Part shown: positions 1-38,027 of the stretch, one piece after another
How the letters are laid out: the number at the start of each line of letters is the position of its first letter
Numbering within the stretch: the first letter of the stretch is position 1
Virus record (IMG/VR): IMGVR_UViG_3300020187_000003
Source of the DNA: a virus
Strand: one strand, 5' to 3'
Length of the DNA stretch: 38,027 nt
Notes under the pieces: model-generated
Seen by the model: only the letters and a program-made list of their open reading frames with translations
Database searches by the model: none
Told to the model about the DNA's origin: nothing
Program-made: the position numbers and the translations under genes

Positions 1-127
1 GCCTGGTCGAAGCGCAGAATGCCATCACTGACCAGTTGTCTGCAGCCCCTGCATGGCTGGCACCTAAGCGGGGCGACAGCAACCTGCATGCCACAGCATG
101 GCTGACCCTGTCTGACCTCCACCTCGA
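1..127. repeat. Terminal direct repeat copy 1 (circular-closure overlap, identical to 37901-38027)
   Basis: Bases 1-127 match 37901-38027 base for base when read by eye. The unique genome length is therefore 37,900 bp. Confidence 0.97.
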
Positions 128-896
128 CGAGGTTGTCATCAGGTCGCAGTCGGCGGGCCTCAACTCTTACAACCGCAAGATCGCAGAGAAACGCCTGACT
201 GCTGTCATCGAGAACACCATTGCCGTGTTCGATGAGCAGATCACCGGCCTCCAACTTGACGGTATCGTCTGCGCGTTGGGCGGCGACATCATCACAGGTG
301 ACATTCACGAAGAGCTGATGAAGACGAACGAATCGTCAGTGCCTGAAACGATTGTCCACTGGGTGCCAGTGCTGGCCTCGGCTATCGGTCGGCTCGCAGA
401 CAGGTTCGGCAAGGTGCATGTGCCATGTGTGAGCGGCAACCATGACCGGACAGGCAAGAAGATCCAGTTCAAGAACCGGGCGCAAGAATCGTTCTCTTGG
501 ATCATCTACCATTGGATCGCTGCTGAACTAGCAGACGATGACCGGGTCACCTTCGACATTGCCGAGGGTGCCGACAAGATGGTGAAGGTTTACAAGACGC
601 GGTTCATGCTCACTCATGGCGATGGGTTCCGTGGCGGTGGCGGTGTGGGCGGCATCTTCCCGGCGATGAACCGGTGGCTGCTGCGCAAGCATCAGGTCAC
701 CCCGTTTGACATCGCAGTGATGGGCCACTGGCACAGCCTGCAGTTCTATCCGACAGCGTTCATCAATGGGAGCCTGAAAGGGTATGACGAGTACGCTATC
801 GGGCATGGTTTCTCGTTCGAGCGGCCGCAGCAGATGCTGTTCGTCATCACTCCTGAGAATGGTGTGACGATCCAGACCGCTGCGTATGCGGATTGA
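3..896 (+). CDS. Calcineurin/Mre11-SbcD-type metallophosphoesterase, C-terminal part (continues from 37774 across the circular junction)
   Basis: In frame with ATG 37774 through the junction. Motifs DLHLD, GGDIITGD, SGNHDR, THGDG and GHWH are present. Stop TGA at 894-896. Confidence 0.85.
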   Translation: MVEAQNAITDQLSAAPAWLAPKRGDSNLHATAWLTLSDLHLDEVVIRSQSAGLNSYNRKIAEKRLTAVIENTIAVFDEQITGLQLDGIVCALGGDIITGDIHEELMKTNESSVPETIVHWVPVLASAIGRLADRFGKVHVPCVSGNHDRTGKKIQFKNRAQESFSWIIYHWIAAELADDDRVTFDIAEGADKMVKVYKTRFMLTHGDGFRGGGGVGGIFPAMNRWLLRKHQVTPFDIAVMGHWHSLQFYPTAFINGSLKGYDEYAIGHGFSFERPQQMLFVITPENGVTIQTAAYAD

Positions 897-1071
897 AGAT
901 GACGAGTGCTGGTGGTGTGAAGGGTACTGGGATGCGTGGGCTACTGACTGCCCAACCCATTCCGACAGCCGTGCGTTATCGGCCGCTGATAAGCGGCGGA
1001 TACTAGGTTTCACCGATGCTTCGGTAGAGTCGGATCGTGGGTTGGGCAGCGTTGTTCGCAGTCCATCGTGA
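886..1071 (+). CDS. Small Cys/Trp-rich hypothetical protein (CWWC...C..H)
   Basis: The ATG overlaps the last codons of the phosphoesterase gene. The ORF conflicts with the convergent ORF 1010-1192, so one of the two may be false. Confidence 0.3.
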   Translation: MRIEDDECWWCEGYWDAWATDCPTHSDSRALSAADKRRILGFTDASVESDRGLGSVVRSPS

Positions 1072-1192
1072 ACGTCGGGTAACTGGACCCATCACCTCTC
1101 ACCTCGATCAGTGTGCCGTGGTGTCCGCAGTGGATGGTGCGGTTCAGGTGGGCTTGCATGATGGGTGACGGGTGACGGGCCGGGGTAGTCAT
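1010..1192 (-). CDS. Hypothetical small protein, last gene of the early operon
   Basis: Its start overlaps the stop of the upstream gene as ATGA (1189-1192), the same coupling used throughout this operon. Confidence 0.45.
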   Translation of the reverse strand: MTTPARHPSPIMQAHLNRTIHCGHHGTLIEVRGDGSSYPTFTMDCEQRCPTHDPTLPKHR

Positions 1193-1437
1193 CGGTTGTA
1201 GTATCCGTTCCCGTGGGCCAGCTTGCGACGACTGGTGGCACCGAACGGTTCGTTACGCATGCACGGTGAACACAACGTCTCGCCGTCAACTACTTGGTCT
1301 GAGGCCAGGTATGTTTCGCATTCGTCGCAGCGCGTCTTGCCTGCCCGTAGTTTCTCGGAGTCCGGCATCAACCCTCCGTCCCTGGCCATCGGCACGCCAG
1401 CAATGTAGGTGGGTACGAATTTGGATTTGGATGTCAT
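1189..1437 (-). CDS. Small zinc-ribbon-like protein (CDEC...CSPC)
   Basis: ATGA overlap with the upstream gene at 1434-1437. Two CxxC pairs are present. Confidence 0.65.
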   Translation of the reverse strand: MTSKSKFVPTYIAGVPMARDGGLMPDSEKLRAGKTRCDECETYLASDQVVDGETLCSPCMRNEPFGATSRRKLAHGNGYYNR

Positions 1438-2009
1438 AGCAGTTGTCCTTCAGGTGGTTGCTCTTCGGTGAGTAGTGAGTTGGATGTTATGAGTCCGGTC
1501 AGCGTGGTGCCGGTAGCCGTGAACACAACGTGCCCTCGCCTGAACCCGAGCTGGATGACAGCGGGCTTGCCTTTATTGTCCTTCACCTTGCCCAGGGTGG
1601 CAGCGTGGGGTGAGTAGAAGCCGAGCTTGTCCAGCCCTACCGGAGGGTAGTCGGCCAGACACTGTGCTCTGAGTAGCTTGTAATTGCGGCTGATAGGCAC
1701 AGCTACTGCCTCGAAGACGCTGTCGCCCACGTACACACAGTGGCGTCCTTCCCTGGCTACCACCTGCACTGCAGCGGCCAGCGAGGCTTCTTTGAGGAAG
1801 CCTGCCCCATCCTCGATGAGTAGAGGCGGGCAACTGTACATCTCCACACCTTCCATCAGGATGGAGGCGAGCTTGATGCCATCGGTGGCAAACAACTCTG
1901 CACTGTCACCGTCCGGCGACGGGTGGATCTGGACATGGGATGCCCAAGTGGGGGCTTTCTTCGTGGTGTCTAGGAACCCGGCCAGGTTCTTGAAGTCGTG
2001 CTTGCTCAT
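1434..2009 (-). CDS. Hypothetical protein with sliding-clamp (DnaN)-like motifs
   Basis: ATGA coupling at 2006-2009. FATDGIKLA resembles the DnaN ATDghRLA motif, and a downstream ADYPPV resembles the clamp YP motif. At 191 aa it is about half the length of a clamp. Confidence 0.6.
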   Translation of the reverse strand: MSKHDFKNLAGFLDTTKKAPTWASHVQIHPSPDGDSAELFATDGIKLASILMEGVEMYSCPPLLIEDGAGFLKEASLAAAVQVVAREGRHCVYVGDSVFEAVAVPISRNYKLLRAQCLADYPPVGLDKLGFYSPHAATLGKVKDNKGKPAVIQLGFRRGHVVFTATGTTLTGLITSNSLLTEEQPPEGQLL

Positions 2010-2401
2010 TGCTGGATGGCCTCCGCATGTTGGGCGATGAGATTGCTCGCAGCGGCTTGCGCTTCAGGTTCCAATCCTTGCGCTACCGCATTAATCAGTT
2101 CAACGAGCGTGGATGTGAACAGTTCAAGCAGGCCAGTAGCCTGGTCGAGTTGGTCTTGGTCGGTGATGGGCATCATTCCTCCTCTTCGCCGCAAGGAGTC
2201 GACCAAAAAGTTCGGCAAGATCGCCGCAGTCGAACCGGGGTTCCTCTCATCGTATTCTGCGGCGTAGTCCAGCATGTACATGACGGTTTCGAAAGGGTCT
2301 TCCCTCATCGCTTGCCTGAGCAAGTCTGTGGCCTCGGCTGTAACCCGTGCAAGCTCGGCCTTGCACTCCGACTTACTGAGATGCTGGTATCTGTTCATCA
2401 T
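2006..2401 (-). CDS. Hypothetical helical acidic protein
   Basis: I place the start at the ATG that forms an ATGA overlap with the upstream stop (2398-2401), not at the longer ORF start 2443. Confidence 0.65.
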   Translation of the reverse strand: MMNRYQHLSKSECKAELARVTAEATDLLRQAMREDPFETVMYMLDYAAEYDERNPGSTAAILPNFLVDSLRRRGGMMPITDQDQLDQATGLLELFTSTLVELINAVAQGLEPEAQAAASNLIAQHAEAIQQ

Positions 2402-2601
2402 TCTTCCTCTTCTGCAAACATTTGTTCTTGGCAGTGGTGGCATAGCGATGAGATCAAAGTCTCCCTGTCCTCAATGCTCACGCCCGGCATCGCTTGTTGG
2501 ATGAGTGCCCCTGCCTGCCACGCTGCGTAGCCTAGCCGGGGGACGGTCACGTCGGTTAGGGTCGAGCACGCAAAGCACTCGACAGCTACGGTCTGGCCCA
2601 T
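2398..2601 (-). CDS. Small Cys-pair protein (CFAC...CHHC) with an acidic tail
   Basis: ORF in the coupled operon, with a 1-nt gap to the upstream gene. It has two Cys pairs and ends in EEEE. Confidence 0.65.
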   Translation of the reverse strand: MGQTVAVECFACSTLTDVTVPRLGYAAWQAGALIQQAMPGVSIEDRETLISSLCHHCQEQMFAEEEE

Positions 2602-2602
2602 C

Positions 2603-2806
2603 TCACTTCACCCCCGTGACAACACCGTCAACGACAGTGGCCTGACCGTACCAACTGTGTGGCTTGGGGTAGTGGGGGCCTTCGATGCCGACTCGGCCGT
2701 CGGTAGGGGCAGGGAACGGGCCGGGTGAGAACACAGTGACTCGCGTCCCTTCCTTGAGCGCCCTCTTCAGCGCTGCCTTCGATGGGTAGTTAGGTGATAC
2801 GTACAT
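2603..2806 (-). CDS. Hypothetical protein (67 aa)
   Basis: ORF on the operon strand, preceded by a 90-nt spacer that contains a hairpin. Confidence 0.65.
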   Translation of the reverse strand: MYVSPNYPSKAALKRALKEGTRVTVFSPGPFPAPTDGRVGIEGPHYPKPHSWYGQATVVDGVVTGVK

Positions 2807-2847
2807 GGTGGTTCCTTATCAGTTAGTGGGACCGAACAGTCCGCAAA

Positions 2848-2875
2848 CCACACCGAAGAGAGAGTGTCGGTGTGG
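2848..2875 (-). terminator. Intra-operon stem-loop (attenuator, terminator or processing site)
   Basis: 9-bp perfect stem CCACACCGA/TCGGTGTGG with a 10-nt loop. Only a TTT follows it on the minus strand. It lies between genes 2897-3103 and 2603-2806. Confidence 0.3.
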
Positions 2876-2896
2876 AGTGCGCAGTGTTCGAACTGC

Positions 2897-3103
2897 TCAG
2901 GTGGTTTCGTAGTTGGCCTCGTCCTCTTCCTCGTCATCATCCAGGACCCTTGTCATGCCCTCGCGACTCAGTTTCTCAGCCGCAACGTAGGATCCGGCGT
3001 CGGCCAGTCCGAAGTGGGTGTCTGTTGTGATTACGCAGCGGTATCTCCATGCGGGGGATGCGGTTGGACCCCAGTCAATAAACAATACCCTCTCGACAGT
3101 CAT
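2897..3103 (-). CDS. Hypothetical protein with an acidic C-terminus (DDDEEEDE)
   Basis: The start is chosen at the ATG (MTVERV) that forms an ATGA overlap with the upstream stop at 3100-3103. Confidence 0.6.
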   Translation of the reverse strand: MTVERVLFIDWGPTASPAWRYRCVITTDTHFGLADAGSYVAAEKLSREGMTRVLDDDEEEDEANYETT

Positions 3104-3387
3104 TCTCCTACCTTCAGGGTGAAGCTGGCGCTGGCCCGCTCCCATCCACCGTGGTCCGATGGTTCTAGGATGGCCTGCAGTGCGGTGATCATGTGTGATA
3201 CGGCGTCGTGCGGCGCACCTGGCAGGAAGAGCGTGACCGACCCAGCGGAGCGTTGACCGCCCCCCTCATCCGTCCTGACCATGACCTCAAGGGTGGTGAT
3301 CTTGCCGTCGTTGTACAGGTCATCGACCTCGATGGCGACTCGCGCCTCCTTGCATTGGGTGGCCTGGATGTTGGTTGATGTACTCAC
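3100..3387 (-). CDS. Hypothetical protein (95 aa)
   Basis: A GTG start forms a GTGA overlap with the upstream stop (3384-3387). Confidence 0.65.
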   Translation of the reverse strand: MSTSTNIQATQCKEARVAIEVDDLYNDGKITTLEVMVRTDEGGGQRSAGSVTLFLPGAPHDAVSHMITALQAILEPSDHGGWERASASFTLKVGE

Positions 3388-3635
3388 TTGCTCTCCTCAT
3401 TGTTGTTGAAACCTGGGAACGGTGGTGGTGGTGGCATAAGGCCAAGCTCCACCTTGAGATCTTGCCGTGCCACGTAGGCTGCAGTGAACTCGTTGTAGTT
3501 GGTCGCAGCGTCGACCCGGGCTGTCGCTGCCAGCATGCGCCGCCGTGCAATCTTGTCCTCGTACTCGAACATCATGTGCTCACCTGTACGCCAATCGTCG
3601 TCCATGCGCTGGCCTGTCCATTCTTCATCATTCAT
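3384..3635 (-). CDS. Hypothetical protein (83 aa, PPPPP tract)
   Basis: ATGA overlap with the upstream gene at 3632-3635. Confidence 0.65.
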   Translation of the reverse strand: MNDEEWTGQRMDDDWRTGEHMMFEYEDKIARRRMLAATARVDAATNYNEFTAAYVARQDLKVELGLMPPPPPFPGFNNNEESK

Positions 3636-3907
3636 TGTCGCTTGCCTTCCTCGCTGGCATGCCAGCTATTCCATTGCATCTCATCAAACTGCTCATCGGT
3701 CGGTCGCCACATCGGGTTGTCTTCCAGAGTGTGGATCACAGCGTCGAACCCCCCGTCGTAGTAACCGGCGTCCAACCATACAGTTGCACACCTTTCGCAC
3801 TCCCTCATGTCCTCCTCACTCATTCCGTCCCCACTGAGCAGGGTTGCCCGATGGTCGCTCGCTTGGATAGCCTCGGCCATTTCGATGTCTACGTCGTTCC
3901 ATATCAT
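3632..3907 (-). CDS. Hypothetical acidic protein (91 aa)
   Basis: AAGGAG Shine-Dalgarno (3915-3920 on the minus strand) lies 7 nt before ATG 3907. Confidence 0.7.
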   Translation of the reverse strand: MIWNDVDIEMAEAIQASDHRATLLSGDGMSEEDMRECERCATVWLDAGYYDGGFDAVIHTLEDNPMWRPTDEQFDEMQWNSWHASEEGKRQ

Positions 3908-3918
3908 TTCATCTCTCC

Positions 3919-3960
3919 TTGGTTGGTTGGTTGGTTGGTTGGTTGGTTGGTGGTTGGTTG
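3919..3960. repeat. (TTGG)8 microsatellite plus a degenerate extension; reads (CCAA)n in the minus-strand mRNA
   Basis: Eight perfect TTGG units at 3919-3950, then TGGTTGGTTG. The tract fills the spacer between stop 3962 and the SD at 3915-3920. Confidence 0.95.
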
Positions 3961-3961
3961 C

Positions 3962-4168
3962 TCATGCTCGGCACTCGGTGGCGCACGGTGTGCCCTTGGT
4001 GAGTAGCCGGGTCACGACCCGGTCGGCAGCTTCGAAGGTTTCTTCGGTCGGCTCCAGAATGCTGTACACCTGGTCGCTGATGTCGACAGCGCATCCGCAC
4101 GTCGTGAATACGTGCAGCTCGTTGTTGTGATGCAGCTTCAGCTCGTAGCTGGCGGTTGTGTTGTTCAT
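3962..4168 (-). CDS. Hypothetical protein (68 aa; an alternative ATG at 4219 would add an NPTQPSQPNQPTQ extension)
   Basis: AAGGAG (4174-4179 on the minus strand) lies 5 nt before ATG 4168. The longer ORF reads through the repeat tract. Confidence 0.6.
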   Translation of the reverse strand: MNNTTASYELKLHHNNELHVFTTCGCAVDISDQVYSILEPTEETFEAADRVVTRLLTKGTPCATECRA

Positions 4169-4177
4169 GGTGTCTCC

Positions 4178-4216
4178 TTGGGTTGGTTGGTTGGGTTGGC
4201 TGGGTTGGGTTGGGTT
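4178..4216. repeat. Imperfect TTGG/TTGGG microsatellite; a CCAA/CCCAA leader on the minus strand
   Basis: TTGGG TTGG TTGG TTGGG TTGG C TGGG TTGGG TTGGG TT, immediately 5' of the SD of gene 3962-4168. Confidence 0.9.
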
Positions 4217-4274
4217 CATCGCGGGCCGACACACCACAGTGCAGCGGCCAACAGTAGGACTATCAGCAGCAAGG

Positions 4275-5129
4275 TCATGCCGTCGCTAGTTCTTTAGCCA
4301 TCGGGGAGCGTCGCATCGTACCCTTAGCCGACAGCAGCACAACCCCGGCGCTGTCCTGTGTTCGGTCATCGTGCAGGTCGCCGTTCGTGGCGTCCATACC
4401 GTGCCACGTCGGCACGTCCAGCTCGCTGGCCTTGGCCCGAATCACGACAGCCACACTGTGTCCAGCGTCGACCATCGACCGGATAGCGTCGACAGTAGTA
4501 TGTTCGGTGGCCGAATATGTCAGGTGGTAGTTCGTTGGTCGGTTGCGTTCACGGATCTGAGCCGGAATCTTGCTGTAATCGTAGAACCGGGCCAGACGAC
4601 CCAACGGATCCCGCAGCTTGAACACCCGTGGAAGTAGTACTTCCCAGCGTCGGTCGCTCAACACGTTGAGCCGATGCAAACACTCACCGAGAGTTGTCGC
4701 AAGGTTGGACCTAACCTCATGCTCTACGATCCGAGCGAACGCCTCCGGGTAGGTGTGAGCGAATACCGTCTTACAGATCCGCCCGAGCTGTGCGCTCTCA
4801 TATCGTCCGTTACCGTTAGCCTGCAAACAGTTAGCGCTACATTCAACAGTCGCATGTGGACACTGGTCGGGCACGGAATACCCCGACTGGATGCCGTGCG
4901 CCCTGCAGTAGTCACGAGCGATAGTGTGCGGTGCTAGCGACAGCCCCCACGTAGGTAGTGTGGACTTATCAAGTTTCGAATTGTCCGTCGGTTGGGTCAA
5001 TATCTTTACGACCCCGGGACGATGAACGAAACCGAACTGTGTACGGAATTCCGCATAGGTTCGGTAGTCGTCTCGGACCTCGTCCGACATGTAGACCCGA
5101 GCGCTGGTTACCTTGGTTGTTCCTGGCAT
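4275..5129 (-). CDS. Cys-cluster protein, possibly GP88-like (function unknown)
   Basis: 284-aa ORF. The segment LSLAP...CPHATVECSANCLQANGNGRY resembles, from memory, the SLP..CP.A..C...C..G.Y signature of phage GP88-family proteins. Not verified. Confidence 0.7.
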   Translation of the reverse strand: MPGTTKVTSARVYMSDEVRDDYRTYAEFRTQFGFVHRPGVVKILTQPTDNSKLDKSTLPTWGLSLAPHTIARDYCRAHGIQSGYSVPDQCPHATVECSANCLQANGNGRYESAQLGRICKTVFAHTYPEAFARIVEHEVRSNLATTLGECLHRLNVLSDRRWEVLLPRVFKLRDPLGRLARFYDYSKIPAQIRERNRPTNYHLTYSATEHTTVDAIRSMVDAGHSVAVVIRAKASELDVPTWHGMDATNGDLHDDRTQDSAGVVLLSAKGTMRRSPMAKELATA

Positions 5130-5206
5130 GGCTTTCTCTCTCTCTTGGTGTAGTTCACCATGAGACCATCGGACATACGCCCGATAGCCCTAGCTGGACT
5201 AACCGA

Positions 5207-5524
5207 CTAGCTATGAAGCGACCACGTAGCAAGGTACGTATCGCCATCCCTATGGTAGGTCATGCCGCGTTCTAGATAAAGGCCACAGTCGGCGTCTATC
5301 CGCTTGCCATGCATCACCATCGCCACAAACATGCCGCCGAAGTCGCTTGTCTTATGCCGCCAGATAGCAGCGATAGACTCGCGAGCTGTCCGAGCTAGGT
5401 CATAATGCTCGTCTAGCATCGCCATTTCCAGCAGGTTCAACGAATACTCTAACGCCTGGTCGTGATCCAGACGTTCCACTGTCTCAACAGACTCGGGCTG
5501 ATACATCGGATTGTGTCCCATCAT
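5207..5524 (-). CDS. Hypothetical protein, first gene of the early operon
   Basis: 105-aa ORF. ATGATG start preceded by a (GA)6 purine tract acting as an SD-like leader. Confidence 0.7.
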   Translation of the reverse strand: MMGHNPMYQPESVETVERLDHDQALEYSLNLLEMAMLDEHYDLARTARESIAAIWRHKTSDFGGMFVAMVMHGKRIDADCGLYLERGMTYHRDGDTYLATWSLHS

Positions 5525-5563
5525 GTGTCTCTCTCTCTCTTAGCGCGGGGGAACATCCCCCGA

Positions 5564-5698
5564 TCTAGTAGAGCCACCACGACCGACTCTCGCCGCTTCT
5601 GCACTCGTCCGCTTCTGCACTGGCCCGGACAGGACCAGCTACCACGTAGGGGTATTTCCTACGACCGGACGAGCTACCACGTTGGTGGCTCTACTAGA
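5564..5698. repeat. Long-range 16-bp inverted repeat enclosing direct repeats and a hairpin
   Basis: TCTAGTAGAGCCACCA (5564-5579) pairs with TGGTGGCTCTACTAGA (5683-5698). Inside are CCGCTTCTGCACT x2 (5593, 5609), AGCTACCACGT x2 (5637, 5672) and the hairpin CGTAGG-N7-CCTACG (5645-5663). Confidence 0.9.
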
Positions 5699-6098
5699 CC
5701 ACTTGCCCTAGAGCCGGACTCACTGAGCGTCGCGGGGTAATCCCATCCGACACCGTCTAGTCCTGCCCCAAGGCAAGTCTTGCTAGCTTGTTCCCTCCAT
5801 GCCTGCCAGGTATTCACACCAGAACCAGGGAACCTATAGACCACTACTTCCCACACTGCGCCCATCGCCATCGGAGTTAGAATCCGCGTTCGTTATGTCG
5901 GTAGCGCTACTAGGTAGCGGTGCAAGTTGTCAAAGAACATCGGACGGCACATGCCCCAAGGCCCGAGGGCCTGAGGTACCGTCTCGCTGCCCCTAACTCG
6001 GCAACGGCTAGAACCTAACACCCCGCCGACCTCCCAACACAACCCGAAGCCACTCTGTAACACAACCGAAACAATGCTGTCACAAACGTAACAAACAG

Positions 6099-6132
6099 CC
6101 CCCACAATCGCCCCTAACAGCCCCCAAGGCCC
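6099..6132 (-). other. Canonical G-quadruplex motif on the minus strand (C-runs on plus)
   Basis: CCCCC-N7-CCCC-N6-CCCCC-N4-CCC on the plus strand, i.e. G3+ N1-7 x4 on the minus strand. Confidence 0.6.
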
Positions 6133-6191
6133 GGCCACACCTACCCCGCCACCCACTAACCTCGCGACGATTCACTACCTAAGCACCAACT

Positions 6192-6281
6192 AACAAATGA
6201 GTGCAACCCCGGCACTAATGCGGATTGCTCGCCAGCAACAAATGGGCGCAATGCCAGCACCAATGCGGATTACCCCAACCC
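6192..6281. repeat. Imperfect tandem duplication, 45-bp period, two units
   Basis: AACAAATG recurs at 6192 and 6237, and AATGCGGATT at 6217 and 6262. A hand alignment gives 32/45 identical overall and 29/35 in the first 35 positions. Confidence 0.85.
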
Positions 6282-6334
6282 TAAACCAACAGTAAAGGGT
6301 GCGCCCTAATCTAATTAATCATATAGTTAGCGCC

Positions 6335-6462
6335 TGCTTCATTTGCGAAGCACTAGAGCCGGCAGTGGGGAATAGGAATAAGAACCATTCCCAGTGTGTG
6401 ACACATGACCATGTGACACATGACCATTGCATCGACGAAGCGCTTGCTGCGTAAATGAAGCA
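6335..6462. repeat. 18-bp inverted repeat (16/18 match) bracketing the operator-like repeats
   Basis: TGCTTCATTTGCGAAGCA (6335-6352) versus the reverse complement of TGCTGCGTAAATGAAGCA (6445-6462), with a 92-bp spacer. Confidence 0.85.
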
Positions 6463-6506
6463 ACCAAACGCCCGATGTGACGCATTTCACATGTGACACA
6501 TGTCAC
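6397..6506. promoter_or_regulatory. Operator-like array: four copies of TGTGAC(A/G)CAT
   Basis: Perfect 15-bp tandem GTGACACATGACCAT x2 (6398-6412, 6413-6427), TGTGACGCAT (6476-6485), and the palindrome GTGACA-CA-TGTCAC (6493-6506), which ends 12 bp upstream of TTGACA. Confidence 0.5.
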
Positions 6507-6517
6507 CCCCTACCCCC

Positions 6518-6545
6518 TTGACAAAAATCCGGCGGCGGGTACCCT
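6518..6545 (+). promoter_or_regulatory. Candidate rightward sigma-70/SigA-type promoter
   Basis: TTGACA (6518-6523), a 16-nt spacer, then TACCCT (6540-6545, TANNNT type). Confidence 0.4.
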
Positions 6546-6819
6546 TAGGGGTGGAGGGCGGGTTAGGCGAGATTGGTGGGGGTGGGTTTTGGTGGGGATG
6601 GTACCTGGTGGTGGGTGGCTGGTTGTGGTGTGAAAAAGGCGGGGTACACTACAGTCGAGCTTATGGGTCCACCATAGGGTGGCTCTGCCACCATGTGTCT
6701 TTGCCCGCATAGGGCTATGTCTGGGACCATGTTTTGTTTTTGCGAGCAGTAAGCGAGCAGTCTTTGAACCCTCTGTATGTCTTTGTTTTATTGGGTTTTG
6801 AGATTTAATAAGTTTTTTC

Positions 6820-6848
6820 TTGACTTTGGCCTAGGGTGCAGCTAGGCT
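6820..6848 (+). promoter_or_regulatory. Candidate rightward promoter for the packaging/structural block
   Basis: TTGACT (6820-6825), a 17-nt spacer, then TAGGCT (6843-6848). It is preceded by an AT-rich, UP-like tract GAGATTTAATAAGTTTTTTC. Confidence 0.45.
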
Positions 6849-7001
6849 TTCAAATACCGGAGTGAGCGGCAGCGAGGGTCGCCTCCTTTAGTTCCGGCTC
6901 CTCGGGCACAGAGTGCAGAGAGGAGCTAGGTGCAGAGGCAGCGGGTGCAGCTATTTGGAGAGACTTGTGTCTCTAGTGTGGCGTGTGTAGGCTGCTCGTC
7001 T

Positions 7002-7166
7002 ATGGATGAGCTTGTGGATATGGTGGAGTTGTTAGAAGGTAAGGCTTTGTGGGGAGAAGGGTTGGAGCCTTCTTTGGTGCGTGAAGTGGCGCGTGTGCTG
7101 CAGGCGGCTATTGACGAGATCACTTTGTTGTGTGAGTTTGCTGCGGAAGTGGACGAGGGTTTCTGA
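7002..7166 (+). CDS. Possible small acidic helical protein (54 aa)
   Basis: ORF in the late leader, starting at MDELVD. No clear SD. It could instead be untranslated leader. Confidence 0.25.
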   Translation: MDELVDMVELLEGKALWGEGLEPSLVREVARVLQAAIDEITLLCEFAAEVDEGF

Positions 7167-7235
7167 TCGCTGGTATGGTGGTGCTCGCACCCGGTCATTC
7201 TTCCTCCTCTCTCAGGGTGGCCGGGTGCTTTAACC

Positions 7236-7706
7236 ATGAAGTTTGGAATGTTGCCTAATGAACCCGACACGACTGCTCGTGAATTGTCTGAGTTCGGTAA
7301 AGAACTGCTTGAGTGGGATACCACTCCTAGAGATTTGCGTGACGAAGGCGAAAAGACTTTGGTCGGCTATTGCAACAGTCGTGGCCATAGTCGCAATCGT
7401 TGTATGCGGACAATGCAAAGAGATGACTACAAGATGGCGCGTCGCCAACTGTCACTCGAAAAAGGTGAAGTCGACTACAAGACCAGAGCAATCCTTGACG
7501 TGGCCTACGAACAGGCACTGAAAGGGAACCCTCAGGCCCGCAAAGACTGGATGGCTTTCTACCAGCCGACAGCCCGCCACCTCACGCCCGCCAAGGTCGA
7601 CGTGCAGGTTAAAGAAGAACCGGTCCCTGTGGAAGCGGTGGAGCCTACGGCCATGAGCGATGAGGAATTAGAAGCTGCTGTAGCGGAATGGGCTAACGAT
7701 GGATAG
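7236..7706 (+). CDS. Putative small terminase subunit / DNA-binding protein (positional call)
   Basis: First sizeable ORF of the late block, upstream of TerL. It has a basic HTH-like centre (GYCNSRGHSRNRCMRTMQRD) and an acidic C-terminus. Confidence 0.5.
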   Translation: MKFGMLPNEPDTTARELSEFGKELLEWDTTPRDLRDEGEKTLVGYCNSRGHSRNRCMRTMQRDDYKMARRQLSLEKGEVDYKTRAILDVAYEQALKGNPQARKDWMAFYQPTARHLTPAKVDVQVKEEPVPVEAVEPTAMSDEELEAAVAEWANDG

Positions 7707-7742
7707 CCCCACGACTGCTCGCATCACGACTTTGAGGTCGGG

Positions 7743-8657
7743 ATGAGTCAGACTAGGCGAGAGATCCTTCTGCAGAACCGCTTGTTGAAGGGCACTAACC
7801 CTGCCAGCCGTTCGCTCGTTTTGGGTGGCGTGGATAACGCTGTGATTGCCGGTGCCCAAAACGCTGTGCTGGGTGGGAAAGATTCAAAAATAACTAATTC
7901 TGATTATTCAACGATTACAGGTGGCAACACAAACACTATTACTGGTTCTTTGGAATCAGGAATTGTTGGGGGAATAAGCTGCTCTATTAATGATGCGGCC
8001 GAATCTACAATAATGGCTTCTAGCGACACAACGATTAATGGTGCTAACTCTAGGGATGTTGTCGCCATCGGTTGTATTGGCAGCACTGTTGGCGCTCCTG
8101 GGGGAGCGTGGGGAGCGCGAAGAAGCCTGGTTCAAGGTTTTTACAATACTTTGGCAGCGACAGCAGATAGCTACGAAATTGTTTTGATGTCTCACACTTC
8201 TAGTGTGGACGATTCACGTTACGCAACAGTTTTGGGCGGGAGAGCTAACACCGTAACTGGAAGTTATTCAACTGTGGTGCTAGGAGGAGAAGACAACACT
8301 GTTACTGACAGCGTGAGAAGCTCCGTGATTTCTTCCCTTCGGAGCGAGCTTACTACCACATACCGCTCGGCAATTATTGGGGGCGACAGCAACTCGATTG
8401 ACAACTGTGTTTCATCAGCAGTTTTGGTGGGAGATAACAATACTAACAACAACGATTTTTCTGTCATGTTGGGCTGTGACACCCGCACATCTGTCGGCCA
8501 GTTTACAACGCACGTAGAAAATTTTAAAGCTTTCGGTGCCACCATTGATTTCGGGGCGCTTCCAACTACCCCCACTCCATACTTGCAACCTGCTTTGACG
8601 GCAGGGCAGTTGTGGGTTTCAGGCACTTCTCCAAACAAATATTTAAGAATGGCATAG
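7743..8657 (+). CDS. Beta-helix-type repeat protein (GG-x-x-N-x-I/V periodic repeats), fibre/adhesin-like
   Basis: GAGG SD before the ATG. Repeats such as VLGGRANTVTGSYSTVVLGGEDNTVT, ITGGNTNTITG and IIGGDSNSID. GC is markedly lower than the neighbouring sequence. Confidence 0.75.
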   Translation: MSQTRREILLQNRLLKGTNPASRSLVLGGVDNAVIAGAQNAVLGGKDSKITNSDYSTITGGNTNTITGSLESGIVGGISCSINDAAESTIMASSDTTINGANSRDVVAIGCIGSTVGAPGGAWGARRSLVQGFYNTLAATADSYEIVLMSHTSSVDDSRYATVLGGRANTVTGSYSTVVLGGEDNTVTDSVRSSVISSLRSELTTTYRSAIIGGDSNSIDNCVSSAVLVGDNNTNNNDFSVMLGCDTRTSVGQFTTHVENFKAFGATIDFGALPTTPTPYLQPALTAGQLWVSGTSPNKYLRMA

Positions 8658-8665
8658 GAGCAGGC

Positions 8666-9031
8666 ATGCATTTAAGATCAGCAAAACTTGTAGACCTTAA
8701 AATGTTTAAGCAGGCGTTTGAGGCTTCTCCAAAAGCAGCGTTTCAGTCTGTAATGACCGATGAATCGGGCAAACCGTCTGGACGTGAAGTGGCTGTGTAC
8801 ACGAATTCTGGTCCTGCAGGGGAAATAGTTGGGATCATGACGTGGAAAGACGCTCTAATAGTTTTGGCAGACGTGAAAAATTATTCGTTTTTAGAAGGTG
8901 AAGCCCTGAATGAAGAAGGTGAGCTGGCGCTCATAGTCGGGGAATCTGATAACAAAAAGACAGATCGGCTGCTGGCAAAGCGTGCAGATTTGCAAGCGAA
9001 GATTAACAAAATAGATGAACGGCTAGCGTGA
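8666..9031 (+). CDS. Hypothetical protein (121 aa) with a coiled-coil C-terminus
   Basis: AGGAG SD lies 5 nt before ATG 8666. This start is preferred over the longer ORF start 8612, which overlaps the previous gene. Confidence 0.65.
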   Translation: MHLRSAKLVDLKMFKQAFEASPKAAFQSVMTDESGKPSGREVAVYTNSGPAGEIVGIMTWKDALIVLADVKNYSFLEGEALNEEGELALIVGESDNKKTDRLLAKRADLQAKINKIDERLA

Positions 9032-9165
9032 TGGACGCTGCGGGCTGGTGGGACATGGTTAAAGGTGAGCAGATGTCGCCGCTAGTAGGCCACGTTTTGA
9101 CAAGTCTGGTGTTGTATGCGGAACAGTTGGAGGTTGCTCAACCTGAAAAAGATGAGGAAGAGTAA
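9031..9165 (+). CDS. Possible 44-aa coupled mini-ORF
   Basis: TGATG overlap with the upstream stop and TAATG overlap with the TerL start. Too short for the ORF track. Translates as MDAAGWWDMVKGEQ...EKDEEE. Confidence 0.35.
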   Translation: MDAAGWWDMVKGEQMSPLVGHVLTSLVLYAEQLEVAQPEKDEEE

Positions 9166-10763
9166 TGGCTTCCAGGGAGGAGGTTGAGCAAGAGGTAGAG
9201 TTCCGCCGTTGCAAAGCAAACGTGTTCTATTTTTTAGAAACGTATTGGCACATTTCGACTCCTGGGGCTTCGCCGTTGTTTGAGTTGCGAGAGCCTCAGC
9301 GGATAGCTTTGGAAACGTGGGAAAGCGGCGAAAACACTATTTCGTTGAAAGCCCGCCAGATTGGCTGGTCGACTCTGTCTGCTGCTTACGCGTTTTGGAT
9401 AGCGTTCTTTCACCCTGACCAAACGATTGTAATGCTTTCTCGTACCGAAAATTTTGCTAAAAAGCTATTGCAGATGAGCAAGTATGGTTATGCCCGCATT
9501 CCTGACTGGATGAAAGAGCGTGGGCCTGCGGTTGAGAAACAGAATCTGCTTGAGCTTAATTTTCAGAACGGTTCTTCTATCGAGTCAATGGCTTCCCGTG
9601 AGAACGCTGCTCGTGGCATTACGGCTTCTTTGATTATTGCTGACGAGTGGGCGTTCTTTAACGATCCTGCTGAGGCTTGGACTGCTATCTATCCCGCGAC
9701 TGAAGTTGGCGGGCAGATTATTGGCATCTCTACGGCTAACGGGTTTGGCAACTGGTTCCACAAGTTTTACAATTCTGCCAAGGCTGGAACCAACAATTTT
9801 AAGGCAATGTTTTTTCCTTGGAATTCCATTCCGTCTCGTGACGAGGCATGGTACTTGCAGCGCACGAAGGACATGGAACCTTGGCAGTTGTCGCAGGAAT
9901 ACCCGGCTACTGACGAAGAAGCATTTATAGCTTCGGGTAACCCGGCATTTGACACTGACATGTTGAAGTCTCGTATAGAGATTTTGCCGCCCGCTTTTGA
10001 AGGGATACTGGCAGAAGGGGACGACGGGGTCGCCACTCTTGTCCGGGTTCCTGAGCCGAACTTGAAAGTGTGGGAGAAACCGCAAGGCGGCATGCTGTAT
10101 GTGGTAGGCGCTGACGTGGCTACTGGTGCAGAGGACGGCGACTACTCTACAGCCACTGTGATTAAAGCGAACACGGGCCAGGTTGTGGCTGTGTTCCGTG
10201 AACGTATTGTGCCTGAAGACTTTTCTGATTATTTGGCTAGGTTGGCGTTGTGGTACAACACGGCTTTGCTCGCTCCTGAACGGAACACGCATGGCCTGGT
10301 GGTGGTGCGGAGGCTCACGTACGATTTGAAGTACCCGAATCTTTACATGCATGTGCGTGACAACATCCGGCAGTCTGTAACACGCAATGTGGGCTGGCAT
10401 ACGAACCAGGCTTCAAAGATGGTTTTGGTTGACGAGCTGGGGGCAGGGTTGCGGCGTGGAAAGCTTATCCTTCATTGTGAGGATACGTTTACGGAGTTGT
10501 TGGCTTTCTCTCGTAAGACTCGTTCGGGCGGGAACACTGTGTATGAGGGGAAGCCTCATGATGATCTTGTTATTTCTTTGGGTATTGCCAATATGGCGTT
10601 GCAGCAGGTTCATGTCCCTGAGATAAAAGAAGAAGAGCCGGATGGGTTAACTATGGCTTTTTTTGAATCATTGGTAGACCGGGCGAAAGGTGCAACAAAA
10701 ACGCCCTATACTGCTGGTTACAGAAAACCGCCGACTACACCGGACTTTGTGATTTATGCTTAA
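9165..10763 (+). CDS. terL: Terminase large subunit
   Basis: Walker-A-like KARQIGWST, Walker B LIIADEWAF, and a coupling motif ISTANG. Nuclease-domain acidic residues are present (VGADVATG, HDDLVISL). 532 aa, immediately upstream of the portal. Confidence 0.93.
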   Translation: MASREEVEQEVEFRRCKANVFYFLETYWHISTPGASPLFELREPQRIALETWESGENTISLKARQIGWSTLSAAYAFWIAFFHPDQTIVMLSRTENFAKKLLQMSKYGYARIPDWMKERGPAVEKQNLLELNFQNGSSIESMASRENAARGITASLIIADEWAFFNDPAEAWTAIYPATEVGGQIIGISTANGFGNWFHKFYNSAKAGTNNFKAMFFPWNSIPSRDEAWYLQRTKDMEPWQLSQEYPATDEEAFIASGNPAFDTDMLKSRIEILPPAFEGILAEGDDGVATLVRVPEPNLKVWEKPQGGMLYVVGADVATGAEDGDYSTATVIKANTGQVVAVFRERIVPEDFSDYLARLALWYNTALLAPERNTHGLVVVRRLTYDLKYPNLYMHVRDNIRQSVTRNVGWHTNQASKMVLVDELGAGLRRGKLILHCEDTFTELLAFSRKTRSGGNTVYEGKPHDDLVISLGIANMALQQVHVPEIKEEEPDGLTMAFFESLVDRAKGATKTPYTAGYRKPPTTPDFVIYA

Positions 10764-11058
10764 CGAATACACACCGCATCATGCTGTATGCAATGATTGC
10801 AATACGGTGTTTGAAGATTTGCACAAGCACGGGGTGTGTTTTGGTTGCAAAATATCTACTTTGACTTTTGACAAAGTTTCTTATATTGAAGACGGAATGG
10901 CTGAAAAAGAATTAGTGGCAGCTAACGCTGCTTCGGGCCGGAAGATTGTTAGGGCTTCTCAGACGGACCCGGATAAGCAAGCAGAAGCAAAGAAGACAGT
11001 AAAGCCAACTCTCTCTGACGAGACTAAACGACGGATTTATCAAACTCATGGACGCTAA
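10756..11058 (+). CDS. Small zinc-ribbon protein (CNDC...CFGC)
   Basis: Overlaps the TerL end and the portal start. Two CxxC pairs and a basic C-terminus. Confidence 0.55.
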   Translation: MLNEYTPHHAVCNDCNTVFEDLHKHGVCFGCKISTLTFDKVSYIEDGMAEKELVAANAASGRKIVRASQTDPDKQAEAKKTVKPTLSDETKRRIYQTHGR

Positions 11059-13150
11059 CGAACTTATACCCGCTCCTTCTGGGCGCGTGCCCGTGAAGAG
11101 GCAGCAGAAACTAGCTGATTACCGGGCTGAAATTGCTGCTTCGCAACATCAGATGGAGGAGAAGAAGTATCACGAGAAGTGGCGGCGGTTCATACACATG
11201 TATGAAGCGAATCTTAATTATTCGACTGACCCGGCAGTAGACTCGATAGATGTTCCTATTGCGTTTGCAAACGTCAACATCCTGCGCTCTGCGTTGACGG
11301 TCAACCATCCTAAGTTTACGGCTTCGCCTCGCAACCTCCAATCTCATCTGGCTGCGACTTTGTGCGAAGAGATCGTAAATTGGGAGTGGTATCACAACGA
11401 CATCCAAGATGAGATCCGCAGGACTACAGACGATTTGTTGATAACTGGCAATGGTTTTATCAAGGTTGGGTATCAGCTTGACACGTATGGGAAGCGTTCG
11501 GATGTGAGCCAGCTTGCTTCGCCTGCCCCTATGGGTGGCATTGATTACGCAGCGTTTGAACAGCCAGGCTACAACAAAGAGTTTGATAAAACTGTTGAAG
11601 GCGCTGCGCAGGTTTTGAATTCTAGGGCAGCTATGGGTTCAGATCTACCCTCTCGTTCTGCGATGGCTAAGCAGTTGCGGGAGCAGGGTTCAATCATTGT
11701 TAAAGATGATTGTGTAGTCGAGCGGGTAAGCGTCTTTGACATGCTCGTTGATTCGACCGCTACGTCTATGAAGAACTTGCAGTGGATTGCGCAGCGCGTG
11801 CCGGTGCGTAGCGATGTGGCCCAGAACAATAAAAACTGGGCACCTCGGATTCGCAAGCAGTTGCGTGCGGGGCAGAAATCTATTGCTGAAGATCCTGAAG
11901 ATGAGGGCTTTAACGCCCGTTACAACTCGCCTAACTCTTCCATAAGCCAAGGCCGTCCTGGTGGGGAAAAGATTGAATGGGTGATTGTGTGGGAGTTTTA
12001 CGACTTGCAAGAAGGAACTATGTGTGTCTTTGATGACAACATGGCAGACGATTTTCTTGTAGAGCCTCAGCCAATGCCGTTCAAGTTTGGCCACCCGTTT
12101 ATCCATATTGGTAATTATTCTGTGCCTGACAAGTTCTGGCACATTGGCGATCTTGAACGCATTGAAACTCTCCAGATGGAGATTAACAAAACGCATTCGG
12201 CTCTGGTAAACGACCGTAAAGGTTTCCAGCGGAAATGGATGGTTCGTGAAGATTACTTGACTGACGCTGGCCCTAACTCGCTATCGGAAGTGTTGCGTTC
12301 TGAAGACGACAACTTGATTGCTTCGATCCCGATTAAGGGGCAAGGGGTCAGGATGGAAGACATTATTTCCAGAGTCCCTTCACCAGCGTTAGATCCGGCT
12401 TTGTACAGTGTGGGGTCCAAGCTGCAGAATCTGATGAATGAGGTGAGTGGCATTTCGGATTTCCAGCGTGGCGCTTCTGGCGGCGGCGGCACTGCAACTG
12501 AAGCAGCGATCATTAATGATGGCACTCTTGCTCGCATGAAAGAGAAGCAGGGCAAGCTTGAGCATCTGATGCGCGATGTAGCCCGCCGTCTTGTGCAACT
12601 TAAAATGCAGTACATGAAATCTGAAAAGATGTTGCGCATTTCTTTGGGTGCTAACCCGCAGTCTGCCGAAAAGCTGCGTAATGCTGGTGTGGATTTGAAG
12701 GGAGCCAACTCGCAGGATCCGACTGAGTTGTTTACGTCTTACACCGCTAAAGATATTCAAGGTGAGTACGACGTTATTGTGGAAGCAGGATCTTCTACGG
12801 CGTTTAATGAATCGCAGCGTCGCCGATCTATTCAGGAGATGCTGGCGACTGTCGGCCCGTTTTTGCAGATGGGCAAGATTGATGTTGACGCATTGTTGAC
12901 TTATGTGTTGCGGTTTGGGTTTGGCATACCGAATGCTTCAGAGTTCATGGTCGGGACGGCCCCTGAGCCTGCGGGTCCGCAGGGCGGAATGGTAGAGCCT
13001 GGAGCGGGGCCTGGTGGGGGTTTGCCGCCTGATTTAATGGCCATGATGCAAGGCCAGGGTGGCCCTGCTGGGGTGCCGTCTGTGGCTGGCGGGGTGTTGC
13101 AGCCTTCTGGTGGGGTGCCTCAGTCTGCGGCTCAACCACCACCTTATTAA
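11048..13150 (+). CDS. Portal protein
   Basis: 700-aa ORF directly after TerL and before the scaffold/capsid genes. The Gly/Pro-rich C-terminal tail is unusual. Confidence 0.8.
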   Translation: MDANELIPAPSGRVPVKRQQKLADYRAEIAASQHQMEEKKYHEKWRRFIHMYEANLNYSTDPAVDSIDVPIAFANVNILRSALTVNHPKFTASPRNLQSHLAATLCEEIVNWEWYHNDIQDEIRRTTDDLLITGNGFIKVGYQLDTYGKRSDVSQLASPAPMGGIDYAAFEQPGYNKEFDKTVEGAAQVLNSRAAMGSDLPSRSAMAKQLREQGSIIVKDDCVVERVSVFDMLVDSTATSMKNLQWIAQRVPVRSDVAQNNKNWAPRIRKQLRAGQKSIAEDPEDEGFNARYNSPNSSISQGRPGGEKIEWVIVWEFYDLQEGTMCVFDDNMADDFLVEPQPMPFKFGHPFIHIGNYSVPDKFWHIGDLERIETLQMEINKTHSALVNDRKGFQRKWMVREDYLTDAGPNSLSEVLRSEDDNLIASIPIKGQGVRMEDIISRVPSPALDPALYSVGSKLQNLMNEVSGISDFQRGASGGGGTATEAAIINDGTLARMKEKQGKLEHLMRDVARRLVQLKMQYMKSEKMLRISLGANPQSAEKLRNAGVDLKGANSQDPTELFTSYTAKDIQGEYDVIVEAGSSTAFNESQRRRSIQEMLATVGPFLQMGKIDVDALLTYVLRFGFGIPNASEFMVGTAPEPAGPQGGMVEPGAGPGGGLPPDLMAMMQGQGGPAGVPSVAGGVLQPSGGVPQSAAQPPPY

Positions 13151-13230
13151 GTCGCGAGTTGTGGTGCATGCTCTTTTAGTGTCATAATAGGGATTGTCCG
13201 TACAATCGGACATTCGAACTATTAGAGGAT

Positions 13231-13995
13231 GTGACCCCTGTGAATTCAGGACTAGTCAATGCAGCCGAAGACTCGAACCCTTCCAAGCAAATAGATATGA
13301 CCCAAATGGTCCCTGTCACCATCAAAGGTGTAACTACCGAAATGACTTTGCAAGAAGTCGTTAACGGCTACGCCTCAAGACAAATGGTGACAGAAGCTAC
13401 AACGCGAGCAGCAGAGTTGCAGAAACAGGTCGAAGCTTTTGACCGTTTCAAACAACAGCTTCAGACAGATCCTAATCGGATTGTCACGGGGCTTGCTGAA
13501 CGTTTTCAGGTTAATATATCTCCTACCAGGGCCAGCGATGATTACCCTGATGACGACCCAGAGGTGGACTCTGAGTTGGTGGAAGTCAAGAAACAAGTGG
13601 CAGAGACAACAAGGCAAATGGCTTTGTTGCAAAACCAGTTGGCAACCAAAGCACATGAATCTGAAATTGAAACAAAACTTTCGGGCCTGCAACAGGCCCA
13701 CGGCGATGCTTTCGATAAGGACAAGGTACTTAATTACGCGTTGGTTAATGATATTAACGATGTGGAAACAGCGTTTAAGGCATGGCGTTTCGATGAAGGA
13801 CTTTCAACCCCTTCTCCCGACGGCACGCTTGACAGTGCTGTCCAGGCATTGGGGCAGATTGCTCCTGGTGCACCTACCGCTACACCGGCCCCGGCTAAAG
13901 CCGCTTACGAAGCTCCTAAGGACATTCGTGAGTCGCTGCGCCGAGCGTATGCTGCGGCGGATATGGACATGGATGAGATACTTAGTTCCGTATGA
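13231..13995 (+). CDS. Scaffolding protein (start uncertain: GTG 13231 or GTG 13240)
   Basis: Acidic, Q/E-rich, coiled-coil-like 254-aa ORF between portal and capsid. The GAGGA SD fits GTG 13240 better. Confidence 0.65.
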   Translation: MTPVNSGLVNAAEDSNPSKQIDMTQMVPVTIKGVTTEMTLQEVVNGYASRQMVTEATTRAAELQKQVEAFDRFKQQLQTDPNRIVTGLAERFQVNISPTRASDDYPDDDPEVDSELVEVKKQVAETTRQMALLQNQLATKAHESEIETKLSGLQQAHGDAFDKDKVLNYALVNDINDVETAFKAWRFDEGLSTPSPDGTLDSAVQALGQIAPGAPTATPAPAKAAYEAPKDIRESLRRAYAAADMDMDEILSSV

Positions 13996-14023
13996 TCCTG
14001 TGCAACATTTTTAGGAGAAAACA

Positions 14024-14977
14024 ATGGCAGTAGGTAACGCAGATTTTGGAGAGATCGCTTCAACGACTCTCAACGAGCATGCTTCAATGCTCGCTAATAA
14101 CATTTTTGAGAATCAGCCGTACATGTTCTGGATCAACCAGGCTGGCCGGGTTAAGGATTTTGCTGGTGGTGCTACCATCGTCGAGCCTTTGATCCACGCA
14201 GTAAACGGCACGTTCTCGTCTTATTCGGGTTATGACACCCTGACCGTAACGCCTCAAGAAGGCATTTCGTCGGCAGTGTTTACGCCTCAGCAAGCATATG
14301 TCAGTGTTGCTATTGACGGTTTCAGTCAAATGGTTAACGCTGGGCCGGAAGCAGTCATTGACTTGCTTGAAGCCAAGATGATGCAGGCTACCGAAACGGT
14401 CACTCAGGAAATGAACACCATGTTGGTGACTTCTGATGGCACAGGTAACAGTGGCAAGGACTGGTTGGGTCTTACGGCTTTGATCGGTGACCACGTCACT
14501 GGTAACGCTAACGTCGGCGGCATTGTTGTGGCCGATAACACTTGGTGGCGTTCACAGGTTGACGATGTCGGCGCTGGCGCTCTGGTTCTGTCTGACATGA
14601 ACACTATGGTGAATAACTGCAGCAATGGTGTAGACCGACCTGACCTCATTCTGACTTCGCAGAAGCAGTTTGAAGCGTTCGAGGCGCTGTTGGCTCCTCA
14701 GCAAATGTTCCGTGATCAGTCGATTGCAAACGCCGGTTTCCGCAACCTGCTTTACAAAGACATCCCGGTCATTTATGATACGAATGTTGCCGACGATGAC
14801 ATGTACTTCTTGAACTCGAAGTATCTCAAGCTGCGCCCTAACCGTCGCACTTGGTTCACGACAACTCCATTCGTGCGTCCCCACAATCAGGACGCAATTT
14901 ATGCCCAGATTCTCATGGGCGGTCAGCAGACCGTAAATAACCGTGCGCGTCAGGGCTATATGCACAACATCGGTTAA
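14024..14977 (+). CDS. Major capsid protein
   Basis: 317-aa ORF with a strong AGGAG SD, in the capsid slot after the scaffold. Size and composition are typical of HK97-fold podovirus capsids. Confidence 0.78.
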   Translation: MAVGNADFGEIASTTLNEHASMLANNIFENQPYMFWINQAGRVKDFAGGATIVEPLIHAVNGTFSSYSGYDTLTVTPQEGISSAVFTPQQAYVSVAIDGFSQMVNAGPEAVIDLLEAKMMQATETVTQEMNTMLVTSDGTGNSGKDWLGLTALIGDHVTGNANVGGIVVADNTWWRSQVDDVGAGALVLSDMNTMVNNCSNGVDRPDLILTSQKQFEAFEALLAPQQMFRDQSIANAGFRNLLYKDIPVIYDTNVADDDMYFLNSKYLKLRPNRRTWFTTTPFVRPHNQDAIYAQILMGGQQTVNNRARQGYMHNIG

Positions 14978-14988
14978 GGGGATAATTC

Positions 14989-15399
14989 ATGGCATTAACT
15001 TTGAAAGCCACTGATGCAAGTGGTAATCCTGGCACGGTTGTCGGCCGGGCTATGGACCGTATTGGGATTGGCGGTCGCCCTATCAAGGGCGTCGGCAAAC
15101 TTCATTACGCTTCGTACCTGATCGACCTCGAAAACACTGCGTATGTGACTGGCGGTGTGCCCATTCCTGTGGGTACGTGCGGGTTCACACGCATCTTTGA
15201 CATGTTGGTGCTCGCAGGTAAAGACCCTTACGGGGCTGCGGATGTGCCACACGTAACTACCGGTTTGACGTTTACTTTGGACAGTACGGACCCTACGGTC
15301 CCACTGCTGGTCATTAAAGACGACGCTGGTGAAGTAGCGGCCGCTTCAACTCAAGCTGCAGGTTCTGCAGTTTGGGTTGTGTTTGGTGGTTTGCGATGA
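14989..15399 (+). CDS. Hypothetical head-associated protein (136 aa)
   Basis: ORF 11 nt after the capsid stop, co-oriented. No motif recognised. Confidence 0.65.
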   Translation: MALTLKATDASGNPGTVVGRAMDRIGIGGRPIKGVGKLHYASYLIDLENTAYVTGGVPIPVGTCGFTRIFDMLVLAGKDPYGAADVPHVTTGLTFTLDSTDPTVPLLVIKDDAGEVAAASTQAAGSAVWVVFGGLR

Positions 15400-15626
15400 T
15401 ACAGGGGGACCCAGCCCATGCGTGGTACGGTCCCCCTGGTTCTGAACCTGTTAGTGGGCCGGGGTCTAATCAGATCTCGGCCTACAACGGGCCAGGCCAG
15501 GGCGTTGTTCAAGTGTTTGAACCGCGTGAAGAGGCTGCAGTCGGATGCCAGGGCAAATTGTCTGACAATACTCGATGCCGTAAAGGCAAGAAACCTTTGT
15601 GTAAAGAGCACCTCCACCTGAAATAA
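15396..15626 (+). CDS. Small Gly/Pro-rich protein with a C-terminal C-X9-C-X8-C-X2-H motif
   Basis: ATGA overlap with the upstream stop (15396-15399). C-terminal segment GCQGKLSDNTRCRKGKKPLCKEH. Confidence 0.5.
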   Translation: MIQGDPAHAWYGPPGSEPVSGPGSNQISAYNGPGQGVVQVFEPREEAAVGCQGKLSDNTRCRKGKKPLCKEHLHLK

Positions 15627-15635
15627 GGATTATAA

Positions 15636-16430
15636 ATGTCAGTACTTGAACCGGGTGGGGCAACGACTTACGACAGGGTCCGTGATTGGGCTTTGGATGT
15701 AGGAGGATGGGGGACGACGTGTCCTGTGCCTGCTGAGATAATGGATGCACTGCTGCTTGATTGCTTGCAGACAATCCACACGCAAATCTGGGACCACGAC
15801 AAATATAAAGCCAAGTGGTCATTTACAATTGCTGCTGACGATTACTTTGTGGACGCCGGTGGTGGCACTCCGGCTATTACTACCAGCATTTTTTCTCCGA
15901 TGTTTGCTGTGTTGAATAAGATTCAACGGCGGAGAGATCATAAAGAACTGTTTCAAGCAGAGTCGTATCCTAAGATCCCGATGGCGGGTTTGGATGATCC
16001 GGTAAAATCGGAAGCTGAGCCTGCGCGTCTGGAATGGTTTACTTGGGGCGACGAGTTTGTTGTCTCCCCTCCTTCTACTGGCGCTGAAACGTACGACGCT
16101 TTCGGTTACCGCATTTTGAACCGTTCTATCTGGACGTATTCTGCGCCTACAACTACTTGGCAAGTCGTGGATTTGCCTGATGCGTACATTGAGACGTATC
16201 AGAAGTGCGTGCTGGGTTTCTTGCTGACTGCGACTAATGACCATGTTGGTGCAGAGAAATGGTTGCGTGCAGCTTCGGACGAGCTGGGGTCTTTGCAGTC
16301 TTTGAACAGCGGTAATGTGATGAACCGTTTGCCGTTGGAGCTGGATGAGCCTTTGCGTATGGGCGGCACTCCTTACAAGAAGTATGGGGTTGGTGTGCCT
16401 TATTACCTTCCTGAGATTGTGACTCTGTAG
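15636..16430 (+). CDS. Putative head-tail adaptor / tail tubular protein A (T7 gp11 slot, positional)
   Basis: 264-aa ORF after the capsid genes and before a 637-aa ORF, matching the T7-like order. Confidence 0.5.
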   Translation: MSVLEPGGATTYDRVRDWALDVGGWGTTCPVPAEIMDALLLDCLQTIHTQIWDHDKYKAKWSFTIAADDYFVDAGGGTPAITTSIFSPMFAVLNKIQRRRDHKELFQAESYPKIPMAGLDDPVKSEAEPARLEWFTWGDEFVVSPPSTGAETYDAFGYRILNRSIWTYSAPTTTWQVVDLPDAYIETYQKCVLGFLLTATNDHVGAEKWLRAASDELGSLQSLNSGNVMNRLPLELDEPLRMGGTPYKKYGVGVPYYLPEIVTL

Positions 16431-18343
16431 TGGCGTTTAGGAACATGCTTGCTGCTCGGGCGCAAGCGAACGCAACTGAAGCGGTCGTGCAGGTCGACTT
16501 TACTGGGGGTTTGCGAATCGGCGCTGATGGCATGGAGTTGCAGCCAAACGAGGTGAGGGATTGCATGAACGTTGACTTCCCTGCCACTGGCGGGGTTGAG
16601 CGACGCAAGGCCGTGTGGCCTTTGGCTGCTACTAGCGAACGCATTTCAACTACGACCGACATCGTGGAATACCGGACACCTACTGGGGTGTATTTGTATT
16701 GGAGCACGGAGGGGGCGAACGAGAAACAATTGTTTGTCGACGGTTCCGACACGCTGACTACGTCTGCGTTTGTGCCGCCTGGTGCAGGCAAATCGTTTAC
16801 GGGCACTCAGGTTGGGGACAAGCTTTACGCCCGCACGGCCAATGGCCCTAATAGGGGCTGGTCTTTGTGGGACGGTACTGCAGCGGTTGATGTGCGGAAC
16901 AAGTTTCGTGAAGACGACTATGAGGGGACAGGTCTTCCCAACTTTTCAGAGTTTCATCTAACAGGCACGCCTCGGGGTAAGAGGTGTTTGAGTTGGAATA
17001 GCCGCCTGTGGGTGTGGGGTAGCGAGGTGGAGTTGGAGGATGGCGCTTACGTGTACGATGCGGCTTTGGGGAAAGCGGTGTGGACCCCTGATGCTGGCCC
17101 TACCTCTTCGTTCTACGAGGACACGTCCACGCTGTATTTCTCGTTTGCTTATGGGCAGCGGGAAGACGAAGGGCCTCAAGACTTTTACGCTAATTGGGCG
17201 TTGAGGTTTGAGCCTGACGGCATGGGCGAGATTGTATCTTTAGCTTCTTTGGGCGAACGCCTGTTTGTGTTCGGTGATAATCGGATCCATGTGGTTAGCC
17301 CTAACTTTGCTGAGCCTGTGGAATTGTTTTATCAAGTGCAGGAGTATCGTTCGGATATAGGTTTGGCTAACAAGCACGCTATTGCTGCTTCAGGGAACAG
17401 TGTGTGGTTCTTTGATCAGGAGAAAGGGTTGATGGAAATCAATTCTGAGGGGGCGCTGGTTGGGCACATGGAAAAGATTGACGGCTTGATGCCGTTGCTG
17501 CTGCGTGATAAGTCTTCCGTGTGTTTGGGTTTGTATGACGACCGGGTGTGGGTGAGTGTCCCTGAGATCCTGCCTGGCGGGAGCGCTACGCCTGATGGCA
17601 ACACTCGCACGTATGTGTATGACATTAAGACTCAGGCTTGGACCCGTTACAATTTTGGGGTTGACAGGTTTTTCTTCTACCGTGCTTATTTAGAAAACGG
17701 TGAGGACAGGTTGTTTGCTTGGGTGCATCAGCACGCCGACAATCCTGACGTAGAAAACTCTATTGTCCAGTTGGATTATGATCCGGTGGATTTCGCTAAC
17801 GATTATTATTTGCCTTCGACTGTCGCTGGGAGCGGCATGGTGCCTATCGAGTCTTATGTGGCTACGTCTTGGATTGATGCGGGGAGTCCCGAGCAGACGA
17901 AGGATTGGGTTGGGGCGGAAATGTTTTTTCGCACGCTGCCTGATGTGACTTGTTCTATTACTGCGGCGAGTGATTGGGATCCGGCTTCTCCTGCGTTGAG
18001 TGTGGTTAAGGATGTGGGAAACGAGGGGACTTGGGATGATGGCGGGTTTTTGCCTACGTCGTTTACGGGCAATTACCCGAATTTTACTGCGGTGCCTAAT
18101 GCGGTGGCTGGTGCGTGGAAGGAGAACTCGGTGTTGTTTCCGACGCTGGTTGCTCGTGAGGGGCGGGATGGGGAGTATGACCCTGTTGTGCCTGTGAGTG
18201 CTGAGCGGTTGGCTCAGCCTGTGCGGGTAAACAGGTTTTGTGCGTCTCGTTGTGTGAGTGTGAGGGTTGAGCCTGTTGAGGCTGGGAAGTGGAACTTGGA
18301 TCGTTTGTCTTTGTTCTTTGAACGATGGCTGATTAGGACTTAA
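16430..18343 (+). CDS. Putative tail tubular protein B / nozzle (T7 gp12 slot, positional)
   Basis: 637-aa ORF with a GTG start that overlaps the upstream stop (TAGTG). Rich in W/Y/G, as beta-propeller-like tail proteins are. Confidence 0.5.
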   Translation: MAFRNMLAARAQANATEAVVQVDFTGGLRIGADGMELQPNEVRDCMNVDFPATGGVERRKAVWPLAATSERISTTTDIVEYRTPTGVYLYWSTEGANEKQLFVDGSDTLTTSAFVPPGAGKSFTGTQVGDKLYARTANGPNRGWSLWDGTAAVDVRNKFREDDYEGTGLPNFSEFHLTGTPRGKRCLSWNSRLWVWGSEVELEDGAYVYDAALGKAVWTPDAGPTSSFYEDTSTLYFSFAYGQREDEGPQDFYANWALRFEPDGMGEIVSLASLGERLFVFGDNRIHVVSPNFAEPVELFYQVQEYRSDIGLANKHAIAASGNSVWFFDQEKGLMEINSEGALVGHMEKIDGLMPLLLRDKSSVCLGLYDDRVWVSVPEILPGGSATPDGNTRTYVYDIKTQAWTRYNFGVDRFFFYRAYLENGEDRLFAWVHQHADNPDVENSIVQLDYDPVDFANDYYLPSTVAGSGMVPIESYVATSWIDAGSPEQTKDWVGAEMFFRTLPDVTCSITAASDWDPASPALSVVKDVGNEGTWDDGGFLPTSFTGNYPNFTAVPNAVAGAWKENSVLFPTLVAREGRDGEYDPVVPVSAERLAQPVRVNRFCASRCVSVRVEPVEAGKWNLDRLSLFFERWLIRT

Positions 18344-18344
18344 T

Positions 18345-19475
18345 ATGAGCGGCAACGATTTTGTAACTATTAATGTAGGCGACTTGACTATCACAGCGGA
18401 TTTGTCGCTGGAACCGGTAGAGGACCGCCCTGCAATTATTGAAGAACTTACCGTTTCCACTCAGGCATACTCGGCAGTTACTGGTGTTCCGTCAAGTGTT
18501 AATCTTTTGCCGGGTTCGAGCACTCAGCTCCAAAGAAATCCTTATAGCACTGCGGACCTGGGGTTGCCGGGTTTAAGCTTTGATGGCCCGGCTGTAGACC
18601 TTAACACTATTGATCAGTTTATGGCACGGCAAGGACAGGAAACTTATTTTCAGTACATGCAAGAAAGCCGTGTAGCGAACAGGGATGCGGCTGCTGCTGC
18701 TGCCGCTATTGCTGCGGAAAACAAACGATTTAATGACGCCATCTCTGCTTTTGATCGAGAGGTGTTGCTGCAGAATCGCAAGTTTGAGGATGAAGCCCGC
18801 AGGCTGTCAGACATTGCTGCGCAAACAAAATCACAATACGACATCCAAGCGGCTCAGCGGGCTGTGGCTACCGCTGAAAGGAACAAGGCGGAACAGGCTG
18901 CAAACTTTGAATTGCAGATGGATTCGTTTGAGAACACTCAAGGCGATTTCTTTCGTGATACTTCCACGGGGGCTGACCCTTCACGGGCTATGCGTTCGGC
19001 TTATGTCGGTAACCAGTCTCCGTTGGCGCAGTATGCGCAGCGGGTGCAGGATCTTGCTACGGCTTCGAATCAGGAGAAACTTGATATCCAGCAGGAACGC
19101 ATTTCTGAGGCTGACCGGCAGGCTCAGTCTGCTATACAGGATCGTCAAGACGCGGCTCGGGCGTTGGAACTAAAACGCCAGAAGGACGAGGAACAGCGGC
19201 TTCTGGCTGGTGCCCTTGTCGGCCAATCTACGGGAGCTAATCGTTTGTCCTTCGACCAGAGGGAAGAACTTGTCCAAATGAAGCTTGCTGGCGGGGATTG
19301 GGAAGGAACTATGGCAAGCTTTAACACCGTGTCGACAGACATCGGGGCGGGTAGTTCTGCTGTCGATACTGCTGCGAATAGTGCTGCTGGAGCTGGTGGT
19401 CAAGTTAATACTCAAACAGATCCAGCACCCGAGCGAATTACAAATAATTATGTATGGGGCGGCATACCTCTATGA
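18345..19475 (+). CDS. Putative internal virion / ejection protein (Q/A-rich coiled coil)
   Basis: 376 aa with a poly-Ala run (DAAAAAAAIAAE) and long Q/E/R-rich helical segments. It sits after the tail-tube genes. Confidence 0.5.
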   Translation: MSGNDFVTINVGDLTITADLSLEPVEDRPAIIEELTVSTQAYSAVTGVPSSVNLLPGSSTQLQRNPYSTADLGLPGLSFDGPAVDLNTIDQFMARQGQETYFQYMQESRVANRDAAAAAAAIAAENKRFNDAISAFDREVLLQNRKFEDEARRLSDIAAQTKSQYDIQAAQRAVATAERNKAEQAANFELQMDSFENTQGDFFRDTSTGADPSRAMRSAYVGNQSPLAQYAQRVQDLATASNQEKLDIQQERISEADRQAQSAIQDRQDAARALELKRQKDEEQRLLAGALVGQSTGANRLSFDQREELVQMKLAGGDWEGTMASFNTVSTDIGAGSSAVDTAANSAAGAGGQVNTQTDPAPERITNNYVWGGIPL

Positions 19476-19999
19476 GTGAAAAACTTCCTCCTCGTGTAAA
19501 GCAGACAGCAGTCGATCACCGGCTGGCTGTCGAATCTGGTAGCGCTGGCTGGGACCAGCCGGGCGGCAAACCGTACAAACAATCCCCTACCCCGAAAACG
19601 CGCAAACCTAAACTGCCTGCGGGCGACGGCATGGATCCCATGTTCCTGCCTGCACCGCAGTACAAGAAACCTGCTCGGGTTCGGCCTGAGAAAGCTAAAA
19701 AGAAACAGAAGGCCAAGCTGCCCAAGCAGCCGCCTAACGTAGACCAAGTGTTGATGGACCTTATTGATTTGCCTGTAGTAGGTGATGACGTGTGGGACAT
19801 CCTGTTAGTTGAACCGTTAACTGTTGGTGCCCGTGCAAAGTCTACCAAAGCTGCCAGGCCAGCAGCCAGGAAAGCTTCTGCGTCTAGCAGGAAGCCTGCA
19901 CCTAGGCAGGGGTTTGCTGCTTTGGCTGAGGATTTGGCGGTAGCGGAAACTTTAGAAGATGTGACGTTGGATAAACCTCCACCGTTTAGGGGTGTGTGA
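19472..19999 (+). CDS. Basic Lys/Pro-rich virion-internal protein (positional)
   Basis: ATGA overlap at 19472-19475. Contains KKPARVRPEKAKKKQKAKLPKQPP. Confidence 0.5.
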   Translation: MSEKLPPRVKQTAVDHRLAVESGSAGWDQPGGKPYKQSPTPKTRKPKLPAGDGMDPMFLPAPQYKKPARVRPEKAKKKQKAKLPKQPPNVDQVLMDLIDLPVVGDDVWDILLVEPLTVGARAKSTKAARPAARKASASSRKPAPRQGFAALAEDLAVAETLEDVTLDKPPPFRGV

Positions 20000-20811
20000 T
20001 GGCTGAATTGTATGAATCGTTAGCTGCTCCTAGCGTGGACGCTATGGTCCGCTCAGGCAGCCTGGTTGAGGCTCCTGCGAGTGACCTGTCTAAGGTGGCT
20101 TCTCGGGCACAGTTGCGCCAGCAGCGCATTATTGACAGGGACCTATCTCCTGATCTGAATCAGGACATGCGTGTTGGTGCGTCAAAGAGGGATAGCGATA
20201 AGTCGGGGTTGGGGGATGTGAGCGGCCAGCCTCAGGGCGTTAAAGGTATAACAAACTCTGTGCCTAAGGCGGCTGTGGAAGGCAGTATGGGTCAGGCCGA
20301 CTTTGTGCTTGACGATGTAGCCCCTTCGTCTGTGTCGACAAGGGTTGAGGCGCGTCCGTTGGACACGGATTACACGTCCTTGTCTCCGACTCAGCGTGGC
20401 GCTGCTTTGCGTGACACGGGCATGGACGCTGTAGATTTTGCTGTGAGCGAAACGGATGGCAGTATGCGGAAGTCTCGTTCTGGGGCTGCGGTGTTGGCGT
20501 TCCAGTTGCCGTCTGTGGCTGAGCCTTTGTTCTTGGCTGAAGACGGCGCTCCGGCGCATGCCGCTTTGATCAAGGCTATTAAGAAGTCTGGGGTGCGAGC
20601 GATTCCGGCTAATGGGTCTGGTGAGTATGAGGTTTCTTACACTGTCCATCCTGAGGATCGTGCGAGGTTTGCTCGGATGGTCGGGTATTTGGAGGCGGGC
20701 CGGATGGAAGAGCTTTCTGATGGCAAGTTTGCTGTAGAGTTTACTGAGTCTAATGCGGTGAATCGCGAGTTTATGCGGGCACCGTTTGGTAGCCGGAAGA
20801 AGAAGGTTTAG
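19996..20811 (+). CDS. Putative internal virion protein (271 aa)
   Basis: ATGA-type coupling (GTGATGG) to the upstream gene. No motif recognised. Confidence 0.55.
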   Translation: MMAELYESLAAPSVDAMVRSGSLVEAPASDLSKVASRAQLRQQRIIDRDLSPDLNQDMRVGASKRDSDKSGLGDVSGQPQGVKGITNSVPKAAVEGSMGQADFVLDDVAPSSVSTRVEARPLDTDYTSLSPTQRGAALRDTGMDAVDFAVSETDGSMRKSRSGAAVLAFQLPSVAEPLFLAEDGAPAHAALIKAIKKSGVRAIPANGSGEYEVSYTVHPEDRARFARMVGYLEAGRMEELSDGKFAVEFTESNAVNREFMRAPFGSRKKKV

Positions 20812-20813
20812 TT

Positions 20814-22403
20814 GTGGTCAGGTTCCAGGTTTTTGATGCGGTTACTGGTGAGGAAACGTCTGAGGATGCGTTGCCTCGGGATATCCAAGGCATATTGAAT
20901 CGTTATAAAGGCAGTTCGCAGAGTCGCGGGGGCGATGATCTTTCTCGGCTGGCCCGTCGGCAAAGCCAGGGCATGGTAGGTGCGGGAGCAAGCGGGTCGT
21001 ATGGGAGGACTCGGCTTCCAAATAACCCTCAAGGGAAAGCAGTTGAGTTCAACAACTCGGAGATACCGAAGCCCACTCTCGGGGAACTATTTTTGGGTTC
21101 GACTCAGTTGGATGAGTTGTTTAAACTTCAGGACGAGTATCCTCGCCAACTCCCTCCGTGGGGCGTAGGGCAGCAGCCTTCCCCCCGCCCCGGAGGGATG
21201 GCTGATATGGCGGAGCGACTTGGCGGCAACTTCACTCCTTACGGTTCCAGCATCTTAGAGCAGCAGGCTGAGCGAGAAGCGGCGACGCAGGCCGACTCTG
21301 ACAGGCGGCAGCGCGAACTTGATGGACTCAAACAATACTATGATGCCCGTACAGCCCAGCAGAAATCAGATGTGTCGGACGCTGCCCGTAACGTCCTCGC
21401 CGCTCCTGATGAGTGGGAGGTGGGGGATGAAAGCGAGTGGTCTGTGAGCCAGCGGGCGTTTGATGACTTGTGGTCTACTCCTGCTTCAGACGATTCTGAC
21501 GGCCTGCAATCTGTGTGGACGGAGATGCAGGAGGCGGAAGCGTTCTTTAACAATTTCGGTTCCACGCCTAATGAAATCATTTCTGGTTTGTTTGCCAATA
21601 ACCGTGCGGCGGCTGAAAGAGCAGAAGAGTGGGCTAAGTTGGCCGCAAAACCGGGGGCGACTGCCCAGGTTGTTAAGACTGCAGAGGAATTGGGGGCGCT
21701 AAGCGCATATACCCGTAATTTCAACTTCAACGCACTGGAACGTTACCGTGAGTTGGCAGAGACAGAGGAAGGGCGGATAGTTGCTCGGGTTCAGGAGTTG
21801 GCTGGTGACAGCGTTGACATCTTCGATAGAGACTTTGACGAAGACGACTTCTACCGGGAAGCGATGCGGGCTGTGAGAGTCGCTGACCAGACGGCTAGCG
21901 CCGACGTGGGGGATATGACTACACCCGAGGGGCAGGCCCAGGCGATGGCCCATCTTACAGACTTCTCAATTGTTTCTGAGAAGGGCGGTAGTGTCCTGAT
22001 TTCTCACGAGTTGGTTCAGTCTCCAGCGGAGGCGGAGGCGGCACTCACCTACACCTTTATGACAACGCCTCTTTCAACACTATTCGTCGGTGAGGGCTTG
22101 GACTTATTGAAGGAGATATCTGACCCTTCAAATTGGTTGGATGGCTCTCCTCCTGATTCGCTTGGGGCGATCATGCCCGTACCTAATAGGGAAGAACAGT
22201 TCTACGAAATACTGGCTTCCGAGCTGGCTTTCATGACCAAAGGGAAACCTACGGACCCGGCCCCCGGCTGGTATTCTCAGGCCCCCACTGATGTGCAGGT
22301 GGCGGTGGCCAAGAAGGTTCACCAGAATCTGATTGCGACTATAAACCCTGAGACAGGGTTCCCGTCTCCAATGTTGCCCACTCAAACCGGGGGGAATGGT
22401 TGA
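20814..22403 (+). CDS. Putative internal virion protein (529 aa; T7 gp15-like slot)
   Basis: GTG start preceded by GAAGAAGAAGG. Acidic, helical. Immediately precedes the giant ORF. Confidence 0.55.
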   Translation: MVRFQVFDAVTGEETSEDALPRDIQGILNRYKGSSQSRGGDDLSRLARRQSQGMVGAGASGSYGRTRLPNNPQGKAVEFNNSEIPKPTLGELFLGSTQLDELFKLQDEYPRQLPPWGVGQQPSPRPGGMADMAERLGGNFTPYGSSILEQQAEREAATQADSDRRQRELDGLKQYYDARTAQQKSDVSDAARNVLAAPDEWEVGDESEWSVSQRAFDDLWSTPASDDSDGLQSVWTEMQEAEAFFNNFGSTPNEIISGLFANNRAAAERAEEWAKLAAKPGATAQVVKTAEELGALSAYTRNFNFNALERYRELAETEEGRIVARVQELAGDSVDIFDRDFDEDDFYREAMRAVRVADQTASADVGDMTTPEGQAQAMAHLTDFSIVSEKGGSVLISHELVQSPAEAEAALTYTFMTTPLSTLFVGEGLDLLKEISDPSNWLDGSPPDSLGAIMPVPNREEQFYEILASELAFMTKGKPTDPAPGWYSQAPTDVQVAVAKKVHQNLIATINPETGFPSPMLPTQTGGNG

Positions 22404-25400
22404 CATGGGTGAAACAATTAGCGAGCTGACTGCCCGCTTAAGCGCACGGCGCGACTCCCGTAGCGGAGACAGTGGTGGTGGCCGTGTGGATCAGGAGCTC
22501 ATCAGGCCAATAGTTGATGAGTTGAATAAAAAACTGGTTGACCCTGCGTTCAGTGGGCAGCGGGATCAGATCCGGGCGCAGATCGCTGACCTGCAGTCTG
22601 GGGCCACTGATGTCTCCATGCTGAATAACGATAAAGGGTTCTTCGGCAACCTGTTCTCAGGGCTAGGGACAGCAATAGACGTGCCGTTAAGTCTTGTGCA
22701 GTCTGGAAGCAATCAAATTTCAGAACTGGTCAAGGAGGCAGCAGGAAGGCGTGCCCCTGAAGGCGAGCGGAATGCAAGTGATGAACTCGGTTGGGGCGGG
22801 TTTGTGGCTGGGACAGCGTTCGGGGATGACAGGGAAAACACTCGGGGTTTGGAAGCGCTGGGTCTTGATAAGGACTGGGAAGGCGGGGAGATCCCTGGCT
22901 TCTTCGATCTTGACACTATCCTAAACTTTGGCACAGATGTGGCAATGGACCCTCTGTCTTTCTTGCGGGCACCCGGCATTATCGCTGACGCCGGAGGGGC
23001 TGCAGCTAAAGGATTGAGGGGCGGTACCCGTGCCGCTGACGCTCGCATTGGGCGGGCTGGGGCACAGCGAAGGCTGGTCGACAACGCTCAGGCTGTTGCT
23101 GCGAGGACTGGGAAGGACATTGATCAGGCTAAGTTGAATGCGGCTGTAGAGTCTTTGGATTCGGGCGGTGTGACTTCTTTGCTTCGTGACGTGAAGAAGG
23201 GGAAGAAGCCTTCACAGTTTTCTTTGGATGAGTTGGCCGAGCTGGGTGTGGAATCAAAGATGCGGCTGGGTGCGTCCCGGCTGGGTTCGTTCGACCTTCC
23301 TGGTACTGGTGGGGTTGCGACTGCTCTTGGTGCTATTCGCACGGGCAGGCTGGGCAAGTTGAGCCGGTTGGGCGACAAGATCGACCAGTCGGGTTTGAAG
23401 AACAGTTCTAATGCTATCCGTGATGGCGGGTCTGAATTTGCGTCGCTGAGGGCTGTGACGATTGAGGCAGGCAACCGGCGTGCAGGCAACATAGTCAAAA
23501 AGATTATGGCCCAGAATGAAGAAGTGACTAGAAGGTACGCCGACCTGTACCCTGAAGTGTACAGGTCTGCTACTGAAAAAGGTTTAGGTTCTTCTATTGA
23601 GAACGATGTAGCAAGAGTTCTTTTGGCCAAAGGTAAAAAAGACGAAAGTTTTACTGCAGCCGTGGATGTGCTGCAGCGTTGGTCGCAGGATATTGGCTCT
23701 CCCACCTTCCAGAGGATTAAGGACGAGGGGCTGTTTGACGACTACATGCGCAACAGTGATATCCCAGTGGAAGCTAGAAGGCTTGCCCCAGCCATAATGA
23801 ACTCGCTGAAGGAGTTAGACGAGTCGGCTACAAAGCTGGGCATGTTGACCGGGGAGGTCACCGAAAGAGGCTCGTCAACTATTGACGACTTGTTGGGTGT
23901 GACGCCAGAGGCGGCTGATGCAGTGCAGACTTTGGTGCAGAAGCCGGGTGTGCTGGTCCAGGGTTTCGGGACTGCACGCCAGCTTGTTAATAACGTTGCA
24001 GTAGTCAAAGTTTTGGGGGAAAGCGCTACTACGGTCGATGGAAGTTTAGGTGAATATTTCTTTAAGGCTTCAGACAATGCAACGCAGAAGGTCTTTGAGA
24101 CTTTCGGGATTACATACACGGACATTGGGGAAGAACTGCAGGGGGTAGTGGACGAAGCGCTTGAGACTGTGACCGGTAGTGGCGACGAACTTGCTGGCCT
24201 GTTGTCAAGAGGGGAAGATCTTGTCGGGTTGAATGTGGCCCGGAATGTGCAGAGAGCTTACCAGGGGTTGAAGGCGGGCGACACCGCTGCCTTTGCAACC
24301 GAGTTAGACACTGCCGCCGAGTTGGGCGCAGCCCAGTTGGACAAGTATGAAACTTTTATCTACGAAGTACTGACTGATGGCGGGGGATTGGAAACGGCGG
24401 CACGCAACGAGGTAAAAAAATTACTCAATAATACTGCGGATGGCGGGCGGAACGCGTTAGAGGCGAAGGTTGACCGGATTCTCAAGAACGAGATGTACAA
24501 CCCGGCCATGAGGAACTCGGACGTTTTCGACAGGGCCAAAATGATGTCTACGGAAGACAGGAATTTTTTGCGGGCAGTGCAGGAACTCCACCCCGAATAC
24601 ATTACGGGTTCCCTAGCCGAAACGCGCAGCTGGTTCACCGATTGGGCTGTGGGAGCTAAGGCCACATTCGAGCAGTACTCCGCCAACTTTACCCCTGAGA
24701 CAGCCAAGGTGTTGACTGACATTGACACTTTCTTCCACTCGGCTTTACTTCAGTCGAGGTTGATGGTTGCGGGTTTAGGGACAGCAGCGGGAGGATCAGC
24801 GGCCCTGCTCCGCAAATTCCCGAAAGAGCAAGCCGATCTGCTCGCCCGTCAGGTGATGGATTTCCATTACAAGGCTGGCGGGACAAACACGTTCGGCGGC
24901 ATCAGAGGAAATGGCACCTTGGGGTGGGATGCTGCCGATGCGATGGCAGAACATTCGAGGTATTTGAACTCGTTGAAGCGGGCTGACTTCGGGGACAGCA
25001 AAGTGTTCGGGGCTGCCCAAACGATTAACCGGGCTTTCCGTCCTTTAGCCACGTTCGGTCCCGGCTTTGTCGCCCGTAACGCTATGGGTGCTTACCGGGT
25101 GAACTTCACTCAGGGCGTCAGGACAGCAGGCGTGGGCGGGTACAGGGAATGGCAACCTGTCTATACGACTGCATTGAAAGCTCTTAAAGATGAGACGGCC
25201 AATGATTTGGCTGCGGGCACTTCTGCGCTGTGGAAGGGGATTCCGGCTGGGCAGAGGGAGACGGCTAAAGATCTGGCTGCTAGTGGCGTGTTAACCACGG
25301 GTTCTGGCACAGGTGCGATTGGTCGTGCGTTTGAGTTGTCCGAGCGGAGTGTGGGTGCGAGGACGGGTGCTTTGGCTGACACGGTGGGCCGGACACAGAA

Positions 25401-26520
25401 CCGGATAGAACAGGCCGTCGGGAGTTTGGTTGAATCTGGGACGGCTGTTCGGCGTTCTGGTAGAGGGGCGGATGATTTCAAGAAGGGTGTTGACGGCATT
25501 GAGTCTTCCACTCGTAAAGAAGTTGAAACGTACATGCGTGGCGCTTTGATGTGGAGTTCCATGCGCAAAGGGGAGAGCCTTGACGCTGCCTTGTTGAAGG
25601 TGAGCCGAAACCATTTCGATTATTGGGATCTGTCTACTGCAGGCCAGCGGATAGATGAACTGATGCCGTTCTACGTGTTCCGTGCCCGGATGACTACGCT
25701 TTCTGCACAGAACGCCATTGCAACTCCCGGCCTGGCCGCTCAGGTGAGCCGTCTGCGGGATGCGGGTGAGGACGAGGATCCTTGGGGTCGAGGCAAGTTT
25801 GAACGTTACACGTTTGGTGCTGGCAAGTTCAGGGGAGTCGATTGGGCTACTGACCTTGAAGACCCGTTTGAATCTGGGTTCGCTACTATCGAAGCGTTTG
25901 CTGATCTGCCTACTTCGGTTCAAGGAATCAAGAAGTTGTGGGAGACTGAAGGGGTGGGTGCCGCCGCACCTGTATACGGGTTTGCATACAACGCTCTCAC
26001 CGGGCTGGCTTCCAGCCAAGATGGCACTTACGCTGAGACGGCTAAGCCTTTACGTGAAGTAGACGGCATCGGCCCCCGCTTACTGGAAGGGCTGAGTTCC
26101 ATCCCCCCACTGCGCTTCATGCTAGAACAGTCTGGGAACTTGAACGTTGTCGACGGGGAAGTTTTCATCACGAAGAACTCTGCACAGTTCCTGTCTAACG
26201 CTTTGCCAATTCTTGGCAGGCTGGAAAGCATGTTCACTAGCCGGGATTTTGTGGAAAGCGATGGGACACGACGCAAGCGTGCAGAAGGCGATGAGCCTGA
26301 CTCTATGGGTGAGGGGGCTGTTAAAGCCTGGAACACTTTCTTCAGTTTCACTGGTATCCCGTACCAGTTGTTCTCGGAGGGGTACCGTGACGCCCAAGTG
26401 CAGGACGCTGTATGGGATGTGAGAGGGTATGCTGATCCGTTCTCGGAGTTGCGGGATCTGCGTGAGGCTGACCAGAAGGAAGATTTCGACAAGCTTTATG
26501 CGTCCTTGTTTTCTAACTGA
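22396..26520 (+). CDS. Giant internal virion/ejection protein (T7 gp16-like by size and position)
   Basis: 1374-aa uninterrupted ORF, last in the structural block (an alternative ATG is at 22405). No lytic transglycosylase motif recognised. Confidence 0.7.
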   Translation: MVDMGETISELTARLSARRDSRSGDSGGGRVDQELIRPIVDELNKKLVDPAFSGQRDQIRAQIADLQSGATDVSMLNNDKGFFGNLFSGLGTAIDVPLSLVQSGSNQISELVKEAAGRRAPEGERNASDELGWGGFVAGTAFGDDRENTRGLEALGLDKDWEGGEIPGFFDLDTILNFGTDVAMDPLSFLRAPGIIADAGGAAAKGLRGGTRAADARIGRAGAQRRLVDNAQAVAARTGKDIDQAKLNAAVESLDSGGVTSLLRDVKKGKKPSQFSLDELAELGVESKMRLGASRLGSFDLPGTGGVATALGAIRTGRLGKLSRLGDKIDQSGLKNSSNAIRDGGSEFASLRAVTIEAGNRRAGNIVKKIMAQNEEVTRRYADLYPEVYRSATEKGLGSSIENDVARVLLAKGKKDESFTAAVDVLQRWSQDIGSPTFQRIKDEGLFDDYMRNSDIPVEARRLAPAIMNSLKELDESATKLGMLTGEVTERGSSTIDDLLGVTPEAADAVQTLVQKPGVLVQGFGTARQLVNNVAVVKVLGESATTVDGSLGEYFFKASDNATQKVFETFGITYTDIGEELQGVVDEALETVTGSGDELAGLLSRGEDLVGLNVARNVQRAYQGLKAGDTAAFATELDTAAELGAAQLDKYETFIYEVLTDGGGLETAARNEVKKLLNNTADGGRNALEAKVDRILKNEMYNPAMRNSDVFDRAKMMSTEDRNFLRAVQELHPEYITGSLAETRSWFTDWAVGAKATFEQYSANFTPETAKVLTDIDTFFHSALLQSRLMVAGLGTAAGGSAALLRKFPKEQADLLARQVMDFHYKAGGTNTFGGIRGNGTLGWDAADAMAEHSRYLNSLKRADFGDSKVFGAAQTINRAFRPLATFGPGFVARNAMGAYRVNFTQGVRTAGVGGYREWQPVYTTALKALKDETANDLAAGTSALWKGIPAGQRETAKDLAASGVLTTGSGTGAIGRAFELSERSVGARTGALADTVGRTQNRIEQAVGSLVESGTAVRRSGRGADDFKKGVDGIESSTRKEVETYMRGALMWSSMRKGESLDAALLKVSRNHFDYWDLSTAGQRIDELMPFYVFRARMTTLSAQNAIATPGLAAQVSRLRDAGEDEDPWGRGKFERYTFGAGKFRGVDWATDLEDPFESGFATIEAFADLPTSVQGIKKLWETEGVGAAAPVYGFAYNALTGLASSQDGTYAETAKPLREVDGIGPRLLEGLSSIPPLRFMLEQSGNLNVVDGEVFITKNSAQFLSNALPILGRLESMFTSRDFVESDGTRRKRAEGDEPDSMGEGAVKAWNTFFSFTGIPYQLFSEGYRDAQVQDAVWDVRGYADPFSELRDLREADQKEDFDKLYASLFSN

Positions 26521-26918
26521 GATACGGGTATGACGCCTGTGTGGCGGAGGAAGATGCGTCCTTGTATGGGGCGTATCTCAAACTCGCCGTACTCGGCTGC
26601 GTGTTCTTTAGCTTTGCGTTTCAACCGGCGCAGGGCTTTGTCTTGACGTGACTTGACGTTCTCCACTGTCATCAGCCCTTCAGGGCAGATTTCTTTCGGT
26701 AACGCTATGACGTACTCTGCTTGCGTGTCGTACACACAGATCCAGTTGTCCTCACCGTCAGGGTGGATAACATGTTTGGCCCGTGCCATGTGGAACAAGG
26801 GCTTGTATCTGTCCCAGTGGGTTTCGTCAGGCAGCGCAGTGAACCCTTCAAAGTGGGTGAGCGCCGATTCGAGCTGCTTGTAGAATGCTCGTTGTTCTGC
26901 GGTCAGGTACCTAGCCAT
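26496..26918 (-). CDS. Hypothetical protein (140 aa), last gene of the replication block
   Basis: ORF whose 3' end overlaps, convergently, the 3' end of the giant plus-strand gene by 25 nt. Confidence 0.6.
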   Translation of the reverse strand: MARYLTAEQRAFYKQLESALTHFEGFTALPDETHWDRYKPLFHMARAKHVIHPDGEDNWICVYDTQAEYVIALPKEICPEGLMTVENVKSRQDKALRRLKRKAKEHAAEYGEFEIRPIQGRIFLRHTGVIPVSQLENKDA

Positions 26919-27316
26919 ATGTTTACCCTAAGCTGTGGGGAGACGACGTCAGGGTCGATGCCGCCTTTGAGGAAGTTGACTCCGTATAGGTAGTCTGGGT
27001 TGTCTTCAACGAGCAGTCCGTCTAGGACCAGCCGGTCTACGATGGCTTTGATGGCCCCGTACCAGTTGCCAAGGTCGAGGTGGTGGGCGTTGGAGTGGTA
27101 GTCCATCCATGTTTCTACCCTGAATTCGCCTTCGTGGGGGGTGGCTCCGAGGTCGAGGAGCTGAGCTACTGCTTCTTCACCATAGGTGTCTCGCCATAGT
27201 TTGGTGTCTGCTGATCGTTTGTAGCGGCCTTGTGCGCGTTCTTGGTTTAGGCTGCGTGGCTTGTCTGCCACGTCGATAGCCCAGAGGCTGGGCCACAGGG
27301 CCGCTACTACAGTCAT
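26903..27316 (-). CDS. RusA-like Holliday-junction resolvase
   Basis: HHLDLGNWYGAIKAIVDRLVLDGLLVEDNPDYL fits the RusA pattern D.DN..K...D.L......DD. ATGA coupling at 27313-27316. Confidence 0.5.
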   Translation of the reverse strand: MTVVAALWPSLWAIDVADKPRSLNQERAQGRYKRSADTKLWRDTYGEEAVAQLLDLGATPHEGEFRVETWMDYHSNAHHLDLGNWYGAIKAIVDRLVLDGLLVEDNPDYLYGVNFLKGGIDPDVVSPQLRVNIWLGT

Positions 27317-27648
27317 TTCATTTCGTCCATGATGGATGCGACTGTGGACAGCAGGGTTGATCCGTGTTCGCAGTCAAGGATCTTGCCTGCTAACGCTTTG
27401 ATTAACGCTAGTTCCAGTCCGGCTGCGGGCACTGCTTCTACTGGTTCTGGTTCTTGTTTCAGTGGGGCAAGGTTGATGACTTCGAGGAGGAGGTCAACGT
27501 ACATGGCCTGCTCGACTGCGGAGTCTACTTGTGTGAGCCGGTGTCGGATGCCGTCCCATTTAGCTTCGTTTAGCCTGCGCATGATCCCCCAGTTGGGGGG
27601 TGATTTGAAATCGGGGATGTCTTCGATGTCGAGCAGTTCGGTGGTCAC
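27313..27648 (-). CDS. Hypothetical protein (111 aa)
   Basis: ORF in the coupled minus-strand operon. No motif recognised. Confidence 0.6.
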   Translation of the reverse strand: MTTELLDIEDIPDFKSPPNWGIMRRLNEAKWDGIRHRLTQVDSAVEQAMYVDLLLEVINLAPLKQEPEPVEAVPAAGLELALIKALAGKILDCEHGSTLLSTVASIMDEMK

Positions 27649-27651
27649 TGG

Positions 27652-28581
27652 TTATCCTTGGTTGTAGACTCGGTGGACTTTACTGACTGCTTCTTTGTAT
27701 GGGAAGGAAGCTTTGTCTTCGGTTTGTTCTTCCCATACTTCTTGGACTACTGAGATGGCTTCGTCTCGGTCCATACCCATGCCTTTGAGGTGGGAGGCAA
27801 GGGTGAAGAACACTAAGTCCCTCTCGCCTTTCTTCACGTCAGTTTCGCCCCTGAATACTGACACGATGTGCGAGTTGTTCTCACCCCTACCTCCCGTCCT
27901 GTCTCCGTTGAAGCTCGATTGTGTGCGCTGTACCGGCTTGGGTTTCCAGAGCGCTGCCAGGCGTTGCAGGGATGGGACTGGCGTGCGGTACTCTTCGACT
28001 TGGTCTAGCCAGTCATCGATTTCTAGGGGGGTGGAGCGGTCGGCCCACATTACTTGGCGTACTGTCCCTGCGCCTGCTGCCGGGTAGGGGAGGCGGACAC
28101 AGTTCCCGTAGCCTCCTGTTTCAAGGAGTTCTTGTTTGGGGTTGAGTTCAATCGCCTCGATCTCCGCTAGCTCGTGGACCCACAACCCTGCGCGTCGTGC
28201 GATGGTGCCGCTCATCCAGTCGTCTGCGAACACCCAGACGTGGTATCCCTTGGAACGGGATGTTTCGACCCAGGCTTGGATGCCGTAGTATTCCCATGCC
28301 TCGGCGTATCGCCATGCGAGTTCTTCTGCCTCGCTGGTGTCGAAGTCGCTGCAGATCCATTTGCACCGGTTGCCTCCTTCGAGCGGGTAGATGCCAATGG
28401 GGGTGGAGCCGTGGAGGTGGAGGTCAACCAGGCTGAACATGTCTCCTTCTTCAAGTTTTTCTTGGTGAGGGTGCGGCTGATCGACAAACGCTACGTCTTC
28501 CCGCCCTTCAAACAGTTCGTAGAACAGGTCTGTTCGTTCGGCCCGAATGGATTCTTCCATCTCGTCGGTCACTAGTCTCAT
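27652..28581 (-). CDS. Archaeo-eukaryotic-type primase-polymerase (PrimPol) with a PriCT-like C-terminal domain
   Basis: Start set at the ATG in a TAATG overlap with the helicase stop. Motifs CSDFD (DxD) and SRSKGYHVWVF (sGxGxH). The C-terminus FFTLASHLKGMGMDRDEAISVV resembles PriCT. Confidence 0.72.
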   Translation of the reverse strand: MRLVTDEMEESIRAERTDLFYELFEGREDVAFVDQPHPHQEKLEEGDMFSLVDLHLHGSTPIGIYPLEGGNRCKWICSDFDTSEAEELAWRYAEAWEYYGIQAWVETSRSKGYHVWVFADDWMSGTIARRAGLWVHELAEIEAIELNPKQELLETGGYGNCVRLPYPAAGAGTVRQVMWADRSTPLEIDDWLDQVEEYRTPVPSLQRLAALWKPKPVQRTQSSFNGDRTGGRGENNSHIVSVFRGETDVKKGERDLVFFTLASHLKGMGMDRDEAISVVQEVWEEQTEDKASFPYKEAVSKVHRVYNQG

Positions 28582-29555
28582 TACCGGTAGCCTCCTGGCC
28601 TGACATCTCTGATCCCTGAAAGTAACAGGTCTCCTGGCTTGATGGGCCGCACAAGCCCTGACTCTTTGGTGATGGCGTATTGTACTTCGTGGCCTTGCCA
28701 CTTGCCGTCGAGGTAATTGTAGGTCTGTTTGTTCTTGATCATGCCTACAGTCAGGAGGGGCTGGTGTTCCTCCTGCATCTGGTCTCGTGTGGTCATGCTC
28801 GGGTCTGACGGTTGTGGTCGTCGGACTGTGAGGATGGTCACGGCTTGCTGTTCACCGCCGTATGAAAGGGATGAGGCTGAGAGTTGCCCGCCTTTCGATG
28901 CCGAACGGTTGGCCTGGTGCAGCATTAGCCAGGGGATGCGGGTGTCTCGGGCCAGGTCTTTGGCTACGTTCGCTGCCTTCTGCATGGACCCTCCGAAGTC
29001 TTCGCCTCGTGAGCTGGCCAAATACCCCATGTAGTCGTATGCGCACATCTTTACTTTCTGTTGCCAGAACTGTTCTGCCTCCTGGATGTAGGTGATCATG
29101 TCGTATTTGGATCGCTTCTCGTCGTCTATGGCGAGGAGGGGGAACCACTCGGTGATGATCCCTCGTTTCCAACTGGCACTCATGCCGAGGATTTCGGTTA
29201 GGGGGGTTTCCGTTACGAGCGAGATGAGTTTGAACATGACTTGCTCGGCGTCTTCATCGGGTGAGAACAGGATCATTGGCTTGTCCCTGTTCTCATGTAA
29301 GAGGCGCAGCAGGAGCTGGGTTTTGCCGTTGTGTTGGAACCCTACAAGCAGGTGGAGTCCAGCCCTGAGGCCACCTCCAAGGGCTGTGTCGATTTCGGGT
29401 AGCCCAAACGGGATGGGCGGGGTGAGATCGGGGTCGTTTAGTAGTGAGGCTGATGGGCGGAACAGCCAGCCTGACCTCTCGGCCAAGAGTGCGGCTTCCC
29501 GCTCCTCAAGGCCAAGAGAAGGTGTGTCTGTTTCTTGTTGTAACTCGATGCTCAT
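28581..29555 (-). CDS. DnaB-like replicative helicase (RecA-fold C-terminal domain only)
   Basis: Start at the ATGA overlap (29552-29555). Walker A GFQHNGKT, Walker B-like MCAYDYMGYL, and LHQANRS similar to the DnaB SQLNR motif. Confidence 0.78.
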   Translation of the reverse strand: MSIELQQETDTPSLGLEEREAALLAERSGWLFRPSASLLNDPDLTPPIPFGLPEIDTALGGGLRAGLHLLVGFQHNGKTQLLLRLLHENRDKPMILFSPDEDAEQVMFKLISLVTETPLTEILGMSASWKRGIITEWFPLLAIDDEKRSKYDMITYIQEAEQFWQQKVKMCAYDYMGYLASSRGEDFGGSMQKAANVAKDLARDTRIPWLMLHQANRSASKGGQLSASSLSYGGEQQAVTILTVRRPQPSDPSMTTRDQMQEEHQPLLTVGMIKNKQTYNYLDGKWQGHEVQYAITKESGLVRPIKPGDLLLSGIRDVRPGGYR

Positions 29556-29818
29556 TCTTCTCCTCCGTCGGCGGGCAGGTACTGCCATGCGTGGATGGTT
29601 CTTGCCGTGTGCCTGAGTTGGGCTGCAAGAATTTCGCAGTCGTACAAGATGGTTTCCCTGTATTTATCCCAGATCGCTTCCTGTTCGGGGTGGCGTCTGG
29701 TGTTGAAGTCGGTTAAGAAGTCAACAACTAAGTCAGCGATGATGTCTGCTGTGGGCAGTACAGGGTTGGGCGCAAGCTGCAGCGTGTATGTCCTCCCTCC
29801 TATCTGCAATGGTTCCAC
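29552..29818 (-). CDS. Hypothetical protein (88 aa)
   Basis: ORF in the operon, 2-nt gap to the upstream gene. Confidence 0.6.
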   Translation of the reverse strand: MEPLQIGGRTYTLQLAPNPVLPTADIIADLVVDFLTDFNTRRHPEQEAIWDKYRETILYDCEILAAQLRHTARTIHAWQYLPADGGEE

Positions 29819-29820
29819 AG

Positions 29821-30768
29821 TTAGAGTTCCACGCCGAACTGGGCGCAGTACTTGTCGGGGCAGGCGTTGAGCCAGAGCGCTTTGGCTTCCTTCTTCTCTT
29901 CAGGTGACGCATTGCGGTCTACCTTCATCTTGAAGTCGGGTGCGTTGGGGTTGGTTTTGCCTGCACGGTTGTCCCAGAACTTGGACGGGTCTGCTACGAG
30001 CATGTCCCAGAACTGGACATCGTTACCCGAAGGGGTCTTGGTGCGGCGGACGCCGCCTGGGCTGGCGGTGGGGGCACCGGCAAACCCTCCGGTTGACGGG
30101 GCTGGCATCTGGGTCGGGGCAGGCATCTGTGCCGGTGCGGCGGTGGACGCTACGACCATCACTTCGTTCTCACCGAATACCTCTTGCACCATCCGCTCGT
30201 TCTCGGAAAGCTCGAATGGCAGGTTCTGCTGTGAGAGGACGGCTGCTTTCACGAGCATCATTTCGTTCTCGTAGACGCTCATGGCTTCTTCGAGGGTGCA
30301 GTTGGCTGGCAGGTCTGCTTCCATCGTGGCTGACACGGTGGCTGGTTCGAACTGGCGTGCCTGCACTGTGCGTGAGTAGCTGATGATCAGCTTGCGTTTG
30401 ACGGGTTCAACAAACTGGGTCTGCTGCTGTGGTGCGTATTGTTCTTGGGTGTCGTAACTCATATTTTTGCTTTCTGTTTGGTGTTCGCCTGGCCGGAGTG
30501 GCCCGGTCTCTACTTCTTGGTAACTCATATCGGTGCTTTCTGGTTTAGGGTTAAAAAATTCCCACATCTCACGACGCGTGGAGCCGAGTTTCTGTTCGTC
30601 GTGCTTCTCGTACAGGAGTAGGAGATCTGAATCCGTGGGAGGGTTGTCCCAGGTTAGGGGCCGATTGGACATCAACCCTTCCCCCGGCCGTTCTGGTTGT
30701 TGGTATTCGCCTGGGACTAGAGGCCCGGTTGCGACTTGTTGGTTGAAGAACTCGTCTGCGTCGCTCAT
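29821..30768 (-). CDS. Hypothetical replication-module protein with internal repeats (possible ssDNA-binding/accessory role, speculative)
   Basis: 315 aa. Repeats ATGPLVPGEYQQ / ETGPLRPGEHQT and PAQMPAPTQMPAP. Conserved-looking C-terminus FWDNRAGKTNPNAPDFK. Confidence 0.6.
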   Translation of the reverse strand: MSDADEFFNQQVATGPLVPGEYQQPERPGEGLMSNRPLTWDNPPTDSDLLLLYEKHDEQKLGSTRREMWEFFNPKPESTDMSYQEVETGPLRPGEHQTESKNMSYDTQEQYAPQQQTQFVEPVKRKLIISYSRTVQARQFEPATVSATMEADLPANCTLEEAMSVYENEMMLVKAAVLSQQNLPFELSENERMVQEVFGENEVMVVASTAAPAQMPAPTQMPAPSTGGFAGAPTASPGGVRRTKTPSGNDVQFWDMLVADPSKFWDNRAGKTNPNAPDFKMKVDRNASPEEKKEAKALWLNACPDKYCAQFGVEL

Positions 30769-30996
30769 CTATCCCATTAGTCCTAGCCAGTCGCAGTCCA
30801 CGCCGTGCCAGTCCCAAACTGTTGAGTTGTCTTGCGGTGTGGGTGCGACGTGGCCGCACCATTTGCATCGTGAGTGGGTGGCTTTGATGCGTGGGTCTTC
30901 GGGCAGCAGCCCTTGGACTAACGACTCTAGCCTGTCCAGCCTTTTTCTCATCGATTTGGTGGTGTCAATTGTGTCACTGCTGGTTGGGCTAATCAT
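30769..30996 (-). CDS. Hypothetical Cys/His/Trp-rich protein (75 aa)
   Basis: ORF abutting the downstream gene and overlapping the whiB end by 8 nt. Confidence 0.55.
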   Translation of the reverse strand: MISPTSSDTIDTTKSMRKRLDRLESLVQGLLPEDPRIKATHSRCKWCGHVAPTPQDNSTVWDWHGVDCDWLGLMG

Positions 30997-31225
30997 TGGC
31001 GTGCCTTTCTCTATGTTCGCTGATGCGTTGGCGTTGGGTTGTCCCGCCCCAGACTCCTTGGTACATGTCTAGGTTGGAGTCGGCTTCCCGCCTGCACTCG
31101 GCTTTAACTTTGCATGTGTTGCAGACTGCAACGGCGAAGGTGGGTTTTTTGTGCGGCGGGTCTGGGAAGAACACTTCGATGTCCATGCCCAGGCATGCCG
31201 CCTGGTCGCGCCATCCACCGCTCAT
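30989..31225 (-). CDS. whiB: WhiB-family (Wbl) iron-sulfur transcription factor
   Basis: C-X23-C-X2-C-X5-C (AAC...VCNTCKVKAEC) followed by GVWGG and a basic C-terminus. 78 aa. Confidence 0.9.
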   Translation of the reverse strand: MSGGWRDQAACLGMDIEVFFPDPPHKKPTFAVAVCNTCKVKAECRREADSNLDMYQGVWGGTTQRQRISEHRERHAND

Positions 31226-31374
31226 TCTTCTTCGTCCTGAATGTCGATGTAGCCGTTGAGTATGTCCATGAGAACTTGGATGCGTGTTTCCAGGCGAATC
31301 AGTTCGTCCCTGAAGTTTGGGTTCTCTTCTAGGACGGAAGCCAGCATGGCGTCGTAGTCCTTCTCGTCACTCAT
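31222..31374 (-). CDS. 50-aa acidic helical mini-protein
   Basis: Translated by hand as MSDEKDYDAMLASVLEENPNFRDELIRLETRIQVLMDILNGYIDIQDEEE. ATGA overlap with the whiB start and an 8-nt overlap with the nuclease end. Confidence 0.5.
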   Translation of the reverse strand: MSDEKDYDAMLASVLEENPNFRDELIRLETRIQVLMDILNGYIDIQDEEE

Positions 31375-32311
31375 CGGGGTGGTGCTCCGTTGGTGCAGCC
31401 ACTAGCCCTGCGTCGACCTTGCGTTTCAGTTCGACAAGCACGGAGGGTTCGTCTGGCCAGAAAGAGTCTTCATGACTGCCCCGGCATTTGCCGAGAGCGA
31501 ACTCGCTGCACCAGCGTGGGCTGCAGTGCCAGTCATCTGGGCCTAGGGGCCACGTACTGGCCGTGCCAAGCTTAAGGACGGTGTTGCCCCATGATTGTAC
31601 TTCGGCGAGCATCATGGCCCATTTCTGTTGGCCTAGGGTCATGCCCCAAGTGTTGACACCGGCCTTGCCTCGGGGCACGTAACCGAAGTTGAAGCTGAGT
31701 CCTGCCAGGTTCTCTTCCAGATGCTTGGCGTACGTGTAGATGGGTGCTTGGATGTCGTAGCGGGATTTCTTCCATCCGTCTCTGGAATCAAAGCGTCCTG
31801 TCTTCCAGTCCCAGATGGTTCCGTTGCCGTCGTAGAAGTCGATGCTTCCTCGCAGTCTTATCTGGTCGCCGTCTATCGAAGAGACTGGGATGTCGAATCG
31901 TTTCTCGATCTCCCAGCCTGCCACGTTCGTCTGGTCGAGGCTCGGGATCATCTCGTTGTACCACCGTTGGCAGCAATCTTCGAGTTCCCTGACTGCGGTG
32001 TACAGGTCTTCGACCATGTGGGGGTGGAGCCACATGGACGGCCAGGCTTCTTCAAGCAGGGTGACTTCTTGTGCGAGCTGGTCGAGGAGGGGCTGGCCTG
32101 AGGGCCATTCACCGTGGTCTTGCCTGTGGTGGAGGCACCATTCGATGAACGAGTGGGTGCGTGTGCCGATGGCGGCTACGTCTGAGTCAGGGTCAAAGTA
32201 TTCGCCGGTGAGCTTTAGCCGGGCCTGTTCGGGGCACATGCGTAGTGTGCCGATGTCTGACTGGTGGAGGTACAGGGTTCTGTGCCCGTGGTCGTCGGTG
32301 AGGAGTTTCAT
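31367..32311 (-). CDS. PD-(D/E)XK nuclease of the Cas4/RecB family with a C-terminal Cys cluster
   Basis: N-terminal Cys (RMCPEQ), GSIDF...IWDWKTG (D...D/E-x-K), QAPIYTY (QxxxY), and C-terminal CSPRWCSEFALGKC. Confidence 0.75.
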   Translation of the reverse strand: MKLLTDDHGHRTLYLHQSDIGTLRMCPEQARLKLTGEYFDPDSDVAAIGTRTHSFIEWCLHHRQDHGEWPSGQPLLDQLAQEVTLLEEAWPSMWLHPHMVEDLYTAVRELEDCCQRWYNEMIPSLDQTNVAGWEIEKRFDIPVSSIDGDQIRLRGSIDFYDGNGTIWDWKTGRFDSRDGWKKSRYDIQAPIYTYAKHLEENLAGLSFNFGYVPRGKAGVNTWGMTLGQQKWAMMLAEVQSWGNTVLKLGTASTWPLGPDDWHCSPRWCSEFALGKCRGSHEDSFWPDEPSVLVELKRKVDAGLVAAPTEHHPDE

Positions 32312-32355
32312 GTGGGGTCTTTCGGTGTGGGTTTGCGGGCACCATAGGAAAACCT

Positions 32356-32368
32356 ATGACAATGTCAT
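32356..32368. promoter_or_regulatory. 13-bp palindrome ATGACA-A-TGTCAT in the second divergent control region
   Basis: Perfect 6+1+6 dyad. The half-site is related to the ATGAC/TGTGACA motifs at 6397-6506. Confidence 0.45.
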
Positions 32369-32437
32369 TGACGAGCAGCCGTCGGAGCCGCCAGGCGATA
32401 GGCGGTGCATTGCCAGTGGCATATGGTGGGAGCAACA

Positions 32438-32448
32438 CCATGACATGG
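32438..32448. promoter_or_regulatory. 11-bp palindrome CCATG-A-CATGG
   Basis: Perfect 5+1+5 dyad containing ATGACAT, 70 bp from the first palindrome. Confidence 0.35.
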
Positions 32449-32547
32449 GAGTGTTGTTGTTGTCAAGTTATTCTTTTTGACTGTGCAAGCATCGCTTCCT
32501 GTGCTAGGGTTGACTTTGTTGTTATCGATCTCAAAGGATCCCGCTCG

Positions 32548-32988
32548 ATGAAACGTTTCATGCCTCCGCTGCTGGCTGTCACTGCTGCTATCGCCTTGCT
32601 CGGCTCTGCCGCTGACGCCCAAGGCCCCGTCACTCCTTTGAGTGAAGAGCCTGAGTCTCTTCATGTGCAAGGGAACCAGGCCATCACTGATCACGTCTCG
32701 ATCCCTGCCACCTGCACTCTGCTCGTTGACCGGGTCGGCGGGGAATCCTGCCTGGAGGTGGTGACTGACTGGATCTGTCCTGCTGGCCCGCTCGGTTTGA
32801 ATCCTTTGAGTGAGGATGCGAAGCAGCGGTTGGCCCCGTCGTATGAAGAGTCGATTGCTAACCCTGTCAGTGAGCGTGCCTATCTTGACTCGCATTGCTT
32901 GCTCGTAGGGACTCGTCCTGTGCCATTGGCGACACCGGCAGCAGTCGATGCTGCTGTTGAGGCACCTGTTGTTTCGTTTACCGGCTGA
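32548..32988 (+). CDS. Secreted (Sec signal peptide) Cys-containing protein
   Basis: MKRFMPPLLAVTAAIALLGSAADA/QG has an n-h-c region layout with an AxA site. AAAGGA SD lies about 10 nt upstream. Four Cys in the mature part. Confidence 0.7.
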   Translation: MKRFMPPLLAVTAAIALLGSAADAQGPVTPLSEEPESLHVQGNQAITDHVSIPATCTLLVDRVGGESCLEVVTDWICPAGPLGLNPLSEDAKQRLAPSYEESIANPVSERAYLDSHCLLVGTRPVPLATPAAVDAAVEAPVVSFTG

Positions 32989-33803
32989 TGAGTTGGCTAC
33001 CTAGCACCGGCGGGGGTGGCGCTGACCCTCAGACTGCCGTGAACACGGCTGATATCGCTACGATTGAGTCCGAGCAAACAACGCAAAACAGCAGCATTGC
33101 CACTAATGCTTCGGGCGTTTCTACGAATGCCACGACGGTGTTCAATTTAGGTACTGATGTAGCAGGGCACCACTCCCGTCTCGCAACCATCGACAGCGAT
33201 CAGGTCGCACAAGATTCAGCGATCGCCGCTAACACAGCGAAGGTGACGAACGCCACTCATACTGGCGATGTGACAGGCACGACTGTGTTGACGCTGGATG
33301 CCACGGCTATCACAGGGCAAACCCTGGTCACTGCCGACGCACTAGATCATGTCGTGATCGCTGACGCTTCAGATGGGGCTTTGAAGAAAGCGCTCGTATC
33401 GGATTTGGGTGCAGACAACTTTGTCCAGCAGACCGGGGCACCCACTGGTGACAGCGGCTTGTTGTGGTATGACACTGATGCTGTCCCAACACCGCAGAAC
33501 GTTGAGCCGACCACCACAGAGATAGGCACCACTCACACGCTGGCTTTGGCTAACGGCTGGTCAACGGTGATCTACAGTAATGCTGCGGCTGTGACTGTGA
33601 CGGTGCCCACTAACGCCACCGTGGCGTTTCCGGTTGAGACAACCATGTTGTTGGTTGCTGCTGGTGCCGGTGGGATCTCGTTGACCACAGCGGGTTTGAC
33701 TCTTATTGGTTCGTCGCCTTTGGTTGGTTGTGCTCAGAATGAGGGTTTGTGGCTGCGTAAGGTTGACACTGATTCTTGGGTTGTGCTTGGTGGGACTGTC
33801 TGA
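32988..33803 (+). CDS. Tail fibre / receptor-binding protein 1
   Basis: TGATG coupling to the upstream gene. Ser/Thr/Ala-rich repeats and the fibre-typical HTGDVTGTTVLTLDATAITG. Its C-terminal 96-aa domain is shared with 34542-34940. Confidence 0.75.
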   Translation: MSWLPSTGGGGADPQTAVNTADIATIESEQTTQNSSIATNASGVSTNATTVFNLGTDVAGHHSRLATIDSDQVAQDSAIAANTAKVTNATHTGDVTGTTVLTLDATAITGQTLVTADALDHVVIADASDGALKKALVSDLGADNFVQQTGAPTGDSGLLWYDTDAVPTPQNVEPTTTEIGTTHTLALANGWSTVIYSNAAAVTVTVPTNATVAFPVETTMLLVAAGAGGISLTTAGLTLIGSSPLVGCAQNEGLWLRKVDTDSWVVLGGTV

Positions 33804-34519
33804 TGGGTAATTTGCTTTCTGCGGCTGCGCCGGTAAGACAACAGAGCGCAACACCGGTGGTGTATGTCGAGGAAGACTTCACGGCTACCACTACTGGCGA
33901 TTTGTCGGACAACAATTTGGCGGTTGACGAGTTGGGTGGCGGGTGGCAAGGCCACACCAGTCATTTGACTTACAACGCTTCGGGCGAGGGCGTTGAAGCA
34001 ACGACAAACAAGGTGAATCGTCGAACGCTGATTGAAACGTCGGGGCGGGAAGATGTCCAGGTCACGATGACCGCCACCATTAAAAGGGGTGGCTCCAATA
34101 CCAATTGGCAAGGCGTGGGGATGCGGGCACCAACATCCACCACAGATATTACAGACATTCTTTGTGCGTGGTTCCGTGGTACAGCAATTGACCCAAACCT
34201 AGCACTACATGATGGTCGAACCGCAGACCCGCTGCTGAAGACATGGGATCTGTCGGTGTTGCTGGCGACGCAGCCGCAAGACGGCGACACAATCACATTG
34301 GTGATGCGGTGCAGCGGTGACGACATCACGTTGTATTCGATGCAGGTCAACGGCGGTTCTGTGGAAACGGTGGATGACACATACACGCTGACGGGTGCGG
34401 TGGCTACCGCCCACGGCGCAGGGTCGGGGGCCGATTGTTACGGCTTGCTCACGGATGAACGGGTAGCGTCTTCCAGTGAGCGCTTCGAATATTTCAAAGT
34501 CGAATCTATCCCGGCATGA
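33803..34519 (+). CDS. Tail-associated protein, possible beta-sandwich/lectin-like
   Basis: TGATG overlap with the fibre stop. 238 aa and beta-rich. Its position mirrors the LamG-like gene of the second module. Confidence 0.55.
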   Translation: MGNLLSAAAPVRQQSATPVVYVEEDFTATTTGDLSDNNLAVDELGGGWQGHTSHLTYNASGEGVEATTNKVNRRTLIETSGREDVQVTMTATIKRGGSNTNWQGVGMRAPTSTTDITDILCAWFRGTAIDPNLALHDGRTADPLLKTWDLSVLLATQPQDGDTITLVMRCSGDDITLYSMQVNGGSVETVDDTYTLTGAVATAHGAGSGADCYGLLTDERVASSSERFEYFKVESIPA

Positions 34520-34541
34520 CAACAAGGACTAGGGGTTTCTG

Positions 34542-34940
34542 ATGGGTGTTTTGAAGACATGGACCGGTGCGGCGTGGGAGGAAATCGAGTTTTCTGCCAT
34601 GACCGTTTCGGCTTCTGATGTAGCGGATTTGACGCCGATTGCGGCGACCACTCAGGCAGGCACCACTTACACGTTGGCGCTCACTGACGCATTCTCGATG
34701 ATCTTGTGCAGCAATGCCGCCTTGGTGACCGTGACAGTGCCCACGAATGCTAGCGTGGCGTTCCCGGTGGGCACCCAGATTGCTTTACAGTCGACTGGTG
34801 CGGGCGGCGTCACACTCACGACCACGTCCCTCACACTCAACGGCTCGAGTCCGAACACAACAATTGCCCAGAATGAGGTGATGGTGCTCGAAAAAACCGC
34901 CACTGATACGTGGAGCGTGCTTGGTGGGACTGCGGCATGA
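34542..34940 (+). CDS. Short tail fibre / receptor-binding protein 2 (paralogous C-terminal domain)
   Basis: N-terminus LKTWTGAAWEEI. The C-terminal 96 aa are 58/96 identical (hand count, ungapped) to the C-terminus of 32988-33803. Confidence 0.72.
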   Translation: MGVLKTWTGAAWEEIEFSAMTVSASDVADLTPIAATTQAGTTYTLALTDAFSMILCSNAALVTVTVPTNASVAFPVGTQIALQSTGAGGVTLTTTSLTLNGSSPNTTIAQNEVMVLEKTATDTWSVLGGTAA

Positions 34941-35701
34941 TGGCGCAGTTGAAGGCAGCAGCACAACAACAAACCACAGGCGGGTTTGCGCCTGACGATA
35001 TTGGTTCGCTTGTTGTGTGGTTTGACGCTTCTGATCAGGCAACAATCACTGACACGGCCGGATCTGTCACCCAGTGGGACGACAAAAGCGCTACTGGTGC
35101 TGATTTGTCCAGCTATGAGAACGCTGTGGTGACTGGTGCTAACACGCAAAACAGTTTGAATGTGTTGGAGTTTGGGAGCGCTGGGGATTCAGCGTTGCGG
35201 TCTGTTGCAACACCGTGGATGACTTCCACGGCGGGGCACTGGACAGTGTTCGGGGTGTTTAATGCAACTGATGCGACCCCGACTGGTGGCGTGTTTTCGC
35301 AAGACAAAGGTGGCGGCACCCTGTCTGAGCGCAACCCGCAGTTTATGCGTGTTGGGGGAGAGAGCATGTCGGCGGTGAACATTGCGGGGTCTGGTGGGCC
35401 GTACGCCGACAATTCGCCCACTGTTAGTGATGCGACATGGTATGTGGGTGCGACTCGTCAGGATGCCACAACGTTAGAAGCGTTTTTGGCGGGCGGGACG
35501 AATGGTGGCACGTCGTCCACCCCTGGAAGGGCTAGCTCTGCGGCGATCCTCAGGGTTTGTGAAGCCACCCAGCAATTTTCCCATTTTGTTGGGTTGATCG
35601 GGGAGATAATCTTCTATCAGGCCGATCTGACCGACTCGGAAGTGAATGACGTTGGCAACTATCTGGCCTCTAAATGGGCCTTAACTTGGAGTGACCTGTA
35701 A
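34937..35701 (+). CDS. LamG/concanavalin-A-like lectin-fold protein
   Basis: ATGA overlap with the upstream gene. LVVWFDASD...VTQWDDKS and GEIIFYQADLTDSEVNDVGNYLASKW match the LamG-like jelly-roll signature. Confidence 0.7.
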   Translation: MMAQLKAAAQQQTTGGFAPDDIGSLVVWFDASDQATITDTAGSVTQWDDKSATGADLSSYENAVVTGANTQNSLNVLEFGSAGDSALRSVATPWMTSTAGHWTVFGVFNATDATPTGGVFSQDKGGGTLSERNPQFMRVGGESMSAVNIAGSGGPYADNSPTVSDATWYVGATRQDATTLEAFLAGGTNGGTSSTPGRASSAAILRVCEATQQFSHFVGLIGEIIFYQADLTDSEVNDVGNYLASKWALTWSDL

Positions 35702-36114
35702 TGGCATACATACGAAGTGAAGATGGCATCACGCCGGGGCGGCGGGTTAACGAACTGCCCTATAAGGCGTGGATTCAGGACACTGTGGAAGCGGGGCACT
35801 ACGAACCGCTGACCGAACAGAACATGAACGATCATGGCATCTATGCGTTCACGGAAACCGACCAGCCTGACGCCGATCACGTCCGCACGATTGAGCGTGT
35901 AGGTGCAGGCTTCGAAACCGTCTGGACATTCGACGCTGCCCTAGCCGAATCCAATCTCATGTTTGCTGCCGCCACTACTGAGCGTGAAGCCATTCAAAGC
36001 ATGGTGTCAGCCCTGACAGACATCGTTGAAGCAGACACTCTCACCGAGGCGGAACAGACCGAAGCCTTGAAAAAACTAGCCCGCATCTGTCGACTCGCAG
36101 TCGACATGGTCTAA
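35701..36114 (+). CDS. Hypothetical acidic protein (137 aa)
   Basis: TAATG coupling to the upstream gene. No motif recognised. Confidence 0.6.
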   Translation: MAYIRSEDGITPGRRVNELPYKAWIQDTVEAGHYEPLTEQNMNDHGIYAFTETDQPDADHVRTIERVGAGFETVWTFDAALAESNLMFAAATTEREAIQSMVSALTDIVEADTLTEAEQTEALKKLARICRLAVDMV

Positions 36115-36129
36115 CCGAAAGAAAACACA

Positions 36130-36399
36130 ATGGTAATCAAAGCGGAAACGATCACAATCACATCGGCCACCCGTGTTAAAGCGGCACCGTCCTCACCAGT
36201 AGGGCGGAAAGCAGTGGCCTTCCTCAAGTCCGAATCAGGCATCGTCCGCCTGTATCAGGACGCAACAAGCAGTGACTACGTCACCTTCGCTCACGACGAC
36301 CCGCTCGGCCCAGTAGATCTGGAGCCAGGCGATGAACTGTGGGTGGCAGCTAACAGCACAGACGTTGCTGTTCAAGTACTACAGACAGGACTCACATGA
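36130..36399 (+). CDS. Hypothetical protein (89 aa)
   Basis: Co-oriented ORF immediately upstream of the lysis cassette. Confidence 0.55.
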   Translation: MVIKAETITITSATRVKAAPSSPVGRKAVAFLKSESGIVRLYQDATSSDYVTFAHDDPLGPVDLEPGDELWVAANSTDVAVQVLQTGLT

Positions 36400-36629
36400 T
36401 GAACCAGTATCTCCCAGACATCCGCAACCTCTCAAACGAGGTCGTCTTCACACTCACCCTCACAGCCAGCATCATCGGCGAAATCATCGCTGTTCTAAAC
36501 GGTATCGACTGGGAGTCAGGCTTGATTGCTCTGCTCCCAGTTGTCACCGGGCTGATTGCTCGACTGAAAGTGTACGGGCCTGATGTCATTGGCCTGTTGG
36601 GTGACGCAGACGAGCAGATCGTTTCATGA
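36396..36629 (+). CDS. Putative holin (two predicted TM helices)
   Basis: 77 aa. Hydrophobic stretches VVFTLTLTASIIGEIIAVL and GLIALLPVVTGLIA. ATGA coupling to both neighbours. It directly precedes the endolysin. Confidence 0.6.
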   Translation: MMNQYLPDIRNLSNEVVFTLTLTASIIGEIIAVLNGIDWESGLIALLPVVTGLIARLKVYGPDVIGLLGDADEQIVS

Positions 36630-37222
36630 CTAAGGCCGACCTCACCGAAGTGCAGTACTTTGCCAACTCGTTGGGGGTTGGCGTAACAATCGACGGCCGC
36701 AACGGATATTTCACCCGGCGGTTTGTTAAGATGTTTCAAGACACCTTTCAGATAGGTGACTATTCCGGTGTGGGCCGGTTGGTGGTAGACGGGATACCTG
36801 GGCCAAAGACCTTGGAAGCCATGCGAATGTGCAGGGCTGAAGGCGGTCGGGTATCCCGTCACTTCCACTACAAAGAGTTCCGCAACAAAGGCTCCCTCAC
36901 TCCGACCGTGTCCAATCATGTGATCCGGTTGGAACGTGAGCTTGTCGAAGGCTTGGAGCGGCTGCGCAAGGAGACGGGGCCTATCCATATCGCTTCCGGC
37001 TACCGCTCCCCTGTCCATAATCGCTCAGTGGGCGGCGTGAATAACAGCCAGCACCTATATGGGCGGGCCGTGGACCTTCACCGCAGTCGCATGCGCAGCA
37101 ACGTGACAGAGGCGCAAGCACGGGCCGCAGGGTTCTCAGGTGTGGGCATCGAGTCACGCACAAACAACTCTGTCATCCATCTGGACGTGCGCCCAACACC
37201 CACCCGCTGGTACTACCGGTAA
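36626..37222 (+). CDS. Endolysin: peptidoglycan-binding domain plus M15-family zinc peptidase
   Basis: DGIPGPKTLEAM is typical of PG_binding_1. SGYRSPVHNRSVGGVNNSQHLYGRAVD...HLD matches the M15 H..D...H zinc peptidase pattern. Confidence 0.82.
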   Translation: MTKADLTEVQYFANSLGVGVTIDGRNGYFTRRFVKMFQDTFQIGDYSGVGRLVVDGIPGPKTLEAMRMCRAEGGRVSRHFHYKEFRNKGSLTPTVSNHVIRLERELVEGLERLRKETGPIHIASGYRSPVHNRSVGGVNNSQHLYGRAVDLHRSRMRSNVTEAQARAAGFSGVGIESRTNNSVIHLDVRPTPTRWYYR

Positions 37223-37226
37223 CACA

Positions 37227-37481
37227 ATGCAGGCCACCGTCATCACCCTGCTAGTGGCAGGAGTCGGGGCGTGTGCGACCTTACTCAACACATACCTGGC
37301 CTCAAGGCTGAGCCGCACGAACAAGCGTGATCACGGCGAGGTGGCTGCAGCGCTTGAAGATCTCAAAGGTCAGACTGCAGACATATCCGACAAGGTCGAC
37401 GGTCACCTCATGTGGCATCTGAACGACCCCAACGTCGCAGTTAGCGACAACAAGCCACCTGTAGGAGAAAGACCAGCATGA
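37227..37481 (+). CDS. N-terminally membrane-anchored lysis-cassette protein
   Basis: Start at the internal ATG 37227, 5 nt after the endolysin stop. TM segment ATVITLLVAGVGACATLLNTYLA followed by a charged helical tail. Confidence 0.55.
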   Translation: MQATVITLLVAGVGACATLLNTYLASRLSRTNKRDHGEVAAALEDLKGQTADISDKVDGHLMWHLNDPNVAVSDNKPPVGERPA

Positions 37482-37777
37482 GTTTAGAGAACGCAGAGTT
37501 GGTTGGGGGCATGGCCTCTGACCCTGGGCCTCGCACCTGCAAGGTCGCCAGTTTCCTGGCCGACCCAACCAGTTGGGGGCTGACCACCGAGGACAGAGAC
37601 TGGCTTGCAGGGCAGCTAGCAGTGAAGGCAGCGTCCCCCCGTGACGGGCAGACCCTGTCGTACACGCGATTGTCAGCAAAGTTTGCCAACGAGACACGGG
37701 CGCAAGGTAAACCCGGCCGCATCTCCCCTTCCATCATGTCGAATCACGCCAACGGGTTGTGCATATGTCACACATGA
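37478..37777 (+). CDS. Hypothetical protein, possible HTH DNA-binding
   Basis: ATGA coupling at both ends. TLSYTRLSAKFANE...ISPSIMSNHANG looks helix-turn-helix-like. Cys/His at the C-terminus. Confidence 0.5.
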   Translation: MSLENAELVGGMASDPGPRTCKVASFLADPTSWGLTTEDRDWLAGQLAVKAASPRDGQTLSYTRLSAKFANETRAQGKPGRISPSIMSNHANGLCICHT

Positions 37778-38027
37778 GCGGAGGCGTCGACTCCCATCGC
37801 ATCGAGGTGTTGGAGGCGAAGCTCGTCGGCGTCCGCTCCGAACTGCAACGTCAGCGTAAGGTGGCAGCGAAGTCGAAGGACGAACTTGAGAAACTGTTGG
37901 GCCTGGTCGAAGCGCAGAATGCCATCACTGACCAGTTGTCTGCAGCCCCTGCATGGCTGGCACCTAAGCGGGGCGACAGCAACCTGCATGCCACAGCATG
38001 GCTGACCCTGTCTGACCTCCACCTCGA
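37774..38027 (+). CDS. Metallophosphoesterase, N-terminal coiled-coil part (continues at position 3 after the junction)
   Basis: ATG 37774 in an ATGA overlap with the upstream stop. The frame is continuous into 3-896 (341 codons in total). N-terminus IEVLEAKLVGVRSELQRQRKVAAKSKDELEKLL. Confidence 0.8.
   Translation, partial: MSGGVDSHRIEVLEAKLVGVRSELQRQRKVAAKSKDELEKLLGLVEAQNAITDQLSAAPAWLAPKRGDSNLHATAWLTLSDLHL
37901..38027. repeat. Terminal direct repeat copy 2 (identical to 1-127)
   Basis: Exact 127-nt identity with the window start. Confidence 0.97.

Follow-up and report, generated by a model that had tools for sequence, protein, structure and literature searches.

A conserved non-coding control region, and putative replication origin, between the divergent gene blocks of a podovirus-like phage

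Both gene blocks of this phage start from a single gene-free stretch of 1477 nt (positions 5525 to 7001, here called the hub), a conserved control region that matches none of the described families. Its central module, composed of iterons, a G-rich tract and an AT-rich block, is probably a replication origin, judging from its sequence and that of its relatives. The explanation that we favour, tentatively, is that the hub would be the control region, with such an origin at its centre, of a lytic marine podovirus that depends on the host polymerase.

Extent and anatomy of the hub

The window, by which we mean the whole stretch of 38,027 nucleotides that was analysed, contains a complete, circularly assembled podovirus-like genome of 37.9 kb; the circle closes through a 127-nt overlap inside the exonuclease gene, which is the sole terminal repeat of the contig. 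The genome is 94% coding, and in a manual gene map the hub is the largest gap, 11 times longer than the next largest (133 nt) and accounting for about 64% of all non-coding DNA. A preliminary description had taken the non-coding region between the divergent operons to extend from 5525 to 7235. This holds for 5525-7001 but not for 7002-7166, which is a real gene (p54, 54 aa), and the hub therefore ends at 7001. Mismatches between the left half of the hub and its relatives fall 43, 39 and 38 times at the three codon positions, without codon-phase bias, and frameshifting indels occur among the relatives in the same half; on these two observations a coding potential of the hub, p54 excepted, was rejected. 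Mini-ORFs of the MFFDN type were rejected as genes, their length not being kept among relatives. A tRNA scan found none, and no Rfam 15 family matches at gathering thresholds anywhere in the window, the hub itself giving only two chance-level matches (E = 2.2 and 4.2). No GenBank phage is similar to the window at the DNA level, the closest large-terminase match is 40% identical, and no relatives of the phage were found in the bacterial genomes searched for a host. A temperate lifestyle with an attP site was rejected on the absence of integrase and repressor families among the approximately 50 proteins scanned. The features of the hub and its flanks are as follows.

5207-5524, minus strand: p105, the first leftward gene (105 aa), which together with 5525-6397 forms a variable cassette
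5525-7001, unstranded: the whole non-coding hub (right boundary corrected), a gap in the gene map with no codon-phase signal and no Rfam or tRNA match
5546-5562, minus strand: GC hairpin CGGGGG-AUGUU-CCCCCG, read from the sequence and seen in predicted folds
5564-5698, minus strand: composite hairpin of 135 nt in the leftward leader (repeat pair I2)
5699-5781, minus strand: second long hairpin of the leftward leader (minus-strand fold of 5520-5900, z -4.6)
5927-5943, minus strand: conserved 17-mer CCGATGTTCTTTGACAA with TTGACA, candidate -35 element of a leftward promoter
5990-6300, plus strand: C/A-rich, G-poor arm with the genome minimum of G and the C-run peak; an arm of the same composition is present in eight of eight lineages
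6294-6306, unstranded: AAAGGGTGCGCCC, a box conserved among relatives, at the C-rich arm's inner end
6335-6462, unstranded: inverted repeat I3 (arms 6335-6352 and 6445-6462), enclosing the first iteron pair
6397-6506, plus strand: iterons TGTGACRC, two of 15 nt at 6397-6426 and two copies plus an inverted half at 6476-6506
6518-6545, plus strand: P_R1, a promoter-like site (TTGACA, 16-nt spacer, TACCCT) facing the G-rich arm
6545-6660, plus strand: C-poor arm rich in G and T, where G-runs are denser than anywhere else in the genome and skew reaches +0.81
6678-6692, plus strand: GC hairpin after a conserved CCATAGG, terminator-like by scan
6742-6761, plus strand: tandem GCGAGCAGT motif (copies 6742-6750 and 6753-6761)
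6759-6821, unstranded: AT-rich block (TTGTTTTATTGGGTTTT...AATAAGTTTTTTC), GC 0.20-0.28, tied for the lowest of the genome
6820-6848, plus strand: P_R2, promoter of the rightward operon (TTGACT, 17-nt spacer, TAGGCT)
6855-7001, plus strand: structured 5' leader of the rightward operon, with a conserved GGCAGCGAGGGTCGCCTCCTTTAGTTCCGGCTCC and a hairpin at 6886-6927
7002-7166, plus strand: p54, whose protein is 98% identical in relatives with many synonymous changes
7187-7228, plus strand: hairpin with a CU-rich loop (repeat pair I12), directly upstream of the p156 start codon
7236-7706, plus strand: p156, the first large gene of the rightward operon, conserved and with weak similarity to small terminase subunits

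The promoter P_R2 is kept in place in all lineages with sequence at its aligned position, and has the hexamers, the 16-18-nt spacing and the positional conservation of a sigma-70 promoter. Its matrix score there is 9.95-16.5 in the seven hubs scored, and it improves to consensus in relatives: the -10 element is TAGGCT or TAGACT in the window clade, TAGAAT in L020, L028 and L029, and TATAAT in L025 and L031 (in the latter as TTGACT, 16 nt, TATAAT). A simple sigma-70 matrix applied to about 379,000 positions places P_R1 4th and P_R2 5th, in agreement with the earlier suggestion that TTGACA (6518) and TTGACT (6820) are promoter-like; a stricter consensus promoter scan reported none. The -10 element of P_R1 is not kept in L001 or L024, and matrix scoring of the window found no good leftward promoter facing the C-rich arm, so that transcription of both arms is only putative. 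The rightward leader (fold z -2.1) is kept in L004, L025 and L031 with altered hairpin stems. An apparent "ultra-conservation" of 6568-7001 was discarded, since this region is 96-99% identical but its neighbouring genes are 93-100% identical. The rightward operon consists of p54, which has a positional counterpart in the L020, L028 and L029 lineages, then p156, then packaging and structural genes; the stem of the hairpin just before p156 covaries in L025, L031, L020 and L027.

On the left, relatives whose sequence is 96-97% identical on either flank lack a match to the cassette 5207-6397, no relative of it was found in IMG/VR, and p105 has no Pfam or PHROG match. Ahead of the leftward start codon is a purine-rich tract, and the GC hairpin 5546-5562 lies about 20 nt upstream of that tract. 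The composite hairpin (fold z-score -7.0) has a perfect 16-bp outer stem (5564-5579 with 5683-5698) that encloses two nested TGGTAR-stem-TGYAGAA units (5597-5679). Such units are found in six lineages and in the hub only, with two regular-expression matches each in the window, L001, L021 and L024 and one each in L029 and the 39-kb relative c39. Their stems covary (GCGCC/GGCGC, GCGTC/GACGC, GCACC/GGTGC), this covariation being established mostly by inspection, as automatic alignment of the distant lineages is poor in the hairpin region. TGGTAG...TGCAGAA was rejected as a sigma-54 or ordinary promoter, its spacing running from 12 to 21 nt and its spacer being the covarying hairpin; the units are most likely sites of RNA processing, RNA stabilisation or protein binding. 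Farther from the leftward genes, CCGATGTTCTTTGACAA is an exact 17-nt island common to the window and L001 amid otherwise unrelated sequence, and is nearly the same in L021 and L024. The leftward TTGACA within it (5929-5934) has a weak -10 element in the window (matrix score 5.1), and L029 has strong leftward promoter sites (scores 11.5 and 10.2).

Strand composition, repeats and conservation of the plan

Both genome extremes of 100-nt GC skew lie in the hub, +0.81 at 6545 and -0.63 at 6099, compared with at most +0.62 and -0.52 outside it; they mirror each other, as had been described at the outset. C-run density peaks at 6021 and G-run density at 6531, the latter maximum (11 G-runs per 150 nt, from 6531-6545) starting at the predicted start of the P_R1 transcript. 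A leftward transcript over the C/A-rich arm would likewise be G/U-rich. The arms are less extreme than first described: "almost G-free" overstates 5990-6300, where G is 16% (12% in 6020-6200), as does "almost C-free" for 6548-6660, where C is 9.7% (5.8% in 6560-6645). A 26-nt "AT-rich core" at 6305-6330 must be dropped, its counterpart in relatives not being AT-rich. Among lineages the G-rich arm measures 50 to 110 nt and is not significantly structured (fold z -1.4 to -2.0). Canonical G-quadruplex motifs were rejected because they are not kept across lineages, G-run density alone being kept. A 45-nt repeat inside the C-rich arm (6192-6271) is specific to the window.

The dense repeats of the hub noted earlier are borne out by 9-mer scores above every other place in the genome: the local direct-repeat score is 84 (median 7, maximum elsewhere 34), the inverted-repeat score is 24 (maximum elsewhere 21), and repeats are locally about 12 times as dense as the genome median. 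Of the seven copies of TGTGACRC in the genome, four lie in a 110-nt segment inside the hub, and close relatives have 4-6 copies; these four, with the inverted half, answer to the three or more clustered direct repeats, able to bind an initiator, that are expected of an iteron origin. At the same position L025 has five copies of GGGTTTGGC instead and L029 about ten 10-mers of the CTTTCA type. The inverted repeat around the first iteron pair (z -4.0 when folded as DNA) is missing in L003. The box AAAGGGTGCGCCC is invariant in the window, L001, L002 and L003 and is also present in L021 and L024, L025 having the related GGGGCGCACCC. The hairpin at 6678-6692 is maintained with other stems (GGGCGCT/AGCGCCC in L025, GGTGCGG/CCGCACC in L031), and the tandem GCGAGCAGT is kept in the window clade and L025, a single (A/G)CGAGCAGT being present in L031 and the L020 clade.

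The AT-rich block is the best-conserved block across clades, and its counterpart in c39 is by far the AT-richest segment of that 39-kb genome and far longer than an upstream promoter element. It is a candidate upstream element of P_R2, a candidate duplex-unwinding element, or both. The AT-rich minimum lies 100-250 nt downstream of the G-run maximum, in the same order in eight lineages. We note that AT-rich DNA upstream of a strong promoter also fits an ordinary upstream promoter element.

Eight related marine lineages share this plan while the sequence drifts. The order is a structured leftward leader, the C-rich arm (to the left of the G-rich arm in eight of eight related hubs), lineage-specific iterons, the G-rich arm and hairpins, followed in the right zone by an AT-rich block, a sigma-70 promoter and a structured leader. 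The comparison with related phages that the preliminary description had called for thus finds the architecture kept and the repeat types replaced at the same position. The lineages keep the layout and the strand composition but change sequence and repeat type, a pattern that suggests selection both for physical properties (G-clusters, ease of melting, hairpins) and for exchangeable specificity modules. The idea of a "master switch" from which both operons start is likewise supported by the conservation of P_R2 and its AT-rich upstream block and by the structured leaders on both flanks.

Replication origin and alternative readings

Cumulative GC skew has its minimum at 6530, within the hub. At four-fold sites the plus-strand skew is positive for the minus-strand genes at 26.5-32.3 kb and negative for the minus-strand genes at 4.3-5.5 kb, and it therefore follows position, not gene strand; over about 29 kb the plus strand is G- and T-rich at silent sites whatever the gene orientation. 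Left of the hub, skew is negative over only 2-3.5 kb, a stretch coincident with early-gene cassettes that were exchanged recently, and for these reasons foreign composition or heavy transcription could also cause it. In c39 the sole sizeable descending skew segment ends at its own hub. The skew agrees with an origin in the hub, for which it is suggestive, not proof.

The replication genes (AEP primase, DnaB-like helicase, nucleases and RusA) are located at 26.5-32.3 kb, 20 kb from the hub. The short helicase matches the DnaB C-terminal domain only, and for the primase the PDB matches are CRISPR-associated primase-polymerases. Among the proteins of the genome neither a polymerase nor an initiator was recognised, and an origin that recruits host functions is therefore expected. 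No Rep- or O-like gene flanks the hub. The product of p156 was considered as the iteron binder and rejected, as it does not covary with repeat type: it is 92% identical between L020 and L029, whose repeats differ completely. An origin, one of the functions first proposed for this region, is thus favoured by the iterons, the G-rich tract, the AT-richest DNA and the skew minimum, but the lack of an adjacent initiator and of DnaA-box enrichment and the shortness of the left skew stretch speak against it.

In the favoured explanation, the hub would work as three zones. The right zone (6759-7001), with its sigma-70-type promoter, AT-rich upstream block and structured leader, would start the rightward operon, and the left zone (5525-5945) would provide a heavily structured leader ahead of the leftward early genes. 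In the central zone (about 5990-6760) the iterons lie between two mirrored tracts whose outward-reading strand is G-rich and C-poor; there an iteron-binding factor, outward transcription through the G-cluster tracts, or both, would open the duplex, the RNA possibly staying annealed to its template as an R-loop. The phage DnaB-like helicase and AEP primase could then load at the opened zone, and replication would proceed predominantly rightward from the hub, which is our proposed reason for the G/T-rich plus strand over about 29 kb.

The strongest alternative, which we consider possible if less probable, is a purely transcriptional hub, with divergent early and structural promoters, long untranslated leaders and an origin elsewhere; the origin of λ, for example, lies inside a replication gene. 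Here the iterons would be sites for a lineage-specific activator or repressor, and their position at -45 to -140 relative to P_R1 is typical of an activator. Rho prefers C-rich, G-poor RNA, and the G-rich, C-poor leaders would keep Rho from loading where RNA is untranslated; a constraint of this kind, on the bulk properties of the RNA, fits the keeping of composition and not of sequence. P_R2, the best-supported element, and the structured leaders on both sides also suit this alternative. It does not, however, explain why the sign of the skew at silent sites switches at the hub whichever strand the genes are on, why the most AT-rich 60-200 nt of the genome are located here (with a c39 block that exceeds a promoter element), or why leaders of 60-300 nt are kept up. 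In addition, the promoters for the two arms are weak or not conserved and no DNA-binding regulator was detected among the hub-adjacent genes.

A more specific form of the origin explanation, which we regard as doubtful, is that the hub represents a new type of phage origin. Divergent non-coding transcripts would carry the G-cluster tracts on their non-template strands and form outward R-loops around the iterons, the TGGTAR-hairpin-TGYAGAA units would be single-strand initiation (ssi) signals for the AEP primase, and mainly rightward strand displacement would imprint the orientation-independent G/T excess on the plus strand.

It is unlikely that the hub is instead the place where packaging starts (pac or cos) or where the genome physically ends, with the hub repeats bound by the small terminase, maybe p156. 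The hub heads the packaging and structural operon, and in λ cosB lies beside Nu1. An AlphaFold model of p156 gave as best fold matches a phBC6A51-type homeodomain (BFVD E = 6.5e-4; PDB 2ao9) and several small terminase subunits, but this evidence is weak (pLDDT 67, PDB E-values above 1), and a protein so alike in L020 and L029 does not bind one specific repeat type. Within the hub several contigs from relatives come to an end, but at points spread over more than 1 kb, which is what strain variation in a hypervariable region would produce. Headful packaging, which leaves no fixed ends, is the mechanism of T4-type terminases, and it is these, from cyanophages, that the large terminase subunit most resembles, though at 28-30% identity only. 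There is a precedent in ICP1, in which a pac site is reported near a rolling-circle origin (PMC7145576). T7-like features were not found, and the T7-like physical ends that had been suggested are not supported: an RNA polymerase or T7-type module was not found, the genes diverge where those of T7 all read one way from the left end, the circle closes inside a gene and relatives' contigs do not break at one point. The T7-type gene set includes a single-subunit RNA polymerase and a family A DNA polymerase; RNA and DNA polymerase went undetected here, and a 1374-aa orphan protein has no polymerase motifs. This virion protein also has no homologues, and N4-like hairpin promoters for a virion RNA polymerase were accordingly rejected.

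Least probable, to the point of being improbable, is an element that acts on molecules moving toward the centre, whether a recombination or exonuclease shield, in which Chi-like G/T-rich arrays stop a RecBCD-type nuclease from either side, or a transcription insulator, in which Rho, loaded on inward C-rich, G-poor RNA, keeps transcripts from crossing the centre: given the polarity of Chi, a G-rich strand running 5' to 3' outward on both sides is in the orientation read by an inward-travelling enzyme, and inward transcripts would be ideal Rho substrates, but the Chi-like GGTGGTGG octamer (about 6606-6613) is single and may not be the Chi of the host, promoters pointing inward were not found and none of the operons is read into the hub, and the iterons and AT-rich block are left unexplained.

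Relation to known control regions and significance

T4 oriF and oriG and the T7 primary origin are phage origins opened by transcription through an R-loop. In ColE1, similarly, a non-coding RNA opens the duplex and the displaced strand is used for helicase loading (PMC5043065). Like these origins the hub has, in this order, a candidate promoter of host type, a tract whose transcript would be G-rich on a C-rich template, and an AT-rich segment that melts easily; a dedicated initiator gene does not adjoin it. It differs in having two mirrored G-rich arms with an iteron cluster between them, and in that the promoter of the right arm is not conserved and that of the left arm was not found. Compared with the ColE1 type, the hub has neither sequence similarity nor an antisense regulator of the RNA I type, and its R-loop is putative.

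The origin of PLE lies in a repeat-dense non-coding region and was mapped by read coverage (PMC7145576). Iteron origins, such as λ ori, those of theta plasmids and that of PLE with RepA_N (PMC7145576), share with the hub clustered, lineage-specific repeats of variable copy number near an AT-rich region. The hub differs from them in its short (8-15 nt), irregularly spaced repeat units and in the placement of its AT-rich block, about 250 nt from the iterons beyond the G-rich tract and doubling as the block upstream of P_R2. Neither a cognate initiator gene in cis nor covariation of repeats with an initiator was found, and DnaA boxes are not enriched.

The IncQ oriV of RSF1010 consists of iterons, a GC-rich stretch, an AT-rich stretch and ssi hairpins, and is served by the RepA helicase and RepB' primase. 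The order of iterons, G/C-rich tract and AT-rich tract is the same in the hub, whose two hairpins with conserved flanks could be ssi signals. The AEP-type primase and short helicase of the phage also resemble this system, and the genome-wide skew of one strand is compatible with strand-displacement synthesis. Both hairpin units of the hub, however, lie on one strand, on the other side of the iterons at a distance of about 700 nt, the helicase and primase match DnaB and CRISPR-associated primase-polymerase rather than RepA and RepB', and a RepC-like protein was not found.

The A2b/A2c-A3 region of phi29 is a divergent switch between early and late promoters. Like the hub, it directs two back-to-back operons from one non-coding region with repeated protein-binding sites, which in the hub are putative. 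The hub is 6-7 times longer and has arms of extreme strand composition and an AT-rich minimum; p4- or p6-like regulators were not found in our phage, and the phi29 origins, at ends capped by terminal protein, have no equivalent applicable to it.

Hardly any uncultured marine phage has a known origin or early control region, and the modular hub of this lineage is an uncommonly readable one. If the hub does contain an origin, it would offer a testable case of transcription- or R-loop-assisted initiation in a phage with only a helicase and an AEP primase, and mirrored G-run peaks around iterons beside an AT minimum would be a signature by which such origins might be recognised in metagenomic phages. 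If it does not, the hub would remain a well-defined region of promoter and leader that contributes two new hairpin motifs, both conserved.

The phage genome and its relatives

The ends of the window are an exact 127-nt direct repeat (1-127 / 37901-38027) inside an exonuclease gene, by which the sequence is judged to be a circularly closed assembly of ~37.9 kb; an exact 127-nt overlap is typical of an assembler k-mer. In the 39-kb relative c39 closure is through an imperfect overlap with an insertion (1-315 vs 38581-39129), which points to strain variants and not to a terminal repeat. Protein families identify the window as a tailed phage, with matches to a T4-type large terminase N-domain, P22/SU10-type portal, SU10-type major capsid protein, endolysin, AEP primase, DnaB-like helicase, PD-(D/E)XK nuclease, metallophosphatase nuclease and RusA; no integrase, repressor, RNA polymerase or DNA polymerase was recognised among its proteins. 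No GenBank phage matches it at the DNA level, the best match of its large terminase is 40% identical, and its relatives are confined to marine and aquatic metagenomes (IMG/VR, JGI, TARA and ENA), none being found in the bacterial genomes searched. The genes lie in four blocks:

528-5524, minus strand: gene block 1
7002-26520, plus strand: gene block 2
26496-32311, minus strand: gene block 3
32356 across the junction to 896, plus strand: gene block 4

The last gene of the structural block (22396-26520) encodes a 1374-aa Ala/Gly-rich orphan, probably an internal or ejection protein, for which Pfam, PHROG and PDB gave no sequence match and in which polymerase motifs are lacking. Purine tracts of the GAGAGAGA or GAGGAAGA type, not canonical GGAGG, precede the leftward genes (5525-5545; e.g. 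2398-2413 and 31222-31237), as they do in relatives (L001 1403-1420; L003 8602-8620).

Extent and modular plan of the hub

In a manual gene map the window is 94% coding, and the gap between the divergent operons, 1477 nt long, is 11 times the length of the next largest. The preliminary description, which carried this non-coding stretch on to 7235, is correct in substance once the interval is trimmed to the hub as listed here:

5525-7001: non-coding hub
5990-6300: C-rich, G-poor arm
6397-6506: TGTGACRC iterons
6518-6545, plus strand: promoter-like site P_R1
6545-6660: G-rich, C-poor arm
6759-6821: conserved AT-rich block
6820-6848, plus strand: promoter P_R2 of the rightward operon
7002-7166, plus strand: p54, a real 54-aa gene
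7187-7228: hairpin with a loop of C and U
7236-7706, plus strand: p156, first large rightward gene

Relatives keep 98% of the p54 protein sequence even though the gene has many synonymous differences (CGT to AGG among them), and the protein has a positional counterpart in a distant clade; it is absent from the L025 lineage. In the left half of the hub, mismatches in relatives fall 43/39/38 by phase, so that codon periodicity is absent, and indels are of 1, 2 and 4 nt. A 32-aa plus-strand ORF at 6197-6295, in which the 45-nt D1 repeat is read in frame (PALMRIA / PAPMRIT), lacks both a ribosome-binding site and a counterpart in relatives and is probably not a gene. On the minus strand, a 90-aa low-complexity ORF antisense to p54 (6929-7199) starts after a perfect AGAGGAGGAAGAATG (ribosome-binding sequence 7195-7210) and most likely owes its existence to the CU-rich loop on the opposite strand.

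The mirrored strand composition of the arms is real and extreme for this genome, since both the positive and the negative extremes of 100-nt GC skew lie inside the hub, where G-run and C-run densities also peak; to call the arms almost free of G or C was an overstatement, as 5990-6300 is 16% G (12% in its core) and 6548-6660 is 9.7% C (5.8% in its core). The individual repeat systems named earlier are present, and local repeat density is 84 in the hub against a genome median of 7 and a maximum of 34 elsewhere. The AT-rich core proposed at 6305-6330 exists; it is short and not AT-rich in relatives, in which the conserved AT-rich DNA is the block at 6759-6821. In c39 this block has a GC content of 0.26-0.35 over 100-200 nt, by far the lowest in that genome.

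Hubs were compared by alignment or by reading in close relatives (L001, L002, L003 and L021; flanking proteins 96-98% identical) and in more distant ones, ranked by p156 identity (L024, 88%; L025, L004 and L031, ~60%; L020/c39, L028 and L029, ~46%). The order of modules recurs across lineages, while the sequence is far less stable than the plan. From left to right it runs:

1-4: first leftward gene; structured leader with TTCTGCAC and GCTACC motifs; C-rich arm; GGGTGCGCCC box
5-8: direct repeats; GTACCCC...GGTACC junction; G-rich arm with terminal GGCGGGGTAC; GC hairpins
9-12: GCGAGCAGT motifs; AT-rich block; promoter; structured leader
13-15: p54 (not in the L025 lineage); CU-rich-loop hairpin; p156

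Every one of the eight hubs has its most negative skew to the left of its most positive skew. The direct repeats differ between lineages: the window clade has four to six copies of TGTGACRC and L025 five of GGGTTTGGC, L029 carries about ten phased CTTTCA 10-mers, and L020 has just two of ATATGGCA, although the p156 proteins of L020 and L029 are 92% identical. The stretch 5207-6397, comprising the first leftward gene and the left hub, gives way to unrelated DNA in relatives whose identity on either side is 90-97%, and looks like a cassette-exchange hotspot; the gene's product is a 105-aa orphan with no relative found in IMG/VR. Contigs of relatives often break within the hub at scattered positions, as expected of a strain-variable region. 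A second cassette swap lies at 7743-9031, between the small-terminase-like and large terminase genes, where a beta-helix-like 304-aa gene and the following 139-aa gene are 36% and 29% identical, respectively, in L001 and L002, the flanking p156 and large terminase being 83-100% identical.

Promoters and structured leaders

The two TTGACA/TTGACT sites reported earlier, P_R1 and P_R2, take 4th and 5th place in the genome when scored with a simple sigma-70 matrix; a stricter consensus scan reported neither, because their -10 hexamers are weak. P_R2 is well supported as a genuine conserved promoter by comparative sequence: its -35/-10 pair occupies the same aligned position in all aligned lineages, and in relatives the -10 is improved to TATAAT or TAGAAT (in L031, TTGACT, 16 nt, TATAAT). 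Upstream of it lies the hub's best-conserved block, which is AT-rich, and downstream a conserved leader in which hairpin stems are altered with pairing kept. The p156 start codon lacks a Shine-Dalgarno sequence, and 7 nt before it stands the hairpin with loop UUCUUCCUCCUCUCUC, whose stem is kept by compensatory changes in L025, L031, L020 and L027 and which may be a translational control or enhancer element.

The leftward leader (5520-5900) folds with z = -4.6 against shuffled sequence, and its element 5545-5702 with z = -7.0. It contains two units of a motif not described before, in which TGGTAR is followed by a hairpin of 3-9 bp and then by TGYAGAA (window copies 5597-5679, minus strand, inside the stem 5564-5579 / 5683-5698); the motif recurs in L001 (1608-1696), L021 (418-512), L024 (39-135) and L029 (323-345). 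A regular expression matches twice each in the window, L001, L021 and L024 and once each in L029 and c39, always on the leftward strand of the hub, and the rest of these genomes has no match. In L001, L021 and L024 the units stand in tandem; in the window, L029 and c39 they are nested. Their stems covary (e.g. GCGCC/GGCGC, GCGTC/GACGC, GCACC/GGTGC). A two-hexamer promoter or sigma-54 site is ruled out by the variable spacing of 12-21 nt. The natural reading is a structured nucleic-acid signal, in RNA or single-stranded DNA, that may serve as a processing site, protein-binding site or single-strand initiation signal. In L020 a 72-nt intergenic repeat (2854-2925 and 3225-3296) with the palindrome GGCTCTATAGAGCC lies upstream of successive leftward early genes, and the TAGAGCCACCA at its core is similar to the leader hairpin's outer stem in the window.

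A control hub and a possible origin

With P_R2 conserved in position and structured leaders on both sides, the hub is well supported as the start of both operons, in agreement with the "master switch" first proposed. Of further roles, that of an origin in its central module is the likeliest, as judged from layout, composition and skew. Iterons are followed by a G-rich tract and then by the genome's AT-richest DNA, and cumulative G-C falls to its lowest value at 6530, inside the hub, and is highest at 35,796. At four-fold degenerate sites the plus strand has G>C and T>A over 7-35.7 kb (~29 kb), minus-strand replication genes included (26496-32311; skew +0.36 to +0.64 in most of the larger ones), whereas the sign is reversed in the minus-strand genes adjoining the hub (4275-5524), so it is position, not coding strand, that the asymmetry follows. 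This suggests strongly asymmetric replication (unidirectional or strand-displacement) or long single-strand exposure of one strand. In c39 the only sizeable descending skew segment is immediately left of its own hub. G-clusters on the non-template strand just past a promoter are the classical R-loop-promoting arrangement, and the G-run peak starts exactly at the predicted P_R1 transcript start. Among the phage proteins a helicase and a primase are present and no initiator or polymerase is recognised, a set that would fit an origin opened either through host transcription, on the ColE1 pattern (PMC5043065), or by some iteron-binding factor.

The simplest rival is that the hub is purely a transcription start region, with untranslated leaders that would keep their G-rich, C-poor composition as a means of escaping Rho. 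Several observations weigh against an origin or fall short of one: DNA rich in AT is unremarkable in front of a strong promoter, neither L001 nor L024 conserves the P_R1 -10 element, the window has no convincing leftward promoter facing the C-rich arm, no initiator gene was found beside the hub, DnaA boxes in the hub are at chance level, canonical G-quadruplex motifs show no conservation across hubs, and the negative-skew stretch is short and overlaps exchanged cassettes. A Chi-like shield or Rho insulator against inward-moving enzymes or transcripts would fit the orientation of the arms; no inward promoter was found in the hub, and bacterial genome searches identified no host. A packaging site is also possible, with low probability; in fold, p156 shows weak similarity to the phBC6A51 type and to small terminases (pLDDT 67; BFVD E = 6.5e-4), but it does not covary with the repeats. 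The T7-like genome ends suggested earlier find no support: a T7-type gene set is lacking, genes diverge from the hub, the assembly closes within a gene and contig breaks share no common point.

The combination of control hub and central-module origin is one that we hold tentatively, at a little under an even chance. In this uncultured lineage of marine phages the hub itself is a non-coding control region, modular in build and conserved, that fits no family described so far.

Follow-up and report, generated by a model that had tools for sequence, protein, structure and literature searches.

A cluster of CRP-type TGTGA-N6-TCACA dyads at the divergent hub of an actinobacterial-type phage, putatively an operator array for host Crp/GlxR

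The window, the whole stretch of 38,027 nucleotides analyzed here (IMG/VR record IMGVR_UViG_3300020187_000003), holds an actinobacterial-type phage of ~37.9 kb, which assembled as a circle with a k-mer overlap of 127 nt within a gene. The phage WhiB gene and GP88 point to an actinobacterial host, and the window contains some 30 small ORFans to which no function has been assigned. A noncoding hub of 1.1 kb, with a GC content of 52 to 55%, separates a leftward early operon (GP88 and ORFans) from a rightward packaging and structural operon. The GC skew switches sign between positions 6000 and 7000, where the cumulative skew also reaches its minimum. Megablast of the hub against GenBank phages gave no match, and Rfam (positions 5800 to 7400) and tRNA scans found no element. 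DnaA boxes (TTRTCCACA, at most 1 mismatch) occur at chance level in the window and are absent from the array-bearing part of the hub (6157 to 6900), the nearest DnaA-type match being located at 7013, inside a small ORF (6930 to 7166). LexA boxes are likewise at chance level in the window, with none in the array-bearing part of the hub. A scan of the hub for E. coli-type promoters returned none and was replaced by a scan with a TANNNT rule. The features of the hub discussed below are as follows.

6335 to 6352, no strand assigned: dyad TGCTTC-N6-GAAGCA, left arm of an 18-bp inverted repeat and itself palindromic
6397 to 6411, plus strand: site 1, TGTGACACATGACCA, a strong TGTGAC half-site with a degenerate right half of the GACCA type
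6412 to 6426, plus strand: site 2, an exact 15-bp tandem copy of site 1
6445 to 6462, no strand assigned: second copy, dyad TGCTKC-N6-GAAGCA, right arm of the inverted repeat
6476 to 6491, plus strand: site 3, TGTGACGCATTTCACA, TGTGA-N6-TCACA with 0 mismatches, the sole exact match in the window
6492 to 6507, plus strand: site 4, TGTGACACATGTCACC, TGTGA-N6-TCACA with 1 mismatch, abutting site 3
6507 to 6523, plus strand: C-rich box CCCCTACCCCC followed by TTGACA, the putative -35 element of a rightward promoter, P1; invariant in 5 relatives
6820 to 6848, plus strand: promoter P2, TTGACT, a 17-nt spacer and TAGGCT, from the scan with the TANNNT rule

The unit of the motif is a 16-bp dyad, TGTGAC-N4-GTCACA, which is the CRP/FNR-family consensus TGTGA-N6-TCACA. 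Full dyads are present at 6476 to 6491 and 6492 to 6507, and sites 1 and 2 retain the TGTGAC half only. An earlier note on this DNA had described four TGTGAC(A/G)CAT operator-like sites; the cluster indeed exceeds chance, but the true unit is the 16-bp dyad, and the CAT is not kept in relatives. All sequences listed in that note were recovered in place: the perfect tandem of GTGACACATGACCAT (6398 to 6427), TGTGACGCAT (6476), the dyad GTGACA-CA-TGTCAC (6493 to 6506) with CACATGTG (6488 to 6495), and the 11 nt (CCCCTACCCCC) that separate this dyad from TTGACA at 6518. Site 4 also fits GTG-N6-GNCAC, the Streptomyces Crp motif. Site 3 lies 64 bp to the right of site 2, a distance of approximately six helical turns, and the centers of sites 3 and 4 lie 34.5 bp and 18.5 bp, respectively, upstream of the first T of TTGACA.

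A compositional origin of the motif, which the note had raised as a possible artifact, is contradicted by a search of the whole 38-kb window. GTGACRCAT has five matches versus 0.82 expected, a number reached in none of 100 shuffles, and four of the five fall within 104 bp of the hub (6398 to 6501). If the 21 genomic copies of TGTGAC/GTCACA were placed at random, four of these hexamers within 125 bp would have a P value of ~0.0009. TGTGA-N6-TCACA, with up to 1 mismatch allowed, occurs four times in the window, and the best two matches form the abutting pair at 6476 to 6507. The evidence supports the four hub sites as a genuine, noncompositional cluster in noncoding DNA between divergent gene blocks.

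Conservation in related phages, proposed in the note as a further check, is borne out in five distinct close relatives, which carry four to six sites each with varying copy number. TGTGAC is invariant or nearly so in all 24 sites of these relatives, a full right half of the KTCAC(A/C) type is present in 15 of them, and G4 and C13 are found in 24 of 24, GACCA-type variants included. Thirteen different site sequences occur among the relatives, with the spacer accounting for most of the differences. The proximal pair of sites is always positioned at -18.5 and -34.5 from TTGACA, and site 3 has an identical position in 5/5 distinct relatives. Further upstream, the TGTGAC-NNAT-GACCA variant of site 1 is also present in L001, L003, L010, and L013; the region of sites 1 and 2 is reduced to a single copy in L010 and L013, and L003 has a perfect dyad, TGTGACAAATGTCACA, as its second copy. 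A distal site lies ~190 to 260 bp upstream of TTGACA in relatives, in a nontandem position. Leftward of the array, the DNA is nonhomologous between close relatives. The proximal sites and the CCCCTACCCCC-TTGACA box lie at a mosaic junction, and the genes neighboring the array differ between close relatives while the sites are kept. This combination of invariant half-sites, variable spacers, and a fixed distance to TTGACA supports a predicted role of the sites as protein-binding operators. More distant family members (58% identity in the 156-amino-acid [aa] protein encoded by the first gene) are without the dyads and have other repeats at the same place, namely, CCATGGGTTTGGC (~5 times), CCAAACCATCA (4 times), and GCTTCATTGACGA (twice).

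The perfect 15-bp tandem of sites 1 and 2 might suggest a recent, functionless local duplication by slippage in a fast-evolving spacer. The number of units does change by slippage, since L001, compared with the window, has acquired an additional 16-bp unit. However, the half-sites remain invariant while spacers and flanks diverge, the dyad also occupies separate, nontandem positions in relatives (including the distal site), and it recurs in many unrelated phages. As an account of the array, slippage is given almost no weight.

The promoter that the earlier note had placed next to the sites stands in part. Its TTGACA is conserved, but the only candidate for a -10 element of P1, TACCCT at 6540 to 6545 with a 16-nt spacer, fits TANNNT in this window alone and is not conserved in L001, L003, and L013. 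Approximately 300 bp downstream of the array, P2 is kept in all close relatives, and distant relatives have TTGACA..TGTTATAAT; P2 is likely the principal promoter from which the packaging and structural operon is transcribed. The 18-nt inverted repeat (6335 to 6352 and 6445 to 6462), proposed to allow looping or cruciform formation around the tandem pair, is present with 89% complementarity, but a functional need for it is not supported by the relatives. Among close relatives, the left arm is unique to the window, and the right arm is kept in L001, L002, and L010 but deleted in L003 and L013. An element related to the left arm, GCTTCATTGACGAAGC, is found in the distant relatives L015, L016, and L018.

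TGTGA-N6-TCACA is the consensus for E. coli CAP, M. tuberculosis CRP, and C. glutamicum GlxR (PMC10187061, PMC5758884). M. tuberculosis CRP requires the discriminators G4 and C13 (PMC5758884), which all 24 sites possess, and the Streptomyces Crp motif is GTG(N)6GNCAC (PMC10033298), which fits the extra G at position 11 of the sites. The two half-sites at a spacing of exactly 6 bp are found in sites 3 and 4, and in sites 1 and 2 the left half only. Our preferred, still tentative reading (probability of roughly 45%) is that the cluster represents an operator array for a dimeric helix-turn-helix (HTH) factor of CRP/FNR-type specificity, most likely host Crp/GlxR. One dimer would bind each 16-bp dyad, and the abutting full dyads at 6476 to 6507 would act at a fixed distance upstream of the conserved CCCCTACCCCC-TTGACA box. 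If TTGACA is the -35 element, centers 18.5 and 34.5 bp upstream of it therefore correspond to approximately -53.5 and -69.5 relative to the presumed transcription start. The half-dyads at 6397 to 6426, six turns further upstream, could add cooperative or looped binding. In this manner, the array would tie transcription from the hub to the physiological state of the host. The favored effect would be factor-dependent firing of the rightward P1, and an alternative effect would be repression or insulation of leftward early transcription.

Actinobacterial CRP/GlxR sites are read by an HTH dimer (PMC10187061, PMC5758884, PMC10033298). Like the array, they consist of a 16-bp dyad, TGTGA-N6-TCACA or GTG-N6-GNCAC, located upstream of a promoter-like element, and multiple sites are possible. 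Unlike them, the array has two to three abutting sites at a center spacing of 16 bp, with four to six sites clustered (up to 12 in other phages), is carried by a phage instead of a chromosome, and, as a putative binding array, would be positioned at -53.5/-69.5 instead of the canonical -41.5/-61.5. Class I or II activation is compatible with positions such as -41.5, -61.5, and -71.5, and repression with sites that overlap the promoter. The whiB1 promoter of M. tuberculosis has tandem CRP sites. Tandem abutting sites are untypical of chromosomal CRP regulons, and in this respect the arrays resemble phage operators more, which weighs against a Crp reading. The same can be said of the position at -53.5, which is noncanonical for class I or II, together with the nonconserved -10 of P1. 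That sites 1 and 2 are half-sites only also speaks against it; half-site-only variants are common among natural CRP sites (PMC10187061).

Host control of phage promoters by CRP has a precedent in phage T1. In the portion of the T1 study considered here (PMC6737242), host cAMP-CRP directly regulates phage promoters (pir, dam, and recE) and, like the proposal made for the array, couples development to the metabolic state of the host. Unlike the window phage, T1 is a phage of E. coli, its promoters are repressed by CRP jointly with the phage protein Pir, and that portion reports no abutting-site arrays. The lambda OR/OL and Mu Mor sites share with the array the occurrence of several dyad-symmetric 16- to 17-bp sites at a divergent control region. 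However, they belong to identifiable phage proteins and have phage-specific sequences, whereas the array has a host-factor consensus that occurs across unrelated phages. The stoperators of cluster A phages (L5 gp71-type repressor) are similar in being a short repeated motif in actinophages with GP88 and sigma-like early genes, and GATGAGTGTCAAG-type repeats are visible in mycobacteriophage Alma. Stoperators are asymmetric 13-bp sites that are distributed genome-wide and bound by the phage repressor. In contrast, the array sites are palindromes that occur in the hub only, and Alma has none of them.

Abutting TGTGA-N6-TCACA pairs are present in 20 IMG/VR stretches, versus ~0.1 expected on our own estimate of the database size. 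Many of the pair-bearing contigs hold 3 to 12 sites, and the pairs are often located upstream of the large terminase gene (TerL) or of early genes. The core motif is found in phage contigs of 36 to 65% GC, and the only genes detectably common to the pair-bearing contigs and the window are WhiB and GP88, both actinophage hallmarks. Because only these two are shared, a binder common to all array phages would more easily be a conserved host protein than a phage protein. Given their retention in related phages and their recurrence as arrays in many unrelated phage contigs, the sites are most likely protein-binding operators.

The main rival to host Crp/GlxR is a phage-encoded dimeric ORFan regulator, either a Cro-like early-shutoff repressor or a middle/late activator, with a specificity that equals or mimics the CRP consensus. 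Abutting dyad arrays at a divergent hub are classic phage-operator anatomy, and the hub does contain several dyads at a divergent promoter region that are kept among relatives; Mu Mor is a phage-encoded dimer on a 16-bp dyad (PMC4390567). Double sites are common in viral contigs but rare in bacterial genomes, where the strict pattern occurs in 2 of 185,579 species genomes. The other repeats at the homologous position in distant relatives are what coevolution of binder and site would give, and this observation also counts against a Crp reading. The ~30 small ORFans of the window would be possible sources of such a protein. However, Pfam, PHROGs, and NCBIfam searches with more than 40 window ORFs revealed no DNA-binding domain other than WhiB, and no HTH or CRP-family protein was found among the ORFs scanned, so that a cognate phage DNA-binding protein is missing from this set, although nondetection is not proof of absence. 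Moreover, agreement with a widespread host-factor consensus, exact even in the N6 spacing, would then be a coincidence, the same motif occurs in contigs of widely differing GC content that share only WhiB and GP88, and the neighboring genes change between close relatives while the sites stay. On balance, we consider a phage-encoded regulator rather unlikely.

Individual candidates fared no better. Searching the PDB by sequence with the 156-aa, 99-aa, and GP88 proteins gave no match. For the 156-aa protein, the AlphaFold model (pLDDT of 67) has 2ao9, a small-terminase-like phage protein, as its best Foldseek match, which is not significant (E = 1.3), and neither this model nor the family scans revealed a small terminase. 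The 99-aa protein, which the earlier note had named as a candidate regulator, has no family or PDB match and an unusable AlphaFold model (pLDDT of 45), and this proposal is not upheld. WhiB, named there as well, gained no support, and the argument against it is that WhiB-like proteins are not known to read palindromes. GP88 was rejected as the binder because Alma carries GP88 without any site (at most 1 mismatch) in 50 kb. A family of 93- to 98-aa proteins beside GP88 in other array loci was dismissed, with no homologue in the window. A resemblance of CCCCCTACCCCC and CCCTTAGGGGTGG to the cos-proximal end of Alma was discarded as well, since the local alignment scored no higher than a chance match elsewhere in the window.

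It had also been suggested that one regulator coordinates the hub and a second divergent control region (32312 to 32547) through a common ATGAC half-site. The dyads of this region, ATGACAATGTCAT at 32356 to 32368 and CCATGACATGG at 32438 to 32448, are not beyond chance. Across the whole window, the density of dyads is 2.0 per kb for 6-nt arms and 6.9 per kb for 5-nt arms, ATGAC/GTCAT is found 76 times (2.0 per kb), and ATGWCAC is not enriched, with 7 matches versus 10.5 expected. No significant motif is common to the hub and the dyads at 32356 and 32438, and the half-site link does not hold. A regulator common to both regions is likewise unsupported: no TGTGA-N6-TCACA match with fewer than 2 mismatches is present in the second region, and the geometry of its dyads differs (ATGAC-N3-GTCAT). 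Close relatives are uninformative on this region because they are ~99% identical there. In the ~89%-related L038, one of the dyads is kept with a change and CCATG-A-CATGG is lost, and the region does not align in the 64%-related L021.

The location of the arrays raises a further alternative, a cis element for DNA handling, such as a terminase or packaging recognition site near a genome end or a set of origin iterons, possibly with a host bending protein. In the window, the array lies upstream of the packaging module. In L031 and the L028 family, its distance upstream of TerL is ~0.5 to 0.7 kb, and in a diverged phage family with 75 to 97% TerL identity the pair is kept ~480 to 560 nt upstream of TerL. 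A suggestive analogy is provided by the cultured Streptomyces phage Immanuel3, in whose 46 kb just two sites match with 1 mismatch or fewer, at 304 to 319 and 359 to 374; both fall between the left terminal repeat and TerL, beginning 29 and 84 nt inward of the 275-bp repeat. By tblastn, the window and Immanuel3 show no relatedness at E ≤ 1e-3. Retention of the pair in the diverged family and the two sites of Immanuel3 also count in favor of host Crp/GlxR. A role in packaging or at the terminus would agree with this recurrent location beside TerL or a terminal repeat, which in this respect counts against a Crp reading, as does the phasing to the -35 hexamer, which varies between lineages (~-24.5 in L028, on our reading, versus -18.5 in the window). 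Many metagenomic contigs of the group (L002, L004, L010, L014, L016, and L017) end in or near the hub, but such breaks can also be explained by strain-level mosaicism. The switch in GC skew and its cumulative minimum at 6000 to 7000, the DnaA boxes that flank arrays in L027, L032, and L055, and the weak, nonsignificant likeness of the 156-aa protein to 2ao9 would all agree with DNA handling. On the other hand, the window assembly is circular with its overlap inside a gene, and no DnaA box lies in the array-bearing part of its hub. The units are palindromes at 15- to 16-bp spacing and not same-face direct iterons, and the combination of same-face direct repeats, DnaA boxes, and an AT-rich element that marks an iteron origin was not found. 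One recognition sequence would not be expected across unrelated terminases or initiators. Single sites ahead of many small genes in L033 and L035, as well as sites interleaved with LexA-type boxes, do not fit DNA handling, and such dispersed single sites fit a transcription factor and not an origin or packaging site. We regard DNA handling as improbable.

The DnaA boxes beside some arrays also bear on MtrA, a response regulator of actinobacteria. In M. tuberculosis, the MtrA box (GTCACAgcg-like) has the hexamer GTCACA/TGTGAC as its core, and MtrA boxes lie between DnaA boxes in oriC (PMC4285127), like the related arrays that abut DnaA boxes. However, real MtrA boxes are direct repeats, two GTCACAgcg-like units in M. 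tuberculosis and GTAACC-N5-GTAACC in Streptomyces (PMC4285127, PMC12323332). In the array, the half-sites are inverted with N4 between them, same-strand copies are 15 to 16 bp apart, direct repeats at ~11 bp from start to start are not found, and the gcg tail is absent. MtrA boxes were rejected on this geometry and are very improbable.

Returning to host Crp/GlxR, several arrays adjoin a second type of regulatory site. In L027, L037, L052, L033, and L046/L049, dyads are located beside or near C/AGAAC-N4-GTTCG/T boxes, which are of the LexA type of Gram-positive bacteria and actinobacteria, and in L027, L037, and L052 the dyads and the LexA-type boxes touch or interleave. The array hubs therefore appear wired to host global regulators. 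By extension, TGTGA-N6-TCACA arrays could be a widespread actinophage cis module that recruits host Crp, often with LexA, at the junction of genome end and early or packaging genes, a generalization that we consider possible but doubtful. Such a module is apparently undescribed, and searching phage papers by text for the motif, and the literature for the conserved inverted repeat of phiC31, yielded nothing usable. The arrays are found in aquatic lineages known from metagenomes as well as in cultured phages of Streptomyces, Immanuel3 among them, and the module could sense the cAMP and SOS state of the host and thereby time phage development. Alternatively, Crp could act as an IHF-like bending factor for promoter or terminase complexes in hosts without classical IHF.

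If host Crp binds the array, the cAMP status of the host would be read at the central switch region by the window phage, for which neither a repressor nor an integrase could be identified, and by many unrelated actinophages. Where LexA-type boxes abut the sites, DNA-damage status would be read there as well. This would provide a testable mechanism by which the infection programs of abundant marine and freshwater actinobacterial phages are coupled to host physiology, with Streptomyces phage Immanuel3 on S. griseus as a cultured system for testing. If a phage protein binds instead, the array would be the operator of a new regulator family. Abutting TGTGA-N6-TCACA dyads offer a simple signature for finding control hubs in the genomes of uncultured phages.

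The repeated sites in the 1.1-kb non-coding hub of the window (6157-7235) are a real operator-type array of CRP-type dyads, that is, putative binding sites. All elements named in the earlier note were present at their positions, and the cluster it described is not compositional: the window has five copies of GTGACRCAT where 0.82 would be expected, four of them within 104 bp. One of the five is coding, so the motif is not equally dense in coding DNA. Likewise, four TGTGAC/GTCACA hexamers fall within 125 bp (p ~0.0009). The cluster stands, and its unit, proposed as TGTGAC(A/G)CAT, is better defined in a 16-bp register as TGTGAC-N4-GTCACA dyads.

Sites of the hub array
6397-6426: sites 1 and 2; TGTGAC half retained, then NNAT-GACCA
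6476-6491: site 3, TGTGACGCATTTCACA; exact match to TGTGA-N6-TCACA
6492-6507: site 4, TGTGACACATGTCACC; one mismatch to TGTGA-N6-TCACA

Sites 3 and 4 are the best two TGTGA-N6-TCACA matches in the 38 kb, and totals at one and two mismatches in the whole-window scan are at chance level. TGTGA-N6-TCACA is the consensus for Escherichia coli CAP and actinobacterial Crp/GlxR (PMC10187061, PMC5758884). The G at position 11 of the dyads is also explained by the Streptomyces Crp motif, GTG(N)6GNCAC (PMC10033298), and the discriminator positions of Mycobacterium tuberculosis CRP, G4 and C13 (PMC5758884), are found in all sites. MtrA boxes, which have the GTCACA hexamer in common with the hub dyads but are direct repeats, were rejected.

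The phage genome is a circular assembly of ~37.9 kb. An exact 127-nt direct repeat (1-127 and 37901-38027), within a metallophosphoesterase/exonuclease gene, is an assembler k-mer overlap; as assembled, the genome is therefore a 37,900-bp circle.

Gene blocks around the hub
1010-6156, leftward: ORFan block and GP88-family gene
4275-5129, within the leftward block: GP88-family (PF17338) gene
6157-7235: non-coding hub, between the leftward block and the rightward packaging/structural block
9165-10763: large terminase, T4-type
11048-13150: portal, P22-type
26.5-32.3 kb, minus strand: primase, DnaB-like helicase, RusA, WhiB, RecB-type exonuclease
30989-31225, minus strand: WhiB
32.5 kb through the window end to 896, plus strand: tail-fibre-like proteins and endolysin

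ORF family searches and a tRNA scan found no integrase, repressor, RNA polymerase or tRNA among the window genes. The presence of WhiB and GP88 suggests an actinobacterial host, and related contigs come from marine metagenomes, TARA included. The suggestion that WhiB or the 99-aa protein binds the sites gained no support.

Two proteins, the 156-aa product of 7236-7706 and the 99-aa protein, served to retrieve relatives. To the right of TTGACA (6518), the window hardly differs from five distinct close relatives; to the left of ~6390 they are unrelated to it, other genes replacing the cassette at 5130-6390, and the remaining left arm, GP88 included, is 85-99% identical. Among the compared contigs (L-numbers), L001, L003/L009, L010 and L013/L038 carry unrelated genes and non-coding DNA in this mosaic cassette, between flanks of 85-99% identity. 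The array lies exactly at the mosaic junction, the cassette's right-hand boundary, and is kept in the relatives with four to six sites each. TGTGAC is invariant or nearly so across 24/24 sites, and the 13 distinct sequences differ mainly in the spacer, the right half being KTCAC(A/C) or GACCA(T/C). Measured from TTGACA, the proximal pair is always centred 18.5 and 34.5 bp upstream. The number of copies differs: L001 shows a third abutting unit, and L010 and L013 each lack one tandem half-site. An extra perfect dyad, TGTGACATCCGTCACA or TGTGACCCATGTCACA, is present in the relatives and absent from the window, at a position ~190-260 bp upstream of TTGACA. Constant half-sites, variable spacers and the fixed TTGACA distance together are the signature of selection on a putative dimer-binding site.

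The dyads are absent from remoter members of the family (156-aa protein 58% identical), which have different repeats at the homologous position (L014, 255-355; L015, 1284-1320; L016, 625-679; L018, 1887-1941). One repeat family comprises about five CCATGGGTTTGGC copies spaced 17-25 bp apart, and another three to four CCAAACCATCA copies spaced exactly 11 bp; these are putative lineage-specific binding sites. Such differing repeats, the operator-array anatomy and the scarcity of arrays of this kind in chromosomes favor the main rival reading, an unrecognised phage regulator as the binder, which we regard as rather unlikely. A strict double-site pattern has only two matches in 185,579 species genomes.

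In IMG/VR, the pattern TGTGACNNNNKTCACATGTGAC retrieved nine further loci, and an unbiased core of two abutting TGTGA-N6-TCACA retrieved 20 stretches versus ~0.1 expected by chance, by our own estimate for an assumed collection of roughly 6x10^10 bases. The array loci have a GC content of 36-65% and often contain 3-12 sites. By tblastn, WhiB is the only gene in common with the window (L028, L029, L034, L045, L054); Pfam/HMM searches add GP88 (L033-35, L046, L049, L055). The nearest cultured relatives of their TerL and GP88 proteins are in Streptomyces and Mycobacterium phages, and the array contigs are therefore actinophage-like. In a seven-locus family (TerL identity, 75-97%), TerL is preceded at 480-560 nt by a site pair; in L031 it is preceded at ~690 nt by an eight-site array. 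L046 and L049 have three abutting sites 148 nt upstream of GP88, and in L033-35 single sites, part of a repeated cassette, precede many small genes. The cultured Streptomyces phage Immanuel3 (L058; 46 kb) has only two matches at ≤1 mismatch (304-319 and 359-374). They start 29 and 84 nt inward of the 275-bp left terminal repeat, between that repeat and TerL.

Dyads also occur beside or near C/AGAAC-N4-GTTCG/T boxes, the form taken by LexA boxes in Gram-positive bacteria and actinobacteria. Contigs with this arrangement are L027, L037 (from a bacterial MAG), L052, L033 and L046/L049, and in the first three the two kinds of box touch or interleave. Composites in which these boxes alternate with or abut TGTGA-N6-TCACA, 0-7 nt apart, are recurrent (L027, 13650-14450; L037, 7215-7315; L052, 1000-1700; L033, 2301-2340). 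DnaA boxes flank the arrays of L027, L032 and L055; the L027 composite has five of them.

In four independent phage lineages, a GP88-family gene lies 0.05-1.3 kb from the dyads (window, 4275-5129; L033, 6890-7591; L046, 4284-4988; L055, 8503-9219). Cys residues of the family form conserved clusters, C-x6-C-x3-C plus, in most members, C-x2-C-x2-C at the C terminus, which suggests a metal or Fe-S protein. GP88 was rejected as the dyad binder because mycobacteriophage Alma carries it without any such site.

Three features would fit a packaging, terminus or origin role: the arrays repeatedly lie beside TerL or a terminal repeat, contig ends cluster at the hub, and GC skew switches there. Such a site explains only some contexts of the dyads, and we consider this role improbable. 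A transcription-factor site explains them all, namely arrays in the hub, isolated sites ahead of many genes and pairing with LexA-type boxes. Since an identical core motif occurs in phages with almost no common genes and matches a host-factor consensus including its spacing, a conserved host Crp/GlxR-family dimer reading the hub dyads would be the most economical explanation, a tentative one to which we assign a probability of about 45%. Phage T1 offers a precedent, its promoters being under direct control of host cAMP-CRP (PMC6737242).

The hub GC skew switches from -0.28 to +0.27, with the cumulative minimum in the same place. Left of the hub centre, 6000-6300 is strongly C/A-rich; right of it, 6550-6640 is G/T-rich with GGGG runs, and long imperfect inverted repeats occur (e.g., 6096-6118/6562-6584). 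The CA-left/GT-right arrangement recurs in distant relatives, and the Immanuel3 terminal repeat is likewise CA-rich. Possible readings are a terminal-repeat region, an origin, or leaders prone to forming G-quadruplexes or R-loops. In the leftward-operon leader, two tandem 35-nt repeats (6192-6226 and 6237-6271; 83% identical), each with a small hairpin followed by CATTTGTT on the minus strand, are limited to the window's own version of the cassette.

An actinobacterial promoter rule (-35 match of at least 4/6, 16-19-nt spacer, TANNNT -10) gave only two hub candidates, both rightward, and no leftward promoter; we infer, rather than observe, the direction of regulation by the array.

Promoter candidates
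6518, rightward: P1, TTGACA, 16 nt, TACCCT
6820, rightward: P2, TTGACT, 17 nt, TAGGCT

P2 persists in distant relatives as well and probably serves as the operon's main promoter. In P1, the promoter proposed in the earlier note, the -35 hexamer and a C-rich box are conserved and the -10 hexamer is not, so P1 may be factor-dependent or no promoter at all. The 20-mer CCCCCTACCCCCTTGACAAA (6506-6525) recurs exactly in two otherwise unrelated viral contigs, L005 (5720-5740) and L007 (1399-1420); in L007, TTGACA, 16 nt and TATAAT form a perfect promoter sequence. Similar C-rich boxes, CCCACCCTCCC and CCCCACCCCCTACCC, lie beside dyads in L031 and L033, and the C-rich box/TTGACA 20-mer may be a shared promoter-proximal element. 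Between P1 and P2, overlapping alternative hairpins (CCACC-ATAG-GGTGG/GGTGG-CTCTG-CCACC; 6669-6692 and 6730-6744) precede T-rich tracts. This region is nearly invariant among close relatives and has no Rfam match; it may act as an attenuator or a terminator, or form the 3' terminus of a short P1 transcript. Just downstream of P2, GGTCGCCTCCTTTAGTTCCGGCTCC (6877-6901) is conserved down to relatives with 58% identity in the 156-aa protein (L004, L014, L015). It includes CCTCCTTT, similar to the 16S rRNA 3' end (an anti-Shine-Dalgarno mimic), and may be a leader RNA element controlling operon translation.

Coordination of the hub and the second control region (32312-32547) by one regulator is not supported. 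No hub-type dyad occurs there, the best match, TGTTATCGATCTCAAA, having two mismatches (chance level). ATGACA-A-TGTCAT and CCATG-A-CATGG differ in spacing from the hub dyads, dyads of their kind number 2-7 per kb genome-wide, and the window contains 76 copies of ATGAC, the presumed common half-site. In L038 (roughly 89% related), the first dyad is altered to ATGACGATGTCAT and the second is lost. A CATAGG-AAAA-CCTATG hairpin/dyad (32343-32358) directly adjoins ATGACAATGTCAT-TGACG in this region, and a CACCATAGG string is also found at 6669 in the hub, with significance not established. The looping or cruciform proposed for the 18-bp inverted repeat fares no better as a conserved feature, since the arms are not kept in relatives: the left arm is found only in the window, and the right arm is missing in L003 and L013. 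Both arms are themselves dyads, TGCTKC-N6-GAAGCA; a related element in distant relatives, GCTTCATTGACGAAGC, hints at a second, putative binding specificity.

The array is one case of a recurrent phage cis-module of which we found no earlier description, and Immanuel3 is a tractable system in which to test the role of the dyads.

Follow-up and report, generated by a model that had tools for sequence, protein, structure and literature searches.

Gene Content and Organization of the Locus

The analyzed DNA, referred to below as the window, is the 38,027-nucleotide virus record IMGVR_UViG_3300020187_000003. Its bases 1–127 are exactly repeated at 37901–38027; the unit length is therefore 37,900 bp, and the window, as assembled, comprises the entire genome of the phage. 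In the ORF map of the window, a gene-poor hub of 1.7 kb precedes a rightward late operon on the plus strand, which opens with the gene for a 156-aa protein (7236–7706; 97% amino acid identity in near-identical relatives). The next three genes, also on the plus strand and with the limits given in the initial annotation, encode a fibre-like, predicted beta-roll protein of 304 aa with a 16-residue repeat (7743–8657), a 121-aa protein ending in a coiled-coil-like helix (8666–9031; its ATG sits within a 139-aa ORF that starts with GTG), and a 44-aa protein (9031–9165) that is conserved in relatives at lengths of 40–49 aa. They are followed on the same strand by the large terminase subunit TerL (9165–10763), a 100-aa protein whose gene is a conserved core gene between TerL and portal (10756–11058), the portal protein (11048–13150) and, beyond a 254-aa gene, an SU10-type major capsid protein (MCP; 14024–14977). 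TerL was recognized by matches to Pfam Terminase_6N (4e-8) and to the PHROG terminase large subunit (2e-31); according to the Pfam and PHROG matches, the terminase is of the T4-N-terminal type and the portal of the P22/SU10 type.

The genes of this operon are tightly packed. A Shine–Dalgarno-like GAGG lies five bases before the ATG of the 304-aa gene, and GGAG lies five bases before that of the 121-aa gene; the 44-aa gene starts within the stop of the 121-aa gene (TGATG), and TerL starts within the stop of the 44-aa gene (TAATG), an arrangement that predicts translational coupling from the 121-aa gene through the 44-aa gene to TerL. In a scan for predicted sites, no promoter or terminator was found flanking the three genes on the plus strand. 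Tail fibre genes are not usually found near the start of the late operon in coupling with TerL; this placement would also fit a packaging-linked role of the two small genes.

As candidates for the small terminase subunit (TerS), the 156-aa and 121-aa proteins were without matches in Pfam, PHROG and NCBIfam; in BLASTP comparison with the “DNA-packaging protein” of MW202803, the nearest annotated phage, they gave E values of 0.41 and 0.038 over 15–26 residues, which amounts to no similarity. Neither family nor BLASTP matches thus support either gene as TerS.

A Fibre-Like Protein With a 16-Residue Repeat

The GG-x-x-N-x-(I/V) units listed in the initial annotation are present in the 304-aa protein, and their periodicity is 16 residues. 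The pattern [VILT][VILT]GG-x(1-2)-[NSD][STNA][VI] was matched five times, whereas 5000 shuffled sequences contained 0.008 matches on average and at most 2; self-similarity of the protein peaked at a lag of 16 residues (z = 7.9). Searches of the protein in Pfam, PHROGs and NCBIfam returned nothing significant, and the Pfam scan found no stalk, signal peptide or membrane-anchor family. The Pfam model YadA_head (PF05658) did not match it at E <= 0.1; the same model detects a true YadA_head protein of 609 aa in the related locus L023 (6e-23; 81 bits at a cut-off of 25). A direct profile alignment (hhalign) of the 304-aa protein to this L023 protein reached a probability of 0.6% and was not significant. 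Membership in the YadA_head family is therefore unestablished, and the resemblance is one of YadA-head-like architecture only. The family profile matched the UspA1 head in the PDB (3pr7), a YadA-type trimeric adhesin head, with E = 1.6e-5, although the score of 21.5 has to be read against a repeat bias of 27.9; a beta-roll ice-binding protein followed with E = 0.02. A HMMER scan of 1.84 billion representative proteins yielded 364 matches, mostly to repeat regions of proteins of 500–3000 aa; in some of these distantly related proteins, the homologues of the repeat body are accompanied by Peptidase_S74 (P0022, P0161, P0165, P0167, P0170, P0176) or LbR_Ice_bind domains. Peptidase_S74, the “chaperone of endosialidase,” serves phage fibres and spikes as an intramolecular chaperone.

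Structure prediction is consistent with a solenoid. An AF2 model built on a 20-sequence alignment formed a regular solenoid with a mean pLDDT of 72.9 (78–87 in strand regions), in which strands of five and three residues alternate every 16 residues, corresponding to two strands per turn; a single-sequence prediction (pLDDT 32.6) was unusable. Fold searches reached best E values of 0.035 in the PDB and 1.5e-4 among viral proteins, the latter to an unnamed protein. The Foldseek matches of the monomer were weak and generic (right-handed beta-helix, tailspike and lyase folds; TM 0.2–0.3), and were not used for assignment.

Conservation along the protein is uneven. Across the cassette types defined below, residues 1–50 are 68–80% identical, compared to only 22–28% for residues 51–240, and a C-terminal motif, LPTSS-GL-AG-LW-SGTSPNKY-RMA, is kept. 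A pattern of conserved N-terminus, variable body and kept C-terminus would be expected of a fibre that is anchored in the particle and varies toward its distal end. Together with the UspA1 profile match, the Peptidase_S74-bearing homologues and a homologue located behind a tape measure gene (see below), this pattern favours the initial suggestion of a fibre-like protein over a packaging protein; the 304-aa product is best interpreted as a fibre-like beta-solenoid.

An Occupied Slot With Exchangeable Content

A search of 5.8 billion proteins with the 304-aa protein retrieved only eight relatives, one of them 89% identical and the others 32–36%. The relatives’ contigs represent marine metagenome phages with the gene order of the window: a protein of 153–156 aa, the fibre homologue (304–363 aa), proteins of 121–124 and 40–44 aa, TerL, a protein of ~100 aa, portal and MCP. 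Coastal metagenomes were the source of L003–L008, L012 and L022. Among the relatives that cover the region, all 19 have a fibre homologue adjoining TerL. In the relatives with ~71% identical TerL (L021 and L023), the order is 156-aa gene, the 609-aa YadA_head gene, 154-aa gene, 83-aa gene, a 121-aa-like gene, a mini gene and the fibre gene; here the fibre gene overlaps TerL and separates the 121-aa-like and mini genes from it. Only MW202803, which is much more distant (TerL 40% identical), is without the fibre gene; a packaging protein of 168 aa is encoded in its place. No homologue of the fibre was found in cultured phages by tblastn against 50,697 phage records, even at E = 5, a result to which the low-complexity filter may contribute. 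By its occurrence, the slot dates back to the ancestor of the clade, and what it contains is exchangeable.

The limits of this exchange are sharp. Four relatives (L003–L006) match the DNA of the window at 96–97% identity over 6476–7880 and once more beyond the second breakpoint, from 9150 on; in the interval, the sole alignment is a stretch of 70 nt (8590–8659, plus strand; 78.6% identity to the cassettes of their type, type B below) that encodes the conserved C-terminal motif (…LTAGQLWVSGTSPNKYLRMA) and that may represent an internal recombination point. The exchanged cassette thus spans 7881–9149 and comprises the fibre body together with the 121-aa and 44-aa genes. Its left edge coincides with codon 46 of the fibre gene, leaving codons 1–46 (7743–7880, plus strand) as a conserved N-terminal segment that may serve as virion anchor and as left homology arm; its right edge lies 15 bases before TerL, the putative right homology arm, which is 100% identical at the amino acid level in contigs with another cassette. 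In comparison to L003, backbone proteins of the window are nearly identical (TerL and MCP 100%, portal 98.9%, 156-aa protein 97.4%), in contrast to those of the cassette (fibre 37%, 121-aa protein 26%, 44-aa protein 41%).

With 13 further loci compared as far as TerL, three cassette types were distinguished: type A in the window, L008, L012 and L022; type B in L003–L006, L011 and L016; and type C in L001, L002 and L017. Both type A and type B are present on backbones whose TerL is ~100% identical to that of the window as well as on backbones where it is ~83% identical. When the window is compared to L022, dS is 0.04–0.075 for the cassette genes and 1.48 for TerL; cassette divergence of ~0.05 alongside TerL divergence of ~1.5 indicates recent cassette transfer between diverged backbones. 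The content of the cassette is therefore exchanged and has a history different from that of its flanks, as the initial annotation had proposed; the breakpoints at 7880 and 9150, the reassortment of types and the contrast in dS agree in this regard. Within type A, amino acid evolution of the fibre is fast: dN/dS is 0.6–0.77 for the fibre (0.6–0.8 for its body) and 0.007–0.09 for TerL and the 156-aa gene, and the amino acid changes cluster in fibre residues 161–240, with a nearly invariant anchor.

Links to Fibre Modules in Other Phages

The window contains a second fibre module at 32988–36114 (plus strand) with fibres of 271 and 132 aa, partners of 247 and 263 aa, and a 137-aa gene; the 304-aa gene lies outside this module of its own genome. 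In L026, L009 and L010, homologues of the second module immediately adjoin the beta-roll/121-aa pair. In the long-tailed phage L010, the tape measure gene is followed by genes for proteins of 538 and 400 aa, the fibre homologue, the 121-aa homologue and proteins of 83 and 115 aa; then by a 254-aa minor tail protein with a C-domain 76% identical to that encoded at 34575–34937 of the window, and by genes for proteins of 235 aa (53% identical to 33800–34516) and 135 aa (44% identical to 35707–36093). In the 43-kb relative L026, a 693-aa fibre, a Laminin_G_3 protein and a 136-aa protein (57% identical to 35701–36114) precede the fibre homologue, proteins of 124 and 49 aa, and TerL. In L024, the fibre and a 127-aa homologue form a pair upstream of a 1078-aa protein and an endolysin.

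Homologues of 121–127 aa are located 3′ of the fibre in L001–L006, L008–L010, L024 and L026, and in inverted order in L021 and L023. The body of the window fibre most resembles P0011; compared by locus, that of L010 is closest with 92 bits, versus 45–58 bits for the syntenic relatives of the clade; likewise, the 121-aa partner is 54% identical to that of L010 and 55% to that of L009, versus 26–27% for the syntenic relatives, so that partner identities follow the same rank order as those of the fibre body. The pair’s position beside fibre and tail genes in L010, L026 and L009 makes it part of a larger, putative host-recognition module, which is contiguous in those phages and split in the window. 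In its C-domain, the 132-aa fibre resembles “minor tail proteins” from phages of Gordonia and Streptomyces, a likeness that suggests an actinobacterial host.

The position of the fibre on the particle can be considered in this context. If the 304-aa protein formed a head or neck appendage (a head fibre or collar), it would mediate reversible adhesion to surfaces and not primary receptor recognition. Its gene does adjoin packaging and head genes, away from the genome’s other fibre genes; two fibre/partner pairs with C-domains like actinophage “minor tail proteins” are already available at 32988–35701, and a pre-neck appendage protein is among the weak fold matches. Against this stand the L010 homologue, which follows the tape measure and two more tail genes, and the contiguity of the homologues in L026 and L009 with a tail-fibre module; a head or neck appendage is accordingly unlikely, and the genomic context favours placement of the fibre on the tail.

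The Partner Genes

The 121-aa family comprises 25 clusters, none with an annotated relative. The protein had no match to chaperone families, and its family profile found only a CBS-like stretch in the PDB, at an E value of about 0.1. Since an intramolecular chaperone domain is present in distant fibre homologues and lacking in the window protein, the most economical reading is that the 121-aa protein may act in trans as an assembly chaperone, cap or adaptor for the fibre, comparable to the chaperones of Alteromonas phage fibres (see below).

A different division of labour would make only the 304-aa gene a fibre gene, with the 121-aa and 44-aa proteins as packaging accessories or a TerS equivalent that travel with the fibre by linkage. 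A TerS near TerL could not be recognized with Pfam, PHROG, NCBIfam or BLASTP, the one-base overlaps from the 121-aa gene through the 44-aa gene to TerL are typical for a TerS–TerL arrangement, and the helix at the end of the 121-aa protein would suit this role; yet in L010 a 54% identical homologue is encoded among tail genes, remote from any terminase gene, and the 127-aa homologue of L024 precedes the 1078-aa protein and endolysin. Moreover, the proteins of 121 and 124 aa are only 26% identical between phages whose TerL proteins are 100% identical, and the small genes of L021 and L023 are separated from TerL by the intervening fibre gene. A packaging function of this kind is therefore quite unlikely. 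We consider it improbable, too, that the two roles are combined in a packaging-coupled appendage, in which the 121-aa and 44-aa proteins load the fibre onto the portal or neck, or double as the missing TerS; with a similarly small chance of being correct, these proteins would be made in step with TerL and would act during packaging or right after it. In either form, fibre type and packaging accessory would be exchanged as a unit; if true, such a packaging-coupled cassette would connect head completion to host recognition in a way not described before.

Nucleotide Composition of the Cassette

Recounting of the GC contents reported in the initial annotation gave 22/60 at 7861–7920, 36/60 at 3001–3060 and 30/60 at 9301–9360 (previously about 29), and thus reproduced them. 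By gene, GC content is 0.480 for the 304-aa gene, 0.448 for the 121-aa gene, 0.500 for TerL and 0.511 for the portal; neighbouring genes lie at about 0.51 and the genome at about 0.543–0.545, with the late block (7236–19475) already low as a whole at 0.507. The homology breakpoints shift the limits of the low-GC island, which had been placed at 7743–9031, to 7881–9149; the existence of the island stood. This stretch of 1269 nt has a GC content of 0.468, the genome-wide minimum among all stretches of that length, with the minimum starting exactly at 7881 (z of about −2.6 relative to the genome and about −2.7 relative to the head module); still, the dip is small, only about four points below the neighbours, and emerges in a cassette-sized scan, whereas a 400-nt profile alone had suggested no local dip. 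GC3 shows the same tendency, with 0.449 in the 304-aa gene and 0.414 in the 121-aa gene versus 0.537 in TerL. As a caveat, the conserved core gene at 10756–11058 is lower still (GC 0.432, GC3 0.386), and composition alone is therefore weak evidence for a foreign origin. The closest known versions of fibre body and partner, those in L010 and L009, have a GC content of 0.57, so that they cannot account for the low GC of the cassette.

The initial annotation had also regarded the 304-aa gene as a recently acquired moron, and had named a flat GC profile, or relatives that all carry the gene at the same place with native composition, as observations that would speak against a foreign island. The synteny comparison found the homologue in the same place in 19 of 19 relatives; the GC dip, in contrast, does exist. 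With its slot filled throughout the relatives, its lack of a promoter or terminator of its own and its overlap-based linkage to TerL, the gene is not a moron, and this part of the annotation has to be abandoned. More broadly, a non-structural, recently gained surface adhesin, exclusion factor or ice-binding-like protein, unrelated to the particle, would fit the lowest-GC segment of the genome, the lack of family annotation in Pfam, PHROG and NCBIfam, and repeats that resemble bacterial adhesin heads and ice-binding beta-rolls, but it is highly improbable in light of the fully occupied slot, the N-terminus conserved within the clade, the embedding in the late operon without separate signals, the lack of signal peptide or membrane-anchor families in the Pfam scan, and the linkage to tail genes in other phages.

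A Putative Host-Recognition Cassette

The locus is probably best explained by a virion fibre and its partner that together constitute a host-recognition cassette, exchanged in a fixed slot beside TerL. The 304-aa protein would most likely be a virion fibre, formed by a beta-roll trimer and probably associated with the tail. Residues 1–45 would form the anchor conserved in the clade, residues from about 46 to 260 the variable, host-facing body that contacts the receptor, and the C-terminal motif would close the fibre; the 121-aa protein encoded directly downstream would be a dedicated partner that replaces the intramolecular chaperone domain. As an allelic cassette, the segment 7881–9149 occupies a fixed slot where the late operon begins; it is presumably exchanged by homologous recombination between the 5′ end of the fibre gene, which encodes the anchor, and the beginning of TerL. 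A swap of the cassette would then change host recognition and leave the rest of the genome unchanged.

Several known systems show parts of this arrangement. The 16-residue GG…N-x-(I/V) repeats with two predicted strands per turn resemble the YadA head as in UspA1; unlike trimeric autotransporter adhesins, the window protein has only 304 aa, lacks stalk and membrane anchor, and ends in a phage-specific C-terminal motif. A literature search on YadA in conjunction with tail fibres found nothing specific. Fibres and spikes with Peptidase_S74 are connected to the window protein through the distant homologues of its repeat body, but the window protein itself is without S74 and has another conserved end motif and the separate 121-aa gene. 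In phage T7, the tail fibre gene (gp17) is followed by small genes, TerS (gp18) and TerL (gp19); the fibre gene of the window likewise lies a few small genes upstream of TerL, but its group opens the late operon and does not close it, and no homology to gp17 or gp18 was found. Alteromonas phages A5 and V22 contain modules of a tail fibre and its cognate chaperone that are shared by distantly related phages (Gonzalez-Serrano et al., 2023; PMC10579305). As in these phages, the fibre and a small downstream partner travel together, across tail types, and are exchanged by recombination; in contrast to A5 and V22, the module of the window is apparently coupled to TerL at the head of the late operon, the genes with a putative role in host recognition occupy two distant loci, and the proteins have no detectable sequence relation to the A5 and V22 fibres and chaperones.

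The exchange of fibre modules as such is well known, and phages usually alter their attachment in this manner; new is an unannotated family in an unusual genomic position. The unannotated fibre family and its 121-aa partner are tied to the tail-fibre modules of otherwise unrelated phages, and may be of use in annotating metagenomic phages, in predicting host-range genes and in choosing constructs for structural work. For abundant uncultured marine phages, the breakpoints at 7880/7881 and 9149/9150 would delimit a natural host-recognition cassette to the base pair.

Genome Structure and Core Functions

The first 127 nucleotides of the window (1-127) are repeated exactly at 37901-38027, an exact 127-nt terminal direct repeat of the kind that marks a circular assembly. 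The window represents one whole genome, 37,900 bp in length. The replication block occupies 26496-32311 on the minus strand, with minus-strand genes for an AEP-type primase (27652-28701; Pfam AEP-TOTE, 1e-22), a DnaB-like helicase (28581-29588) and a PD-(D/E)XK nuclease (31367-32311); a GP88-family protein is encoded at 4275-5129, also on the minus strand. No integrase was seen among the proteins scanned. The endolysin (36626-37222) combines PG_binding_1 and Peptidase_M15_3 domains and matches the PHROG endolysin family (4.5e-26).

Comparison with the near-identical contig L004 revealed a second variable stretch (2909-5201) in the early minus-strand operon, consisting of an indel at 2909-3099 and a segment (3099-5201) where identity falls to 84-88%, versus 96% elsewhere.

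Between the large terminase (TerL, 9165-10763) and portal (11048-13150) genes lies a conserved 100-aa gene (10756-11058), which has the lowest GC content among the late genes (0.432; GC3 0.386) and whose product carries cysteine pairs (CNDCN…CFGC). Its counterpart in MW202803, a distant phage with 40% TerL identity, is labelled "DNA-directed RNA polymerase", apparently in error.

Probable Host-Recognition Genes

The 121-aa partner (8666-9031) of the beta-roll, fibre-like protein (7743-8657) shows, in residues 10-70, a likeness to a single CBS motif; the matches to IMPDH 1ak5 (E = 0.097) and MJ1225 (E = 1.1) are too faint to support an assignment. Two relatives with TerL approximately 71% identical to that of the window, L023 and L021, encode an additional 609-aa protein with genuine YadA_head repeats (L023, 188-2017; Pfam 6e-23), located between the 156-aa gene (7236-7706 in the window) and the group formed by the 121-like, mini, fibre and TerL genes; in both contigs the fibre gene directly overlaps TerL.

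A second fibre module (32988-36114) encodes proteins of 271 and 132 aa, each followed by a partner of approximately 250 aa, with a 137-aa gene in last position. The 271- and 132-aa proteins share a C-domain that matches PHROG 8780 and also proteins from Gordonia and Streptomyces phages annotated as "minor tail proteins". In the long-tailed phage contig L010, the 43-kb relative L026 and contig L009, homologs of this module are contiguous with the beta-roll/121-aa pair; the host-recognition genes of the window are therefore split between two loci, approximately 9.5 kb apart when measured around the circle.
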